Origin: a bacterium
Lineage (GTDB): Bacteria; Zixibacteria; MSB-5A5; GN15; FEB-12
Length of the DNA stretch: 64,000 nucleotides
Assembly: GCA_043811375.1 (NCBI GenBank)
Contig: JBDRNJ010000072.1
Span: forward strand, 167,053 to 231,052
Direction of reading: 5' to 3'
The notes beneath the pieces are model-generated. The model searched no databases. It was not told the DNA's origin and saw only the letters and a program-made list of their open reading frames with translations. This document shows, in pieces, positions 1-64,000 of this stretch (positions are counted from its first letter, which is position 1; each line of letters begins with the position of its first letter). Position numbers and translations under genes: made by a program.

Positions 1-1393
1 AAACTGAAAGATGGTCCGCTTTGTCACTGCCCGTGTTGTAAGCAATATAGCTTCTGGCGGTCAGATTGCCAGCGTTGATTCGGCTCTCCATTCGCAGCCG
101 CCGGTCTGTTTGCACCTGTCCCCGTTTCCTGGTCCGATTGAGAAAGTCAAAGCGCAGTTCTCTGCCGGGGGAAGTTTGCCACACCAGTGCCGCTAAATAC
201 CGGACATTCAGCGAATCGCTGTTGAGGCCGGCATACAGGACGGAGTTGACCACTTCCAGATCGTCAGCAGCCCGCACAATGCTTCTGATCATCGCACCTG
301 CCTGTCCGGAACGCCTGGTCGAATAAGTAAAGTCGACCCTGTCCAGCGATGTTGTGTGAAGGACACGACCGGACTTGCCTCCGGCGGCAAGATCAAGGTA
401 AGTGTCGGCGTAGACCCAGCCGGCATATCTGACCTCGGCCGCCTGGAGACGATGCCGACCTTCGACCACCAGCCCGGCCCAGGCCGGCCTTGCCCCGGTT
501 TGCCCGCATGATTCCAGACGCAGGTACCCGCTCCGGTAGCGGTAGTCGGACGAGAGGGCATACTTGACGTCATCAAGAACAACTCCGGTGGTACGGTTCT
601 TGAGCCGGGTGGCACCCAGTATGACACCGGGTCGGAATGATCCGGACGCGGCAGATATCATACCCCCGTACGAGACGATGCTGTGGTCGTTATCGCGGTT
701 GACGGAGGCGAGTGTCTGCATGGATGTGCCGCGCCAGCGGGTTTTAGCATAGAAACCGTTAAAACCGCCGTAGTCGGGAAACAGGACCGACTCTATCTCC
801 AGCCGATCAGAAGACTCCAGCAACTTACCCCGATATCCCAGCACTGTTCCGGCGCCCAGACGACGCGAGAAGCTTCCCAGGGTCAGTTCCCGCAGTACCG
901 TCTGCCGGTTGCGGTAGGTGAGTCCTCGGCTGACGATTCGTTCGGTCCCGGAAAATCCCCGGTGGATCATCAATGCCGCGTGGAGATTTCCGCCCAGGTA
1001 GAAACGGCCGGAAGTGCGGTATTCACCACGCCCGGATTCACTAATTTCCTGTACGTAGCGATAGCGGAGAACCGTGTGGGGTCGGGTCGTCGGGAGTGTG
1101 TCGCAAGAAAATACCGCCCTCTGTTCTTTTTCCAGCGACGTCCTCAAAGCCAGTTCAGACCTGAGAAAAGCCGACAGGTTGGGTATTTCATCAAACAGAT
1201 CGCCAGCGGCGGAATCGAGACCGTGGACAATGATCTCGCGTAGCGTCAGGTACTGCTGATAATCGATTTCCCCCAACTGCCAGGCTTGATACAACTCATC
1301 TTCGGATGAAAAGACTTCTGTCGCCGGTTCCAGTCCGTCCGCCACCGACACCATAAGCAGCAAGGTCGGAATGACCATCACCAGTGATCGCAC
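1..1393 (-). CDS. Exported, probably outer-membrane, hypothetical protein; partial, runs off the left edge
   Basis: Absent from the ORF track because no stop lies inside the window. Read manually from GTG at 1393: MRSLVMVIPTLLLMVSVADGLEPATEVFSSEDELYQAWQLGEIDYQQY..., open to position 1. Signal-peptide-like N-terminus and later beta-strand-like segments; starts 2 nt after the sigma54 activator stop. Confidence 0.7.
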   Translation of the reverse strand, partial: MRSLVMVIPTLLLMVSVADGLEPATEVFSSEDELYQAWQLGEIDYQQYLTLREIIVHGLDSAAGDLFDEIPNLSAFLRSELALRTSLEKEQRAVFSCDTLPTTRPHTVLRYRYVQEISESGRGEYRTSGRFYLGGNLHAALMIHRGFSGTERIVSRGLTYRNRQTVLRELTLGSFSRRLGAGTVLGYRGKLLESSDRLEIESVLFPDYGGFNGFYAKTRWRGTSMQTLASVNRDNDHSIVSYGGMISAASGSFRPGVILGATRLKNRTTGVVLDDVKYALSSDYRYRSGYLRLESCGQTGARPAWAGLVVEGRHRLQAAEVRYAGWVYADTYLDLAAGGKSGRVLHTTSLDRVDFTYSTRRSGQAGAMIRSIVRAADDLEVVNSVLYAGLNSDSLNVRYLAALVWQTSPGRELRFDFLNRTRKRGQVQTDRRLRMESRINAGNLTARSYIAYNTGSDKADHLSV

Positions 1394-1395
1394 GG

Positions 1396-2853
1396 TCAGC
1401 TCAGATGATACTTCTTGAGTTTACGGTAGAGTGTCCGTTCACCTATACCCAGTCTGCGGGCGGCTTCCTTGCGATTACCGCCGGTGTCGGACAGGGCCTT
1501 GACGATGAGTGCTCTTTCCATCTGCTCCACGGTTGTCCCCGGTGGTACCTGGGCTGACTCTGCCGTATCCTGCTCAGCCGGAATTTCGGTCGGGAGGTGA
1601 GAGGTAATAATATCTCGCAGCAGGCGAATCTCGTTGCCCATTGAGAGAATCGCCCGATAGATGAGTTCCTGACCGGCTTCCTCAACCGTGCGGCCGGTGG
1701 TAACGGGCAAGTGCACGGCACCGGCGCGCTGCTCGTCAAGGAAAGTCTCGATATCTTCGGCCTCGACCAGTCCCTCCGGTTTGAGAGCCGCCATACGGTC
1801 GGCAAAGTTCTTCAACTGGCGGATATTGCCGGGCCAGTCATATTTCACCAGGAGTTCCAGGGCTGAGTCAGAGTAGTCCAGGTCTTGACGCCCCGACCAG
1901 AAATGCTGCAACAACGGCTGTATGTCGCATTTTCTCTCCCATAGCGGCGGCAGAACAACCTTAACGACACTGATCCTGAAATAGAGATCCTCACGGAACA
2001 AGCGATCGGCGATAGCCTCATTGAGATCACGGTTGGTGGCCGCGATAACACGTACATCCGTTCTTGACGGCGTTGAGGAACCGACCGGGTAATAGGTACC
2101 GTCCTCCAGAACCCGCAGCAGTTTGGTTTGCATTGGCGGACTGGTTTCACCTATTTCGTCTAAGAAGATCGTGCCGCCGTCAGCTTTGTGAAAGAGACCC
2201 CGGCGTCGCCCCACCGACCCGGTAAAAGCACCCTTTTCATGACCGAACAGTTCCGACTCCAGGACTCCCTCGGCCAGGGCGCCACAATTGACAGACACAA
2301 AAGGACGGTCGCTGCGAGCCGAGTTTTCATGCAGAGCGCGAGCCACCAGTTCTTTGCCGGAACCGGACGGACCCACTATCAGCACCGACACCTCGGTGGC
2401 GGCAAGGCGTTTGATTGTCTGGCCCACGGCTTTCATTCGTGGAGACCGGCCGATCATCTTCAACTGTGTCAGCAGGTCTTTGCCATCGAGAATGCGGCCA
2501 ACGGCTTTTGCGATACCCTGCTGGTCGGCATCACGACTGATAACACCATCGATAAAATCGTGGGGCGGTTCCGAATGAATGTCACCGGCGGCCACCATCC
2601 AGATTTCGGTCAGTCCATAGTAACGGCGAATCTTGGCCGCTACGGCCCGCTTGAGATCTGAACGACTTTCATCGACCAGGATCAGGTCGATCCGATTCTC
2701 TCTGACCAGATGGTAAAGTTGCGATAACTCGGTGACGACTTGTCCGACAGCCGTCCAGTCGATGAGGTCATCGGTCACCTCCTGAGCGTTCAGCAACACG
2801 GCGACTCTTTTTTTTGAACTCCGGCGATTGGTAGTCTTTTCCAGTTTGTTCAC
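1396..2853 (-). CDS. Sigma-54-dependent Fis-family transcriptional activator with degenerate N-terminal receiver-like domain
   Basis: Walker A GPSGSGKE, ESELFGHEKGAFTGS, Walker B FLDEIGE, RVIAATN, WPGNIRQL and a C-terminal Fis HTH (GGNRKEAARRLGIGERTLYRKL). Confidence 0.95.
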   Translation of the reverse strand: MNKLEKTTNRRSSKKRVAVLLNAQEVTDDLIDWTAVGQVVTELSQLYHLVRENRIDLILVDESRSDLKRAVAAKIRRYYGLTEIWMVAAGDIHSEPPHDFIDGVISRDADQQGIAKAVGRILDGKDLLTQLKMIGRSPRMKAVGQTIKRLAATEVSVLIVGPSGSGKELVARALHENSARSDRPFVSVNCGALAEGVLESELFGHEKGAFTGSVGRRRGLFHKADGGTIFLDEIGETSPPMQTKLLRVLEDGTYYPVGSSTPSRTDVRVIAATNRDLNEAIADRLFREDLYFRISVVKVVLPPLWERKCDIQPLLQHFWSGRQDLDYSDSALELLVKYDWPGNIRQLKNFADRMAALKPEGLVEAEDIETFLDEQRAGAVHLPVTTGRTVEEAGQELIYRAILSMGNEIRLLRDIITSHLPTEIPAEQDTAESAQVPPGTTVEQMERALIVKALSDTGGNRKEAARRLGIGERTLYRKLKKYHLS

Positions 2854-2929
2854 CTGCTACTTCCCGGTTGCCAAAACGTTTAGAGCTTGACTTAAAAGGT
2901 CCATAAGTGCCGTTCCGAACGCCGGAGTG

Positions 2930-3061
2930 GTCATGCTGAGCGGAGTCGAAGCATGGCAGCTATCGGCTGATTTATGAGTCTCCCAACTTCAGTCTTACTT
3001 CCATTACGCTAAAGCAAAATGTGGCGACACCACTCACCCTTCGACTCCGCTCAGGGTGACG
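2930..3061. repeat. Empty CGTC/GTCA-type palindromic element (paired inverted repeats)
   Basis: GTCATGCTGAGCGGAGTCGAAG (2930) is the inverted partner of CTTCGACTCCGCTCAGGGTGAC (ends 3060), about 80 nt apart. Confidence 0.8.
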
Positions 3062-3259
3062 ACATTCGCTGCCTTTCGTTTGTTCGGTTGGGTCTTGGCT
3101 CGCCTCCGGGCGAGGTGTAACCCGACCGGAAATCCACTTAGTTGCAGCACAAGTCCTTGGGAGATATTCGTCAGGTCACACCCCCGACTTCATCGGTGGC
3201 AAGACCTGACGAAACATTATTATGACACAGCTTGTCCGCTCAGGGTGACGACATTCGCT
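3046..3259. repeat. 25-bp exact direct repeat bracketing a segment with a CGTCAGGTC...GACCTGACG palindrome
   Basis: TCCGCTCAGGGTGACGACATTCGCT at 3046-3070 and 3235-3259; internal inverted repeat at 3169-3211. Confidence 0.8.
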
Positions 3260-3291
3260 ACCTTGTGAAACATACTTATGGGACAACCTCT

Positions 3292-5475
3292 TCACTTCCG
3301 ACCTGTCTTTTTACGACGAGTCCCTGCCGCCCGTTTACGCCCGTCTTTGCCGGATCGCCGACCTTTGGGAGGCACCACAAAAAGATCAATTCCGCTGTTT
3401 ATTTTGTCAACCTTGAGCACACCAACCCTGATTTTGTCACCCAGTCGGAAACATCGCCGGCTGGCACGACCCACCATCCGATGCTGCTTCTCGTCGAATC
3501 GGTAGTAATCGTCATCGATGGTTGACATACGCACGAGACCTTCGGCACCCATATTGTCGAGCCTGACGAAGAAACCGTATGAAGCGACGCCGGAGATCAC
3601 ACCATCGAACTCATCACCCAGGTGGCGAGCCATGTAGGTTGCCTGCTTGACTTTGATGGCCTGACGTTCGGCTGCTTCGGAGGTTCGTTCGGTCTCGGAA
3701 CAATGCCGACCGGTATGGTCAATCACGGAGACTACTCTCCGGGCGAACGCCGGCGGGTACTTCCCGTCCCGCAACCGTCTCAGCAGGCGATGAACCAGCA
3801 GGTCCGGATAGCGCCGAATCGGCGAGGTAAAGTGCGTATAGTGTGTAAAAGCCAATCCGAAATGACCGATATTTCGACGCTGGTAGACCGCTTTCTGCAT
3901 CGACCGCAGCATCAGCTCATTGATAAAATCTGATTCCGGCCGGTCTTTGACCTGGTCCAGAAAACGTGCGAAGGCCAGCGGTTTCATATCAGGTGAAACG
4001 ACAAAGCGATGTCCCAGCCGGGTCATCATCTCCGAAAAAGCTTCCAGTTTCTCCATGTCCGGTCGGTCATGGACACGATAGAGAAAAGGCTGAGCCTTGC
4101 GGAAGACTTCCAGCGCCACCGCTCGATTGGCCGCCAGCATGAACTCTTCGACCAGCCGATGCGACTCCAGTCGTACGCGACTGCCCAGTTCGAGTACTTC
4201 TCCCCGTCGGTTGAGAATGATTTTTGCCTCCGGCAGGTCAAAGTCCAGCGAGCCGTGTGCAAATCGACGCTTGCTCAGAAGCTTCGCCAGCCGACGCGCT
4301 ACGGTCAGGCTTTCGGCAACTCGGGCTACCCGGGAGTTGGCCGTACTGTCGTCAAAGAAAGTCTGTACGTCTTCGTAAGACAACCTGGCTCGGGATTTGA
4401 TCACGGTGTCATCCAGACGCCATGACAACATCTTTCCCCTACGGTCAAAATCGATGAATATGGAAAAGGCTAAGCGTTTCCGGTTCGGTTTGAGCGAACA
4501 GACGTCGTTGGAAAGAACCTCGGGCAGCATTGGAATCACCATCCCCGGCAGATAAACCGAGTTACCCCGCTCAAACGCCTCTTTGTCCAGTTCCGAGCCG
4601 GCCGCAACGAAGTACGAGACATCAGCGATATGCACTCCCAGACGGAACCCGCCGGTCACTTCCTCAACCGAGACGGCATCATCATGGTCTTTGGCATCGA
4701 CCGGATCGATAGTGTAGACGCACTCCCGGGTAAGGTCCAGCCGTCGCTCCATTTCCGACGATGTCATGGTTGCATGGGCAGCTTCCGCCTCGCGCACCAC
4801 CTGTGCCGGGAACTTCTCCGACAAGCCGAAACTCCTTACAACCGACAACATGTCAACACCCGGATCGCCCGGTAAACCCAATCGTTCTTTGACCGAAGCG
4901 ACCGGATTCTCATACGGGTTGTCCCAGGCACTCAACACCGCCACCACTTTCTCGCCGTCGGCTGCGCCGGCCGTTTCGCCCCGTGGGATGTACAAGTCGC
5001 GCTGGAATCGCGGGTTATCGGGCCGGACAAAGCATAGTTGACGACTCTGATGAAAAACACCTATTATGTTCCTGTCAGCCCTTTCCACCACCCTGATCAC
5101 TGCCGCCGTCTGACGACCACTCCGCTGCCCGGTGAGGCGCACCATAACCCGATCACCATCCATAGCGGTGGCCATATCAGAAGGAGGAATCATGACATCC
5201 TCGACATCCTCCTCTGCCTCGCGCGCCACGAATCCAGTGCCGCCGCGCGTGACGGAGATTTCCCCGACCAGAATATCCATGCGAGCGGCCAGACCGATAC
5301 GGTTCCGCTTGAGTTTGACCAGTTCACCTGTCTCCAGCAACTGTCGGATCACCTGCCGAAATCGACGATAATCTGATTGCGGAATCTCAAGCGCCGTCGC
5401 CAATTCCTTGATCTTCATGGGCCGCTGCGATTGCGACCTGATGAAAGCAACTATCTGTTCCGGGTCAAAGGTCAT
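3292..5475 (-). CDS. rnr: Ribonuclease R
   Basis: N-terminal HTH and cold-shock domains, RNB motif TIDPVDAKDHDDA, HFTSPIRRYPDL, S1 domain and basic C-terminal tail. Confidence 0.97.
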   Translation of the reverse strand: MTFDPEQIVAFIRSQSQRPMKIKELATALEIPQSDYRRFRQVIRQLLETGELVKLKRNRIGLAARMDILVGEISVTRGGTGFVAREAEEDVEDVMIPPSDMATAMDGDRVMVRLTGQRSGRQTAAVIRVVERADRNIIGVFHQSRQLCFVRPDNPRFQRDLYIPRGETAGAADGEKVVAVLSAWDNPYENPVASVKERLGLPGDPGVDMLSVVRSFGLSEKFPAQVVREAEAAHATMTSSEMERRLDLTRECVYTIDPVDAKDHDDAVSVEEVTGGFRLGVHIADVSYFVAAGSELDKEAFERGNSVYLPGMVIPMLPEVLSNDVCSLKPNRKRLAFSIFIDFDRRGKMLSWRLDDTVIKSRARLSYEDVQTFFDDSTANSRVARVAESLTVARRLAKLLSKRRFAHGSLDFDLPEAKIILNRRGEVLELGSRVRLESHRLVEEFMLAANRAVALEVFRKAQPFLYRVHDRPDMEKLEAFSEMMTRLGHRFVVSPDMKPLAFARFLDQVKDRPESDFINELMLRSMQKAVYQRRNIGHFGLAFTHYTHFTSPIRRYPDLLVHRLLRRLRDGKYPPAFARRVVSVIDHTGRHCSETERTSEAAERQAIKVKQATYMARHLGDEFDGVISGVASYGFFVRLDNMGAEGLVRMSTIDDDYYRFDEKQHRMVGRASRRCFRLGDKIRVGVLKVDKINSGIDLFVVPPKGRRSGKDGRKRAAGTRRKKTGRK

Positions 5476-5639
5476 TACCCGAATATATTAAGACGAAATT
5501 AAACCCAGTCAAGCAAGAATGGCAGAATTATGCCATTCTGACAGATTATATTTCATCACACTCCAGCTACAAACTGCGGACCGGGTGGATTTAACTCTCC
5601 TAAGATACTGTAAGACAACGAACAACCGAGAATTATCGC

Positions 5640-5667
5640 TTGACACGGCTTTGCAGAATGATATATT
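5640..5667 (+). promoter_or_regulatory. Putative sigma70 promoter of the dockerin-protein cluster
   Basis: TTGACA-16 nt-TATATT upstream of 5722. Confidence 0.45.
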
Positions 5668-5721
5668 GTTGATGGATAAGGAAGTTCAGATCTATTTACA
5701 CTGTCTGAAGGTTAACTACAA

Positions 5722-8121
5722 ATGAATCGTTTGATGTTTATTGTGGTGCTGGCTGGCTGTATGACCGGTCTGGGGATTACGGTTTCTGCGAGTGTGATTC
5801 ATGTTCCCGGTGATTCGGCCACTATTCAGGCGGGAATCAACGGTGCGTCGACGGGCGACACCGTGTTAGTTGCCGACGGCACCTATACCGGAGTTGGGAA
5901 CCGTGACCTTGATTTCATGGGCAAGAACATTGTCCTGAAGTCTCAAAACGGCCCGGAAGTTACGATTATCGACTGTCAGGGTGATTCGCTTGACGAGCAC
6001 TTTGGGATAATTCTTGAGAATGGCGAAGACACTACCGCCACTATAGAAGGTTTTACTATTACCAACAGCTATGTCATAGAGTGGAAGTCAGGCGCCATCT
6101 GGATGAAGGATGCCTCGGCGACTGTCAGGAACTGTGTTGTTACCGGCAACCATGGTAAGGGTATTTATCACGATTTCGCTTTGAATCGCACGTTTCTGCT
6201 GTATGACTCCAAGATCAACAACAACAGCGGCACGGGATTCTGGAGCGAGGCCTGGATCACAATTGTATCCGGGTGCGAGATTTCGTTCAACGGCCAATAC
6301 GGCATGAACTGGTCTTCGTGGAACAAGCTGGAATTATCCGACTGCCTGTTTGAAGGCAACGCTGATGACGGCCTGTTTATCTGGACCTCCGGCCCTGATT
6401 TTCACGTTTACAACTGCACGTTTGTCGGCAACGGCAACGGGATGTCTTACGAATGGAACTTTCCCAAAAGTGGTGACGGAACCGCCGGGACATCGAGGGT
6501 GACATGCGTCATTGAGAACTGTCTCTTTGCTTATAATGACAATGCGGGACTGTCATCATACCATTTCCCCTTCAGCATCAATGTTCACTGTAATAACGCC
6601 TACGGCAACGGCACCGCTGACTACGACCTCCACCTGGACGAGCCCACCGACACCGCCAACAACATATCTCTGCACCCGCTTTTTTGCGATACTGCTTCCG
6701 GCGATTACACTATCGACGCCATTTCGCCCTGTGCCGCAACCAGCCCGCTCAATCCCTGCGCTACCCTGATCGGCCGCTACGACGTCGGTTGCGCGCTGGT
6801 GCCGGATACTGATGGCGACGGCATCGGTGACGACGGGGATAACTGTCCGCTCGTTTACAACCCCGGCCAGGAAGATACCGACGGCGACGGTATCGGTGAC
6901 AGCTGCGACGTCGAGATAGTCTGGTATGTCAAGGCCGATGGCAGCGGCGATGCACCCACCATCCAGGCCGCGGTTGATTCGGCATCAGACGGTGATACCG
7001 TGCTGGTTGCGGCCGGCACCTACACCGGCGTCGGTAACCGCGCCATTGATCTGAGCGGCAAAGTGCTGGTTGTGATTTCAGAAAGTGGCGCCGGTTCAAC
7101 GACTGTTGACTGTGAAGCGGTACCCGGCGCTGCCTTCCTGGTCGTCACCGGCGAGGACTCGCTGACTGTAATCGACGGCTTCACTATAACCGGGGCTCTT
7201 GGTGGCTACGACACCGGCGCCGTGGTCTGCCGGTCGGCATCGCCCACTATCCGCAACTGCATCATTACTCAGAACGAATGCTATGGCTTCATGGGCGATC
7301 ACTCCTCGGCGATAATCGAAAACTGTGTCCTCTCACATAATAACTCTGATGGCGTGTATGCGTTTGCGGCCTACCCACCTATCCGGATAACCGGCTGCGA
7401 AGTATCGAATAATCTGTACAACGGCGTCTTCAGCGCCTGGCACGGAATGCTGGAGATGTCCGACTGCCTGGTCACAAACAACGGTGAGCACGGGCTGCTG
7501 ATTCTCACTTTTGCAGAAGAGTATCATGTCACCAACTGTACTTTTGTCGGCAACAAGTACGGAATGACGTTCTGGTTCAACTATCCCAAGGGCAGCTCGG
7601 TCCAACCGACCTTCGACAGCGCCGCGGTCATGAACTGCATTTTTGCCTTTAACGAAGACAAAGGTCTGACACTTGACCAGACGTTTGAGATCTCGGCCAT
7701 TGCGCGCTGTAATAATTCCTATGGCAACCCCGGTGGTGATTACGAGTTCGGTATTCTAGATACCACGATATCGTTCGCAAACTTGTCACTGCACCCGTTG
7801 TTCTGTGACACCGCCATCGGCGACTTCACTATAGCCGAGGAATCTCCCTGCGCTCCGGCCAACAACTCCTGCGGTGTGCTAATGGGCGTTTTCGGTACTG
7901 CCTGCAAATGTTGTCAGGAGCCGGGTGATGTCGACCACAGCGGCGGCGTCGATGCCGGCGACCTGACCTACCTGGTAGCGTATCTTTTCCAGGGCGGCCC
8001 ACCACCACCATGTCCGGAGGAGGGTGATGTCGACGGCAGCGGCACCATGGATGTTGGCGACCTGACGTTCCTGGTGGCTTACCTGTTCCAGGGCGGTGGT
8101 CCGCCCTTGCCGTGCCCGTGA
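5722..8121 (+). CDS. Secreted protein: two right-handed beta-helix modules, TSP3-like Ca-binding repeat, C-terminal dockerin-like domain
   Basis: Signal peptide; two TIQAxxxxAxxGDTVLVAxGTYTG-started PbH1 modules; DTDGDGIGDDGDNCP; tail GDVDHSGGVDAGDLTYLVAYLFQGGPPPPCP. Confidence 0.9.
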   Translation: MNRLMFIVVLAGCMTGLGITVSASVIHVPGDSATIQAGINGASTGDTVLVADGTYTGVGNRDLDFMGKNIVLKSQNGPEVTIIDCQGDSLDEHFGIILENGEDTTATIEGFTITNSYVIEWKSGAIWMKDASATVRNCVVTGNHGKGIYHDFALNRTFLLYDSKINNNSGTGFWSEAWITIVSGCEISFNGQYGMNWSSWNKLELSDCLFEGNADDGLFIWTSGPDFHVYNCTFVGNGNGMSYEWNFPKSGDGTAGTSRVTCVIENCLFAYNDNAGLSSYHFPFSINVHCNNAYGNGTADYDLHLDEPTDTANNISLHPLFCDTASGDYTIDAISPCAATSPLNPCATLIGRYDVGCALVPDTDGDGIGDDGDNCPLVYNPGQEDTDGDGIGDSCDVEIVWYVKADGSGDAPTIQAAVDSASDGDTVLVAAGTYTGVGNRAIDLSGKVLVVISESGAGSTTVDCEAVPGAAFLVVTGEDSLTVIDGFTITGALGGYDTGAVVCRSASPTIRNCIITQNECYGFMGDHSSAIIENCVLSHNNSDGVYAFAAYPPIRITGCEVSNNLYNGVFSAWHGMLEMSDCLVTNNGEHGLLILTFAEEYHVTNCTFVGNKYGMTFWFNYPKGSSVQPTFDSAAVMNCIFAFNEDKGLTLDQTFEISAIARCNNSYGNPGGDYEFGILDTTISFANLSLHPLFCDTAIGDFTIAEESPCAPANNSCGVLMGVFGTACKCCQEPGDVDHSGGVDAGDLTYLVAYLFQGGPPPPCPEEGDVDGSGTMDVGDLTFLVAYLFQGGGPPLPCP

Positions 8122-8163
8122 TAAGGCAATTGACAGCATAACCTTAACTGGAGAGAGAATTCC

Positions 8164-10671
8164 ATGACCCTGGTGAAAGCACTGTCTATTGGCGTCAGCC
8201 TGATTTTCGCACTGTCGCACGTAACCTTTGCCTCGATAATCCATGTCCCCGGTGATTCCGCGACCGTACAAGCCGGTATCGACGGCGCCGGCAGCGGCGA
8301 CACAGTCCTGGTCGCACCCGGATCATACGTTGAGAACATCCTTTTCGGCGGTGTGGATATCGCGGTAACCAGTTCGGCCGGTGCCGAAAGCACATTCCTG
8401 GAGCCGCTGACAGATGCTCAGCCGATCGTCACCTTCAACAGCAATGAGAGTCTCGACTGCGAACTGTCCGGTTTCACGCTCCGCAACAGCGGTGCTTCAC
8501 CGGCCATTGAAATCACCGGGAGTTCGCCCACGGTCCGTGATAATATTTTCTTCAACAACCGCGAGGATGCCTGGAGCGGCGTATCAGTAATTACCATCTA
8601 TCCCGATGCTGCTCCGAACGTCTGCTACAATCTCTTTTACGACAATGACGGACCGGCCGGTATCTCGGTCGCCGGTGCCGCAGCCATATTCAACAACACC
8701 ATTGTTGACTCCCGCCGCTACGGTATCATAGTCAACAATGACACTGCTGTTGTTATAAACAATATCATCGTCGCCGCCGGTCAGAGGGCCATAATCGGTT
8801 CTGATGTAGCATGGATAGACTACAACAACGTCTTTGAACCGTCGTCTGGCGGTCCCATTGGACCCAACAGCATATCTGTCGACCCGCGCTTTGTAGACCC
8901 CGCCGTGCGCGACTACCGGTTAAGCTACCTGTCGACCTGCATCAACGCCGGTGTCCCAACACCGCCTTACACTGATCCGGACGGTACACCGGCTGACATG
9001 GGTGCTTTTCCCTGGCATTTTGAACCGCCGGCAGCCGTAGGCATTGCGGTTGATTCCGGCACCCTGACCCCAACCTTCACCTGGACTTTCAGCGACACAG
9101 CCGCTACAACCCAGCAGGGTTATGAGCTTGAGGTCGGCACCGATCTCAACTGGGATGTCACCGAGATGTGGTCGTCCGGGCAAGTGTCGTCCGGGACCGG
9201 TTCCGCCCTGTATGGTGGTACTGCCCTTCAGGACCGCCAACTCTACTACTACCGCCTGCGTCTGGACAACGGCACTACCTGGGGAGCCTGGGTCACCGGC
9301 CGTTTCGCCGTTCAGATTGCAGCGTACCAGACCATTGCGGTCCCCGGCCAATTGCCCAACATACAGGACGGTATCGACGCTGCTCTGCCTGGTGACACGG
9401 TACTGGTAGCGGACGGAACCTACACCGGCCCCGGCAACCGTGACCTTGATTTCTGGGGGAAGAACGTCATCCTGAAATCGGAAAACGGTCCGGACGTGGC
9501 GGTTATCGACTGTCAGGGTGATTCCGCCGTGCAGCGTCGGGCCTTCCGGGTCCACTATGGAGAAGATTCAACCTGTGTTATCGACGGTCTCACTCTCACC
9601 AACACCTACGATGACGGTGATCGTTATTCCCGGGAGGCGGCTGTTCTGCTCATAGCTTCGGCGCCGACTATCCGCAACTGCGTCATTACTGGCAACACCG
9701 GCTGTGGCATTTACGCCGAACCGGCAGCATTGAGTCTGATTATCGAGGACTGTGTCGTCACTCACAACTCCGGGTACGGCGGCATCTGGGTTGACTGGGG
9801 AGTTGTGCGCATTGCGAGTTCGGAGATCGCTTTCAACAACGGAGCGGGAGCGTTCATTTACTCGGTCGCTTACGACACCACTAAAGTCTCCGATTGCCTG
9901 TTCCGGGGCAACGGTGGCGATGGTCTGCGGATAATCCAGATGATGATGTGGGAGAAAATCCAGGTCTCAAACTGCACGTTTGTAGGCAATCAGAACGGAC
10001 TGGTGACCGACTGGGACTGGGCCAAAGGTAGTCCGGCCGGCGCCTCTGACGATACAACTTCATCGCTTCACAACAATCTGGCGGCCTACAATCGGGGAGC
10101 CGGCATCTATCTGGCGGCCCCTTTCGACTACTATGTTGAATGCAATAACTCCTTCGGCAATGCCGGCAGTGACTGGGCGGGCCTGGATTTTGGGCACGGG
10201 GATCCGTTCGGCAATCTCTCGCTTAACCCGCTGTTCTGTGACACCACCGCCGGAGATTTCACACTTGACTCCCTGTCACCCTGTGCGCCGGATAACCCTT
10301 TGAACCAATGCGGTCAGGTGATCGGAGCCTATGGCGTTGGCTGCCAGATCCACGCCGACAGTGACAGCGACGGTATCGCAGATGCTTACGACAATTGCCC
10401 GGTTGATCCCAACCCTGAACAGGAAGACACTGACGGTGACGGCGTCGGCGACGCCTGCTGCTGCGTGGAACCGGGTGATGTCGACCACAGCGGCAGCGTC
10501 GATGCCGGCGACCTGACCTACCTGGTAGCGTATCTATTCCAGGGCGGCCTACCACCGCCGTGTCCGGAGGAGGGCGATGTCGACGGCAGCGGCACCATGG
10601 ATGTTGGCGACCTGACGTTCCTGGTGGCTTACCTTTTCCAGGGCGGTGGCCCGCCTCTGCCTTGTCCGTAG
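8164..10671 (+). CDS. Secreted protein: beta-helix, FnIII-like, beta-helix, TSP3-like repeat, dockerin-like domain
   Basis: Paralog of 5722-8121 with an extra PTFTWTFSD...YELEVG...YYYRLR beta-sandwich and a near-identical tail. Confidence 0.9.
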   Translation: MTLVKALSIGVSLIFALSHVTFASIIHVPGDSATVQAGIDGAGSGDTVLVAPGSYVENILFGGVDIAVTSSAGAESTFLEPLTDAQPIVTFNSNESLDCELSGFTLRNSGASPAIEITGSSPTVRDNIFFNNREDAWSGVSVITIYPDAAPNVCYNLFYDNDGPAGISVAGAAAIFNNTIVDSRRYGIIVNNDTAVVINNIIVAAGQRAIIGSDVAWIDYNNVFEPSSGGPIGPNSISVDPRFVDPAVRDYRLSYLSTCINAGVPTPPYTDPDGTPADMGAFPWHFEPPAAVGIAVDSGTLTPTFTWTFSDTAATTQQGYELEVGTDLNWDVTEMWSSGQVSSGTGSALYGGTALQDRQLYYYRLRLDNGTTWGAWVTGRFAVQIAAYQTIAVPGQLPNIQDGIDAALPGDTVLVADGTYTGPGNRDLDFWGKNVILKSENGPDVAVIDCQGDSAVQRRAFRVHYGEDSTCVIDGLTLTNTYDDGDRYSREAAVLLIASAPTIRNCVITGNTGCGIYAEPAALSLIIEDCVVTHNSGYGGIWVDWGVVRIASSEIAFNNGAGAFIYSVAYDTTKVSDCLFRGNGGDGLRIIQMMMWEKIQVSNCTFVGNQNGLVTDWDWAKGSPAGASDDTTSSLHNNLAAYNRGAGIYLAAPFDYYVECNNSFGNAGSDWAGLDFGHGDPFGNLSLNPLFCDTTAGDFTLDSLSPCAPDNPLNQCGQVIGAYGVGCQIHADSDSDGIADAYDNCPVDPNPEQEDTDGDGVGDACCCVEPGDVDHSGSVDAGDLTYLVAYLFQGGLPPPCPEEGDVDGSGTMDVGDLTFLVAYLFQGGGPPLPCP

Positions 10672-10755
10672 GTAACCTGACCGGGTAATATCAGACAGGC
10701 TGTCATTTCTTAATTCAAGTAACTCTCTCGCGGCTAAGTTCGCCGACAGTACTGG

Positions 10756-10783
10756 TTGACAGATCGCTATCTACCGATATACT
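10756..10783 (+). promoter_or_regulatory. Putative sigma70 promoter
   Basis: TTGACA-16 nt-TATACT, 36 nt before the 10820 start. Confidence 0.5.
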
Positions 10784-10819
10784 GTACATGGTCATACCAG
10801 TGTCATATCTGGAGGTTGT

Positions 10820-12868
10820 TTGAGACAATTGGCTGTTATCCTGGTCAGCGCCCTCTGTATCGGCCCGGTCCGGTCAGAGGTAGGCATTCATATCGAACGG
10901 GCCATGTGTGCTTATCCGGGGAACCAGATTTCGGTTGCCATCACTCTGGAGAACCCGCCGCCGGCTCTCGAGCTGGGCGGTTTTGACCTGATGTTTGTAT
11001 ATGACTCAACACTCCTGCTGCAGACCGTGACGATGGGACCACTCCTGACCGGCTGCCAGTGGGAGTATCTTGACTACATCACCTGCGGCACCTATTGTGC
11101 TCGGATTGTAGCCATAGCCGATATCGCCAACGGTTCCCATCACCCGACCTGTTATGCTGATTCCTCGGGCATACTGGCCGAGGCAACTTTCCTGGTAACC
11201 AGCGCACCGCCATCGGGCAGCGAGTTTGAGGCCATAAGATGGATGTGGACCGACTGCGGGGACAATGCCGTCTCATCACGGACCGGCGATACGCTATATG
11301 TTTCTGATGATATCTTCCATTTCGACGGCAATTATGAATACTTGATCACATTAGACACTACTCTGCCGACTCCCACCGGCGTCCCCGACGCTTGTCTTTC
11401 AGGCGGTGGCGGTATAGAACGGGCAATTGATTTCTATGGTGGCGGAATTGAAGTTATGACCACCGATACCCGGCCGCCGGTTGCCTATTGTCCGGCTGAT
11501 ATCACAGTCGGCAACGATCCCGGCCTGTGCGGAGCGACGGTCGCCTTCGAAGCAGACGCCAGCGACAACTGTCCCGGTGTTACTATTAATTGTGTACCGG
11601 CCTCGGGTACCTTCTTCTGGGCCGGTATGACCCGGGTAGGCTGCACGGCGGTCGATGCCTTAGGAAATACCGACACCTGCGGATTCTACGTAACCGTCCT
11701 TGACACCACCCGGCCGATTGCCGAATGTCCGCCCGACACCACAGTCGACAACGACTCCGGTCTGTGCGGAGCAGTGGTGACTTTTAATACTGCCGTGATT
11801 GACAACTGTCCTGCTTCCATCAACTGCACACACGCTTCCGGGGCTTTCTTTGATATCGGGACCACTGCCGTTACCTGTGTCGCTGTGGACGGTTCAACCA
11901 ACAGCGACATCTGCACTGCCGAGATCACCGTTCGCGACGCCGAACCGCCGATAGTCAACTGCCCGTCCGGCGTAACCATCGGCAATGACCCCGGACAGTG
12001 CCACGCAGTGGTAGACTTCGAGGCGTCGGCGGCGGACAATTGTCCCGGTGTGGAAGTGACGGTAACACCACCGGCGGGTTATTTGTTTGCAATCGGCACC
12101 ACCCCGGTGCAGGTGGTCGCCGTGGACGTTTCCGGGAACGCTGATACCGGCTGGTTCGATGTATTGGTGGAAGATACCGCCGGACCGGTCATCACCTGTC
12201 CCCTTGATGTCGATATCCCCAATGACAGCGGTGAGTACGGCGCCGTTGCCGGTTTTGTCCTGTCGGCTGACGACAATTGCTCGGTGGCATCGCTGCTGGC
12301 GGTGCCGCCTTCCGGTACGTTGTTTCCCAATGGTACTACATTAGTGACGATAACCGCTGCCGACCCGGCCGGCAACACCGACACCTGTGTTTTCAGTGTC
12401 ATGGTGACGCTCAATGATCCTGACGGCGATGGACGGCCGAACTGGGACGATAACTGCCCACAGAACTTTAATCCCGACCAGGTCGACACTGATAATGACG
12501 GCTGCGGCGACAGTTGCGACGTCTGCACTGATGTCGACGGCGACGGTTACGGGGACCAGGGCGTCCCCAGTGACACATGCGCTCCCGATAATTGCCCTGA
12601 CACCTACAATCCCGATCAGTCGGATGCAAATGGTGACGGTATCGGTGACGCTTGTTGTTGTTTTGCTCGCGGCGACGTGGATGGTATCGAAGATATCAAT
12701 GTCGCTGACCTGACCTGGCTGGTCGAGTATCTGTTCCGCAACGGCGTCGGGCCGCCATGTCCGAATGAAGGTGATGTCGACGGCAGTAGTTTCATCGATG
12801 TCGGTGACCTGACATACCTGGTAAACTATCTGTTCCAGGGCGGACCGGCACCGCCGGCGTGCCCGTAG
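10820..12868 (+). CDS. Secreted protein: cohesin-like N-terminal domain, four HYR repeats, TSP3-like repeats, dockerin-like domain
   Basis: Four DTxPPxxxCPxDxxxxNDxGxCGAxVxF...DNC...SGxxFxxGxTxVxxxAxD repeats; DxDGDG motifs; dockerin tail. The N-terminal ISVAITLEN...GGFDLMFVYD segment resembles a cohesin fold (inference). Confidence 0.88.
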   Translation: MRQLAVILVSALCIGPVRSEVGIHIERAMCAYPGNQISVAITLENPPPALELGGFDLMFVYDSTLLLQTVTMGPLLTGCQWEYLDYITCGTYCARIVAIADIANGSHHPTCYADSSGILAEATFLVTSAPPSGSEFEAIRWMWTDCGDNAVSSRTGDTLYVSDDIFHFDGNYEYLITLDTTLPTPTGVPDACLSGGGGIERAIDFYGGGIEVMTTDTRPPVAYCPADITVGNDPGLCGATVAFEADASDNCPGVTINCVPASGTFFWAGMTRVGCTAVDALGNTDTCGFYVTVLDTTRPIAECPPDTTVDNDSGLCGAVVTFNTAVIDNCPASINCTHASGAFFDIGTTAVTCVAVDGSTNSDICTAEITVRDAEPPIVNCPSGVTIGNDPGQCHAVVDFEASAADNCPGVEVTVTPPAGYLFAIGTTPVQVVAVDVSGNADTGWFDVLVEDTAGPVITCPLDVDIPNDSGEYGAVAGFVLSADDNCSVASLLAVPPSGTLFPNGTTLVTITAADPAGNTDTCVFSVMVTLNDPDGDGRPNWDDNCPQNFNPDQVDTDNDGCGDSCDVCTDVDGDGYGDQGVPSDTCAPDNCPDTYNPDQSDANGDGIGDACCCFARGDVDGIEDINVADLTWLVEYLFRNGVGPPCPNEGDVDGSSFIDVGDLTYLVNYLFQGGPAPPACP

Positions 12869-13119
12869 GGGCCATTCCGTACCCGGAAGTAGCGAGAATC
12901 GAATCCCCCTGTCGGCTCTGGAGCGGCAGCGCACAACCTGCTGCTAATCAGTTGATTGCGGTAGAAACGCTGGCGTCGGACTGTTTGACGCTAAATCACA
13001 AAGATAAGATGTCGGCACCGGTCTGGTGCCGACATCACTGTAATTGTATAGTGGGCTGTCCTGTTCCGGATATCAGAGGTCCGGTTAAATCATTAAACAG
13101 CACACACCCTGTCTCTATA

Positions 13120-13410
13120 CTACTTGCTGACTGTCACCGTGCGTGAGGAAACCGTTATTAGCCCGGTAAATATGTTCATGATGAAATCCAGGGCGGACTG
13201 CTCAGTCTTGATTGTGTAATCATTTTCACCGGCAGCCATGACGTCAGTCTCCACATTGTTCAGCGGAACGATACCAAAGAGAATGTACCATTGACGCTCT
13301 TGCGAAGTTTCATTCCCCTGGGCACCACCACCGACAACGTGGGTATGGGCGGCACAGCCAACTATGAACACCATCACAGCCAGCATGAACACTGCTACAA
13401 CCTTTCTCAT
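13120..13410 (-). CDS. Bor/Iss-family small lipoprotein
   Basis: Lipobox IVG-C; QWYILFGIVPL and a terminal RTVTV pattern typical of Bor-like proteins. Confidence 0.75.
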   Translation of the reverse strand: MRKVVAVFMLAVMVFIVGCAAHTHVVGGGAQGNETSQERQWYILFGIVPLNNVETDVMAAGENDYTIKTEQSALDFIMNIFTGLITVSSRTVTVSK

Positions 13411-13413
13411 TCC

Positions 13414-14040
13414 TTATCCTCCTTGATGAAGTGGTTTGAGGGTTCCTATTGATGATTCCAACGATTTGATCATTGTGGCATACACGGCACGCGGCACAAC
13501 ATACTGCAATTCAAGCGCGTCCCCTTCCGATGAAAGGCAGAGCAGTTGAAATCGCACGTGCACGCTGTCGGTAATGATAAAGTTCTTCACGTAAATGCTG
13601 TCAACCCAATAATCCCCGACCCTGACATTGTCGTTGCCGTATTCCGCCAGCACAGCCTGACGATATTTGTCTATAAAAATCGACGTATCCGCTGTCAGAT
13701 TCAGCCCGTCCACTGTCGAGACTATCAAACCGGAGCTGTGTTGTTCATCGAAAAAGAACCGGATGAACTCTATCATTCCCTCCGGGCTAACCTCTTGCGT
13801 AAACCTCGTATGGAGGATTTCGAAAAGAGAGTCAGGAATGGGCACAAAATCGACCGGGGGGTGAAAACTTTTCCGGGCGGTAGCTACTTCACAAATCGGT
13901 CCCAGAAGAGAGTCCACAACATCAAAGCTCAACTGTTGCGCGGTTGACTGATCACTACCGGAGGAATGACACCCTACGATAAGCGGCAACAACAACAGAA
14001 GCGCTTTACGCCCAAGATTATCCCACTGCACTTTCATCAA
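13414..14040 (-). CDS. Hypothetical lipoprotein
   Basis: Lipobox LIVG-C; ends 3 nt upstream of the Bor-like gene, whose RBS (AAGGAGG) lies in its 3' end. Confidence 0.75.
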   Translation of the reverse strand: MMKVQWDNLGRKALLLLLPLIVGCHSSGSDQSTAQQLSFDVVDSLLGPICEVATARKSFHPPVDFVPIPDSLFEILHTRFTQEVSPEGMIEFIRFFFDEQHSSGLIVSTVDGLNLTADTSIFIDKYRQAVLAEYGNDNVRVGDYWVDSIYVKNFIITDSVHVRFQLLCLSSEGDALELQYVVPRAVYATMIKSLESSIGTLKPLHQGG

Positions 14041-14221
14041 GTATAATTATCAGATTGTGCATAGGTTATTGTCAAGTTGTATTTCTTGTCAATCAGCATT
14101 ACCGAGGCTTGAAAAAGCTGGCTTTTGGTCGATTTTTTGTATAAATAGCGTGTCGATTGGACCCGATCACACCCCGGTCAGAATGTTGCCGGGGCTTTCG
14201 TGTTCGAAAAACAGGAGCCGT

Positions 14222-17200
14222 ATGTACGAAGCGTCACAGACAGAAACAACTTCGTCACACACTACCGGATCGAAGCTTGGTACAATTCTGAATCGCTGGA
14301 ACCGCTACCAGCCGGTGGTCGATCTGTGTCACGCTCTCACCGACGAAACTACCGCCCACCTGACAGTAACCGGACTGTCCGGTTCATCCGAAGCGTTCCT
14401 GCTCAATGCCATTACCGGTCAGACGGACAGCCCGATCTTGATTATCGTGGAGAACTCCGAACAGGCCAGTGACCTCTACGATGATCTGAGTTTTCTGATG
14501 CCGGCGGGACAGGTGGGTCACTTCCCCGCCCGGCAGATTCTGCCTTATGATTTCCGCGCGCCCGTGGGTGAAATCATGGGGCGGCGCATTTCAACGCTGG
14601 CCGGTCTGGCCGATGGTGAGTTGCGAGCGGTTGTCTGTCCCGTGCGGGCTCTGCTGGAACCGACCCTGGCCCGCGATTACCTGCAGTCGGGCCGTATCAA
14701 CCTCAGGATAGGTCACGAGACCGATCTGGACGACCTTGTTCAGCGCCTTTTGACGCTCGGTTTTCGTCGAGTACCGGTGGTGGAAGAAGTGGGCGATTTC
14801 GCGCTGCGCGGTGGTCTGGTAGATTTCTTTACACCCGGCGCCGCAGCACCGGTGCGAGTCGAGTTCTTCGGCGATGTGGTGGATACCATCCGCGAATTTG
14901 ATGTCGCTACCCAGCGCACTATTCAAAAGGTGAACACCGTTTCCCTGCTGCCCAAACGGGAAGTGCCCATCACCCAGGAGACGCTGGAAGAGTACCTGTG
15001 CCATATTCCCGAAGATGATGCCGACTTTATCCGATCACGCTACCTCAACGACCCGGAACTGCCCGGGCTGGAGTGGTTGTCGGTTATGTTTGGCATGAAA
15101 CAGGGCTGCCTGCTGGATTATTTTCCCGAAAACGGCATTGCCTATCTTCAGGGCGAGGGAATCCTGAAAGCGGAGGCGGCGGCGATCCTCGACGAAGCGC
15201 ACTCTCTCTACGAACGCCTGAAGGGACGTATCACCTCCCTGCCTGTTCCTGAAAGCTACTACCACTCACCGGAGGCTTTATTTGCGGCTATTGACGGTCA
15301 CCGAAAGATCGACCGGGTGCCGTTCCGCGGTGGGCGCGCACATATAATTGATTTCCAGTGCCGGTCCCACCCGGCGTTTGGCTCCCGGCTGGATCTGCTG
15401 TTGAAAGAGACGGCTCAATACGACGCTGCCGGAGTTGACTATTTCATTGCCGTCGACAGCGAAGGACAGGCTGCACGCCTGGGTGAACTGATTGCCGAAC
15501 GGGTCGGTCTGGAAAGTCCGCCGTTGATCGAGAAGGCCGATCTGAGGAGTGGCTTTGTCTGCCGGTCGGGCGGTTTTACCATCCTGACCGACCATGAGAC
15601 ATTCGGCCGTCACCACCGCCGCGTGCGCCGCAAGCAGTTCAAGGAAGGGGTGGCGATATCGAATTACTCCGACCTGCTGCCAGGTGATTTTGTGGTTCAC
15701 ACCTCGTACGGTATCGCTCTTTACGTTGGACTGAAAACGATTACCGTCGACAATCGCAGCCGCGACTGCCTGCTGCTGCAATACGCCGACAACGACCGCC
15801 TGTACGTGCCTATCGAAGAATTCAACCGGGTCTCCAAGTACTCCGGCAAAGACACCGCACCGGTCCTGACGCACCTGGGCGGACCCGGCTGGGACAAGCT
15901 CAAGAAAAAGACCAAAAAAGCCATCGCCGACATGGCGGCGGACCTGCTGAAACTGTATGCTTCGCGGAAGGACCAGCCGGGCTTCTCTTACGGCGAGGAT
16001 ACCGTCTGGCTCAGACAACTGGAAACGTCATTCACCTATCAGGAAACTCCCGATCAACTCAAGGCGATCAATGATGTCAAGTTCGATATGTCTCAGAACA
16101 AACCGATGGATCGGCTGGTTTGCGGAGACGTCGGCTACGGCAAAACCGAAGTTGCGGTGCGGGCGGCGTTCAAGGCGGTTGAGCAGGGAAAACAGGTGGC
16201 GGTGCTGGTGCCGACGACGGTGCTGGCGCAACAGCACTTTCATACTTTTTCCGAAAGGCTGCACGAGTTCCCGGTGAAAATCGAAATGCTCTCCCGCTTC
16301 CGCAAACGCAAGCAACAACTGGAAATCATCAACCAACTGGCTGAAGGTACGGTTGACCTGGTCATCGGCACGCACCGATTACTGTCGAAAGATGTCTACT
16401 TCAAGGACCTGGGGCTGCTGGTGGTTGACGAGGAGCACCGCTTTGGGGTCCGGCATAAGGAAAAGCTGCGGCAGCTGAAAATAACCGTCGACACCATCGC
16501 CATGTCGGCCACGCCAATCCCGCGCACGCTGCAGATGTCACTGATGGGCGTGCGCGACATGAGCCTGATCCATACCTCCCCCAAGGATCGCCTGCCGATC
16601 ATTACCGACATTGTGGAGTTTGACCCGGCTATCATTGCTACCGCCATCCTGCGTGAGATCGATCGTGGCGGGCAGGTCTTTTTCGTGCACAACCGGGTGC
16701 AGACGATTCAGTCGATGTACCGCTACTTGAAAAAGATCGTCCCCCAGGCGGAGATCGCCGTCGCCCACGGGCAGATGCACGAACGCTCATTGGAAGGGAT
16801 CATGCTGGCCTTTCTGGCCAAACAGTACAACGTCCTGTTGTGCACGGCGATTATCGAGTCGGGACTGGACATTCCCTCGGTCAACACGATCATCATTCAT
16901 CGGGCCGACCGCTTCGGACTGGCGCAGTTGTACCAGTTGCGCGGGCGGGTCGGCCGCAGCGCTGTTCGCGCTTATGCCTACCTGATAACGCCGCCGGTCA
17001 AAACGATGAAAGCGGACGCCATCAAACGGCTGCGGGCGCTGGAAGCCCACTCCGATCTCGGTTCCGGGTTTGCGCTGGCCATGCGCGACCTGGAGATTCG
17101 CGGCGCCGGAACTGTCCTGGGGGCGCGGCAGTCAGGCTTCATCGAAGAGATCGGGTTCGACATGTACAACAAACTTCTCGAAGAAGCTGTCGCCGAACTC

Positions 17201-17662
17201 AAGGGAGAACAACTCAAACGCCCTCCCGACACCAAGCTGGAAATTGACATCGAGATTCACCTCAGCGACCGGTACATATCTGACCGCCGGCAGAAGGTCG
17301 ATATCTACCGTCGTCTCGCCAATGCCGGCACGCTCGACGAAGTGGAGAATATACGAGACGAAGTCTCCGACCGCTTCGGCAAACAGCCGCAGTCGGCGGT
17401 GAACCTTTTTGACGCGGCAGCGGTCAAGATATCGGCGGCGGCGCTGGAGATCGAGAAGGTCAAGCTGCGTGACGGCATGGTCAACCTTTTCTTCAAGGAA
17501 GGGCGTCCGATCACCCGCGACGAGGTGCAGGCGTTTCGCAAAGGGACCGACCGTCCGCTGGAGTTTTCGTTAGCCGGTCGGTCACAAGTGATTCTTGATC
17601 TGTCACAACTCCCCATCACCGGACGCCTGCCGCATCTGAGAGGGATGCTGGGGAAGGTGTAG
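14222..17662 (+). CDS. mfd: Transcription-repair coupling factor
   Basis: UvrB-homology region, CarD-like domain, GDVGYGKT, DEEH, SATPIPRT, QLRGRVGR and TRCF C-terminus. ATG at 14222 preferred over the ORF-track start at 14057. Confidence 0.97.
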   Translation: MYEASQTETTSSHTTGSKLGTILNRWNRYQPVVDLCHALTDETTAHLTVTGLSGSSEAFLLNAITGQTDSPILIIVENSEQASDLYDDLSFLMPAGQVGHFPARQILPYDFRAPVGEIMGRRISTLAGLADGELRAVVCPVRALLEPTLARDYLQSGRINLRIGHETDLDDLVQRLLTLGFRRVPVVEEVGDFALRGGLVDFFTPGAAAPVRVEFFGDVVDTIREFDVATQRTIQKVNTVSLLPKREVPITQETLEEYLCHIPEDDADFIRSRYLNDPELPGLEWLSVMFGMKQGCLLDYFPENGIAYLQGEGILKAEAAAILDEAHSLYERLKGRITSLPVPESYYHSPEALFAAIDGHRKIDRVPFRGGRAHIIDFQCRSHPAFGSRLDLLLKETAQYDAAGVDYFIAVDSEGQAARLGELIAERVGLESPPLIEKADLRSGFVCRSGGFTILTDHETFGRHHRRVRRKQFKEGVAISNYSDLLPGDFVVHTSYGIALYVGLKTITVDNRSRDCLLLQYADNDRLYVPIEEFNRVSKYSGKDTAPVLTHLGGPGWDKLKKKTKKAIADMAADLLKLYASRKDQPGFSYGEDTVWLRQLETSFTYQETPDQLKAINDVKFDMSQNKPMDRLVCGDVGYGKTEVAVRAAFKAVEQGKQVAVLVPTTVLAQQHFHTFSERLHEFPVKIEMLSRFRKRKQQLEIINQLAEGTVDLVIGTHRLLSKDVYFKDLGLLVVDEEHRFGVRHKEKLRQLKITVDTIAMSATPIPRTLQMSLMGVRDMSLIHTSPKDRLPIITDIVEFDPAIIATAILREIDRGGQVFFVHNRVQTIQSMYRYLKKIVPQAEIAVAHGQMHERSLEGIMLAFLAKQYNVLLCTAIIESGLDIPSVNTIIIHRADRFGLAQLYQLRGRVGRSAVRAYAYLITPPVKTMKADAIKRLRALEAHSDLGSGFALAMRDLEIRGAGTVLGARQSGFIEEIGFDMYNKLLEEAVAELKGEQLKRPPDTKLEIDIEIHLSDRYISDRRQKVDIYRRLANAGTLDEVENIRDEVSDRFGKQPQSAVNLFDAAAVKISAAALEIEKVKLRDGMVNLFFKEGRPITRDEVQAFRKGTDRPLEFSLAGRSQVILDLSQLPITGRLPHLRGMLGKV

Positions 17663-17728
17663 GGGAATGCGACTGTGAACCGCGATCGCAGATCGCGGCC
17701 ACACAGACCGGCGTTGGAGCAGCTACAT

Positions 17729-17755
17729 GTAGGGCAGGTCTCGAAGAGACCTGCC
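17729..17755 (+). repeat. GTAG-headed REP palindrome
   Basis: GTAG-GGCAGGTCTC-GAA-GAGACCTGCC; a second copy lies on the minus strand at 25685-25715. Confidence 0.8.
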
Positions 17756-17932
17756 AAGTCAACCTACCCCACCTTCATATTATCAATCAACCGCACGCGG
17801 TGTAGTTTCCACCGCCAGGGAACAGATGGTGCTCTTGACCACTCTCTTTACCGGCGTCAGTGAGGTAAAATCAACTACAACTGCAGAAACACAAGGGCTT
17901 CCGCACTACGGCCATTGATCCGGCACTGCCGG

Positions 17933-19252
17933 TTACTTAAACGCACCCCAGACCGGGTTGGAGCAGTTACCGCTTTTGGTCACGCGGCGCTGGTTACGGC
18001 CGGTGATGTCCATCGTGTACAGATCACGCGGACCGAGCCGGGTCGAAGAAAAAATGATATGTTTGCCGTCGGCTGAAAAATGCGGGTTCTCGTTGGCGCC
18101 GACTTCGGTCAAAATCCGGTAATCGTGACCGGAAGTAGCTATCGACGCAATATCGAAGCGCCCCGACTTGGTGCGGCTGACAAAAGTGATACGATGGCTG
18201 CGGTGGGACCAGACGGGGGAATCATTGTAGCTACCTTCGTAAGTAAGACGTCGAACGTTCAGTCCGTCGGCATCCATGATGTATATCTGCGGACGACCGG
18301 AGCGATCGGAGGCAAAGGCGATCTCCTGCCCGTCGGGCGACCAGGTCGGCGAGGTATCGATAGACCAGTGGTAGGTCAGACGCTTGATGATTTTCCCCTC
18401 AAGGTTAAGCACATAGATTTCGGAGTTGCCGTCGCGGGTCAGTACGCAGGCAATCTTGTTGCCGTCGGGTGAAATCGCCGGCGCCGCCACAATGCCGGGA
18501 AAACTGGTCACCCGGGAAATCTTGTCGCTGTAAACATTGACCTTGTACAGTTGCGGGTCACCATCCATATAGCTGGTGAAATAGACTTCCTCCCCGTCGG
18601 GCGTAAAAAACGGCGAAATGCTGATGGAACCGACATCGGTCAACTGGCGTTCGCTGGCGCCGTCGAAATCGGCGACAAACAATTCTTTACCCTCGCCCAC
18701 TTTTTTAGCGTAGACAATCTTGGTCCGGAAGATGCCCTGCTCGCCGGTCAGGGTGTGCACGATTTCATTGGCGACATCGTGTCCCAGCTCGCGCCAGGAG
18801 GTGCGGTGCTGCTCCAGTGTTCCCCGGGCAAACTGCTGCTTGCGGACGGTATCAAACAGTCGCCAGCGGACGCGCATGTTGGAGCCGGGGAACTCCGCCT
18901 CAAGTCTGACAAGATAGGTTGCCCCCAATCGCTGCCAGCCCAGCAGGTCCAGATCTGCAATCTCGTAGACTCTCATATAAAAGGTGTCAATCGGCACCAA
19001 CTCGAAGTCGGCGTAGAAATCAACATCGAACTGCACGATGCGGGTGGTGTAGGCCATCAGGGTGGAATCGTCCGGCCCGATGTAACGGCTACCTATATAA
19101 CGCATCTCGTCGACGCCAATCAGCGTCGCTTGCACATCGCCGGTACGCAGTGTGTCAAAGAAGACGTTGCGGACGTTTTCCTGCTGGGCGGTCACAACAC
19201 CAACCGGGAACAGGGAGATTGCCAGTAACAATGCAGTCATTCTAAGAAGCAT
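17933..19252 (-). CDS. tolB: Tol-Pal beta-propeller protein TolB
   Basis: Signal peptide; EIVHTLTGEQGIFRTKIVY; PD40 repeats (PAISPDG, PTWSPDG...FASDRSGRPQIY). Confidence 0.93.
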   Translation of the reverse strand: MLLRMTALLLAISLFPVGVVTAQQENVRNVFFDTLRTGDVQATLIGVDEMRYIGSRYIGPDDSTLMAYTTRIVQFDVDFYADFELVPIDTFYMRVYEIADLDLLGWQRLGATYLVRLEAEFPGSNMRVRWRLFDTVRKQQFARGTLEQHRTSWRELGHDVANEIVHTLTGEQGIFRTKIVYAKKVGEGKELFVADFDGASERQLTDVGSISISPFFTPDGEEVYFTSYMDGDPQLYKVNVYSDKISRVTSFPGIVAAPAISPDGNKIACVLTRDGNSEIYVLNLEGKIIKRLTYHWSIDTSPTWSPDGQEIAFASDRSGRPQIYIMDADGLNVRRLTYEGSYNDSPVWSHRSHRITFVSRTKSGRFDIASIATSGHDYRILTEVGANENPHFSADGKHIIFSSTRLGPRDLYTMDITGRNQRRVTKSGNCSNPVWGAFK

Positions 19253-19253
19253 T

Positions 19254-19937
19254 TCAGTATCCTGAAGCGTATTTGAAGGGAAGAGTTATACCGATGATTT
19301 CGTCCCGAAACTCACGCGGCAATGGCGGAAACGGCGACGAACTCTGTACCGCCTGCAAGCAGGCATCGTCAAAGGCGCCAAAACCCGATGACGTCTCCAC
19401 CCGCAGCTCGATCAGACGCCCGGAACGAATCACCTGGAAGTATACCACGCAGACCAGCGTAGCGTCGGAACCGACCGGATTGCGCCAGTTGCCGGCGATC
19501 TTATTAAAAGCCTGCGTGAACCAGTAGGGATAGTCAAAGGAAGCATTGTCGATAGTCGCTCCCTGAAAGGGTGAACCACCGCCGGTGGCTGATGATTCGA
19601 TCTCCTTCTCACCGGCTCCGGCATCGGACGGCACCTGGCCGGTCGTTTTGGGCTTGGGCTTTTTTGGCTCTTCCTTTTTCTTCGGTTCTGATTCGATAAC
19701 GGCCTTGGCGGCGGTGGTGGGGGCGTCGATGGGGATATCCGGCAACACTTCCAACATCGGCTTGGGAACTGTAATAGGAGTCGGTTCCGACGGCGTTATC
19801 TCCGGAAGCGATGTCAACGATACCCGAATCACTTCACCGAAATCCTTCTGTCTCTTCAGATCGAAGGGCGCCGATACTACCGTAGCCATTATGATGGCCG
19901 CGTGCAGACACAGAGACAGGACTATGTCGCGCTTCAT
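19254..19937 (-). CDS. tolA: TolA/TonB-family energy transducer
   Basis: N-terminal TM with SLCLH, Pro/Lys-rich linker, TonB_C-like domain (SSGFGAFDDAC...PFPPLP); lies between tolR and tolB. Confidence 0.8.
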   Translation of the reverse strand: MKRDIVLSLCLHAAIIMATVVSAPFDLKRQKDFGEVIRVSLTSLPEITPSEPTPITVPKPMLEVLPDIPIDAPTTAAKAVIESEPKKKEEPKKPKPKTTGQVPSDAGAGEKEIESSATGGGSPFQGATIDNASFDYPYWFTQAFNKIAGNWRNPVGSDATLVCVVYFQVIRSGRLIELRVETSSGFGAFDDACLQAVQSSSPFPPLPREFRDEIIGITLPFKYASGY

Positions 19938-19940
19938 GTA

Positions 19941-20378
19941 TCACCGTCCCGTTTGCCGCCGGTGGCCTTGCTCATGCTGCTCGGTCACCAGACCGATCGA
20001 CTCAATACCCATATCTTTTAACCGTCCGATAACATCGATGGCAACACCATACACTACCGCCGAGTCGCCTCGCAGGTAAACGCTGGAGGTGTTCTTGCTC
20101 CGCATCTCACGTTTGAGAGCTTCCTCGAAACCATCTTGTCGAGCCCAGACGTCGTTGATATAAATGCCGCCCCTGGCATCGATGGTCACTACCACTCCTT
20201 CAGCTTCCTCTTCAATCGCGGCCGCCTTGGTCTTGGGCAGGTTGACCTCGATACCCGACTGCAACAAGGGAGCGGATATCATGAAGATAATCAGCAGCAC
20301 CAGGACCACGTCTACCAGGTTGGCGATATTGATATCCGCCATTGCCCGGTACTGCCGTCGCACACGGCGCTTTTTCAT
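19941..20378 (-). CDS. tolR: ExbD/TolR biopolymer transport protein
   Basis: INIANLVDVVLVLLIIFMISAP and LRGDSAVVYG motifs. Confidence 0.9.
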   Translation of the reverse strand: MKKRRVRRQYRAMADINIANLVDVVLVLLIIFMISAPLLQSGIEVNLPKTKAAAIEEEAEGVVVTIDARGGIYINDVWARQDGFEEALKREMRSKNTSSVYLRGDSAVVYGVAIDVIGRLKDMGIESIGLVTEQHEQGHRRQTGR

Positions 20379-21091
20379 CGGCTTTCCTTTTTAGCTCGCA
20401 CCAGAAACTCCAGGATGAAATTGCTGCCGTAATCGTTGAGGAACTTCATCTTATTGTTAGCCCAGTTAAAGGCGACCACAGCCGGGATAGCCGCGCCCAG
20501 ACCGACGATGGTGGCCAGCAGCGCTTCAGCAATTCCCGGAGCCACCACGGCCAGCGAAGCCGAACCGCGCTCCCCGATCGCCCAGAACGAGTCCATGATG
20601 CCCACGACGGTGCCCAGCAACCCCATAAACGGAGCGGCACTGGCGGTGGCGGCCAGAAAAATAATTTTTTGCTCCAGCCGACCCATTTGTTCCACCAGCG
20701 CCTTTTCCATAGTCATTTCGATAATCTCAAAATCGTCATCATCGATCGGACGGTGACTTTCCTGCAGCGCTCCCCCTTCGTTCTTCAGTTCGTGCAGTTC
20801 ACGAAGTTCGTTATAACCGGCTGTATAAATCCCGGCCAGAGGTGAGTCTCGGTGAGACTTGGCCTGACCCAGCGACTCCGCCAGTTGGCGCGAGCGCCTG
20901 AAGGTCTGCTGAAATATCCGGTTATCGCTTTCGACATTCCGGAACTGCCGCCACTTGTGAAAAATGATTACCCAGCAAACAATCGACATGAAAGTCAGTG
21001 CCAGCAGAATGAACAGCCCGAAAGCCGATGTCTGTCCGATGATCTGCCAGATCGATCCGGTGAAAATACTCAGTATCATAACATTATCCAT
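20375..21091 (-). CDS. tolQ: MotA/TolQ/ExbB proton channel protein
   Basis: APFMGLLGTVVGIM and VAPGIAEALLATIVGLGAAIPAV. Start is uncertain (21091 or 21127). Confidence 0.92.
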   Translation of the reverse strand: MDNVMILSIFTGSIWQIIGQTSAFGLFILLALTFMSIVCWVIIFHKWRQFRNVESDNRIFQQTFRRSRQLAESLGQAKSHRDSPLAGIYTAGYNELRELHELKNEGGALQESHRPIDDDDFEIIEMTMEKALVEQMGRLEQKIIFLAATASAAPFMGLLGTVVGIMDSFWAIGERGSASLAVVAPGIAEALLATIVGLGAAIPAVVAFNWANNKMKFLNDYGSNFILEFLVRAKKESR

Positions 21092-21311
21092 ACCTGTTGT
21101 ACGCCTGATGCGGTCGTTAGTTTGCACTCAGCCGAACCGACGGATGACCGGATCAAACCGAATTGCGGCTCGAAAATAGGCGGCCGATCGGTGCCCGTCA
21201 ACAAAAAGCGATAAAACAGGCGTTTACCTCAATTTATGGTTGACTCAACAGCAGACCCGGCGCATCATCGGGCTGTTCACCTGAGTTGAAAATGTTGATG
21301 AAAGGAGTGAC

Positions 21312-21527
21312 ATGAAAAGAATACTGGTTGGCTCGATGCTGATCGTACTGATCCTGGCAGCCGGTTGCGGCCAGAAACAGGACAGTCAGCCCGCAGACAA
21401 GGTCCCCACCGAAGTTAAACAGGCTGAAAGTATGGACAGCACTCGTCTGGATTCGGCTGCCATCGATTCTACCGTAGTGGATTCGATAGCTACGGAGACC
21501 ACCGAAGAGCCTCCCGACAGCATATAG
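21312..21527 (+). CDS. Small acidic lipoprotein
   Basis: RBS AAGGAG, lipobox LAAG-C, DS-rich low-complexity tail. Confidence 0.8.
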   Translation: MKRILVGSMLIVLILAAGCGQKQDSQPADKVPTEVKQAESMDSTRLDSAAIDSTVVDSIATETTEEPPDSI

Positions 21528-21544
21528 TACGACTCACTGCAAAC

Positions 21545-21581
21545 AAAAAAAGACCTCCCGTGACATTCACGGGAGGTCTTT
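21545..21581. terminator. Intrinsic terminator between convergent genes
   Basis: AAAAAAAGACCTCCCGTGA-CAT-TCACGGGAGGTCTTT. Confidence 0.85.
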
Positions 21582-21609
21582 CATAGCCGGTTGTAACCGT
21601 GTAATTATC

Positions 21610-22740
21610 TCAGCTTTCGATCATTTCCACGTTGGCACGCGGGACTACTGCTCGGTTGCCGTCTTCGAATTCAACTTCCAGAACACGAGCTTTCGATTCG
21701 GATTCCAGCTTCTGTAACGGCGACGGTAAATCCACTACCTGGCCCAAACGTCCAAAGTAGGGATGCCGGATAACCCGCACCGGGGACCCTACGGCCAGTC
21801 CTGAGATCGTTACCTCTTTCACATCTGTCAGCGCCTCCTGGTCAACGACCAGAGGAATAACCACCTCCGGGCGAATCACGCCGGCTCTGATCTGTGTCGC
21901 CCCGTTGATACAGGCCATCTGCCCCTGGTGTGCTTTGAGCAGATCAAACGTCTTACCCGCCATAGAAATCTGTCCAAAACCCTCGGTGACAACCAGAGTT
22001 ATCCCGATGCCCTCCGAACCGGTGATGGCCACGCCGATGTCATACCCCAGGAAATCCCGCAGATCCCGGTCGTCAAGACCGCCGACGACAATCCCGCGCA
22101 CGCCCATTTCAATCGCTTTCTTCGTAGCCGACGCCGTCACCAACGAACCGCCGACAATAACCTTACCGGCAAGGTCCGGTCGGATCAGTTTGTCATCCAG
22201 TACTTCACTGTTGTCAGATGTCACCACTTCCACTATCCCCGAGGTTTCACCGCCGATGCCAAAAATACCCTGTACAAAACTGCCTAAGGTTGAGACAACC
22301 ACACCCTCTCCCGGCAGGACCTCGGTGACCATGCCCCGCAGGTAGGCTTTCACCTCAACCGGAATCGGTAAACCGCGCAACAGCACTTGACCGGTAACAT
22401 TAGAAACCGACTCAACTTTGCCGGTGACTGATGCCTTACAGGTAGTAGACCATCTCTTGATGAGCGGGAACTTCTTGACGGCGATAACCTCTCCCTCTTC
22501 GATGGTATCCCCGGCCTTCTTGACCATGAACTCGTGGATATCTTCCGGGGGTATACTCAGCTTGTTGGCCACGTTGATCGGGATAATGTTGCCCGGCAAC
22601 TCGGTTCGGGCCACAACGTCATCGGGATTCACCTCATCGCCGACCTTAACCACTACGTCACCCTTGAGAGGCAGGATACGGCTCTTGTTAATCTGCAGCC
22701 GCTCAGTGACTTTTAGTCCGGGAGTGTATGCGTGGGCCAT
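21610..22740 (-). CDS. Uncharacterised soluble protein with lipoyl/biotinyl-like beta repeats and C-terminal KOW-like motif
   Basis: VKVGDEVNPDDVVA and KKAGDTIEEGEVIA hybrid-barrel-like motifs; LAVGSPVRVIRHPYFGRLGQV KOW-like motif; RBS AGGAG; co-oriented downstream of the GlmL-like gene. Confidence 0.85.
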   Translation of the reverse strand: MAHAYTPGLKVTERLQINKSRILPLKGDVVVKVGDEVNPDDVVARTELPGNIIPINVANKLSIPPEDIHEFMVKKAGDTIEEGEVIAVKKFPLIKRWSTTCKASVTGKVESVSNVTGQVLLRGLPIPVEVKAYLRGMVTEVLPGEGVVVSTLGSFVQGIFGIGGETSGIVEVVTSDNSEVLDDKLIRPDLAGKVIVGGSLVTASATKKAIEMGVRGIVVGGLDDRDLRDFLGYDIGVAITGSEGIGITLVVTEGFGQISMAGKTFDLLKAHQGQMACINGATQIRAGVIRPEVVIPLVVDQEALTDVKEVTISGLAVGSPVRVIRHPYFGRLGQVVDLPSPLQKLESESKARVLEVEFEDGNRAVVPRANVEMIES

Positions 22741-22764
22741 ATGGCTCCTTCCTGTAACTTGTAA

Positions 22765-23517
22765 CTATTCGTCACGCCTTCCGGCGGCGGCGCAAAGCGC
22801 CAGCAATATCAACACCACCGCCACACCGGCGAAGAGAAATATCGTATTCGACTTCTTCCCCTCGTCCTCATTATCTTCCAGGTCGGCTATGCGCACCTGT
22901 TCCCGGGGAAAGGCGTTCTCGATGTTTTCGGTCGAAAATGACGCCACTATTTGCAGAAATCGAAGCTGACTTTCTTGAAATATCGAATCCGGTGCATAGC
23001 AGTAAAATGTGGCGATACCTCTCTCGTAGAATTTCATCATCAGCAGGTTCTTTTTCATCACCTGCTGTTCATCGACGATGTCACTGATAATGGCTACCGT
23101 CTGCATGAGAGTATCATAGCAGGGTACTTCCAGCTCCGGATCGGACAAAAACTCCGCCAGGTCCTGGTGCCTGACCCGATTACCAAAAGTGCCCACCAGG
23201 TCAATCAGCACTGAGTCAATCTGCCACTCACGTAGTTCGCCGACAGTATCAACACTGAGTATCAAATACTCCCGGGAAAAAAACTGGGGAGCATCCTTGA
23301 CGGCAAAAACAGCATCATAATCAAGGGCTATCCGTGCGGTGTCGCTGCTGCGCAGAAAAGCATCAACCAGCCAGTAATCAACCTGGGCCCATTCCTGCGG
23401 GTAGGTGATATGGAACTCCCCCTTGAGACTGACATAGGTCTGGTCCTGGGCCGGCACAGTCGTCGCCAGAATCGCCACCAGCAATACGACTCTAATTAAT
23501 GTTTTAGCAGTTATCAT
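22765..23517 (-). CDS. Hypothetical exported protein with C-terminal membrane anchor
   Basis: Signal peptide and C-terminal hydrophobic helix followed by RR; tightly spaced in the operon. Confidence 0.8.
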   Translation of the reverse strand: MITAKTLIRVVLLVAILATTVPAQDQTYVSLKGEFHITYPQEWAQVDYWLVDAFLRSSDTARIALDYDAVFAVKDAPQFFSREYLILSVDTVGELREWQIDSVLIDLVGTFGNRVRHQDLAEFLSDPELEVPCYDTLMQTVAIISDIVDEQQVMKKNLLMMKFYERGIATFYCYAPDSIFQESQLRFLQIVASFSTENIENAFPREQVRIADLEDNEDEGKKSNTIFLFAGVAVVLILLALCAAAGRRDE

Positions 23518-23526
23518 TGTTCACCA

Positions 23527-25380
23527 TTATAGCCTGTCGGAGGGATAAACATTCAGTTCTGTCATCCATTGCTTCAGATTGGTTACCCGTTCGGCATCAC
23601 TCAACGTCGACAGGTCAAACGGACGCCCCCGACCATCAAGAATCACACCGATCACTCCGCCGTGCAACTCCTTCTCGACACGAGAACCGCGGCCGGCACC
23701 AACATCGAAAGCCCGCTCCGGTTCAAACACCGCCCGGGCTGTTTCCGGCAGGCCGTTGTCCTTGAAGCCCAGCTCAAACCGCTTCATTTCCAAGCGGTTG
23801 AGCGTTCCGGTCACCGTCCCCGACGGCAACTCAATGGTGTACTTCATCACCGATCCCGGTTTCTTGATTGTTCCCGCCGGTGCCACACAGGTACCCAGAT
23901 GAATCAGACAATCTTTGACAAACACTTCCGTGGCCGCCCGTTTGTGCACCTCGGTCAACACACCCAGTTGCGGCATCATAAAGATGGAGTCAACCGCCAG
24001 ACGGGTGACACCTTCCGGCAGGAAAGCATCGATCATCATCAGAGCCGACTGCTGGCGACGGGGCGCGTGCGACAGTACTCCGCCCGAGCCGATCAGCATG
24101 TCCAGCGACATCATATTTACAATAGTAGCGCCGGAAGACGACTGCTCGAAAGCATCCGCGATGGTTCGCTGCTGCTGAATGCCCTTGAGAACCGTGGCAA
24201 AACTCTTGTGCTGGACAAGGGCCAGCCGCAGGGCTTCCTTGGCGATGGCCTGCTCAAAGATCAACTCTTCCATTGACTGAGGGATTGTCGTCGGGCGGAC
24301 CATCTTGTTCTTGACCCGGTTTCTCAGATCACGCTCGTCCATTTCAAACGGCACCCAGCGCATCACCATCGGCAGGGTCGCTTCCAAAAACACATTGGAT
24401 ATCGAGTAGGACATGCCTAAGTTGGCCGATACGGTCCGGTTGAAGACCGGTGTTTTTCCATCGGGGCGAAAAACCGAGAAGACGTCAGTGGTGGCTCCGC
24501 CGATATCCACGCCCATCGCCTCGATACCATACTGCTCGGCAATCGTTTGAATGATCAGGCCAACCGCTCCCGGAGTCGGCATGATCGGGGCATCGGTCCA
24601 CGACATCAGCTTCTTGTATCCGGGCGCCTGAGCCATAACATGTTCCATAAACAGTTCGTGGATCTCATCCCGCGCCGGACCCAGGTTTTCTCGTTCCAGA
24701 ACCGGCCGCAGATTGTCGACCGTTTTCAGATCTACCTTACCTTTTAGAGTCTCCTCAACACTGCCGGCAGCATTTTTGTTACCGGCGAAGATGACCGGTA
24801 ACTGGTAGCTGGAACCCAGCCGCGGTCGCGGGTCGGCAGCGGCGACCAGTTCGGCTATCTCGACCACGTGCGTGGTGGTGCCGCCGTCGATACCGCCCGA
24901 TAACAGAATCATGTCCGGGCGGAGATGGCGAATGCGTTCTATCTGCTGGTGCGGCAGGCGCTTATCGTTGGAAGCAATAACATCCATAACGATGGCGCCG
25001 GCGCCCAGCGCCGCCCGCTCGGCCGACTCAGCGGTCATCGAGCGTACCACCCCGGCTACCATCATCTGCAAACCACCGCCGGCTGACGATGTTGAGATGT
25101 AGATATCGGAACCGACCTTGTCCTTACAGGGAGTAATGATCTTGCCCTCGTCGTCCAGCAGCTTGCGACCGGAGAGCTCTTCGACCTCGGCCACGGCATT
25201 AAGCACGCCCATAGTGACGTCTTCGAATGGGGCTTCCACCGTTGTCGGGGCTTCACCACGGACCACCAGCCGGTATTCGCCGTCGTGGTATTCGATCAGA
25301 ATCGCTTTGGTGGTGGTGGAACCACAGTCAGTCGCCAGAATTACCTTGATATCATCGGGATTTTCAAACTTGGCCATCAA
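23527..25380 (-). CDS. GlmL/MutL (glutamate mutase L)-like ASKHA-superfamily ATPase
   Basis: Phosphate-1 ATDCGSTTTKA, SSAGGGLQM, AALGAGA, LSGGIDGG, phosphate-2 VDIGGATTDVFS, RTVSANLGM, IGSGGVLSH. Confidence 0.88.
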   Translation of the reverse strand: MMAKFENPDDIKVILATDCGSTTTKAILIEYHDGEYRLVVRGEAPTTVEAPFEDVTMGVLNAVAEVEELSGRKLLDDEGKIITPCKDKVGSDIYISTSSAGGGLQMMVAGVVRSMTAESAERAALGAGAIVMDVIASNDKRLPHQQIERIRHLRPDMILLSGGIDGGTTTHVVEIAELVAAADPRPRLGSSYQLPVIFAGNKNAAGSVEETLKGKVDLKTVDNLRPVLERENLGPARDEIHELFMEHVMAQAPGYKKLMSWTDAPIMPTPGAVGLIIQTIAEQYGIEAMGVDIGGATTDVFSVFRPDGKTPVFNRTVSANLGMSYSISNVFLEATLPMVMRWVPFEMDERDLRNRVKNKMVRPTTIPQSMEELIFEQAIAKEALRLALVQHKSFATVLKGIQQQRTIADAFEQSSSGATIVNMMSLDMLIGSGGVLSHAPRRQQSALMMIDAFLPEGVTRLAVDSIFMMPQLGVLTEVHKRAATEVFVKDCLIHLGTCVAPAGTIKKPGSVMKYTIELPSGTVTGTLNRLEMKRFELGFKDNGLPETARAVFEPERAFDVGAGRGSRVEKELHGGVIGVILDGRGRPFDLSTLSDAERVTNLKQWMTELNVYPSDRL

Positions 25381-25684
25381 ATCAACCTATTCTTAGGTGC
25401 TCCTTCGGGTCGCCTTACTTTCGGCATACCCCTCATGTCATGTCAGTGGTTATCGCGTTTTCCGTCGCCGGGCACGGTTACCCACCAAAGTTTACCAGTA
25501 TAATATAACCTCCCGGCAAAGTAAACAGCAATTTTGAGGGGCATTTCGTGTTGCAATCGGTGCTGAAACATGCCGGACAAATAAGCGGCAAGCCGCCTTA
25601 ATCGCGTAGCGGCAGGTCTTGGCGCCGCCGCAGGTGGTGGTGTGACTTTCCGGCCATAAGTGGCTTCCATTGACAGAAAAAGAT

Positions 25685-25715
25685 GGCAGGTCTCTTTAAA
25701 TGAGACCTGCCCTAC
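25685..25715 (-). repeat. GTAG-headed REP palindrome
   Basis: Reverse complement GTAG-GGCAGGTCTC-ATTTAAA-GAGACCTGCC; same stem as 17729. Confidence 0.8.
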
Positions 25716-25724
25716 AAGACTGCC

Positions 25725-25761
25725 AAAAAAGAGCGAGGCTCCCGGGAGCAGGAGCCTCGCT
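25725..25761 (-). terminator. Intrinsic terminator of the 25805-27100 gene
   Basis: Minus strand AGCGAGGCTCC-loop-GGAGCCTCGCT followed by CTTTTTT. Confidence 0.8.
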
Positions 25762-25804
25762 GTCATCCAGCGCGCCGATAGAGTGCTCGGCGGCTAAAGG
25801 GGAA

Positions 25805-27100
25805 TTAACACGGTGCTGGTGACGGGCCACCCTGGAACAGGTACGCTACAAGATATGTCAGGTCACCGACATCAATACTGCTGCTGCCATCCACGTCGGC
25901 TTCTTCCGGGCACGGCGGTGATGGGCCGCCCTGGAAGAGATAAGCGACCTGGTTTGTCAAATCGCCAACGTCAATGGCGCCGCTACGGTCAACATCGCCC
26001 CGTATGTCACAACAATACAGAATGGGAAAACAGTGGGGACCATCCCAAGAAGGTGCGAATTTCTTAAAGTATGACGAACCGTGTACGACTGTGGCCCATA
26101 TCCAGTCACCACCGGGCGGATACCAGGATGAATCAAGACAAATCTCACCCCCGGAATACATCCTGTCTATCGGCCCAATGGTTATAGTATGAGTTACAGA
26201 ATCGAATCCTACCGGCAATCCGTAGTTTATCCAGCTCATATAACCCAACAAGGCCGTGTCCGAGTCGGAACCGGTTACACCGATGGATCTGTAGATGTGT
26301 TCGACATCAAAGAAACTATCAATGGCAATAACGGTAGCAACAGTCATACCGGACCAGGTAGCGCCAGTGGGGGAATATACCCGAAACCCATTTGTCAGCC
26401 CGCGGATTCGATCGGGAAGGTTGTTGAACATGCGAATGTGAAAAACTATTTCCTTATCAGTGAGAACAGTATCGGGGCCGAGAAGTCCATCAACATGATC
26501 CAGGCTGATCACTCCCCCGGTGAGCGGTGGGCAATCAGGAGGACCGTCGCAGTTAAGTAAAGGACTTCCCACGAAACGGCTCCACGTATAAACAGGATCA
26601 TAGACATTGACCCCTTCGCAGCCGTCCGTGTTTGCGGCATACATACATGCAGGTGACAGTCCGCCACGCCACAGGAAATTACTGATGAAAAACAAGTCGC
26701 CTGGACCAACAATGTCATTGCCATCCGCATCACCGCACTTCACTTGCTCGCATGAATCTCCAATGCCATCACCATCGGTGTCGGTCTGGTCAGAATTGGC
26801 AAACCCCGGGCAGTTGTCCTCCGGGCAGGTATTCGATGGAAAACCCGGATCACCAAAGCCGTCACCATCCTGATCGGTGCATTCGTCACAGGGGTTACCA
26901 ATACCGTCACCATCGGCATCATACTGTTCCGGGTTCCAATAGTTCGGGCAGTTGTCAAGCGAGTCTTCGATACCATCACCATCGCTATCACTTCGTTGAC
27001 TGGTATACTGGTCTGCTGCTGCCTGCACAACCGTATCTTTGGTGGTGACAGAGAGGAGGAAAATCATTGCTGTGATTATAAGGAAAACAATCGTTAGCAT
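25805..27100 (-). CDS. Secreted protein: TSP3-like repeats, internal dockerin-like domain, beta-sandwich, C-terminal dockerin-like domain
   Basis: DSDGDGIEDSLDNCP repeats; CGDADGNDIVGPGDL; tail GDVDRSGAIDVGDLT...YLFQGGPSPAPC. Confidence 0.88.
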   Translation of the reverse strand: MLTIVFLIITAMIFLLSVTTKDTVVQAAADQYTSQRSDSDGDGIEDSLDNCPNYWNPEQYDADGDGIGNPCDECTDQDGDGFGDPGFPSNTCPEDNCPGFANSDQTDTDGDGIGDSCEQVKCGDADGNDIVGPGDLFFISNFLWRGGLSPACMYAANTDGCEGVNVYDPVYTWSRFVGSPLLNCDGPPDCPPLTGGVISLDHVDGLLGPDTVLTDKEIVFHIRMFNNLPDRIRGLTNGFRVYSPTGATWSGMTVATVIAIDSFFDVEHIYRSIGVTGSDSDTALLGYMSWINYGLPVGFDSVTHTITIGPIDRMYSGGEICLDSSWYPPGGDWIWATVVHGSSYFKKFAPSWDGPHCFPILYCCDIRGDVDRSGAIDVGDLTNQVAYLFQGGPSPPCPEEADVDGSSSIDVGDLTYLVAYLFQGGPSPAPC

Positions 27101-27389
27101 AATAATATCACCCCTAATTTGATTGGTTGCTAATAGATCCCAAAACTGTTTGCTCCAGACCTATTCTACCATAGCAATATAAGTTCTGCTTACGCTCTTG
27201 TCCAGTTAAATATGGAGCCTTAAATGAAAACGAAAAGAGTCCCCCTTTTTTGTGGTAGCAGCTCAATTAACTCAATACTGAAAGTTTTTAGTTTGTTTCG
27301 CGACTCAGCCTCGGTATTATTTTCTTTCTTGCAAAATGTAAGTTTAAATTAACTGACGAAAGATCACTAACATAAGAGGAGAGACCACA

Positions 27390-28742
27390 ATGAAGAATCG
27401 TACTTTCTACTTCTGGATATTACCAATGATACTTGTTGTAATGTTTATGGTGCAATCCCGTGGTGACAATCCTGCGGATAGCGCCTACTTCAGTTGGGCA
27501 GATTCTGGCTATGTTACACCAGTGAGACACAACCAATACAGCTGTCATTCCTGTCAGACAATGTCTGGTTGCGCTATAATTGAAAGCCAGATCCTATTGC
27601 AACTTGGCAAGGCAGATTCAAATGTGAACCTATCCGAACAGTATATCGTATCATGCTGGAATACTGATACATTCTGTTTATCAATCATTAACTTCGATTC
27701 GGCCATAATACCCGGCATACCTACGGAGGATTGCCTCCCGTGGCAAATAGACAGTGATTGTATTAATATGTACAATTGTAACTTCGATTTCTGTGATGAT
27801 ACGTGTGATTATCCTTATGCCTGGGCCAGTTTCATCGATTCTACCGGAACCTCGACAGTAAATGTAGGTTCTTTGAAGGAGGCTATTGTTGTGCACGGAC
27901 CAATCAGGGTTATGGGCTACTTTGACAGTTGTTCCTTGGCTAGTTTTGATCCGGACACGGGCGTATTTAACTCCCAACCGTTTGGGAAAGACACAGTCGG
28001 CTACGGACACTTCTATGTGATTTATGGGTGGAATGATACCTGCACCGCTTTTACTCCACCGAAAGGTCCGTACCCCTGCTGGCTTGCCAAGAACTCCTGG
28101 GGCACAAGTTGGGGCGAGCCGGGGCCGGATAGTGTAGGCGAAGCCCCCGGATGCTTCAAGCTTCACCAAGACACTAGTATGTTCAGAATATCTGCCGACT
28201 GGGTGGATTGGACACCCCTGGGCAAACCGACCCTGTGTGGTCCCTTTGGCTACACGGCTTACGATCCATCCGACAGCTCAGTCAGATTTGTCTGGCAAAC
28301 GCCGGGTGACGCCTCTGAGGACGCGGACAGCAACGATTACCGTCTGAATATTCTGGATGCGTCAGACAGTATTTTCTACTCCGCTATCGTGGCGGACACA
28401 TACATTGTTCTCGATAATTTGGTCTTTGATTCTACATATACCTGGTTTGTACGTGCTTTTGTGGAGGGTCGCACCAGCTCACGGGTTAGTGATTGGTCAG
28501 CCGGTGAGGTTACAGTGCTGTCCCTACCCTGCTGCTCTGTCCCCGGTGATTGTAATCATGATGCTGGGGTAAATGTAGGGGATATTGCGTATCTGACCCA
28601 GTATGTTCATTACAATGGCTTGTACCTCGCTTGCTGGGAGGAGGCTGATGTTAACGATGATGACGAAGTGGATGCCGACGATATATCATATTTGGTGGCC
28701 TATCTATTCCAGAGCGGCCCGGCTCCGGCGGCCTGCCCGTGA
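27390..28742 (+). CDS. Secreted papain-family (C1A) cysteine peptidase with FnIII-like and dockerin-like domains
   Basis: VTPVRHNQYSCHSCQ (oxyanion Gln, catalytic Cys), LSEQYIVSC, GHFYVIYGW (His), KNSWGTSWGE (Asn); RBS AGGAG. Confidence 0.88.
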   Translation: MKNRTFYFWILPMILVVMFMVQSRGDNPADSAYFSWADSGYVTPVRHNQYSCHSCQTMSGCAIIESQILLQLGKADSNVNLSEQYIVSCWNTDTFCLSIINFDSAIIPGIPTEDCLPWQIDSDCINMYNCNFDFCDDTCDYPYAWASFIDSTGTSTVNVGSLKEAIVVHGPIRVMGYFDSCSLASFDPDTGVFNSQPFGKDTVGYGHFYVIYGWNDTCTAFTPPKGPYPCWLAKNSWGTSWGEPGPDSVGEAPGCFKLHQDTSMFRISADWVDWTPLGKPTLCGPFGYTAYDPSDSSVRFVWQTPGDASEDADSNDYRLNILDASDSIFYSAIVADTYIVLDNLVFDSTYTWFVRAFVEGRTSSRVSDWSAGEVTVLSLPCCSVPGDCNHDAGVNVGDIAYLTQYVHYNGLYLACWEEADVNDDDEVDADDISYLVAYLFQSGPAPAACP

Positions 28743-28792
28743 GCTTGTTGTACTGCCCGGTTAGACCATCACAAAATCCGTCGTTTTTTTCC

Positions 28793-28821
28793 TTGACCAG
28801 CAATAACATGGCCCCTACCTT
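28793..28821 (+). promoter_or_regulatory. Putative sigma70 promoter of the triplicated membrane operon
   Basis: TTGACC-17 nt-TACCTT about 150 nt upstream of 28970. Confidence 0.5.
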
Positions 28822-28969
28822 GCGATCTGTTGATCCGGAATAATGATAACGAATCAGTTGAAAACGAACCGGACCGACAGCACTCCGGGTGAGTGACTAT
28901 AAGGTTAGAGGGAAATAGTCTCGGGACGCATCGGACACACACCGTGTCTTTTTTGGTTCCTGGGTACGG

Positions 28970-30253
28970 TTGAGGACTAAGAACTTGGCAAACATCTCCT
29001 GCTCGTCTGCTCGTTTCCGCTTCTCCCGCCACATTATCTTATTGTCTCTGATTCTTTTGGTGGCCGTGCCCGCAATTGGCGCGCAGGAAGAACCGGCCGC
29101 AGTCGACAGCCTTGATCTGGCCCTTGCACCTGACAGCATCCCTCAGGAATACTATCCCCTCCCACCAACCGACGTTACCGTTCGCGATGTCCCCAATGAC
29201 GCCGGGGAAGCTATCATTATTGAATGGCAACTCTCAGTAGATGACTTTGAGGACGGTAAGGTGCTCGAGTACATTCTATTACGTAGCAAGACCGACGCCC
29301 TGCCGTTTGAGGAGATCGGGCGAGTTGACCAGGGAAATACCAGTTTCACAGATCGCACTGCTGAGAACGGCGTTGATTATTATTACCGCGTGGCAGCCAT
29401 CAATTACGAAAAGCAGGATACACTGACCCTCTGGGAGGCAATCAGTGAATCGGTCACTGCCGGACCGGTAGTCGCCAGCGCCCAGTGGTTCAACACCGAA
29501 CGCTTGAATATCTTTATCGGCATAATTATTCTGTGCGGGTCAATAATCTACTTTATAACGGCCGCCAAGGGGGGCAAGGACTTCTACGTCCGCAAGATCG
29601 CCGGTATTGAAGAAGTCAATAATGCCGTGGGGCGAGCAACCGAAATGGGGCGCTCCATCTACTATGTTCCCGGCATTATGGACATGGATGACGTGCAAAC
29701 TCTTGCCAGCCTGACCATACTGGGCAGTGTGGCAGCAATCGCCGCCGAGAACGACACCCGGATCGACGTACCCGTTTCCAAATCAATGGTCATGGTGACT
29801 GCCAAAGAGGTTGTCAGGGAAGCCTACAGCAAAGTGGGGCGACCGGATTCCTTCATGGATGATCAGGTTCGCTACCTGACCGACGACCAATTCGGCTATG
29901 CAGCCGCCATTGACGGTTTGTTTGTGCGCGAGAAACCGGCCACGATCTTTTTGATCGGGGCCTTTTTTGCCGAGTCGCTGATTATGGCCGAAACCGGTAA
30001 CAGCATCGGCGCTATTCAGATTTCGGGGACGGCCATGCCGTCGCAGTTGCCTTTTTTCATTGCCGCCTGTGATTTCACCCTGATCGGGGAAGAGTTGTTC
30101 GCCGCCTCGGCTTACCTGTCACGCGAACCCAAACTGCTTGGTTCGCTCAAAGGTCAGGACGTGGGCAAAGCTGTTTTCCTGCTGGCCATACTGGTCGGCT
30201 GCATACTGGAGAGTTTCGGCGTGCCGGTGCACGAACTGTTTGTCGGGCGTTAG
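28970..30253 (+). CDS. Module gene A1: FnIII-domain membrane protein (DUF6754-like)
   Basis: Signal-like N-terminus, FnIII-like domain (YYYRVAA), TM, then RKIAGIEEVNNAVGRATEMGR and QLPFFIAACDFTLIGEELFAASAYLS; C-terminal TM. The DUF name is from recall. Confidence 0.88.
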   Translation: MRTKNLANISCSSARFRFSRHIILLSLILLVAVPAIGAQEEPAAVDSLDLALAPDSIPQEYYPLPPTDVTVRDVPNDAGEAIIIEWQLSVDDFEDGKVLEYILLRSKTDALPFEEIGRVDQGNTSFTDRTAENGVDYYYRVAAINYEKQDTLTLWEAISESVTAGPVVASAQWFNTERLNIFIGIIILCGSIIYFITAAKGGKDFYVRKIAGIEEVNNAVGRATEMGRSIYYVPGIMDMDDVQTLASLTILGSVAAIAAENDTRIDVPVSKSMVMVTAKEVVREAYSKVGRPDSFMDDQVRYLTDDQFGYAAAIDGLFVREKPATIFLIGAFFAESLIMAETGNSIGAIQISGTAMPSQLPFFIAACDFTLIGEELFAASAYLSREPKLLGSLKGQDVGKAVFLLAILVGCILESFGVPVHELFVGR

Positions 30254-30271
30254 CCGGACGAGGATTGACTG

Positions 30272-30946
30272 ATGAGACGCGAGATACCGCTGGCCATAAC
30301 ATTCATTGCCGGGATAGCTTTTGCCACTGCTTTCTTTATCCCGCACTGGCCGTTTAATAAGCTGGAACACTGGTTTTCCGACTGGCTGGCAATCGTGTTC
30401 GCATTTGCTATCTGGTTGGGAGCCTTGAACCTTATCAAGATCTCGGCGCTGAGGATTATCAATAAGAAAAAGGACTGGATACATGGCCTGCTGATCATTG
30501 TGTCGTTTCTGATCATTGTGGGAGTCGGTCTTTACGAGGGATATCGGGGACTGGCTGCCGAACCGACTTTCTCCTACCGTGATCCCGGCACCGGGTTCAA
30601 CTGGCTGTACATAAACGTCTACTCTTCATTGTCGGCAACGATGTTTGCCCTGCTGGCATTTTTTGTAGCGTCGGCATCATATCGGGCATTTCGCGCCCGC
30701 AATTTCGAGGCGACGCTGCTGTTGCTGGCGGCTTGCTTTGTTATGCTGGGGCGGGTTCCCTTTGGCGATATGATTACCGGGTGGCTGCCGGCAGACTACC
30801 AGATGTCGCAATGGGCCAACTGGATCATGAACGTACTCAACACGGCTGGACAGCGAGCCATTATGATCGGCATCGCCCTCGGGTTGGTTTCCACGTCCCT
30901 GCGCATCATTCTGGGGCTGGAACGATCTTACCTGGGGGGTGATTGA
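30272..30946 (+). CDS. Module gene B1: polytopic membrane protein
   Basis: About six hydrophobic helices; TMFALLAFFVASASYRAFRARN; AGQRAIMIGIALG...LRIILGLERSYLG. Confidence 0.9.
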   Translation: MRREIPLAITFIAGIAFATAFFIPHWPFNKLEHWFSDWLAIVFAFAIWLGALNLIKISALRIINKKKDWIHGLLIIVSFLIIVGVGLYEGYRGLAAEPTFSYRDPGTGFNWLYINVYSSLSATMFALLAFFVASASYRAFRARNFEATLLLLAACFVMLGRVPFGDMITGWLPADYQMSQWANWIMNVLNTAGQRAIMIGIALGLVSTSLRIILGLERSYLGGD

Positions 30947-31929
30947 TGAAGGCTACTCAGTATATTGTCAGCGCCGCCATAGCCGCATTCCTGATCCTCT
31001 GCTATTTCTTTGCTCCCAAACCAGTGGAGTTCTCCCCCACCGTGTCTGTGATCGTCATCATATTATTGGCGGTGGCACTGTTTTACATTTTCCTGCGGAC
31101 TTTTGCCGGACACTTTGTCGGTCGGCGGACGGTGTTTATCTTTGTGGGGGTGGCGTTGCTGCTGCCGTTTTTCATGCAGTTTCAACTGCCTCTGCAGATC
31201 AGTCCCGAGGTCCGGTCTGTCTTTGATGCCCTGGAGGAACTGCCGCCCGGCTCAAAGGTTCTGACCGCCTTTGACTTTGACCCGCCCTCCGCTCCGGAGT
31301 TGCAGCCAATGGCCGACGCCTTTATGAAGTATGCTTTCGAACGCCGCCTGAAAATTATCATGATGGGACTGTGGCCCCAGGGACCGGATCAGGCCAATCA
31401 AGCGGTACAGGCCGCGTTTGAATACAACCCGGAATTCCGGGAGACGATCAAATACGGTGAGGATTACGTTAATCTCGGATTCCAGGCTGGTAACGAGTTT
31501 GTTATCCTGCGCATGGGCGAAAGCTTTGCCGCCATGTTTCCCACCGACCTGTATAACACACCGTACGATTCCATCCCGGTACTCAGGAACGTTCGCGGAT
31601 TCGCGGATATTGACTTCGGTATGAACTTTTCGGCCGGTAAACCGGGTACGCAGGAATGGGTGCAGATCGCGGTTGATCGTTACCAGTTGCCGCTGGCCGC
31701 GGCCAACACCGCTGTCCAGGCACCGATGGCCTATCCCTGGCTGAAAGCCGGCCAGTTGGTTGGACTGATGGGCGGTATGGCCGGCGGAGCGGAATTTGAA
31801 AAGTTGACTGGGAAGCAAGACAAAGCGACCACCTTCCTGCTGTCGCAATCTTTCGCGCACATGGTGGTGATTATCTTCATCATCATCGGTAACGCAGCTT
31901 TCCTGCGCGAGAAGAGAAAGAAAAAGTAA
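30943..31929 (+). CDS. Module gene C1: membrane-anchored alpha/beta-domain protein
   Basis: N-terminal TMs; FDFDPPSAPELQPM; YVNLGFQAG; GLMGGMAGGAEFE; C-terminal QSFAH-TM. Confidence 0.9.
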   Translation: MMKATQYIVSAAIAAFLILCYFFAPKPVEFSPTVSVIVIILLAVALFYIFLRTFAGHFVGRRTVFIFVGVALLLPFFMQFQLPLQISPEVRSVFDALEELPPGSKVLTAFDFDPPSAPELQPMADAFMKYAFERRLKIIMMGLWPQGPDQANQAVQAAFEYNPEFRETIKYGEDYVNLGFQAGNEFVILRMGESFAAMFPTDLYNTPYDSIPVLRNVRGFADIDFGMNFSAGKPGTQEWVQIAVDRYQLPLAAANTAVQAPMAYPWLKAGQLVGLMGGMAGGAEFEKLTGKQDKATTFLLSQSFAHMVVIIFIIIGNAAFLREKRKKK

Positions 31930-32565
31930 ATGGGCTTCTGGGATACATTTGGAGTCTGGCTGGCAGCCGCGCTGACTATCGGTATTATCTCTTTTCTGTA
32001 CCGGGACAACGCCTTTTACAAGGTGTGCGAAAGCATCTTTGTCGGGATATCGGCCGGTTACTGGTTTATTACTTACTACTGGGATAACCTGTATAAGAAG
32101 TTCTATGTCCAGGTGACCGACCCTAACAACCCGGAGTGGTACGTGCCGTGGGTCGGCTTTGTTCTGGGAACATTGATGCTGACACGGCTGATCGGCAAGA
32201 TCGGCTGGCTGTCACGCTGGCCGCTGGCGTTTATCGTGGGTGGTGTTGCCGGCCTCTACATGATGACCTATTTCGTATCCAACGCCATGAACCAGGTAGC
32301 AGCTACAATTGTGCCGGTTCTTACCGGCAGCTGGACTGATATAATCGCCAGTTCGATGATAGCCATCGGTACCTTCTGCGGGCTGGTTTATTTCTTCTTC
32401 TCCAAAGCACATACCGGGGTTTTTGGCGGCGCGGCACGAGTGGGTATCTGGTTTTTGATGGTCACTTTCGGAGCGTCGTTCGGCTACACCGTCATGAGCC
32501 GTATGTCGCTGATGCTGGGGAGACTGGACTTCCTGTTCGGAACCTGGCTGGGAATGATCCCATAG
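31930..32565 (+). CDS. Module gene D1: polytopic membrane protein
   Basis: SFLYRDNAFYK...VGISAGY; SRWPLAF; YFFFS; FGASFGYTVMSR. Confidence 0.9.
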   Translation: MGFWDTFGVWLAAALTIGIISFLYRDNAFYKVCESIFVGISAGYWFITYYWDNLYKKFYVQVTDPNNPEWYVPWVGFVLGTLMLTRLIGKIGWLSRWPLAFIVGGVAGLYMMTYFVSNAMNQVAATIVPVLTGSWTDIIASSMIAIGTFCGLVYFFFSKAHTGVFGGAARVGIWFLMVTFGASFGYTVMSRMSLMLGRLDFLFGTWLGMIP

Positions 32566-33827
32566 TGTTGCCGCTCCTGCCGACAGTAGCGCGTTGTAAA
32601 AGTACTCTTTTCATATCGGCTGTTATCACCCTGATCCTGTTGGCGGCAGTTGCATCCGCACAGACAGAGCCCACTGACGGCGACAGCACAAAAATCGAGG
32701 CTGATTCTGTAACTGTTGCAGTGGCTCCTGTCACATCATTGATCGCTTCCGACCACAAGTACGATGCGGGCGAACAAATCGACCTGTCCTGGGTGCCGTC
32801 TATCGATGACCGACTGGTCGACGGCAAGGTAACCGGTTACTCCGTCTTCCGGATAATTGAGGGTGGTGAACCGGAAATTATCGCAGAACTCGCACCCGGA
32901 AGCAACTCATATAATGACAGGGACCTTGAGTCCGGCACCGAGTACAGCTACTATGTGGTGGCGCTCTCTGAAAGTTCTCTGGCCATGTCGGTGTCGACGG
33001 CACAGATAGCACCGAAGCCGGAGTGGCTGAATCTCTCACGCGGATACCTGTTTCTGATCGCTTTGTTCATCTCGGCCGCGGTGATATACTTTGTAGAAAG
33101 CGCCAAGAGAGGCAAGAAGTTGTTTGTACGCCGAATAGCCGGTCTGGAGGCGATTGACGATGCCGTCGGGCGCGCCACCGAGATGGGCCGACCGGTACTT
33201 TTTATCCCCGGCATTAGCGACATGGATGATGTCCAGACCCTGGCGGCACTGACCATTCTGGGGCGGGTGTCCCGCACTATAGCCGATTACGATACCAAAA
33301 TCTTCATGCCGGTGGCACGGTCACTGGTAATGACAGCCGCTCGCGAAACTATCAAGACATCTTACCAGGCAGCCGGGCATCCCGATGCCTACAGTGACGA
33401 TATGGTCAACTATGTCACCGACGAGCAATTCGGTTATGTAGCGGCCGTGGATGGTCTCATGGTACGTGAGAAACCGGCGACGGTGTTCCTGCTGGGGGCG
33501 TTTTTTGCCGAATCGTTGATCCTGGCCGAGACCGGCAACTCGATTGGCGCCATCCAGATTGCCGGTACTGCTCGACCGGCCCAGTTGCCGTTCTTTATTG
33601 CCGCCTGCGACTTTACCCTGATCGGCGAAGAACTGTTTGCGGCTTCGGCCTACCTGTCCGGCGAACCGCGTATGCTGGGTTCCCTCAAAGGTCAGGATGT
33701 GGGTAAAGCAATTGCCGTGGCGGCTATCTTTTTGGGCGTCCTGACAATCACTATCGCCGAAGCCTGGGATTCAGAATCCATGCAGGCTGTTTACGACTGG
33801 CTGAGCGAGATATTCTCGAGTAACTGA
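32565..33827 (+). CDS. Module gene A2: FnIII-domain membrane protein (DUF6754-like)
   Basis: RRIAGLEAIDDAVGRATEMGR; QLPFFIAACDFTLIGEELFAASAYLS; paralog of A1. Confidence 0.88.
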   Translation: MLPLLPTVARCKSTLFISAVITLILLAAVASAQTEPTDGDSTKIEADSVTVAVAPVTSLIASDHKYDAGEQIDLSWVPSIDDRLVDGKVTGYSVFRIIEGGEPEIIAELAPGSNSYNDRDLESGTEYSYYVVALSESSLAMSVSTAQIAPKPEWLNLSRGYLFLIALFISAAVIYFVESAKRGKKLFVRRIAGLEAIDDAVGRATEMGRPVLFIPGISDMDDVQTLAALTILGRVSRTIADYDTKIFMPVARSLVMTAARETIKTSYQAAGHPDAYSDDMVNYVTDEQFGYVAAVDGLMVREKPATVFLLGAFFAESLILAETGNSIGAIQIAGTARPAQLPFFIAACDFTLIGEELFAASAYLSGEPRMLGSLKGQDVGKAIAVAAIFLGVLTITIAEAWDSESMQAVYDWLSEIFSSN

Positions 33828-33835
33828 GTAGACTG

Positions 33836-34513
33836 ATGAGACGATTGATACCACTTTGGATAACGTTTATTGTCGGCACGGTGCTGATCATCTCGGTGTT
33901 TATCCCCCCCTTCCAGGATATGGAACGGACATTCACTCTGTTCTTCGATATTATAGCCGTATTTGCCTTTTTCTTAGGCGGCGGCAATCTGTTGCGCGTC
34001 CACATCAATAAGTTACAGCAACGCAAGAAAGACTGGGGCTTCTCTATTGTCACCGTCGCCGGCTTCCTGACCATGCTCACCGTCGGTTTGCTCAAGCTGG
34101 GCAACCCGGGTGACATATCCACCGCCGTCGACACGCCGGGTTCACTGTTTTATGGCATATTCGACACGGTGCTGGTGCCGCTGCAATCGACCATGTATTC
34201 GCTGCTGGCGTTTTTCGTCGCTTCGGCGTCCTACCGCGCTTTCCGCGCCAAGAACCGGGAAGCCACCATGCTGCTGATCGCGGCGTTCATCATTTTGCTC
34301 GGCCGAACACCCTTTGGCGCTATGTTGACCGCCTGGGTACCGGACTCCTTCTCGCTGGCTCAGATTCCCAACCTGGCCATCTGGATTATGAATTCCCCCA
34401 ACTTAGCCGGACAGCGGGCTATCATTATCGGTATCGGGTTAGGTGTGATCTCGATGTCGCTGCGGTTGATCCTGGGCATCGAGCGCTCTTATCTGGGGGA
34501 AGATCGTGGTTAA
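33836..34513 (+). CDS. Module gene B2: polytopic membrane protein
   Basis: TMYSLLAFFVASASYRAFRAKN; paralog of B1. Confidence 0.9.
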   Translation: MRRLIPLWITFIVGTVLIISVFIPPFQDMERTFTLFFDIIAVFAFFLGGGNLLRVHINKLQQRKKDWGFSIVTVAGFLTMLTVGLLKLGNPGDISTAVDTPGSLFYGIFDTVLVPLQSTMYSLLAFFVASASYRAFRAKNREATMLLIAAFIILLGRTPFGAMLTAWVPDSFSLAQIPNLAIWIMNSPNLAGQRAIIIGIGLGVISMSLRLILGIERSYLGEDRG

Positions 34514-35420
34514 TATCGGCACCATAGTCTCGCTGATTATCATCTTTGGCGGCCTGTTGTGGCTTTTGGTGCGGTCCGTCAAGGGTAAGGAAGTCGACCG
34601 CCGGATCATCTTTGTCTTCATTTTAGTATCGGTGGCGGCACCGATATTGTTCCCCATCACTTTCGAGGAACATGCCACGCCGGTTGTGAAAGGGTTGTTT
34701 GATCGCATCGAAGACCTGCCGCCTGATTCCTACGTGCTGATATCATTTGATTATGACCCGGCTATGGCGCCGGAAGTGCAGCCGATGGCCAACGCCCTGT
34801 CTCGCCATTGCCTGAATAAGGGACACAAAGTTATCTTCATGTGCCTGTGGGCCACCGGTCAGTCGCTGTTGATGAGTACACTGGAGAACATTATCCTGCC
34901 CGATTTCCCGGAACTGGTCAACGGTGTTGACTATATCAACCTGGGATTCAAAGCGGGCAACGAGGGTGTTCTTAATGTTATCGTATCCGACTTCAAGAAG
35001 ATGTTTCCCACCGACGTCAACGGCGTTCCCCTCGATAGCGTCCCGATATTTAACAGGATAGGCTCCTGTGCCGACCTTGATCTAATTATCGCATTAGGCG
35101 GCGGTCGCCCCGGCCCCAAGGAATGGGTGCTGTTTGTAGGTGATCCGGCCGACGTGCCTATCGGCGTTGGTGTTGCGGCGGTGGTGGCGCCCCAGTTGTA
35201 TCCCTACTATCCGCGGCAGGTTATCGGCATCCTGGGCGGTGTCAAGGGCGCCGCTGAGTATGAATCGGAGTTGAGCCATCGGCATCCCAGGTTTGCCGAC
35301 ATGGACCAACCGGGACTGCGTATGATGGGTCCGCAAACGCTGGCCCATATCGTCATCATGGCGTTTATCGTGATCGGCAACATCACCTTCTTCCGCACCC
35401 GCAGAAAGGATTCTAGCTGA
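34506..35420 (+). CDS. Module gene C2: membrane-anchored alpha/beta-domain protein
   Basis: FDYDPAMAPEVQPM; YINLGFKAG; GGVKGAAEYE; paralog of C1. Confidence 0.9.
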   Translation: MVNIGTIVSLIIIFGGLLWLLVRSVKGKEVDRRIIFVFILVSVAAPILFPITFEEHATPVVKGLFDRIEDLPPDSYVLISFDYDPAMAPEVQPMANALSRHCLNKGHKVIFMCLWATGQSLLMSTLENIILPDFPELVNGVDYINLGFKAGNEGVLNVIVSDFKKMFPTDVNGVPLDSVPIFNRIGSCADLDLIIALGGGRPGPKEWVLFVGDPADVPIGVGVAAVVAPQLYPYYPRQVIGILGGVKGAAEYESELSHRHPRFADMDQPGLRMMGPQTLAHIVIMAFIVIGNITFFRTRRKDSS

Positions 35421-36244
35421 TGCGCCGCTCGACATACATCGCCGTTGGTATTGTCAGCGCCCTGTTTATCATTATCTGGGTGCTGCGGGCCATGTCGCTT
35501 GAGGGCGAGGTCGACAATAACATCTCACGAGCATTCCTAGTGACGGTATCAGCCTTTCTGACCCTGGCGATATTTTCGTTCCTGTATAAAGACAACCCGT
35601 TTTATAAGTTTGCCGAGCACCTCTTTGTGGGGGTTTCGGCTGCCTACTGGATGGTCCAGGGTTTCTGGTCCACGATTGTCGGCAATCTCTTTCCGCGCCT
35701 GTCGGATGGGTTAGCGGGATTCTTCCAGCAGCCTTATCAGCCCAGCAGTTTCAATTTCGTTTTCTGGGTTCCGGTTATTCTGGGCTTGCTGCTGCTGATG
35801 CGGTTGTTGCCAAAGGGCGGCTGGCTGTCCCGCTGGCCGCTGGCCTTCATTGTTGGCACTACCGCCGGATTGAATTTCATCCGCTATTTGCGCTCTGATT
35901 TCATTGTGCAGGTGTCCTCAACATTTGTTCCCCTGCTCGGCCAGGAACCGCACCAGTGGCAGGGTCTTGGTAATTTCCTTTCCAACCTCAACCTGTCGGC
36001 CTCGGGACAACTGGTGGCTATAGTATCCAACTGGATCATATTCGTAGGTGTCATTTGCGGCATTATTTACTTTTTCTTCTCCAAAGAGCACAAGGGCGCC
36101 TTTGGAGCCGCTTCAAGATTAGGTATCTGGATCCTTATGATTACATTCGGCGCTTCTTTCGGATATACCGTTATGGGTCGTATTTCATTGCTGGTGGGGC
36201 GCCTGACGTTTTTGTTTAGAGACTGGTTGGGAGTGATAAGTTAA
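35420..36244 (+). CDS. Module gene D2: polytopic membrane protein
   Basis: SFLYKDNPFYKFAEHLFVG; FGASFGYTVMGR; paralog of D1. Confidence 0.9.
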   Translation: MRRSTYIAVGIVSALFIIIWVLRAMSLEGEVDNNISRAFLVTVSAFLTLAIFSFLYKDNPFYKFAEHLFVGVSAAYWMVQGFWSTIVGNLFPRLSDGLAGFFQQPYQPSSFNFVFWVPVILGLLLLMRLLPKGGWLSRWPLAFIVGTTAGLNFIRYLRSDFIVQVSSTFVPLLGQEPHQWQGLGNFLSNLNLSASGQLVAIVSNWIIFVGVICGIIYFFFSKEHKGAFGAASRLGIWILMITFGASFGYTVMGRISLLVGRLTFLFRDWLGVIS

Positions 36245-36274
36245 ATAATTCCCTGCTTAGAGAGGGAGAACTAT

Positions 36275-37795
36275 ATGATACTTAAGTACTGGATAGCACC
36301 GTTACTGGTGCTGGGTTTGTTCACTGTCGTACCCGCTCAGGAGTCACCCGTCCCCCTTGACTCCGTTCCGGCGGATTCGACACAAGCGGATTCGATCTTC
36401 CCGCCGGCGCCGGTGTCGATGCTGACCGCGGCGGACAGCGACAACGACCACGGGCATTCGATCAAACTGTCGTGGGAGTTATCGGCCGATGACGGCGCCG
36501 GGCAGAACAGCGTGCTGACCTACGAGGTTTTTCGCTGGACGCCGTTTTTCATGGACACGGTGAAGGCAGTGCGGGACGGCTTGACTCAAATGGCAGGCAA
36601 TATCGCCGAGTTGCAAGCTTTTCTGCCACGCGCCGAGAAGCGCTTGAAGCTACATCGAAAAGGTGAAACCGGTGTCGGTTTTGCCGACTCGGTGCAATTC
36701 TATTTAGACACGATTGCCGCCTCTGAGCACTGGCTCCCGATCTATCGGGAACGTCTCGATCAACTGCATGAGGAGCAAGGTCGGGTAATCGATCTCATCC
36801 CACAGGCTCATAAGTCATACCCTGAACAGGGAGAATGGGACAGCATCGGGACGGCAGTCACCGGTCAGACAGATTACGTGGACGTGGGTGTGAAAGAGAG
36901 GGAATCACCCGATTACATGGCCGATCACACCGACTACTACTATCGCGTTGAAGCCGTCACTATCGATCCGTCTGTGCGCACTTCCTCAGAGCCGGTCGGT
37001 CCCGTGCAATGTTACGGCCAGTTCTTCAATACCGGTCGCTGGCCCGTCTTTGTAGCCGTCCTGGTATTCGGTTTCTTGACCATTTTCTTCGTAGCGCGAG
37101 CCAGGAAGGGCGCTGATCTCTACGTCCGTCCCCTGGCCGGAATTGATGCCGTTGATGACGCCATCGGCCGGGCCACCGAAATGGGCAAGCCGATATTGTA
37201 CGTGCTTGGTCTGGGCACCGCCGCGGACATCGGAACTATAGCCTCCTTCACGATTTTGGGGCGCGTGGCCAAAAAGGTTGCTGAATATCAGACCAAGCTT
37301 ATTGTTCCGTGCTACGATCCCATTGTCATGACCGTGGCGCAGGAGACAGTGAAAGCAGCCTATCTCGATGCCGGTCGTCCCGATGACTACGACGAAGATA
37401 TTGTCTACTTTGTCACCCAGTCCCAGTTCGCCTATGTAGCGGCGGTTAACGGCACTATGCTTCGTGAGCTTCCCGCCACCAATATGTACATGGGCGTGTT
37501 CCATGCCGAATCGTTGATCCTGGCCGAGACCGGAGCTCTGGCCGGTTCGATTCAGATTGCCGGGACCGACCAGGTAGCTCAGCTTCCCTTTTTCATTGTC
37601 GCCTGCGACTACACTCTCATTGGAGAGGAACTGTATGCAGCTTCGGCATACCTGGGACGAGAGCCAATCCTCCTGGGGTCGCTGAAAGCTCAGGACTACG
37701 CCAAGGCAGCCGTGATAATCCTGGCTGTGTTGGGGCTGCTTGCCGCCAGTCTGGACTGGATGGCATTCGTCAATCTGTTTAGTGTGACTAGTTAG
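36275..37795 (+). CDS. Module gene A3: FnIII-domain membrane protein (DUF6754-like) with helical insertion
   Basis: RPLAGIDAVDDAIGRATEMGK; QLPFFIVACDYTLIGEELYAASAYL; extra segment of roughly 90-100 aa inside the FnIII-like region; RBS GAGGGAG. Confidence 0.88.
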   Translation: MILKYWIAPLLVLGLFTVVPAQESPVPLDSVPADSTQADSIFPPAPVSMLTAADSDNDHGHSIKLSWELSADDGAGQNSVLTYEVFRWTPFFMDTVKAVRDGLTQMAGNIAELQAFLPRAEKRLKLHRKGETGVGFADSVQFYLDTIAASEHWLPIYRERLDQLHEEQGRVIDLIPQAHKSYPEQGEWDSIGTAVTGQTDYVDVGVKERESPDYMADHTDYYYRVEAVTIDPSVRTSSEPVGPVQCYGQFFNTGRWPVFVAVLVFGFLTIFFVARARKGADLYVRPLAGIDAVDDAIGRATEMGKPILYVLGLGTAADIGTIASFTILGRVAKKVAEYQTKLIVPCYDPIVMTVAQETVKAAYLDAGRPDDYDEDIVYFVTQSQFAYVAAVNGTMLRELPATNMYMGVFHAESLILAETGALAGSIQIAGTDQVAQLPFFIVACDYTLIGEELYAASAYLGREPILLGSLKAQDYAKAAVIILAVLGLLAASLDWMAFVNLFSVTS

Positions 37796-37808
37796 GAGGA
37801 GAGAATAG

Positions 37809-38468
37809 ATGAGAAGGCAAATTCCACTGGCACTCGTTTTCATCTTCGGTATTTTCATGATCTTTCAGTATTTTGTACCCCATGAGAGTTCCGAATGGAT
37901 CTACGAGTTTCTCCTCGACTGGATCTATATCATCGGGATTTTCGCCCTGGCGCTGGGGATATGGTCGTTGATCCGTGTCTCTGTTGTTAAAATAAAAGCC
38001 CGTAAGGACAACTGGTGGTATCCCATTATAACTCTGTCGGGCCTGTTCCTGATGATCTTGTTTGGGTTTACCGGGTACCGGGATGGTTCACTGGGGTTCT
38101 ACTTCATGACCGCCGAAGGGTTGTCCAATCCCATGTTCCGGAATTTCTTTGATTACATCCTGATACCTATTCAGTCCACGATGTTTGCCCTGCTGGCTTT
38201 TTTCATTGCGTCGGCCGCCTACCGGGCGTTCCGAGCCCGTAATATTATGGCATCCCTCCTTTTAGTGGCGGCGCTTATTGTCATGTTGAGATTCAATCCG
38301 TACCTGGGACCCGTCGGAACTGTAATAGCCGATACCGCTTCCTGGCTTTTGAACGTGCCCAACCTGGCGGCCAAAAGGGCGATTGTCATCGGCATCGGTT
38401 TAGGGATGGTAGGCACCGCACTGAAGATCATTCTCGGCATCGAACGCGGTTACATGGGTAAAGGTTGA
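37809..38468 (+). CDS. Module gene B3: polytopic membrane protein
   Basis: TMFALLAFFIASAAYRAFRARN; RBS AGGAGG. Confidence 0.9.
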   Translation: MRRQIPLALVFIFGIFMIFQYFVPHESSEWIYEFLLDWIYIIGIFALALGIWSLIRVSVVKIKARKDNWWYPIITLSGLFLMILFGFTGYRDGSLGFYFMTAEGLSNPMFRNFFDYILIPIQSTMFALLAFFIASAAYRAFRARNIMASLLLVAALIVMLRFNPYLGPVGTVIADTASWLLNVPNLAAKRAIVIGIGLGMVGTALKIILGIERGYMGKG

Positions 38469-38480
38469 GGAGGAACTGGC

Positions 38481-39356
38481 ATGAATATATTTGATAGAAT
38501 GATGTCGTTTGATCGACGGTGGGTGTTTCTGCTTCTTGCGGTAGTCTGTGTGATTACATATATCGTCGACTTCCAGATCCCTATCAGAGTTGAGAATGAG
38601 GTGAGGACAATTCATGAATTCATCGACACTCTCCCGCCGGACGAAATCGTGTTTATCGCCATTGACTACGACCCGAATGCGCTGGCCGAGCTTCATCCCA
38701 TGTGCTACGCCCTGATGGAGCATTGTTTCCGGAAGAATCTCAAGGTGATAATCACGGCCCTGTCGCAAAACGGACCGGGAATGGCGGAACAGGCCATCCT
38801 GAACATTTCCGATTCGCTCAAGCTTGATCACGAATACAATGGGGTATTGTACGAGGGCAGGGAAATCAGGAATGGCATTGACTATGCTTTCCTGGGTTAC
38901 AAACCTTACTTTGCGCTGGTCATACTGGGTATGGGACAGAACTTTCGTCTACCTTTTCCCACCGATTACTACGGCGCCCCGCTCGATTCCCTGCCCATGA
39001 TGCAGGGGGTGCAGAATTATGACCAGGTAGCCTGTGTGGTTGATTTATCGGCCGGCAACATCACTGATGCCTGGATCTCCTATGGCCAGGGGAGATTTTA
39101 TTTCCCGCTGGCGCTGGGTCTGACCGGCGTTATGGGGGCTGATTATTATCCCTATTTGAATTCCAAGCAGATCTTCGGTCTCATGGCCGGTCTCTATGGC
39201 GCCGCTCAATATGAAGAGCTGGCTGACAATCCGGGACTTGCCAAGGATGGGATGCGTATCCAGGTATACGCGCACCTGGTGATAATCTTCTTTATCCTGT
39301 TAGGCAATATTGGCTACTTTGTGAGTCGGCGTGAAAAAAAGCGGCAAGGGAGGTAA
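38481..39356 (+). CDS. Module gene C3: membrane-anchored alpha/beta-domain protein
   Basis: IDYDPNALAELHPM; YAFLGYK; GLYGAAQYE; QVYAH-TM. Confidence 0.9.
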   Translation: MNIFDRMMSFDRRWVFLLLAVVCVITYIVDFQIPIRVENEVRTIHEFIDTLPPDEIVFIAIDYDPNALAELHPMCYALMEHCFRKNLKVIITALSQNGPGMAEQAILNISDSLKLDHEYNGVLYEGREIRNGIDYAFLGYKPYFALVILGMGQNFRLPFPTDYYGAPLDSLPMMQGVQNYDQVACVVDLSAGNITDAWISYGQGRFYFPLALGLTGVMGADYYPYLNSKQIFGLMAGLYGAAQYEELADNPGLAKDGMRIQVYAHLVIIFFILLGNIGYFVSRREKKRQGR

Positions 39357-39362
39357 CCTGAT

Positions 39363-40154
39363 ATGGATTTTAGTACTTTTCTATGGACTACCTTTGGGGC
39401 CTTTTTGACGCTGGCAACGTTCTCGTTCCTATACAAGGACAACCCCTTTTACAAGATCGCCGAACATCTTGTGGTAGGTGTTTCCGCCGGCTACTTTGTC
39501 ATAATTCTATGGCACAACGCCTTGGTTCCCCTCCTGTTTCAGAGGTTATCTGACGGTGACTGGTATTTCCTATGGATAAACTCGTCCAAGCCGTGGTACT
39601 GGATCCCGGCTATCCTGGGAGTCATGATGTGGACCCGGTTCTCTCGCAACTACGCCTGGATTTCCCGCTGGCCGATCGCCCTTTATATTGGCATCGCAGC
39701 CGGTCTTGCTATCCCGTTAGAGATGGCCAACAGAGTCAATAAGCAGCTCTATGCCACTATGGCCGGCATCGTTGACTGGGGAAACTTCTGGGGACATGGT
39801 TTCCTGGATATTACCTCCGGTTACTCGCAGGTGATCATTTTCGCAGGTACCATCGCCGGCCTGTTCTATTTCTTTTTCTCCAAGGCCCACACCGGCGCCT
39901 TTGGCGCTGTAGCGAAATTCGGAATCTGGATTCTGATGATCGGGTTCGGGGCTTCCTTTGGGTATACAGTCATGGGACGAATTTCCCTGTTCATTAACCG
40001 AATTCAAGAGTTGGGTCTCTGGGGTGAGGCGGCCTTCGATGCCTCCAACCCCAACCATAGCAGCCTGTTTATACTGGTATTCTGGTTGATGATGCTGGGG
40101 ATTGCAGTTTATGTCGGGACGGAACTGGTCCGTTTCACACGACGACGTGTATAA
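39363..40154 (+). CDS. Module gene D3: polytopic membrane protein
   Basis: SFLYKDNPFYKIAEHLVVGVSAGY; FGASFGYTVMGR; extra C-terminal TM. Confidence 0.9.
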   Translation: MDFSTFLWTTFGAFLTLATFSFLYKDNPFYKIAEHLVVGVSAGYFVIILWHNALVPLLFQRLSDGDWYFLWINSSKPWYWIPAILGVMMWTRFSRNYAWISRWPIALYIGIAAGLAIPLEMANRVNKQLYATMAGIVDWGNFWGHGFLDITSGYSQVIIFAGTIAGLFYFFFSKAHTGAFGAVAKFGIWILMIGFGASFGYTVMGRISLFINRIQELGLWGEAAFDASNPNHSSLFILVFWLMMLGIAVYVGTELVRFTRRRV

Positions 40155-40696
40155 AGAGTGCTTTTTCGCCTGAATGACGTCTTGGCCGCACTTCCCGCCG
40201 AGACGTCATCACCGGCTGAAAAGGCAGGACAATAGATTTCTTTCTTAACTGACTGAAGAGTGGGTAGCCTTACAAGCAGGGCGCTCCTGCAGGTAGCAGA
40301 GAGAATTAAACAAGTCTCAGGGCGCCGCTGTCTGTCCGGCGAGCATGCCGCGACCGGAACTACAGACTGTTCACACACAACCGGCGGCGTCCTCGGTGTA
40401 TGTCGCGCCTGGTGGATAATCTGTCTTGAAAGATGAGTATCATTAAGTTACGCGAGATGAATCTTTGACGTCTAACCTGCGTATACAGCAATGATTAGAC
40501 AACAGACAAAAACTGAGATTGATAACCTGTTAGTGTCTTGTTTGTTAGACGAATATATTTTGAAAAGATTGAAAAAAGTACTTGACATACAGTAAAGTTT
40601 TCCTATGGTATCTTCTGTAGAGTTAGTTGGTGGTAAAATTGATGGGAAACAGGTTCCCGTAGTCGCCACCAATTCAGGGGAAGAGAGGTAGGAAAG

Positions 40697-41050
40697 ATGG
40701 CCCGACCAAAGAAGACCGCCTCCGCCAAGACGGCTGCCAAGTCGCGCCCGGCATCCAGGGAAAAGGAAAAGGGCAAAAAGAAGGGCAAACTGTCCACGGC
40801 TGAGGCTCGCCGTGAGTATCAACGACGTTACTACCAGATGCACAAGGAGAAGGCCAAGGAGTACCAGCGACGGTACAACCTGACACACAAGAAGAAACTC
40901 CGCAGCGGCCAAGGGCAAACAGGCCAATCCGCTCCCCGGGAAGTCGTTCGATCGACGTTCAACACCACTGACATTATGCATTCACCGGTCGAGAAAACGA
41001 TCCGTATTCTGGAGAAGATCATCAAGGGAGAGCGTTTCTTCACTATGTAA
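40697..41050 (+). CDS. Small very basic hypothetical protein (possible nucleic-acid binder)
   Basis: RBS GAGGTAGGA; Lys-rich N-terminus; duplicated EYQRRY helix. Confidence 0.8.
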   Translation: MARPKKTASAKTAAKSRPASREKEKGKKKGKLSTAEARREYQRRYYQMHKEKAKEYQRRYNLTHKKKLRSGQGQTGQSAPREVVRSTFNTTDIMHSPVEKTIRILEKIIKGERFFTM

Positions 41051-41190
41051 ACACCGGGGTCGCCCCGAGTGGAAATGATTGGGGAAATATTTTGTCCCAG
41101 TCAATCGCCTTTTATGTTGCCCGTTGTCGGCTTCCGGGCTAATTTCGGTTCAGGTTTTTGATAATCTGATGCAATAGCGAGGGAGTAAGT

Positions 41191-43992
41191 ATGTCCGCCA
41201 GAAAAGCTGCCGATTCCAAGAAGACCACTTCCCGGAAGTCAGCCAAAAAGTCGCCGTCCAAGACGGCCCAGAAAACAACTTCCCGGAAAACCGCTGCTTC
41301 ACCACGATACTACTACTTCTTTGGTGACGGCAAAGCTGACGGAGACGCGTCAATGAGGGATCTGCTGGGAGGTAAAGGCGCCAACCTGGCTGAAATGAGC
41401 CAGGCCGGTTTACCGGTACCACCCGGTTTTACGTTGACCACTGAAGTTTGTCGTCTCTACTACGAGAACTCACTTCAGTTGCCGAGCGCAATCGACAAGG
41501 ATCTGGAGAAATACGTAGCCAAGATAGAGAAAGCCACCAGCAAGAAGTTTGGGGATCCGAAAAATCCGCTGTTGGTGTCGGTGCGTTCGGGCGCCGTGTT
41601 CTCCATGCCGGGCATGATGGATACCATTCTGAATCTGGGTCTTAATCCCGAAACGGTGGAGGGACTGGCGGCCATGACCGGCAACATGCGTTTTGCCCTG
41701 GACAATTACCGGCGCTTCATAGCGATGTTTGGCAACGTCGTCCTGGGGATCGATAAGGACCAGTTTGAGAAGGTCATCACCAAGAGGAAAGAAGAGCAAC
41801 GCATCAAACAGGACAGCTCTCTGCAGGAGAACGATCTTAAGGCCATTATCAAAAGTTATAAAAAGATCATCAAGCGCAAGTCGGGCGAGGATTTCCCGGA
41901 AGATCCATACATACAACTGCGTCTGGCGCGTGATGCTGTTTTTCGCAGTTGGAACAATCCGCGGGCAATTTCTTATCGTCGGATGCATGGTATTCCTTCT
42001 GATCTCGGGACGGCAGTAACGGTTCAGACGATGGTTTTCGGCAACAAGGGCAATCATTCGGCTACCGGGGTCGGCTTCACTCGTAACCCGGCCAACGGTG
42101 AGAAGGAATTCTACGGCGAATACCTTGTTAACGCCCAGGGCGAGGATGTCGTGGCCGGTATTCGCACGCCTCAGCCAATCAGCCTGCTGGCTCAGGAAAT
42201 GCCCGGTGTTTACAAGCAGCTCAAGACCATTACCACGCACCTGGAGAAGCACTACCGGGATGTCCAGGACTTTGAGTTTACGGTCGAGAACAAACAACTC
42301 TACATGCTGCAAACGCGCAACGGCAAGCGCACCGTGCAGGCAGCGATCAAAATCGCAGTCGACATGGTCAAGGAAAAGTTGATCTCCAGGGATGAGGCCC
42401 TGCAGCGCCTGGAGCCCCACCAGCTTGATCATCTTCTTCACCCGCGCCTGGACCCCAAGGCCGAGTATGACGTTATTGCCAAGGGACTACCGGCATCGCC
42501 GGGAGCTGCGACCGGTAAAGTATATTTCAGTTCCGAGGACGTTGTGGAGCGCGGCGTCAAAAATGCCTCGATACTCGTCAGAGAAGAAACCAATCCGGAT
42601 GATATCGAGGGAATGAATGTCGCCGTCGGTATTCTGACGGCACGCGGTGGCATGACATCGCACGCCGCTGTGGTGGCCCGCGGCATGGGCAAATGCTATG
42701 TGGCCGGAGCCGAAGCTATTCGGGTCAACAATGCCAAGAAGCAATTCCAGATCGGCAAACTGATTATCAAAGAAGGGGAGGTCATAACACTTAACGGTTC
42801 GGACGGGGAGGTCATCTTAGGCAAAGTCCCGACCATAGAACCGGAGTTGTCCGGTGAGTTTTCAGAGTTTATGAGTTGGGCTGACGAGGTGCGCCGACTC
42901 AAAGTGCGCACCAACGCCGATACTCCCCAGGATTGCACTCAGGCTCTCAAATACGGTGCCGAGGGTATCGGGCTGTGCCGTACCGAGCACATGTTCTTTG
43001 CCGAGGAGAGGATTCCCATCGTTCAAGAGATGATATTAGCCGACTCCCCGGAAGAGCGCCAGATCGCCCTGGAGAAACTGATCTCGTTTCAGAAAAAGGA
43101 TTTCAAGAAAATCCTGGATACCATGAAGGGGCTGCCGGTCACGATTCGCACTCTGGACCCGCCGCTGCACGAATTTCTGCCGCGCAAGGAAGAAATCGAG
43201 CAGAAGATCGAACAATTGAATCCCAAGGATGATGACTACGAGGAAGACCTGGCCAAGAATAACAAGATCATCCAGCGTATCGAGGAGTTGACCGAACTCA
43301 ATCCGATGCTGGGACATCGCGGTTGCCGACTGGGTATCATGTATCCTGAGATTACCGAGATGCAGGTCCGGGCTATCATAAGCGCCGCCTGCGAACTGAC
43401 CAAGGACAAGAAGAAGGTGTTCCCGGAGATCATGATCCCGCTGGTCGGCCATGTCAATGAGTTCCGCCACCAGAAAGAAGTAGTGGTACGCGTGGCTAAC
43501 GAGGTGATAACCAGGTACCGGGTCAAAAACCTGCAGTACCTGGTGGGCACCATGATCGAGATTCCCCGGGCGGCATTGACAGCCGACGAGATCGCCGCTG
43601 AGGCCGATTTCTTCAGCTTCGGAACTAATGACCTGACCCAGATGGCTATGGGTTTTTCTCGCGATGATGCCGGCAAGTTTCTGACACACTACATTGAAAA
43701 GGGTATCCTGCCCAACGATCCGTTTGTGACACTCGACCAGTCGGGAGTGGGACAACTGGTCAGGATGGGAACCGAAAAGGGCCGGGGTGTCAAACCTGAA
43801 CTAAAAGTCGGTATCTGCGGCGAACATGGCGGTGATCCGGACTCCGTTGTTTTCTGCCATCAAGTGGGACTCGACTATGTCTCCTGCTCGCCGTTCAGAG
43901 TTCCCATCGCTCGTCTGGCAGCCGCACAAGCTGTGCTGCAGGAACGCGACGGCAAATCGAAAAAAACAAGGCAGCACACCGGTACCGCCTGA
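41191..43992 (+). CDS. ppdK: Pyruvate, phosphate dikinase
   Basis: LGGKGANLAEM, SVRSGA..SMPGMMDT, GGMTSHAAVVARG (phospho-His), GICGEHGGDP. Confidence 0.98.
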   Translation: MSARKAADSKKTTSRKSAKKSPSKTAQKTTSRKTAASPRYYYFFGDGKADGDASMRDLLGGKGANLAEMSQAGLPVPPGFTLTTEVCRLYYENSLQLPSAIDKDLEKYVAKIEKATSKKFGDPKNPLLVSVRSGAVFSMPGMMDTILNLGLNPETVEGLAAMTGNMRFALDNYRRFIAMFGNVVLGIDKDQFEKVITKRKEEQRIKQDSSLQENDLKAIIKSYKKIIKRKSGEDFPEDPYIQLRLARDAVFRSWNNPRAISYRRMHGIPSDLGTAVTVQTMVFGNKGNHSATGVGFTRNPANGEKEFYGEYLVNAQGEDVVAGIRTPQPISLLAQEMPGVYKQLKTITTHLEKHYRDVQDFEFTVENKQLYMLQTRNGKRTVQAAIKIAVDMVKEKLISRDEALQRLEPHQLDHLLHPRLDPKAEYDVIAKGLPASPGAATGKVYFSSEDVVERGVKNASILVREETNPDDIEGMNVAVGILTARGGMTSHAAVVARGMGKCYVAGAEAIRVNNAKKQFQIGKLIIKEGEVITLNGSDGEVILGKVPTIEPELSGEFSEFMSWADEVRRLKVRTNADTPQDCTQALKYGAEGIGLCRTEHMFFAEERIPIVQEMILADSPEERQIALEKLISFQKKDFKKILDTMKGLPVTIRTLDPPLHEFLPRKEEIEQKIEQLNPKDDDYEEDLAKNNKIIQRIEELTELNPMLGHRGCRLGIMYPEITEMQVRAIISAACELTKDKKKVFPEIMIPLVGHVNEFRHQKEVVVRVANEVITRYRVKNLQYLVGTMIEIPRAALTADEIAAEADFFSFGTNDLTQMAMGFSRDDAGKFLTHYIEKGILPNDPFVTLDQSGVGQLVRMGTEKGRGVKPELKVGICGEHGGDPDSVVFCHQVGLDYVSCSPFRVPIARLAAAQAVLQERDGKSKKTRQHTGTA

Positions 43993-44133
43993 TTCGAGAC
44001 CACCCGGTGGCCACAAGTGGCTTTTATGACAAGTCCCGTAAGTCAGTTCCAACCTTGGCTGACGTGGTTAGCGGTTCGAGGGCGATTGAAAAAAAGAGTG
44101 TCGAAACCACAGGGGGATCGAGCTACGGAGCTT

Positions 44134-44491
44134 GTCATTCCCGCGGAAGCGGGAATCCAGGTTAGCCTATTATCTCGTCATAGAGATTCCGCCAATTTGG
44201 ATTATCTTTTTCGATTAGTTCAAGTTTCCATCTTCTTTTCCACTTCTTGATTTGCTTCTCTCGTGTAATTGCTTGCCGGATGTCTTCGTGTTCTTCAAAA
44301 TAGACAAGATAGTGTGCCTTGTATTTTTTAGTAAATCCATCTACGAGATCGTGCTTGTGCTCGTAGACTCGCTTAATTAGATCTGTAGTAATGCCGATGT
44401 AGAGCGTTCCGTTTCTCTTACTGGCTAAAATGTAGACGTATGCTTTCTTCATTATGAATGATTTCTGGATTCCTGCTTTCGCAGGAATGAC
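44134..44491. mobile_element. GIY-YIG gene cassette bracketed by inverted CGTC/GTCA-type palindromes
   Basis: GTCATTCCCGCGGAAGCGGGAATCCAG (44134-44160) and CTGGATTCCTGCTTTCGCAGGAATGAC (44465-44491) directly flank an AT-richer gene. Confidence 0.75.
44162..44452 (-). CDS. Stand-alone GIY-YIG nuclease-family protein
   Basis: AYVYILAS...TLYIGITTDLIKRVYEHK...LVYFE...AITREKQIKKWKRRWK. Confidence 0.95.
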   Translation of the reverse strand: MKKAYVYILASKRNGTLYIGITTDLIKRVYEHKHDLVDGFTKKYKAHYLVYFEEHEDIRQAITREKQIKKWKRRWKLELIEKDNPNWRNLYDEIIG

Positions 44492-44801
44492 GGAATTGTA
44501 GTCTGCTCTAAGTTGTAGGTCAAGCAGCGTTTTTATCTGCTTTACTGAGCAGCAAAAAACCTGATCACATCCTTGATTGGGGGCTTTATTTTACCCCTGT
44601 GGCTTTTTTCCTCGCAACTCGACCTGCGATTTTGCAGAGCTGTCGGAGAATGGTTTCGCTTGACTTTTTTCTGCTGAAGTATTCATTCGAGTTTATGTTG
44701 ACCGATGAGTATCTTACAGGTTCTGCAATAGTGCCTCCGCAACGCAAGCACCACCCGCGGCTTGCATTACGGCGTATCAATAAAACCCGGAATGACTTAT
44801 T

Positions 44802-46910
44802 ATGAAACAACAGCTGGATACCATTTTCAGACCCAAATCGGTGGCAGTCATTGGCGCCTCCACGCACCGAGGCACAATCGGCCGGCAGATGCTGCACAAT
44901 ATCATCCTGGCTGAGTTTAACGGCAAGGTCTTCCCTGTCAATCCCAAGGCGCCCGTGATTCACTCTATCAAGGCTTACTCCACGATTCTCGATGTTCCGG
45001 ATGCCGTCGATCTGGCTATTGTGATCATCCCCAAGGAATTTGTCCGGGATGTCGTCAAACAGTGTGGTGAAAAGGGAGTCAAGGGACTGATAGTAATTTC
45101 GGCCGGATTCTCCGAGACCGACAAGAAAGGCGTAAAGCGGGAACAGGAAGTACTGGCGATCGTGAGGGAACACGGGATACGCATGATCGGCCCCAACTGT
45201 TTCGGCGTCGTCAACACTGATCCCGACGTCAATCTCAACGCCACCTTCGGCAAAATTTACCCCAAGTGTGGTCGTATTGGATTTATCACCCAGTCCGGAG
45301 CAATGGGCGAAGCGATAATTAACCACGCCAAAGAACTGGGGATTGGGTTTTCGATCGTCGCCTCTATCGGCAACAAAGCCGATATCTCCTCCAACGATAT
45401 CCTGGCCTATCTCAGGGATGATCCCCGCACCGACGTCATTCTCATGTACCTGGAGAATTTCGGTAATCCACGAAACTTCACGCAGATTGCGCGCGAGGTT
45501 TCCCGCATCAAGCCTATCGTGGCGGTTAAATCGGGGCGCACCAAACTCGGCGCCAAAGCGGCTTCCTCTCACACCGGCGCTCTGGCGGGGCTCGATGTCG
45601 GCGTGGATGCTTTGTTTGACCAAACGGGTGTGATGCGCGTCGACACCGTCGAGGAGTTGTTTGACGTCGCCAAAGCGCTGTCGACCCAGCCGATCCCCAA
45701 GGGCAAGCGAGTGGTAGTGGTAACCAACGCCGGCGGACCGGGCATCCTGGCCACCGATGCTCTGGTAAACAACGGTCTGGAGATGCCGGCGCTGTCATCA
45801 ACCACCGTCCGAAAACTCAAAAAGTTCATCACTGCCGAGGCATCGTTCTCCAATCCCATGGATATGGTGGCCGGAGCCGGTCCGTCCGAATTCAAAGGGA
45901 CGCTGGATATCATCAAAACCGACAGCCGCTACGATGCGATTGTCCCGATCTTCGTACCGCCGGCGACAATCGACCAGCTTGACGTGGCCAGGAACATCCA
46001 CGAATCACTGGTCGGATGCAAGAAAACGGTGTTGGCCTGTTTTATGGGAGCCGGGGGCGATTCACAGGGAATCGAATATCTCAAGGAACACGACATACCG
46101 GTGTATATATATCCTGAGGCGATTGCCAGGACACTGGCTACAATCTACAAGTACAAAGAACGCCTTGCTCGACCGCGCGGCAAATCAAGAACGTTCAAAG
46201 TCAACACCAACAAAGTCCGGCGCATTGTCGATGAGGCCACCGCCAACGGTCAACAGGCCATAGTCGGCGAGGCCGCTATCGACATGCTGGCGGCTTACGG
46301 GATTCCGGTTGCCGGTTATCGCTATGCCAAAAGCGCCGGGAAAGCGGTGGAAGTGGCCCGCCAGATCGGCTACCCGGTGGTAATGAAGATCAGCAGTCCG
46401 CCCATTGTGCACAAAACCGAGGTGGGCGGAGTGATGGTCGACCTGCGCACCGACAAGGAAGTCCAGTCGGCCTTTAAGGCGCTTCGGGAGCGTGTTGGTG
46501 AAGTGGAAGAGCGCGAGGTCTTTTCGGTGGCCATGCAGCAACTGGTTTCAGGAGGTATCGAGACTGTCATGGGGATGATCGACGATCCGTCATTCGGACC
46601 CCTGATCATGTTCGGTCTGGGCGGGATCTATGTCGAGATCATGAAGGATGTCTCATTCCGAATCAATCCACTGACCGATCAAGGCGCCAGAGAGATTGTC
46701 AGGTCGCTGCGTTCCTATCCGCTTCTGACCGGTTTCCGGGGAGCACCACCGGTTGACCTGGAAACGGTTGAAGAAACGCTGCTGCGCCTGTCGCAATTCG
46801 TGGAGGATTTTGACTGTTTCTCCGAAATCGACATCAATCCGTTTATCGCCTCACCCGACAGGTCCAACTGCAAGGCGGTCGATGCCAGGTTTATCGTCAA
46901 GACTGACTGA
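44802..46910 (+). CDS. acd: Acetate--CoA ligase (ADP-forming), fused alpha-beta
   Basis: CoA-binding domain (SVAVIGAS, GPNCFG, QSGA), catalytic SHTGAL, TNAGGPG, ATP-grasp domain (HKTEVGGV, EIDINPF); no GNAT domain. Confidence 0.9.
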   Translation: MKQQLDTIFRPKSVAVIGASTHRGTIGRQMLHNIILAEFNGKVFPVNPKAPVIHSIKAYSTILDVPDAVDLAIVIIPKEFVRDVVKQCGEKGVKGLIVISAGFSETDKKGVKREQEVLAIVREHGIRMIGPNCFGVVNTDPDVNLNATFGKIYPKCGRIGFITQSGAMGEAIINHAKELGIGFSIVASIGNKADISSNDILAYLRDDPRTDVILMYLENFGNPRNFTQIAREVSRIKPIVAVKSGRTKLGAKAASSHTGALAGLDVGVDALFDQTGVMRVDTVEELFDVAKALSTQPIPKGKRVVVVTNAGGPGILATDALVNNGLEMPALSSTTVRKLKKFITAEASFSNPMDMVAGAGPSEFKGTLDIIKTDSRYDAIVPIFVPPATIDQLDVARNIHESLVGCKKTVLACFMGAGGDSQGIEYLKEHDIPVYIYPEAIARTLATIYKYKERLARPRGKSRTFKVNTNKVRRIVDEATANGQQAIVGEAAIDMLAAYGIPVAGYRYAKSAGKAVEVARQIGYPVVMKISSPPIVHKTEVGGVMVDLRTDKEVQSAFKALRERVGEVEEREVFSVAMQQLVSGGIETVMGMIDDPSFGPLIMFGLGGIYVEIMKDVSFRINPLTDQGAREIVRSLRSYPLLTGFRGAPPVDLETVEETLLRLSQFVEDFDCFSEIDINPFIASPDRSNCKAVDARFIVKTD

Positions 46911-47024
46911 TGGGGTTCTATGACTTGTGTTTTTAGACCAACGCATTATCTTCCGCAATAATAAATTATTCAACGCGGGTGAACTGTGACACGGATCAGA
47001 GAACCCGCAAATAAGGGCTGCCTG

Positions 47025-47561
47025 ATGCGATATGAAATAAAAGCGATCGGCTTCTGGCCGTTCATTAAGATCTCCTTCTTCTTTAATCTTATCATCGGTT
47101 TTCTCTTTGGTCTGCTCTATGCGTTGATGCTCAGTGTCATCATGACCATAGCCGGTCAACTGAGCAATTTCCCAATCGAAGGTCTGGGTGTTGACATCGA
47201 AGAATTGTCGATAGGCGGCATGGTTGTGATCATGCCGATTCTGTTCGCCATCCTCGGGGCTGTTTTTCACACCCTGATCGGTGTTGTCCTGATCGCCATC
47301 TACAATCTGATCGCGCGCCTGGTGGGCGGCCTGGAATTTGATCTCAAGGCGGTGACGGCCGAGCCCCATCCGACACCAGCACCACCCCCCACCGGAGTTG
47401 TTATCGGTGCACCGGTAGTTCCACCGACTCAGCCATCCGGACCGCCACCGACCACACCAGCGCCGCCGATGCCGCCACCGTCGGCTCCCTCTCCCCCACC
47501 GCCCGGACAGAGCGATCCCGGCACTGACTCACATCGCGAAGGACCTGCAAATACTCAATGA
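47025..47561 (+). CDS. Two-TM membrane protein (DUF3566-like) with Pro-rich tail
   Basis: IYNLIARLVGGLEFDL motif after two TM helices; poly-Pro C-terminus. Confidence 0.75.
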   Translation: MRYEIKAIGFWPFIKISFFFNLIIGFLFGLLYALMLSVIMTIAGQLSNFPIEGLGVDIEELSIGGMVVIMPILFAILGAVFHTLIGVVLIAIYNLIARLVGGLEFDLKAVTAEPHPTPAPPPTGVVIGAPVVPPTQPSGPPPTTPAPPMPPPSAPSPPPPGQSDPGTDSHREGPANTQ

Positions 47562-49012
47562 CTGACTCACCCGTCAGAGTGCGGATTGCTCCTTCTCCGA
47601 CCGGCTTTCTTCACGTCGGAACGGCCAGGATGGCTATTGCCAATTTCCTGTTCGCACGGCACGCCGACGGACAGTTCCTGGTGCGAATCGAAGACACGGA
47701 CGCTTCCCGATCCCGCTCGGAGTTGATCGAGCCGATTCTGTCGGCCATGAAGTGGCTGGGGCTGACATGGGATGAAGAGATTGTCTACCAGTCGCAGCGA
47801 GCCGACATCTACCGTGAGCACGCCCGCCGCATCCTGGAAAGCGGGCATGGTTACCGATGCTTCTGCACACCGGATGAGTTGGAGCAGGCAAGGCAAAAAG
47901 CAAGGGCGGAAAAGGGATCGCTGCTGTATAACCGCCGCTGCCTGCGGTTGTCGGACGATGAGATTCAGCAGCGCCTTACTTCCGGACAGAAATATGCCAT
48001 CCGACTGAAGATCCCTGAGGGTGAGACTGTCTTTGAGGATATGGTGTCAGGGCATTTGAAACGCAGCAACCGGGAAATCGAGGACCTGATCGTCGCTCGA
48101 TCCGACGGCTCCGCAACCTACAACCTGGCGGTCGTGGTCGATGACCACGATATGGGCATCACGCACGGTATCAGGGGCAACGACCACATCACCAACACCT
48201 TCAAGCAGGTCCATATCTATAGCGCCCTGGGCTGGTCGCCGCCGGCTTTCGGGCACCTGCCGATGATCCTGCGGCCCGACCGTAAAAAAGTATCCAAGCG
48301 ACTGGGTGATAAAGATGTCAACGAATACAGCAAGGAAGGAATCCTGCCCGAGGCTTTGTTCAACTACCTCTGCCTGCTGGGCTGGTCGCCAAAGAGTGAT
48401 CGCGAAATCTATACGGTCAGGGAGTTGACCGAGATTTTCAACCCGGACAATTTCAATCCGTCCAACGCCATCTTCGACGAAGAAAAACTGCTGGCCTTCA
48501 ACCGGGAACATATTGTCCTGAAACCCGATCACGAACTAGCCGAGATGGTGGCTCCCCTGCTGGTGGATGCGGGGCTGTCCTCGAAGTACTGGCTGGAGAC
48601 ACGCTGGGATTACCTGCGAGCAGTGGTCGGCACACTGCGGGAACGGGTTCGTCGGGTGTCGGATTTTATCAATCTCGGCAGCTATTTCTTTGATTTTGAC
48701 TACAAGTACGACCCGGCGGCGGTCTGCAAACGGTTTCTGCCGGAGACGGCCGGCCTTCTGGATGAACTGGCCGACCGTTTCGAAGCCCTGCCGGAACTGA
48801 CACTTCAAAACACCGAGGAAACATTAAACACCCTTGCCGATGAGCATGGGATCAAACGCGCCGAACTCATCCACCCCACGCGACTGGCCGTAACGGGTGT
48901 CCCGGCCGGACCGGGATTGTATGATATACTAACTGTCCTCGGCCAAACGGCAGTGGTTGAACGAATGCACCGGGCTGCCCGGTTCATTCGAACAAAGGAG
49001 ACCGATGCCTGA
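47558..49012 (+). CDS. gltX: Glutamate--tRNA ligase
   Basis: RIAPSPTGFLHVGT, RIEDTD, IRGNDH, KVSKR and anticodon-binding domain. Confidence 0.97.
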   Translation: MTDSPVRVRIAPSPTGFLHVGTARMAIANFLFARHADGQFLVRIEDTDASRSRSELIEPILSAMKWLGLTWDEEIVYQSQRADIYREHARRILESGHGYRCFCTPDELEQARQKARAEKGSLLYNRRCLRLSDDEIQQRLTSGQKYAIRLKIPEGETVFEDMVSGHLKRSNREIEDLIVARSDGSATYNLAVVVDDHDMGITHGIRGNDHITNTFKQVHIYSALGWSPPAFGHLPMILRPDRKKVSKRLGDKDVNEYSKEGILPEALFNYLCLLGWSPKSDREIYTVRELTEIFNPDNFNPSNAIFDEEKLLAFNREHIVLKPDHELAEMVAPLLVDAGLSSKYWLETRWDYLRAVVGTLRERVRRVSDFINLGSYFFDFDYKYDPAAVCKRFLPETAGLLDELADRFEALPELTLQNTEETLNTLADEHGIKRAELIHPTRLAVTGVPAGPGLYDILTVLGQTAVVERMHRAARFIRTKETDA

Positions 49013-49158
49013 CCGGATGCTTCAGAATGTGTTTGCGGACTGCTCGAAACCGCGGACATCTCATCATCGCCGGCACCTATCGGGCTTGCCAACACAGGCA
49101 GTAATCGCTTATCTTACATTGAAGACTCGGCGGTTTGACCGCGTGGAAGAACTCTGAT

Positions 49159-49350
49159 ATGCAGTGGACCTGTGGCATTTGCGGTTATCTTCATGATGAA
49201 GGCGAAGTGCCTTCAGTCTGCCCGGTCTGCGGCGCATCCCGGAGCAAATTCACGGAATACTTCGATGATGACAACAACATAGATGAAAATGAGGCTCTCG
49301 TAAGACGGCGTAACAAGTTTGACGATTACTATGGAGACTACGATGAGTAG
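49159..49350 (+). CDS. Rubredoxin-like domain protein with acidic tail
   Basis: WTCGICGYLH...CPVCGA..SKF. Confidence 0.8.
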   Translation: MQWTCGICGYLHDEGEVPSVCPVCGASRSKFTEYFDDDNNIDENEALVRRRNKFDDYYGDYDE

Positions 49351-49879
49351 CAACAAAGAGGAACTGGTGTCGATTACCGAAAACCGCCGCACCACCGAAT
49401 CGGTACTCAGAGTAGGTGACGAAGCTCCCGACTTCACCCTGCCGACTCACAATGAGGGTGAATTGAATCTGGCCTGGTACCAGAGCCGCAAGAACGTTGT
49501 CCTGGCCTTCTATCCCGGGGATTTCACTCCGGTTTGCGCCGCCCAGATACCGCAGTACCAGACACATATGGAACGTTTCGAGCAGTATCGCACACAACTC
49601 CTGGCTATCTCGGTCGACTCCGTGGCTTGTCATGCCGCCTGGGCTAAATCACTCGGCGGATTGTCGTTTCCCCTGATGTCGGACTATTATCCCCACGGCG
49701 CGGTAGCCGAAAAATATGGTGTTCTCAACCGAACCGGGTATGCCGAACGCACAGTCTTCGTGATTGATTTGAAAGGCAGGATTCGGTGGATCGAAAAACT
49801 GGAGCCTTTCGACATGCCCGACAACGAGGAGCTGTTTCGGCAATTGGAAAAACTGGAATCTGAAACCAACCGGCCGTGA
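49343..49879 (+). CDS. Peroxiredoxin (AhpC/TSA family, AhpE-like)
   Basis: GDEAPDFTL, FYPGDFTPVC (peroxidatic Cys), ISVDS, RTVFVID. Confidence 0.92.
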   Translation: MSSNKEELVSITENRRTTESVLRVGDEAPDFTLPTHNEGELNLAWYQSRKNVVLAFYPGDFTPVCAAQIPQYQTHMERFEQYRTQLLAISVDSVACHAAWAKSLGGLSFPLMSDYYPHGAVAEKYGVLNRTGYAERTVFVIDLKGRIRWIEKLEPFDMPDNEELFRQLEKLESETNRP

Positions 49880-49933
49880 ACCGGGAGGGCCGATAGACGG
49901 TTAGTCATGGTAGCAGGTTGATACCCGGCAATA

Positions 49934-51046
49934 ATGCCGGATCAGCCGCGGTTTGGAAAACATAACATGTATTTCTCTCTGCCCCAGGAATATCGCGAAG
50001 CCCGACCGGACGAGTTGCAAGATCGCATCCGGGCCGCCCGGCAGAAACTCGGTCGCAAATTGTGTATCCTGACTCACCATTATCAACGCGCCGAGATCGT
50101 CGCCTGCGGTGACCACACTGGTGACAGCTACGGCCTGTCCAAAATCGCCGCCGAACGCCGGGGAGTTGAAGTCATCGCTTTTTGTGGTGTACATTTCATG
50201 GCCGAGTCGGCTGATATTCTCACGTCTGAGCGTCAGCAGGTTTTTCTGCCCAATCCGCTGGCCGGTTGTCCGATGGCCGACATGGCGGAGATGGCTGATG
50301 TCATGGAGGCCTGGGAATACCTCAAGCAGTTCGGGGCTGAGAAAAAGATCATGCCCATCTCTTACATGAACACGGCCGCATCGCTGAAGGCCTTCACCGG
50401 CCGCTACGACGGCGTCATCTGCACCTCATCCAACGCGGTGCAGGCTTTCAAGTATGGTTTTGACCGCCGGGAGAAGATCTTCTTCTTCCCCGATGAAAAC
50501 CTGGGCTACAACACCGGTGTCAAGTTTGGACTAAAACCCGAGGAGATCGTAATCTGGGATTTCTCACGTGAAAGCGGCGGTCTGACCGAAGAGCAGGTAG
50601 CCGGGGCAAAGCTGATCCTGTGGAAGGGTCATTGCCATGTCCATACCAATTTCACTGCCGAGCACGTCCATCAGGTTCGCGAGCAGTACCCGGGGGTGAA
50701 AGTGATCGTGCATCCGGAATGTATTCCCGAAGTAGTGGCGCAGGCTGACGCCCACGGTTCCACCAGCTTCATCGTGAAATTCTGTGCCGAAGCACCGACC
50801 GGTTCAACTATCGCCATCGGAACCGAGATAAACCTGATCAGCCGCATGGCGCAAAAATACCCCGACAAGAAGATTTTCGAGTTGTCGGGGCAAACCTGTC
50901 CAGTGTGCGCCAACATGTACCGCACTACCATCAATGACCTGGCCTACACCCTGGAGAACTGGCAGGACCTGAAGCCAATCCGGGTGACGGAACCGACTCG
51001 TGGCGAAGCCCTGCTGGCTCTTCAGAAAATGCTCCGGATTAGCTGA
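49934..51046 (+). CDS. nadA: Quinolinate synthase A
   Basis: HHYQ, GDSY, CGVHFMAE, AGCPMA, CTSSNA, GHCHVH, HPEC, CANM. Confidence 0.96.
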   Translation: MPDQPRFGKHNMYFSLPQEYREARPDELQDRIRAARQKLGRKLCILTHHYQRAEIVACGDHTGDSYGLSKIAAERRGVEVIAFCGVHFMAESADILTSERQQVFLPNPLAGCPMADMAEMADVMEAWEYLKQFGAEKKIMPISYMNTAASLKAFTGRYDGVICTSSNAVQAFKYGFDRREKIFFFPDENLGYNTGVKFGLKPEEIVIWDFSRESGGLTEEQVAGAKLILWKGHCHVHTNFTAEHVHQVREQYPGVKVIVHPECIPEVVAQADAHGSTSFIVKFCAEAPTGSTIAIGTEINLISRMAQKYPDKKIFELSGQTCPVCANMYRTTINDLAYTLENWQDLKPIRVTEPTRGEALLALQKMLRIS

Positions 51047-51183
51047 CGCTACCCCCGACAAAATAGCCAGCTTTTGTCAGCAGCCACGGAGCAGCTGACG
51101 GAATCGGCCGGTGATAACAGCGTCATCTTACCTCTTGTGTAGCTAGTACCCATACTCTGCGACTCAGCTATGTGAGATTTACA

Positions 51184-51966
51184 TTAAGATGACGGTTTCG
51201 CTGACCAATAGCCTCTCTCATCCTTTGAAAACACGAACGGCCATAGGAACTCCGGCAAATCAACACGGTAGGGAGCCTTTCTTTTTAACTCACTCTCGGC
51301 CTCTCTCCGGGCTTTGAAAAACTCTGCTATGAAATCCGACGTGATGGAGAACAGATTGTTCCAAGTGTTCAACTTCAGCGATGGTATGCTGTAATCCTTA
51401 CTGCCATCGTGGTTCTGGAACGTCACAAACTCGCCGATGATCAAAAACTCCGAGTGAGTAAAAGCATTTCGTATCTGGTTCGAATAGACAGTAGTGACAA
51501 AGTTCGACAATTGCAGATTCAAGGACTGGGCCTGTTTACGTAGCTTCCTGAAGAGCTTGTAAGTTTCTGGCCGACTGTCGAGGAACAGCCTCGGAACGTA
51601 CTTGTCGCCGACAGCTATACCGACCAACTGTTGAAGCAGTCGCTGAATCCCGAGGCATTCCCAGAATTAACTATACGCCAACATATGTAGCCGACGAACA
51701 AAGTTTGCGTCCTCTAGATCTGGAAAGTTCTGCATCGAGACAGCGACTCTACTGAAGTATTCAGCAAACTGCTGTACAACCCATGATCGTGTAATCTCGC
51801 AGTGCAAGGAACTTCTGCCTTCATGGGTTATTCTCTCAAGGTCGATGATTGCACAGAAGAATCTCTCTTCAGACTTGGCTCGGGCTTCAGAGAAGAGCTG
51901 CTCCACAACCCTTACGGGATCTGGACAAGCTGCCAGACGCATAGCAAAGTCATCATCATCAAGCAT
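51184..51966 (-). pseudogene. Putative HEPN-motif protein interrupted by one in-frame TAA
   Basis: ORFs 51667-52014 and 51184-51627 share a frame and read through as ...MLAYS*FWECLGIQRLLQQLVG...; the C-terminal part has IRNAFTH (RxxxxH). Confidence 0.65.
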
Positions 51967-52225
51967 AGCCGAACTTGGACCTTTCTTTTTGAAATGGTGT
52001 CCCAAACATGCCACAAGAACCGTCTTCTAAGAGATAGCAAATTGTAAGTGGTGTCAATAGGGCAGATAAAGAAAAATAGCGGTGCAGGGGTTTGAACCCC
52101 GGATTCCTCAAGAGGGTTTTTTACAACCCCTTTAGCCTCTTTAGGTCGGAACCCCTGTGGTTCCGACATCATGACCGGACATGTCAGGTGCACCCGCGTT
52201 AACTGGTAATCTCCCAGGTGACCGA

Positions 52226-54397
52226 CTACGGACACTGTGGTGGTGCCGGGCCTCCCTGAAAAAGATAGGCTACCAGATACGTCAGGTCACCCACGTCAGT
52301 AGCTTCGCTGCCGTCAACATCTCCGTTATGCACACACGGCGGTGGGGAACCGCCCTGAAACAAAAAGTTTACCAGATAAGTGAGGTCACCCACGTCTATA
52401 CTACCCTCGCCATCGACGTCACCCCGCTGAGTACAACACTCCTGATGGAAACTGCTGCCCAGAATGATCAACGAGTACTCGTCAGCCAAAAGGACCCGGT
52501 TATGCCATACGAAGATCTCGGATGATGGCCCCGGAGTAGAGAACTCCGCCAACAACGACGGATGGTTGGGGACGCTTACGTTAACCACCTGCAGGTCGTA
52601 CTTACGATCAGCCAGGTAGGCGATGCTGTCCTGGACGTGGACACCGTAAGTCGAACCATAGGTGTCGTAACTGCCGGCAAGCACCGGCAGAGCCGGGTTG
52701 CTGACGTTGTATATCAGCAGGCCACCGTTGGAGATGACGCCGTGTCCGATAAAGGCAAGGCTGTCGCGCACGAAGATATCATGGCTCATACCGGAAGTGT
52801 CATCCCCCAATAAAACCGGAAGGGACGGGTCGCTGACGTTAATGATCTGCAAAGCACTACGGTAATCCGACACATATGCCAGACTGTCCTGTACGGTGAC
52901 GCCTTTGGCGATATCAGGGGTGTTGCAGGTGCCAAGTCCGGCCGGCAAGGATGAATCACGGATGTTGACAATATGGAGACCATCGTACCCACAGGCCAGA
53001 TAGGCTAGACTGTCCCGGATACAGATCCCCTGAACGTAGTCGACAGCAGTGTAGCTGCCTACTGAGGCGGGGCTGGACGGATTACTGACATTGATGATCT
53101 GAAGGTCCCCGTCGGTGACGTAAGCGAGATTGCCCCGTACAAACACATCCGACGCCGGTCCCGAAGTACTGAAGCTGCCGATCCGTGAAGGTCGGGTGGG
53201 ATCGGCAAAGTTGACTATCTGCAAACCGCCACGACCATGGGCTACATAGGCAATGCCATTGTCGGCAAAGATTCTGTTCGGCTCATCGGGAGGAGTCTCG
53301 CAGCGACCGATCTCTGTTGGTGCCGACGGGTTGGCAACATTGATGATTCGCAAACCACCGCCTTGATAGTCATCAGGATCTTCCCATCTGCGACAGAAAA
53401 AAACAATGCTGTCCGTAATACCGATACCGGTTACGGCAGCCAGGGTGTCGTACAAACTGACCGGAGTCGGTGTTGCCGGATCAGCTACATTGAAGATCCT
53501 CAGACCACCGGACATATAACAGCCGACATAAGCCATATCACCGTGGACAGCTACACTCTGGCAGGGCATGTAGCCTTCGGACTGGCCTACCTGTGACGGG
53601 TCTGATGGGACGCTTATATTGATGATATTGAGACCCTGGTAAAAGTCGGCCAGAAAAGCCAGCGTGTCCTGAAGACAAATATCCAGCGCGTAATCAAACG
53701 GCGAACCGTAGTTGCCGATCAGCACCGGGGCGGCCGGGTTGGCGACACTGACAATCTGTAGAGCATAGTCCCCGCCGACGATCCAGGCGTCACCGCTCAT
53801 ATAAGCCAACTGATCGCGTACGGTAATGGCCGTGACCGGAGCCGGACTGGTATAAGTACCGAGCCAGACCGGAGCGGAGGGATTAGTGATGTTGATGATG
53901 TGCATTCCTACCGAAGATTCGATCACGAAGGCCAGGCTGTCCTCGACAAATATGTCTCCAGCCGAGCCGAGTGATTCATACACACCCACTATGGCCGGCT
54001 GCGTCGGGTCTGATACGCCTATCATTAACAGTCCTCCGGAACCATCCGCCAGGTAAACGATACTGTCCTGCTTGAAAACAGACTGGCCCTGTCCCGCAGC
54101 AAAGACGGACGCTACCATGAGCGGCTGGCTGAGATCCGAGATGTCGACAATCATCATGCCGCTGATAAAGGCGCAGTAAGCGTAGTCACCGTCTGTAACC
54201 ACGTCATTGATTCCGGTCCACAGGCAACTGCCGAGGTACTCGATCAGGGGATCGCCATTCGGTGTCACCAGCCGATCCGGTGGCGGTACTCTACCGGGTT
54301 CAGCGGGAGGCGGGGTAGCTGCGGCCATGACACCGATTGTCAACAGCGGCAGGAGGGAAACTGTAATTCGTGCGACTTTGCTCTTGATGAACACCAT
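52226..54397 (-). CDS. Secreted LVIVD-repeat (beta-propeller-like) protein with dockerin-like domain
   Basis: More than ten V.V.DSLAY.AD...GLQIINVSNP..P repeats and a dockerin tail; ATG 54397 has RBS GAAAGGA. Confidence 0.92.
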   Translation of the reverse strand: MVFIKSKVARITVSLLPLLTIGVMAAATPPPAEPGRVPPPDRLVTPNGDPLIEYLGSCLWTGINDVVTDGDYAYCAFISGMMIVDISDLSQPLMVASVFAAGQGQSVFKQDSIVYLADGSGGLLMIGVSDPTQPAIVGVYESLGSAGDIFVEDSLAFVIESSVGMHIINITNPSAPVWLGTYTSPAPVTAITVRDQLAYMSGDAWIVGGDYALQIVSVANPAAPVLIGNYGSPFDYALDICLQDTLAFLADFYQGLNIINISVPSDPSQVGQSEGYMPCQSVAVHGDMAYVGCYMSGGLRIFNVADPATPTPVSLYDTLAAVTGIGITDSIVFFCRRWEDPDDYQGGGLRIINVANPSAPTEIGRCETPPDEPNRIFADNGIAYVAHGRGGLQIVNFADPTRPSRIGSFSTSGPASDVFVRGNLAYVTDGDLQIINVSNPSSPASVGSYTAVDYVQGICIRDSLAYLACGYDGLHIVNIRDSSLPAGLGTCNTPDIAKGVTVQDSLAYVSDYRSALQIINVSDPSLPVLLGDDTSGMSHDIFVRDSLAFIGHGVISNGGLLIYNVSNPALPVLAGSYDTYGSTYGVHVQDSIAYLADRKYDLQVVNVSVPNHPSLLAEFSTPGPSSEIFVWHNRVLLADEYSLIILGSSFHQECCTQRGDVDGEGSIDVGDLTYLVNFLFQGGSPPPCVHNGDVDGSEATDVGDLTYLVAYLFQGGPAPPQCP

Positions 54398-54418
54398 CTG
54401 TGTCCTTTCTGTGCTGTT

Positions 54419-54447
54419 AATATACACCAAATAGACTTATCAGTCAA
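54419..54447 (-). promoter_or_regulatory. Putative sigma70 promoter of the LVIVD gene
   Basis: Minus strand TTGACT-17 nt-TATATT. Confidence 0.55.
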
Positions 54448-54613
54448 TCGTTTAGATGCTGTGCGCTCCTCCCCGGGAACCTTATACCGCTAATTAGTGT
54501 TTGTTTCAGTTATGACAGTGACCGGAATTGAGCGTCAGAAAAGCCGTGACTTTTTCACAATTCTGTGTACATTGATTGCGGTTGATATTAAACAATATTG
54601 AGGTTTGACAACT

Positions 54614-54937
54614 ATGCTGCAGATAACCGACACCGCCAGTAAAGAGATTCAGCAGGTACTGGGCTCGGACCAGTCCAACGGCAAACAGTTAGTCTTATAT
54701 TTCCAGGGTTTTGGCTGAGGCGGGCCCTCTATGGGCATGGCTCTGGATGAGCCAAAGGAAAAACTCGAGAAGCTGGAATCAAACGGCGTAACCGCCTATA
54801 TCGAACCCGAACTCAGGCAGATGCTCAAACAGTACGGGCAGATTCATATTGACTACATCTCCAACGAGATGCAGGGCAGCGGATTCACCATCAAAGTCGG
54901 CAACCAGGATTGCAGCAGCAAGGGTTGTAGCTGTTAA
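54614..54937 (+). CDS. HesB/IscA-like selenoprotein (Sec at codon 35, TGA 54716-54718)
   Basis: MLQITDTASKEIQQVLGSDQSNGKQLVLYFQGFG-U-GGPSMGMALDEP...DCSSKGCSC; GUGGP..ALDE signature; hairpin downstream of the UGA. Confidence 0.88.
54738..54754 (+). promoter_or_regulatory. Putative bacterial SECIS apical stem-loop
   Basis: TGGCTC-TGGAT-GAGCCA starting 19 nt after the UGA, with G early in the loop. Confidence 0.7.
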
Positions 54938-55178
54938 CCTGCCCGTCCGCTCAACCGGTCAATCCCCCCACTCTTTCTTCGACCTGTCTGAATACCGGCG
55001 GCACCGGGCTCAGACCGCCCCACCCGTCCATTTTCCCAAACCCGCTGAATCAGTAAAAAAAATCAATTGAAACGGCCGGGGGTATTGACATTTGCCGCCA
55101 CCCGTATATATAGGCATCTGAAATGTTTCACTTAGTGTAAGTATTTGTTAATTGTAGTTACTAACGGTAATTGCTTAA

Positions 55179-56540
<1,362 letters not shown>

Positions 56541-56576
56541 GCCACTCGTGGCTCACATACTTTGAATCGAACAGAC

Positions 56577-56606
56577 GGGACGGGCTTTGGCCCGTCCCTT
56601 TTTTTT
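56577..56606 (+). terminator. Intrinsic terminator of gdhA
   Basis: GGGACGGGC-TTTG-GCCCGTCCC-TTTTTTTT. Confidence 0.9.
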
Positions 56607-56631
56607 ATGTCGCAATCTGCCTGAAAGCGAA

Positions 56632-56659
56632 GAAATCCACCTAAAAGGTGGGCCACCCC
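56632..56659 (-). repeat. GGTG-headed REP-like palindrome
   Basis: Reverse complement GGGGTGGCCCACCTTTTAGGTGGATTTC; related copy at 60523-60548. Confidence 0.6.
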
Positions 56660-56852
56660 AGCCCTCTTGTCTTCGGACATTCACCCTGAATCACACCTGT
56701 AAAGGTTTTGCACAATCTACCGATTTGTAATAGATAACGGCTGTACTTCGCAAATGAAAAAACGCTTGGATACACCCTGGGTTAAGGGGAAGTTCAAACG
56801 GCGAGAGCTGTAAGACAATGAAAATGTCAATTAGTCACCTGGGGCAGATATC

Positions 56853-57989
56853 ATGACACGGAGCCCAAAAACCAACATACGGGAATTGGCTATCCTTTTA
56901 GCGGCCACCATCTGCGTCTATTTTCTTTCGTGTACCTTTGATATTTCTGAAAAGATCGTCGAGTTTACCGAATCGATGGAGTCATTACAGGTTGATGAAA
57001 TCATTCCCTCGCTGATATTCTTCAGCCTATCTCTGGTGTGGCTAATCAAGAGGAAACACACCAACGGCACTATCACCGGATTAGGGATATTTCGCAACAT
57101 CACCGAGCGCAAGAAAGAAGTAAAAGAGCGTCAAATGCTCGAAATGGAAATACACCAGGCCAGAAAACTTGAAGCGGTTGGCTCTCTGGCATCCGGAATT
57201 GCGCATGAGATAAATACACCGATTCAGTTTGTTGGGGATAATACCAATTTCCTATCCGATTCCTACAAAACCGTGATGTCCCTTCTTGAGACATACGAAG
57301 ACCTGTGGCAACAGGCCAAGGCCGGAGGCGATTTGGCGAGCCTGGATTCCAAGAGAGTCAAAGCTGCAGAAAACGCCGATTTGGAATACCTCAAAGAAGA
57401 AGTCCCTTCTGCGATTGAACAAACACTGGATGGTGTGCAGCGGGTTACAAAAATTGTTCGTGCTATGAAAGACTTCGCCCATAGTGATCAAGGGACAAAG
57501 TCCACCTCAGATATCAACGACATGCTGGCAAGTTGCCTGACAGTCAGTCATAATGAGCTGAAATATGTAGCCGATGTCGAAACCGATCTTGATCCTGAAC
57601 TTCCAGATGTTGAGTGTTACCGGGATGATCTGAATCAAGTATTCCTCAATCTGCTTATCAATGCCGCTCACACGATTGCAGATGTAGTTGGCGATGCATC
57701 GGCCGGCAAAGGTACTATCACGGTTTCTACACTGCGAGATAAGGATAATGCAATCATTAAAATCAGTGATACAGGCAAAGGGATTCCTCAATCGATTCGA
57801 GACCGCATCTTCGATCCTTTCTTTTCGACAAAAGATGTTGGAAAGGGTTCCGGGCAGGGTTTGTCCATTGCCCGTAAGATTGTAATGGAAAAACATAAAG
57901 GACATCTAGGTTTCGAAACTGAGGAAGGCAAAGGTACTACCTTTATCATTCGTCTGCCGATTACTATCCCGGAGGTTGTGAAGATATGA
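56853..57989 (+). CDS. Membrane-bound sensor histidine kinase (NtrB-like)
   Basis: H-box LASGIAHEINTP, N-box QVFLNLLINA, DTGKGI, FFSTK..GKGSGQGL; two N-terminal TMs and a PAC remnant (RNITERK). Confidence 0.93.
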   Translation: MTRSPKTNIRELAILLAATICVYFLSCTFDISEKIVEFTESMESLQVDEIIPSLIFFSLSLVWLIKRKHTNGTITGLGIFRNITERKKEVKERQMLEMEIHQARKLEAVGSLASGIAHEINTPIQFVGDNTNFLSDSYKTVMSLLETYEDLWQQAKAGGDLASLDSKRVKAAENADLEYLKEEVPSAIEQTLDGVQRVTKIVRAMKDFAHSDQGTKSTSDINDMLASCLTVSHNELKYVADVETDLDPELPDVECYRDDLNQVFLNLLINAAHTIADVVGDASAGKGTITVSTLRDKDNAIIKISDTGKGIPQSIRDRIFDPFFSTKDVGKGSGQGLSIARKIVMEKHKGHLGFETEEGKGTTFIIRLPITIPEVVKI

Positions 57990-58092
57990 TGAACAGACTA
58001 CTCTTTGTTGATGACGAGCCAGATTCGATGGCTTCCTACCTACAACACAAACTGTTGTCAAGTTTGCAGACAAAAAGAAAAAGGGGCACACC
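57986..58092 (+). pseudogene. Receiver-domain remnant
   Basis: MMNRLLFVDDEP overlaps the kinase stop (ATGA), then similarity is lost. Confidence 0.55.
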
Positions 58093-59313
58093 GTGGATCA
58101 AAAAAAACGAATTCTGTTTGTCGATGACCAGCCGAATGTTCTGGCAGGTATGCGGCGCATGCTTCATAAAATGAAGGATGAATGGGAAATGACGTTCTGC
58201 GAAAGCGGGAAAGAAGCCCTTGCTATTATGGAGAAGCAATCATTCGATCTTATTGTCTCTGACATGATGATGCCGTTAATGAATGGCGCACAATTGCTAA
58301 CAGAAGTTGCCAAACGTTATCCGGGGATTGTTCGTTTCATTTTGTCGGGCCATTCGGATAGAGAGCTTATTCTGCAATCCGTGGGATATGCTCATCAGTA
58401 TATTGCAAAGCCATGTGATTCCGATAAGCTGAAGCAATACATAAGTAGTTCTTTCGGGCTTCATCAGATACTATCCAACCCGAAATTGCATGCCAGGATT
58501 GCCGAAGTAAAAACACTTCCGACCCCCCCAAAAATCTATAATGAAGTTATACATGAACTTCAGTCCGAAACTGCTTCGATTGGTTCTATAGCCAAGTTGA
58601 TCAGCAGGGATATCAGTTTAAGTGCAAAGCTCTTACAAATGGTCAATTCAGCGTTCTTCGGGCTGCCCCAGCATATCGAAAGTGTAGCACAAGCTGTAAA
58701 CTATCTCGGTTTGAGCACCGTTCAGAGTCTGGTGCTGACCGCTGGTGTTCATGATCAACTAAAGCACGCTGGTATACCTGAGGCTTCGCTTGAATCAGTC
58801 TTTAATCACAGCATGGCTGTGGGTGGTCATGCCAAGAAAATCGCCCTTGAGATCGGATTGCAGCAACGGGACTCTGAAGATGCGTTATTGGCTGGAATCC
58901 TGCACGATGTCGGTAAATTGGTAATGCTGGCCAGCTTCAAAGATGAGATGAGTACTGCAATCAGAATGGCACAGGAAAAGTCAATAGAGCCATACCTGGC
59001 TGAAAAAGAAATACTCGGCGCAAATCATGGTGAGATCGGAGCACACTTGCTTTCTCTGTGGGGACTACATGATCCAATTCTGGAAGCTGTAGCGTTTCAT
59101 CATAATCCTCAGCATACAACGCAACCCACCAAGAATATATTAACAGCTGTACATATAGCAAATGCGATTGACAATTGCAGACCTGGTGATGGCGGTGTGT
59201 CCTTATCTGCCCTGGATAAAGAGTATCTTGAGGACCTTGAGCTTATCGATCAGCTACCGCATTTGCTGGAATGCTGTAAGTTAGAAATTGTCGAAGAAGG
59301 AATAACACAATGA
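58093..59313 (+). CDS. Response regulator with HDOD output domain
   Basis: ILFVDD...SDMMMP...KP receiver; LPTPP, AKLLQMVNSAFFG, LHDVGKL, FHHNP. Confidence 0.93.
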   Translation: MDQKKRILFVDDQPNVLAGMRRMLHKMKDEWEMTFCESGKEALAIMEKQSFDLIVSDMMMPLMNGAQLLTEVAKRYPGIVRFILSGHSDRELILQSVGYAHQYIAKPCDSDKLKQYISSSFGLHQILSNPKLHARIAEVKTLPTPPKIYNEVIHELQSETASIGSIAKLISRDISLSAKLLQMVNSAFFGLPQHIESVAQAVNYLGLSTVQSLVLTAGVHDQLKHAGIPEASLESVFNHSMAVGGHAKKIALEIGLQQRDSEDALLAGILHDVGKLVMLASFKDEMSTAIRMAQEKSIEPYLAEKEILGANHGEIGAHLLSLWGLHDPILEAVAFHHNPQHTTQPTKNILTAVHIANAIDNCRPGDGGVSLSALDKEYLEDLELIDQLPHLLECCKLEIVEEGITQ

Positions 59314-60506
59314 TCGAACGATATATGGAAAAAATCCTGATTGTTGATGATGAAAAGAACTTGCTGGCTGGACTGGAACGACAGCTTCGAGGGACTTTCA
59401 ACGTTGTAACTGCCGATAGTGGTCTAAATGGACTCCGGGCGTTGCAAGAGAACGGACCGTTTGCAGTCATCGTTTCTGACATGCGTATGCCGGAAATGAA
59501 CGGGATTCAATTTCTGGTAAAGGCAAGTGAAGTAAGCCCGGATGCAGTTCGTATGATGCTAACGGGTAATGCCGATCTTGAGACCGCAATGCATGCGGTA
59601 AACGAGGGAAATATCTTCCGATTCCTGACGAAGCCATGTCAGATGGCAACAATGGAATGGGCTTTAGCGGATGGGATAAAGCAATATCGATTGGTTATGG
59701 CTGAGCGTGATCTACTTGAAAACACACTTAAGGGAAGCGTCCAGGTATTGACGAGTATTCTGGAATTGGTAAATCCTCTTGCTTTCAGCAGGACTTCCAG
59801 AATCCGGAATTATGTCAGTCAGATATGCAAACGTTTGAATGTTGAAGATATTTGGCAGTATGAATTGGCCGCAATGCTGTCGCAAATCGGATGTGTTGCT
59901 GTGCCGTCAGAGACTCTGTCAAAAGTGTATGCTGGAGGTGACTTGTCCGAAGAAGAACTACAAATGTTTAGAGATCACCCTCAGCTTGGAAAGCAGCTAC
60001 TTTCGAATATACCCAGACTTGAAAAAGTATCAGAAATGGTATCCGGTCAACTGACAGGTATTCAGGAGACTGCATCTGACAGTGATACAATACCATCAGA
60101 TCCAGGATTGCTCGGAGCACAAATACTGAGAACAGCGATGGACTTCGACAACTTGATCTCGCGGGGCAAATCTGCCACACACGCTCTCGGCGAAATGAAG
60201 TGCGATAGGAATGGCTACCACCCTTGCATTCTTCGGACACTACGGGAGATCCAGGTTGCGCAAGTTGAGATGCAATCGAAGGTAGTCAATATCCGTGATT
60301 TGAATAATTCGATGATTCTCGCCGAAGATGTAAGCTCCAAGGGGGGTGTTCTATTAGCTGCCAAGAACCAGCAAGTGAGTCTCTCGGTTAGCAGATTACT
60401 GAGGAATCATATTGAACAGAAGACGATACAGGAAACGGTCACTGTACTCATACCGAGTAGTAAGCTAAGGAAAGCAGATACGACACTGGTACCAACTACA
60501 TCGTAG
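59310..60506 (+). CDS. Response regulator with degenerate HD-GYP-like domain
   Basis: Receiver (VDDE, SDMRMP, TKP); AAMLSQIG in place of HDIG; HP..G...L..IP. Confidence 0.88.
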   Translation: MIERYMEKILIVDDEKNLLAGLERQLRGTFNVVTADSGLNGLRALQENGPFAVIVSDMRMPEMNGIQFLVKASEVSPDAVRMMLTGNADLETAMHAVNEGNIFRFLTKPCQMATMEWALADGIKQYRLVMAERDLLENTLKGSVQVLTSILELVNPLAFSRTSRIRNYVSQICKRLNVEDIWQYELAAMLSQIGCVAVPSETLSKVYAGGDLSEEELQMFRDHPQLGKQLLSNIPRLEKVSEMVSGQLTGIQETASDSDTIPSDPGLLGAQILRTAMDFDNLISRGKSATHALGEMKCDRNGYHPCILRTLREIQVAQVEMQSKVVNIRDLNNSMILAEDVSSKGGVLLAAKNQQVSLSVSRLLRNHIEQKTIQETVTVLIPSSKLRKADTTLVPTTS

Positions 60507-60522
60507 AACGATACGTATAGGC

Positions 60523-60548
60523 CGGGTGGCTCACCGTTTAGGGTGAGG
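60523..60548 (+). repeat. GGTG-headed REP-like palindrome
   Basis: CGGGTGG-CTCACC-GTTTAG-GGTGAG-G. Confidence 0.6.
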
Positions 60549-60578
60549 TACAAGCCCTGGCAACTGTTTGGAATATCT

Positions 60579-60929
60579 TCACCCCCCCGACCACTGATAC
60601 CGTCTCAGGTCAATCGTGCCGTTGCGGTTGAACGATATCCCCTCGTCTTCAAGCATCGCCCGTTGCTGTTCATAACCGGACCCGGGTCGCAGTGATATCC
60701 GTCCCTGACGGTTAATCACCCGGTGCCAGGGCAGCTTCTCTTTGGTGCTGGAATTGTGCAGTACCCGCACCACCTGACGAGCGCCCCGGGAATCACCGGC
60801 CATCACAGCAATCTGCCCGTACGTAGCTACTTTGCCCCTGGGTATCTTCTTGATGACGTTGATGGCTCGTTGTTGAAAGGTAGTGATCACTCCACTGGAG
60901 CCCTCGTTACGATTGCCGTCCATGCTCAT
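60579..60929 (-). CDS. Alkyltransferase-like (ATL/YbaZ-type) MGMT-family protein
   Basis: IPRGKVATYGQIA, ARQV, PWHRV (Trp replaces the catalytic Cys); start uncertain. Confidence 0.9.
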   Translation of the reverse strand: MSMDGNRNEGSSGVITTFQQRAINVIKKIPRGKVATYGQIAVMAGDSRGARQVVRVLHNSSTKEKLPWHRVINRQGRISLRPGSGYEQQRAMLEDEGISFNRNGTIDLRRYQWSGG

Positions 60930-61034
60930 CAATACTTCACGCAGCCGTCGATGCAAGCGTTGTTTGGCGCCACCGGGAATGATCCCGGTTTCAGTGTTGC
61001 CCAAGAATCAGTGCTATCTCAGCAATACGACAAA

Positions 61035-61175
61035 CTATAGTACGCTGCCTATGTCCACCCCAAACGCCAAAACCACAAAGGCGCAGATCACCAGCAACCC
61101 GACCACTGCTGCCACTATGCCAATCACACCCCAGGCCGAGCCTGAGAGTCCCAGTGGCTTTGTTTGATTTTCCAT
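61035..61175 (-). CDS. 46-aa single-TM small protein
   Basis: MENQTKPLGLSGSAWGVIGIVAAVVGLLVICAFVVLAFGVDIGSVL with RBS AAGGAAGG; shorter than any ORF in the track. Confidence 0.6.
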   Translation of the reverse strand: MENQTKPLGLSGSAWGVIGIVAAVVGLLVICAFVVLAFGVDIGSVL

Positions 61176-61368
61176 TAGACCCTTCCTTACTCTGGTTTAC
61201 CTCACCAGTTTAGTACGATAGAATCCGATCAGAGTTGCAGGTATATTACCTGCCGATGCGTCACATATAAATCGCACTGTGTCTGAATGATCGTAATGAC
61301 ATAGTCGATGCATGTTAACATGTTACGCTCGATGCTATCGCCCGTCAATCCTTGAAACCCAGGTCAAG

Positions 61369-61499
61369 GGGTTTGTTGAAAAAGTCCCATTCTCGTCATT
61401 GCGAGCGACAGCGTGGCAATCTCGGATATTGAATGTTAACGAGATAGCCACGTCGCTTCGCTCCTCGCTATGACGTTTGTTAGGTTTATCAACAGGCCC
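61369..61499. mobile_element. 131-bp MITE with 15-bp imperfect TIRs and CAAG target-site duplication
   Basis: GGGTTTGTTGAAAAA...TTTATCAACAGGCCC flanked by CAAG (61365-61368, 61500-61503); the empty site GGGCAAGCCCC is visible in the paralogous copy near 62615. Confidence 0.8.
61394..61475. repeat. CGTC-type paired palindrome inside the MITE
   Basis: CGTCATTGCGAGCGACAGCGTGGCAATCTC ... GAGATAGCCACGTCGCTTCGCTCCTCGCTATGACG. Confidence 0.8.
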
Positions 61500-61576
61500 C
61501 AAGCCCCGGGTCACCGGGCACTACATCGATAAGTTTTGATTGGCCATATACCGCTGTCGACAGTTTAATAGTAACT

Positions 61577-62347
61577 ATGATTAAGATACTCAAGAAGACA
61601 ATCAAGTGGATCGGAATAACGATCGCAGTGGTGATCGTTATAATTCTTCTGTGTCTCGGCGTGCTGACCACTCCGGGGCCATTTATGCCCGAGGATAAGC
61701 AATACAGAGCCATAACGGTTCACACCGAGATTCCTATCGGGTCGGAGACAGATTTAATAATGTCCGAGATACTCACGCGCCTTGATGCTGTTCCTATTTA
61801 TGATCCCGATAGAAAAATGAATCTCTGCCTCTGTTCAACCCAGGACAAGTTCAGTTTTTTTGCCCGGTTTACTCTGCGGGATAAACGAGTAATGGGTTAT
61901 TGTCTTTGGGGAAATGGTTATGTGAATTTAGATTTCATTAAAGAACTGGCCGTTAAAACAGGTGGGCAACCAAAATACCATACACGCGAAGGAAGTGTTG
62001 TACATGTGGCCACTCACGAACTGATGCATCAATATTTGGGTGATGCATACGGTGAAATTGCCTCTCGATTCCTGCCCACTTGGAAGGTGGAAGGATATTG
62101 TGAGTACGGGGTTAATCATTTTGTCGCGCCGCGCGACAGCGGTTATACCATTCCGGAGAGGATAGATATCTACCTGGATGACTCCCAATGGAACCCTACG
62201 GCAAGGACCCACCGACCACACTACATCTGGGGCCTGATGATGGAGTACCTCATAAACGTAAAGGGTATGAGCTTTGAGCAGGTAATGGCCGACAGCGTGA
62301 CCAAAGACGCAGTCTATCAGGAGATGATGGTGTGGCGAGAGTTATGA
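61577..62347 (+). CDS. Membrane-anchored HExxH zincin-like metallopeptidase
   Basis: N-terminal TM; ATHELMHQY; PTWKVEGYCEY (third ligand Glu). Confidence 0.8.
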   Translation: MIKILKKTIKWIGITIAVVIVIILLCLGVLTTPGPFMPEDKQYRAITVHTEIPIGSETDLIMSEILTRLDAVPIYDPDRKMNLCLCSTQDKFSFFARFTLRDKRVMGYCLWGNGYVNLDFIKELAVKTGGQPKYHTREGSVVHVATHELMHQYLGDAYGEIASRFLPTWKVEGYCEYGVNHFVAPRDSGYTIPERIDIYLDDSQWNPTARTHRPHYIWGLMMEYLINVKGMSFEQVMADSVTKDAVYQEMMVWREL

Positions 62348-62432
62348 ATATACTGCTCCCTATTACTGACAGTTGTTTGTTAAGCTAATATTTTGCGGCT
62401 GGACATTCAAAGGAGTTCAGCCATGAAGTGAC

Positions 62433-62643
62433 GGCCGGGTGGCCCATGGCGCCAGGCACAATCCTGATGTCATCGGCTGAGGTGAGAAGTTGGTACCTGT
62501 GAAAGCAACTGAAAGTAGCGAATCGCGCCATGCCTAAATGATCGTAATGATGTAGTCGATGCACGTGAACATGTTACGCCCAATGCTTTCGTCCATCAAC
62601 CCTGAAACCCGGGGCAAGCCCCGGGTCACCGAACCGGGCACTA
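62433..62643 (-). mobile_element. Internally deleted RAYT element, copy 2 (REP, promoter, transposase 5' fragment, REP remnant)
   Basis: Minus strand: GGTGACCCGGGGCTTGCCCCGGGTTTC hairpin, TTGATG-17 nt-TAACAT, GTG 62564 giving MHRLHHYDHLGMARFATFSCFHRYQLL, then a join to GGGCCACCCGG. Confidence 0.65.
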
Positions 62644-62669
62644 GCGTAATTTGCTGTGAGTTCGTGCAG

Positions 62670-63536
62670 TTATTTCAGACACTCGGGAGCACCATCACCA
62701 TCGGGATCGCAGGGCGGATGACCTCCCTGGAACAGATACTGTACCAGGTATGTCAGGTCGGCAACGTCAATACTCTGGCTGCAATCCATATCTCCACACA
62801 GAGGCTTGGAGGTCATAATAATGAGATCGGCCTGGCCTCCGTCAGTGTAGGCCGGTGTCAGCACACCACCCTGCACCGGACAGAGAAGGAACTGAGTGTG
62901 CGGAGCCACGAAAGTCGTATCGAAGTCCACTATATGATCGGGTGTTCCATTGGGGATCTGGACCCACATGGTGGCCAGAATCCCGCCCGTTTGCGGACGT
63001 ATCTGGTCGTAGGCGGAATTCCAGTAAATTACGACTTCGTTGTTGGCGGGATCGACGGTGTAGCCACGACCGACTTCAGTACTGGTCATGGAACCTAGAA
63101 AGCTAACCGATGTGACCTCGATATCGGGGGAGTTGTGAGTGAAACCAATTGACGCCGAGCGAATGGTGTCGGTATTTGTCATGTGAACAAAAATGGGAAT
63201 CGAGTCGCCGGTAACGTTCTGGACAATAACCGGACATCCGAGGTCAATGCTGTTACCGCCGGTGGGCGCTGTGCAGGTTATGGAACCGCCACACGGGGGA
63301 TCGCCGGCGACCCAGAGGTGTTGGATCAAATACCAGGCATCACCGATGTTGATCGAACCGCACTCATCCATGTCGGCATCACCCACAGGTAACGGCCCGC
63401 CATGGAACATGTAGTCGATCAAATAGTAGTAATCATCGAGGTCGATATTGGCGTCATCATTGAGATCACCACACGTTTGTCCAAAGCATAATTGCGGGAG
63501 AACCAATAGGGCACAAAGAATAATCGCGCTTTTCAT
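62670..63536 (-). CDS. Secreted protein: dockerin-like, cohesin-like, dockerin-like
   Basis: Signal peptide with RBS GGAGG; CGDLNDDANIDLDD...; central beta-sandwich (IPIFVHMTN...GGILATMW); CGDMDCSQSIDVADLTYLVQYLFQGG. Confidence 0.85.
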   Translation of the reverse strand: MKSAIILCALLVLPQLCFGQTCGDLNDDANIDLDDYYYLIDYMFHGGPLPVGDADMDECGSINIGDAWYLIQHLWVAGDPPCGGSITCTAPTGGNSIDLGCPVIVQNVTGDSIPIFVHMTNTDTIRSASIGFTHNSPDIEVTSVSFLGSMTSTEVGRGYTVDPANNEVVIYWNSAYDQIRPQTGGILATMWVQIPNGTPDHIVDFDTTFVAPHTQFLLCPVQGGVLTPAYTDGGQADLIIMTSKPLCGDMDCSQSIDVADLTYLVQYLFQGGHPPCDPDGDGAPECLK

Positions 63537-63860
63537 CGTACTACCTCCAGAAAATGATGTTGCCTGTCGTCTGTCAGTTTGTGTCCATAATGAGTTAATT
63601 ATGCAGCGATAGGATATGTCCTCCTTTCCGGCTCACTAATCTTAGATCAGCTATCATGAATGTACGTCATGTATGTCAACAACCTGAGATACAGCCACTG
63701 TTATATCACAGAATGCCATACAACCAGACACACACTTCTGTTTTATTAATCAGTGTTGGATCTTCTGCTTGTAGTAATATCTATAAAAATAATATACGAT
63801 GGTATTCCGAATTGTCAAGTGACTTACCCCCCAAATATCAGTCCGGCCCGGGTGGCCGAC

Positions 63861-64000
63861 TGGACTGCACCCCTGAGGTTGGACACATAAAGTTAGGGTG
63901 ATTTGGCAAGGGACCGGTATCTTGTTACCGGGAAAGGAACTTGCCATGAATCCGAGACGAAGATTCAGTGTCGAACTGAAGTGCCAGGTGGTGGAGCAGT
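63861..64000 (+). mobile_element. Left end of an IS3-family insertion sequence (IRL and start of orfA), truncated by the window edge
   Basis: TGGACTGCACCCCTGAGGTTGGACAC resembles an IS3-family IRL; ATG 63946 gives MNPRRRFSVELKCQVVEQ (HTH_Tnp_1-like); RBS GAAAGGA. Confidence 0.75.

Follow-up and report, generated by a model that had tools for sequence, protein, structure and literature searches.

A GlmL-like ASKHA-fold putative ATPase and its swivel-domain partner travel with ABCD membrane modules in Zixibacteria: a tentative energiser of possible importers

Proteins of the GlmL/MutL family are accessory proteins encoded beside the genes of B12-dependent glutamate mutase. In ECF and ABC importers, a single energising ATPase module serves several membrane modules; we know of no transporter in which an ATPase of the ASKHA fold powers a solute translocase. 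GlmL has been described as a reactivating chaperone (PMC4682846), and diol-dehydratase reactivase as combining a swivel domain with an Hsp70-like ATPase (PMC7674605).

We analyzed a window of 64,000 nucleotides (contig JBDRNJ010000072.1) from a genome of the phylum Zixibacteria. A GlmL-like gene, here G, leads a three-gene unit ending with its partner H, and three membrane modules, each consisting of genes A, B, C, and D, lie on the opposite strand:

21548–21582, minus strand: terminator-like hairpin closing the G–250-aa–H unit (16-pair stem and T run; consensus match only)
21610–22740, minus strand: H, partner of G, 376 aa (predicted structure, fold matches, fusions to G)
22765–23517, minus strand: 250-aa exported protein with a C-terminal membrane anchor and basic tail, between G and H (N-terminal signal-like and C-terminal hydrophobic segments)
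23527–25380, minus strand: G, long-form GlmL/MutL-family ASKHA (actin/Hsp70-fold) ATP-binding protein, 617 aa (PF13941 match; single copy in the genome)
25805–28742, no strand assigned: two dockerin-bearing secreted-protein genes between G and A1 (Pfam dockerin, TSP3, and peptidase C1)
28970–32565, plus strand: membrane module 1, A1 (FN3-type ectodomain, TM, DUF6754, TM), B1, C1, D1
32565–36244, plus strand: membrane module 2, A2, B2, C2, D2 (A2 domain model pLDDT 87)
36275–40154, plus strand: membrane module 3, A3, B3, C3, D3

The original prediction of a three-gene operon led by the GlmL-like gene was confirmed, all three reading frames being found on the minus strand, as was its divergence from ABCD across two dockerin genes (A1, on the plus strand, begins at 28970). 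These two genes are outside the system: among 80 related loci, 22 had A and G as immediate divergent neighbors, lacking any intervening stretch of that size. G starts with TTG, directly followed by an in-frame ATG at 25377, and the gaps within the unit were 9 and 24 bases. Other terminator-like hairpins flanked the unit at 25761–25732 and 25711–25685; the region contained 12 such sites against 7.1 ± 3.1 in shuffled sequences, so hairpins alone are weak evidence. The 250-aa protein, with no Pfam or NCBIfam match, possessed the segments of an exported, membrane-anchored protein, as had been proposed, but its assignment to the unit did not hold. Its gene was present in 47/80 related loci, the slot elsewhere being empty or occupied by other genes, and 42 homologues of the protein were found; it was ruled out as a core subunit and represents a lineage-specific insert.

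G matched Pfam PF13941 over model positions 1–450 with an E value of 1e-127 and 426.9 bits (gathering threshold 27). Its ASKHA motifs were intact, as originally predicted: DCGSTTTK and DIGGATTD were both present, the phosphate-1, phosphate-2, and adenosine motifs were found, and D18/G20, D292/G294, and G433 were kept in 98–100% of 127 aligned homologues. Judging by its sequence, G is a putative ATPase, which presumably hydrolyzes ATP. Its scores were below the cut-offs of all three family models: 236 bits against 475 for the GlmL equivalog NF040745 (646 for a true GlmL copy), 219.8 bits against 600 for the Or-4 equivalog NF040744, and likewise for TIGR01319. The genomic context of NF040745, between glmS and glmE, was not that of G. 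On the tree, G branched apart from the mutase-linked GlmL and Or-4 (SH-aLRT of 100 for the dividing branch). The ASKHA core and most motifs were common to G and these PF13941 proteins, with 26–32% identity to mutase-linked copies; in contrast to them, G has an additional C-terminal domain of about 120 aa, carries RTVSANxG in place of RTVEGDxG, and neighbors H and ABCD rather than glmS/glmE or oraE. When the sequences of G, H, A, B, C, and D were searched against the PDB, none retrieved a true relative.

The model of H (pLDDT 82) contained barrel-sandwich barrels similar to the N-terminal part of NqrA/RnfC (Z 7.5) and a C-terminal KOW/SH3 barrel, both of which had been anticipated, while the main domain, a swivel domain at residues 153–297, had been missed. 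This domain matched enzyme I (Z 10.4, rmsd 2.5, 99 aligned residues) and, weakly and at rank 39, diol-dehydratase reactivase 2D0O (Z 6.8, rmsd 3.4, 109 aligned). EGFG and TQIRAG, the latter containing R285, were the conserved motifs of H. A phosphohistidine swivel carrier of the enzyme I or PPDK type was rejected: the His was missing, its site being Met by motif register, and His occurred within ten residues of EGFG in 7 of 92 cases. A biotinyl/lipoyl carrier was also rejected, the conserved Lys being absent and the hairpins variable and hydrophobic at the tip.

Natural G–H fusions, located on several branches of the tree, accounted for 39 of the 41 homologues longer than 800 aa; in the remaining two, G was preceded by an ectodomain and a TM helix. 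One E–G fusion (E is the seventh gene, introduced below) was found, and no fusion of G or H to A–D was identified among 150 homologues. The predicted G–H complex scored 0.78, with 0.00 for the best control; among reference pairs, 116 of 157 solved and 2 of 215 mismatched ones attained this score mark. The runs shared at least 92% of contacts, with a partner pLDDT of at least 85, and the predicted interface comprised residues 352–372 of G, including the clade-specific N358/K359, and EGFG, residues 282–285, and the KOW domain of H. Hence the ATPase/adaptor pair of the original prediction does behave as a pair, and G and H very probably form a complex. Since the swivel domain of H lacks the His and has a conserved arginine, G together with H resembles a diol-dehydratase reactivase. 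DdrA/GdrA (2D0O, 1NBW) likewise hold an ATPase and a swivel domain in one unit, as G–H does by natural fusion, complex model, and swivel fold. However, PDB searches gave no sequence match of G to these proteins, H adds barrel and KOW domains, and the operon contains no dehydratase-type client; the client is apparently a membrane complex.

Modules 4 and 5 were located on contigs C4 and C44, resulting in five ABCD modules in the genome, and E, overlooked in the original prediction, was found on another contig. A1, A2, and A3 belong to old paralogue classes, and the ectodomains of A varied from none to about 700 aa. According to the K+R bias, the domain of A is predicted to be inside and that of C outside, with B and D in opposed orientations; conserved polar residues were located in or near membrane segments (E34 of D; H265 and N276 of C). 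By analogy, B and D as an oppositely oriented six-helix pair recall RnfA/E. The Rossmann fold of A had sirtuins, RCK domains, and transhydrogenase domain III (4J16; Z 9.6, rmsd 3.4, 138 aligned) among its best matches, but it is a generic Rossmann fold (Z 10.7, still 8.8 at rank 50) and so names no ligand. Homology between A and C or B and D was not detected by hhalign, and our own profile alignment was borderline (score 23.4, null maxima 23.6–23.7). Neither Pfam, NCBIfam, nor the PDB gave a match of A–D above threshold to any transporter (ABC, ECF, or secondary carriers). In the ESM Atlas, A retrieved only DUF6754 itself and C retrieved nothing; PADLOC, applied to nine proteins, gave no defence-system match, and no DUF6754 relative was found on viral contigs. 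The search for natural fusions of membrane subunits returned a single 571-aa match.

As had been predicted, the G clade co-occurs with ABCD: among 121 genomes of the phylum Zixibacteria, G was found in 120 and DUF6754 in 121. The apparent exception (genome G085) is an assembly gap, with the last 88 residues of G preserved after a run of N. G and H are single-copy in the studied genome, and across the phylum a single G–H pair faces 2–6 ABCD modules. The view that one pair serves three membrane modules was therefore correct as to the single pair and incorrect as to the modules, which are five. Of 80 loci chosen by H, 76 contained G and 35 contained an A gene at a distance of at most 10 kb. Eighty metagenome loci chosen solely by a distant G, with cluster mates named Anaerolineae/Chloroflexi, had D directly upstream in 52/52 cases with enough sequence, A-B-C-D in 20/20, and H downstream in 68/68; loci of this Anaerolineae type form one operon in the order E-A-B-C-D-G-H. 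In a third phylum, DUF6754 was present in 21/21 genomes, and A-B-C-D-E-G-H-A-B-C-D was found in a single run (loci L116 and L119). In 91 Cloacimonadota genomes, where G–H and ABCD are mostly unlinked, the G and DUF6754 families were both present in 84, both absent from 6, and G alone was present in 1 (G195). All six double losses are in genomes of 1.5–1.6 Mb which also lack aminomutase, and may be one event. A further genome (G217) had H, and G was not found there. We are highly confident that G, H, E, A, B, C, and D belong to the same conserved seven-gene system. No redox or metabolic gene was found as a steady neighbor. A literature search, thin in its coverage of subscription journals, gave no paper on the system.

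We tentatively propose, at a little under an even chance, that G–H is an ATP-driven energiser common to the ABCD modules, which would most likely be importers of a new class. Direct action of G–H on ABCD is somewhat probable; import as the job of the system is plausible, though we hold it slightly short of evenly balanced. G–H would energise ABCD rather than assemble or regulate it, powering all five modules through docking to the Rossmann domain of A, which is predicted to face inward. By analogy with B12-enzyme reactivases, ATP may drive the removal of a ligand or partner firmly bound to A, with hydrolysis triggered by the Arg285 loop of H. A solute would be captured outside by C and travel via B/D to A, with release on the inner side, and each paralogous module may handle a different solute. 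One ATPase facing several membrane modules (one to five here) is a feature shared with ECF and ABC importers, whereas the ATPase of the present system is ASKHA and not ABC.

A different client would be expected if G were an ordinary accessory of a B12 mutase, methylmalonyl-CoA mutase or another, with its closeness to ABCD incidental. Methylmalonyl-CoA mutase is indeed encoded in 121/121 genomes of the phylum and in 4/5 Cloacimonadota tested, and genome G195 has G, H, and aminomutase with no ABCD found. However, a MeaB-like gene (motif match) is present in the studied genome, and G is below all three family cut-offs and across a fully supported branch. The original observation that no mutase or B12-binding gene lies nearby was extended: no B12-binding domain was found on the contig, and no glutamate mutase (GlmE included) or ornithine/lysine mutase was found in the 95%-complete genome. 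Glutamate mutase was encoded in 7/121 genomes of the phylum and aminomutase (PF09043) in 0/121 (control: 59/91 Cloacimonadota), against 120/121 for G; the clade tracks ABCD instead, and a mutase client of G was rejected. Across the genomes searched, the clade did not follow glutamate or ornithine mutases in preference to ABCD, nor was ABCD commonly encountered without G. Furthermore, all 26 Cloacimonadota with G and without aminomutase contain DUF6754, DUF6754 accompanies G and H in genome G180, where neither mutase was found, and no B12-binding motif was identified in 80 operon loci. An ordinary mutase accessory is thus largely refuted and highly improbable.

Two other readings retain ABCD as the partner. 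G–H may be an actin-fold switch on ABCD, with a PilM/FtsA-like role, which organises or senses the surface or handles membrane-anchored surface proteins without any import. We regard this as rather unlikely, although the near-universal single copy in the phylum, the variable ectodomains of A, and the C-terminally anchored exported gene within the present operon agree with it. In the Anaerolineae-type clade, C has a long inside tail with PDWL repeats and a zinc ribbon (29/30), an LPxTG-like gene follows H in 42/51 loci, and the ATPase motifs of G and the arginine of H are partly degenerate; these features suit a scaffold better than an importer. Nevertheless, the anchored neighbors are non-homologous between phyla and missing in many loci, and the opposed soluble domains, the opposed orientation of B and D, and the conserved polar membrane residues suit a translocation path. 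Still less likely, ABCD would itself act as an enzyme or ion pump in the membrane, A carrying a nucleotide-type cofactor, and G–H–E would be its maturase or reactivase rather than a motor. The reactivating role described for GlmL, the sirtuin, RCK, and transhydrogenase matches of A, and the NqrA/RnfC-like barrels of H point in this direction. Transhydrogenase domain III is a membrane-tethered Rossmann domain, as is A, yet its Z value is in the generic range and no sequence match was found. The system also differs from transhydrogenase and Rnf/Nqr in that Fe-S, flavin, and NADP motifs were not detected; the module contains no detected cofactor motif and few Cys in B and D, and neither a PDB relative by sequence nor a steady redox or metabolic neighbor supports an enzyme.

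Returning to G–H as an energiser of importers, the system might be a primary active transporter of a new class, core to entire uncultured phyla, combining a B12-reactivase-type actin-fold ATPase, an arginine finger from the swivel partner that switches it on, and several inverted-topology four-subunit translocases sharing it, of which one module could import cobalamin; we consider this combination doubtful. Of the 121 genomes of the phylum, all with a B12-dependent mutase, none encoded CbiC and only 2 a BtuC-type permease. B12 import as the main job is weakened by the presence of EcfT in 113/121 genomes and by the lack of a cobalamin riboswitch near ABCD; no riboswitch was found near system genes in 13 sources. 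The two genomes with FecCD lack EcfT, and six of 121 have neither permease.

G and H travel with an unstudied four-protein membrane complex and not with the B12 enzymes of their database name. At present, the label "glutamate mutase L" conceals the system and wrongly implies glutamate fermentation in these genomes. Whatever its job, this seven-gene machine, with a modelled ATPase–partner interface and named residues (D18, D292, and K359 of G; F255 and R285 of H), is directly testable. As the system is near-universal in three sampled phyla and forms a single operon in Anaerolineae, it belongs to the core biology of bacteria that are abundant in sediments and digesters.

The three operon genes proposed earlier, G (a GlmL-like ASKHA ATP-binding protein), a 250-aa gene and H (its 376-aa partner), were present as claimed, and both motifs, DCGSTTTK and DIGGATTD, were found in G. 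The unit is bounded on both sides by terminator-like hairpins. The window forms the end of contig C72, which belongs to a genome with 95% completeness; the names of homologues assign the organism to Zixibacteria. The membrane modules of proteins A, B, C and D (gene A carries DUF6754) and the seventh gene, E, were located in this genome as follows:

23527-25380, minus strand: G, 617 aa, Pfam PF13941 match spanning the whole model
9 bases after G: 250-aa gene, product exported and C-terminally anchored
24 bases after the 250-aa gene: H, 376 aa
28970 to 40154, divergent from the G unit: three A-B-C-D modules
contig C4: one ABCD module
contig C44: one ABCD module
contig C39, 39484-39963: E, about 120 aa, no Pfam match

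The genome has a single G and a single H, in line with the idea that one ATPase/adaptor pair serves three membrane modules, but it encodes five modules. The A paralogues belong to old classes common to different genomes (A1/A2 group with a Cloacimonadota class at 0.95), which suggests specialised modules. Extra A or C copies occurred in modules at loci L120-L123 (e.g., A-A-B-C-D-C), so a single B/D core may take interchangeable subunits. E sits before G or A in most lineages, and one E-G fusion was found.

Eighty related loci picked by H carried G within 10 kb in 76 cases and A in 35; A was directly divergent from G in 22 of the latter and on the same strand in the others. The two dockerin genes separating the G unit from the first ABCD module are thus regarded as inserts. 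Among the four loci lacking G, three belong to genomes carrying it elsewhere; in genome G217, G was not found, although an H locus was present. The fast-evolving 250-aa gene, originally counted as part of the unit, is accessory judging from its distribution: it was present in 47 of the 80 loci, and elsewhere its slot was vacant or occupied by unrelated genes. The tolQ-tolR-tolA/tonB-tolB genes after H (17933-21127, minus strand) recurred in 28-32 of the 80 loci, probably as synteny of one lineage. A 71-aa ORF (21312-21527, plus strand) whose product has a signal peptide and a lipobox-like motif, LAAGC, is convergent with H. A dockerin-like module ends many secreted proteins of the window (5722-12868, 25805-28742, 52226-54430, and 62670-63536).

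By sequence comparison, G is an orthologue of neither GlmL, which a figure legend in PMC4682846 describes as a reactivating chaperone, nor Or-4, the corresponding accessory protein of ornithine aminomutase. It scored 236, 220, and 168 bits against family cut-offs of 475, 600, and 204, which true copies pass. G was separated from six mutase-linked proteins of about 460 aa each, taken from annotated records, by a branch with a FastTree support of 1.0 (156-row tree) and SH-aLRT of 100 (34-row tree); because the remaining rows were picked for their likeness to G, the tree documents this split but does not represent the whole family. Compared with these six proteins, the long G clade has RTVSANxG instead of RTVEGDxG, clade-specific N358-K359 and an additional C-terminal domain.

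Among the 121 genomes of the phylum, PF13941 was found in 120 and DUF6754 in all 121 (2-6 copies), against seven with the glutamate-mutase E domain above the cut-off and none with the aminomutase family; the G clade thus co-occurs with ABCD rather than with glutamate or ornithine mutases, as originally predicted. The single PF13941 miss has the last 88 residues of G behind a run of N. The aminomutase search was a working one, yielding 59 of 91 Cloacimonadota genomes. The recommended search of the rest of the genome detected neither the glutamate mutase E subunit nor lysine/ornithine aminomutase; methylmalonyl-CoA mutase and a gene with MeaB-like motifs were present. Loci L088-L090 (4.3 kb) encode a 645-aa fusion of a B12-binding domain with glutamate mutase E, adjoining an asparagine-synthase-like gene; no GlmL was found in them.

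In Cloacimonadota, PF13941 and DUF6754 were both present in 84 genomes and both absent from six, with G only in one (G195). H was not found in two tested genomes lacking both. These double losses alone do not discriminate, because the six genomes are small, lack aminomutase too and possibly reflect one event. DUF6754 was encoded in all 26 genomes having G but no aminomutase. One of them, G180, encodes G, H, and DUF6754 with neither aminomutase nor methylmalonyl-CoA mutase found; the latter was present in the other four of five genomes tested. In a third phylum, DUF6754 occurred in 21 of 21 genomes, and two loci had the order A-B-C-D-E-G-(x)-H-A-B-C-D.

The test judged cleanest searched metagenomes with a distant G clade alone. 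D was directly upstream in all 52 loci with enough sequence, A-D were complete in 20 of 20, and H followed G in 68 of 68; these loci showed no B12-binding motif. Cluster mates were named Anaerolineae or Chloroflexi for two of ten proteins looked up.

Fusions and a complex model indicate that G and H are a pair. Of 150 representatives surveyed, 41 exceeded 800 aa; 39 of these were fusions of G to H, most of which lack the KOW domain, and were spread over several tree branches. In the other two, G follows an ectodomain and a membrane helix; one of them comes from a Bacillota genome and has an M1 peptidase domain. The predicted complex scored 0.78 (best of three controls, 0.00), a level reached by 116 of 157 solved and 2 of 215 mismatched pairs, counts that are only rough for the alignment used here. 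Contact agreement between runs was at least 92%, and partner pLDDT was at least 85. The predicted interface joins G 352-372 with the EGFG motif and KOW barrel of H; residues G295 and A319 on the G side and 282-285 on the H side are listed as well, without pairing. A sequence search of the PDB found no similar complex. KOW-less second-copy fusions stand alone in six Zixibacteria (L082-L087), are common in Cloacimonadota, lie immediately before A in L091 and L092, and occur further in L098, L099, and L102. Homologues P0129, P0124, P0131, and P0183 carry G behind an M1-peptidase-like or TSP3 ectodomain with a membrane helix, or behind a lone helix; the N-terminal domain of P0183 resembles a GntR helix-turn-helix.

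The H model (pLDDT 82) comprises NqrA/RnfC-like barrels (Z 7.5), a swivel domain (153-297) and a KOW barrel. The swivel matched enzyme I (Z 10.4, rmsd 2.5, 99 residues aligned) and, at rank 39, diol-dehydratase reactivase (Z 6.8); the conserved phospho-His and carrier Lys are absent from H. QIRAG was found in 92 of 92 stand-alone H copies, some redundant; its arginine was kept in 38 of 38 complete fusions and only partly in the Anaerolineae-type clade. The conserved part of A is helix-Rossmann-helix (pLDDT 87); its best matches, sirtuins (Z 10.7), KtrC (10.1), and transhydrogenase domain III (9.6), lie on a plateau of similar scores, which identifies no more than the general fold. Mean K+R counts place the domain of A inside (4.7 following the first helix against 2.5 ahead of the last) and that of C outside (3.2 ahead of the first helix, 1.3 following it and 4.1 in the tail); B starts inside and D outside. 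Profile alignments, one of them borderline, did not establish A-C or B-D homology.

The layout of G-H resembles glycerol/diol dehydratase reactivase, described as an ATPase plus swivel domain that spends ATP on subunit swapping and cofactor release (PMC7674605). The simplest reading is that a membrane complex has co-opted a reactivase-type ATPase module. In this reading, G-H would dock on the inside domain of A, and the arginine loop of H would trigger ATP hydrolysis; the cycle would either free a ligand that is bound tightly or return the module to its starting state, so that transfer from C via B/D to A would run in one direction only. This reading fits the one-to-many ratio, the opposed A and C domains and the membrane-tethered G fusions, and we hold it tentatively, at slightly below an even chance. 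Its main rival is a scaffold or signalling system, favoured by the Anaerolineae-type loci (L135-L214), in which an N-terminal zinc ribbon is present in 29 of 30 C proteins, C bears long acidic PDWL repeats, and H is followed in 42 of 51 loci by a gene whose product has a helix at its N-terminus, a Thr/Pro linker and an LPxTG-like anchor. Next comes G-H as the maturase of a membrane enzyme.

Cobalamin is a possible substrate of the system, with only partial support. All 121 phylum genomes encode methylmalonyl-CoA mutase, while CbiC was found in none and a FecCD/BtuC permease in two. Downstream of the sole cobalamin riboswitch of this genome lie an outer-membrane receptor-like gene and a propeller gene, neither of which has a permease as neighbour. 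EcfT, however, was present in 113 of 121 genomes and missing from both FecCD-bearing ones, suggesting that ECF is the route normally taken. Neither was found in G004, G026, G037, G038, G081, and G120. The EcfT-family gene (contig C36, 22951-23754; also loci L217 and L218) adjoins truA, with no ECF ATPase gene alongside in the three loci. Rfam gave no match near the system in 13 sources.

A literature search, with most subscription papers outside it, found no paper on DUF6754, PF13941, TIGR01319 or this system. The seven-gene machine is real and widespread, and apparently undescribed.
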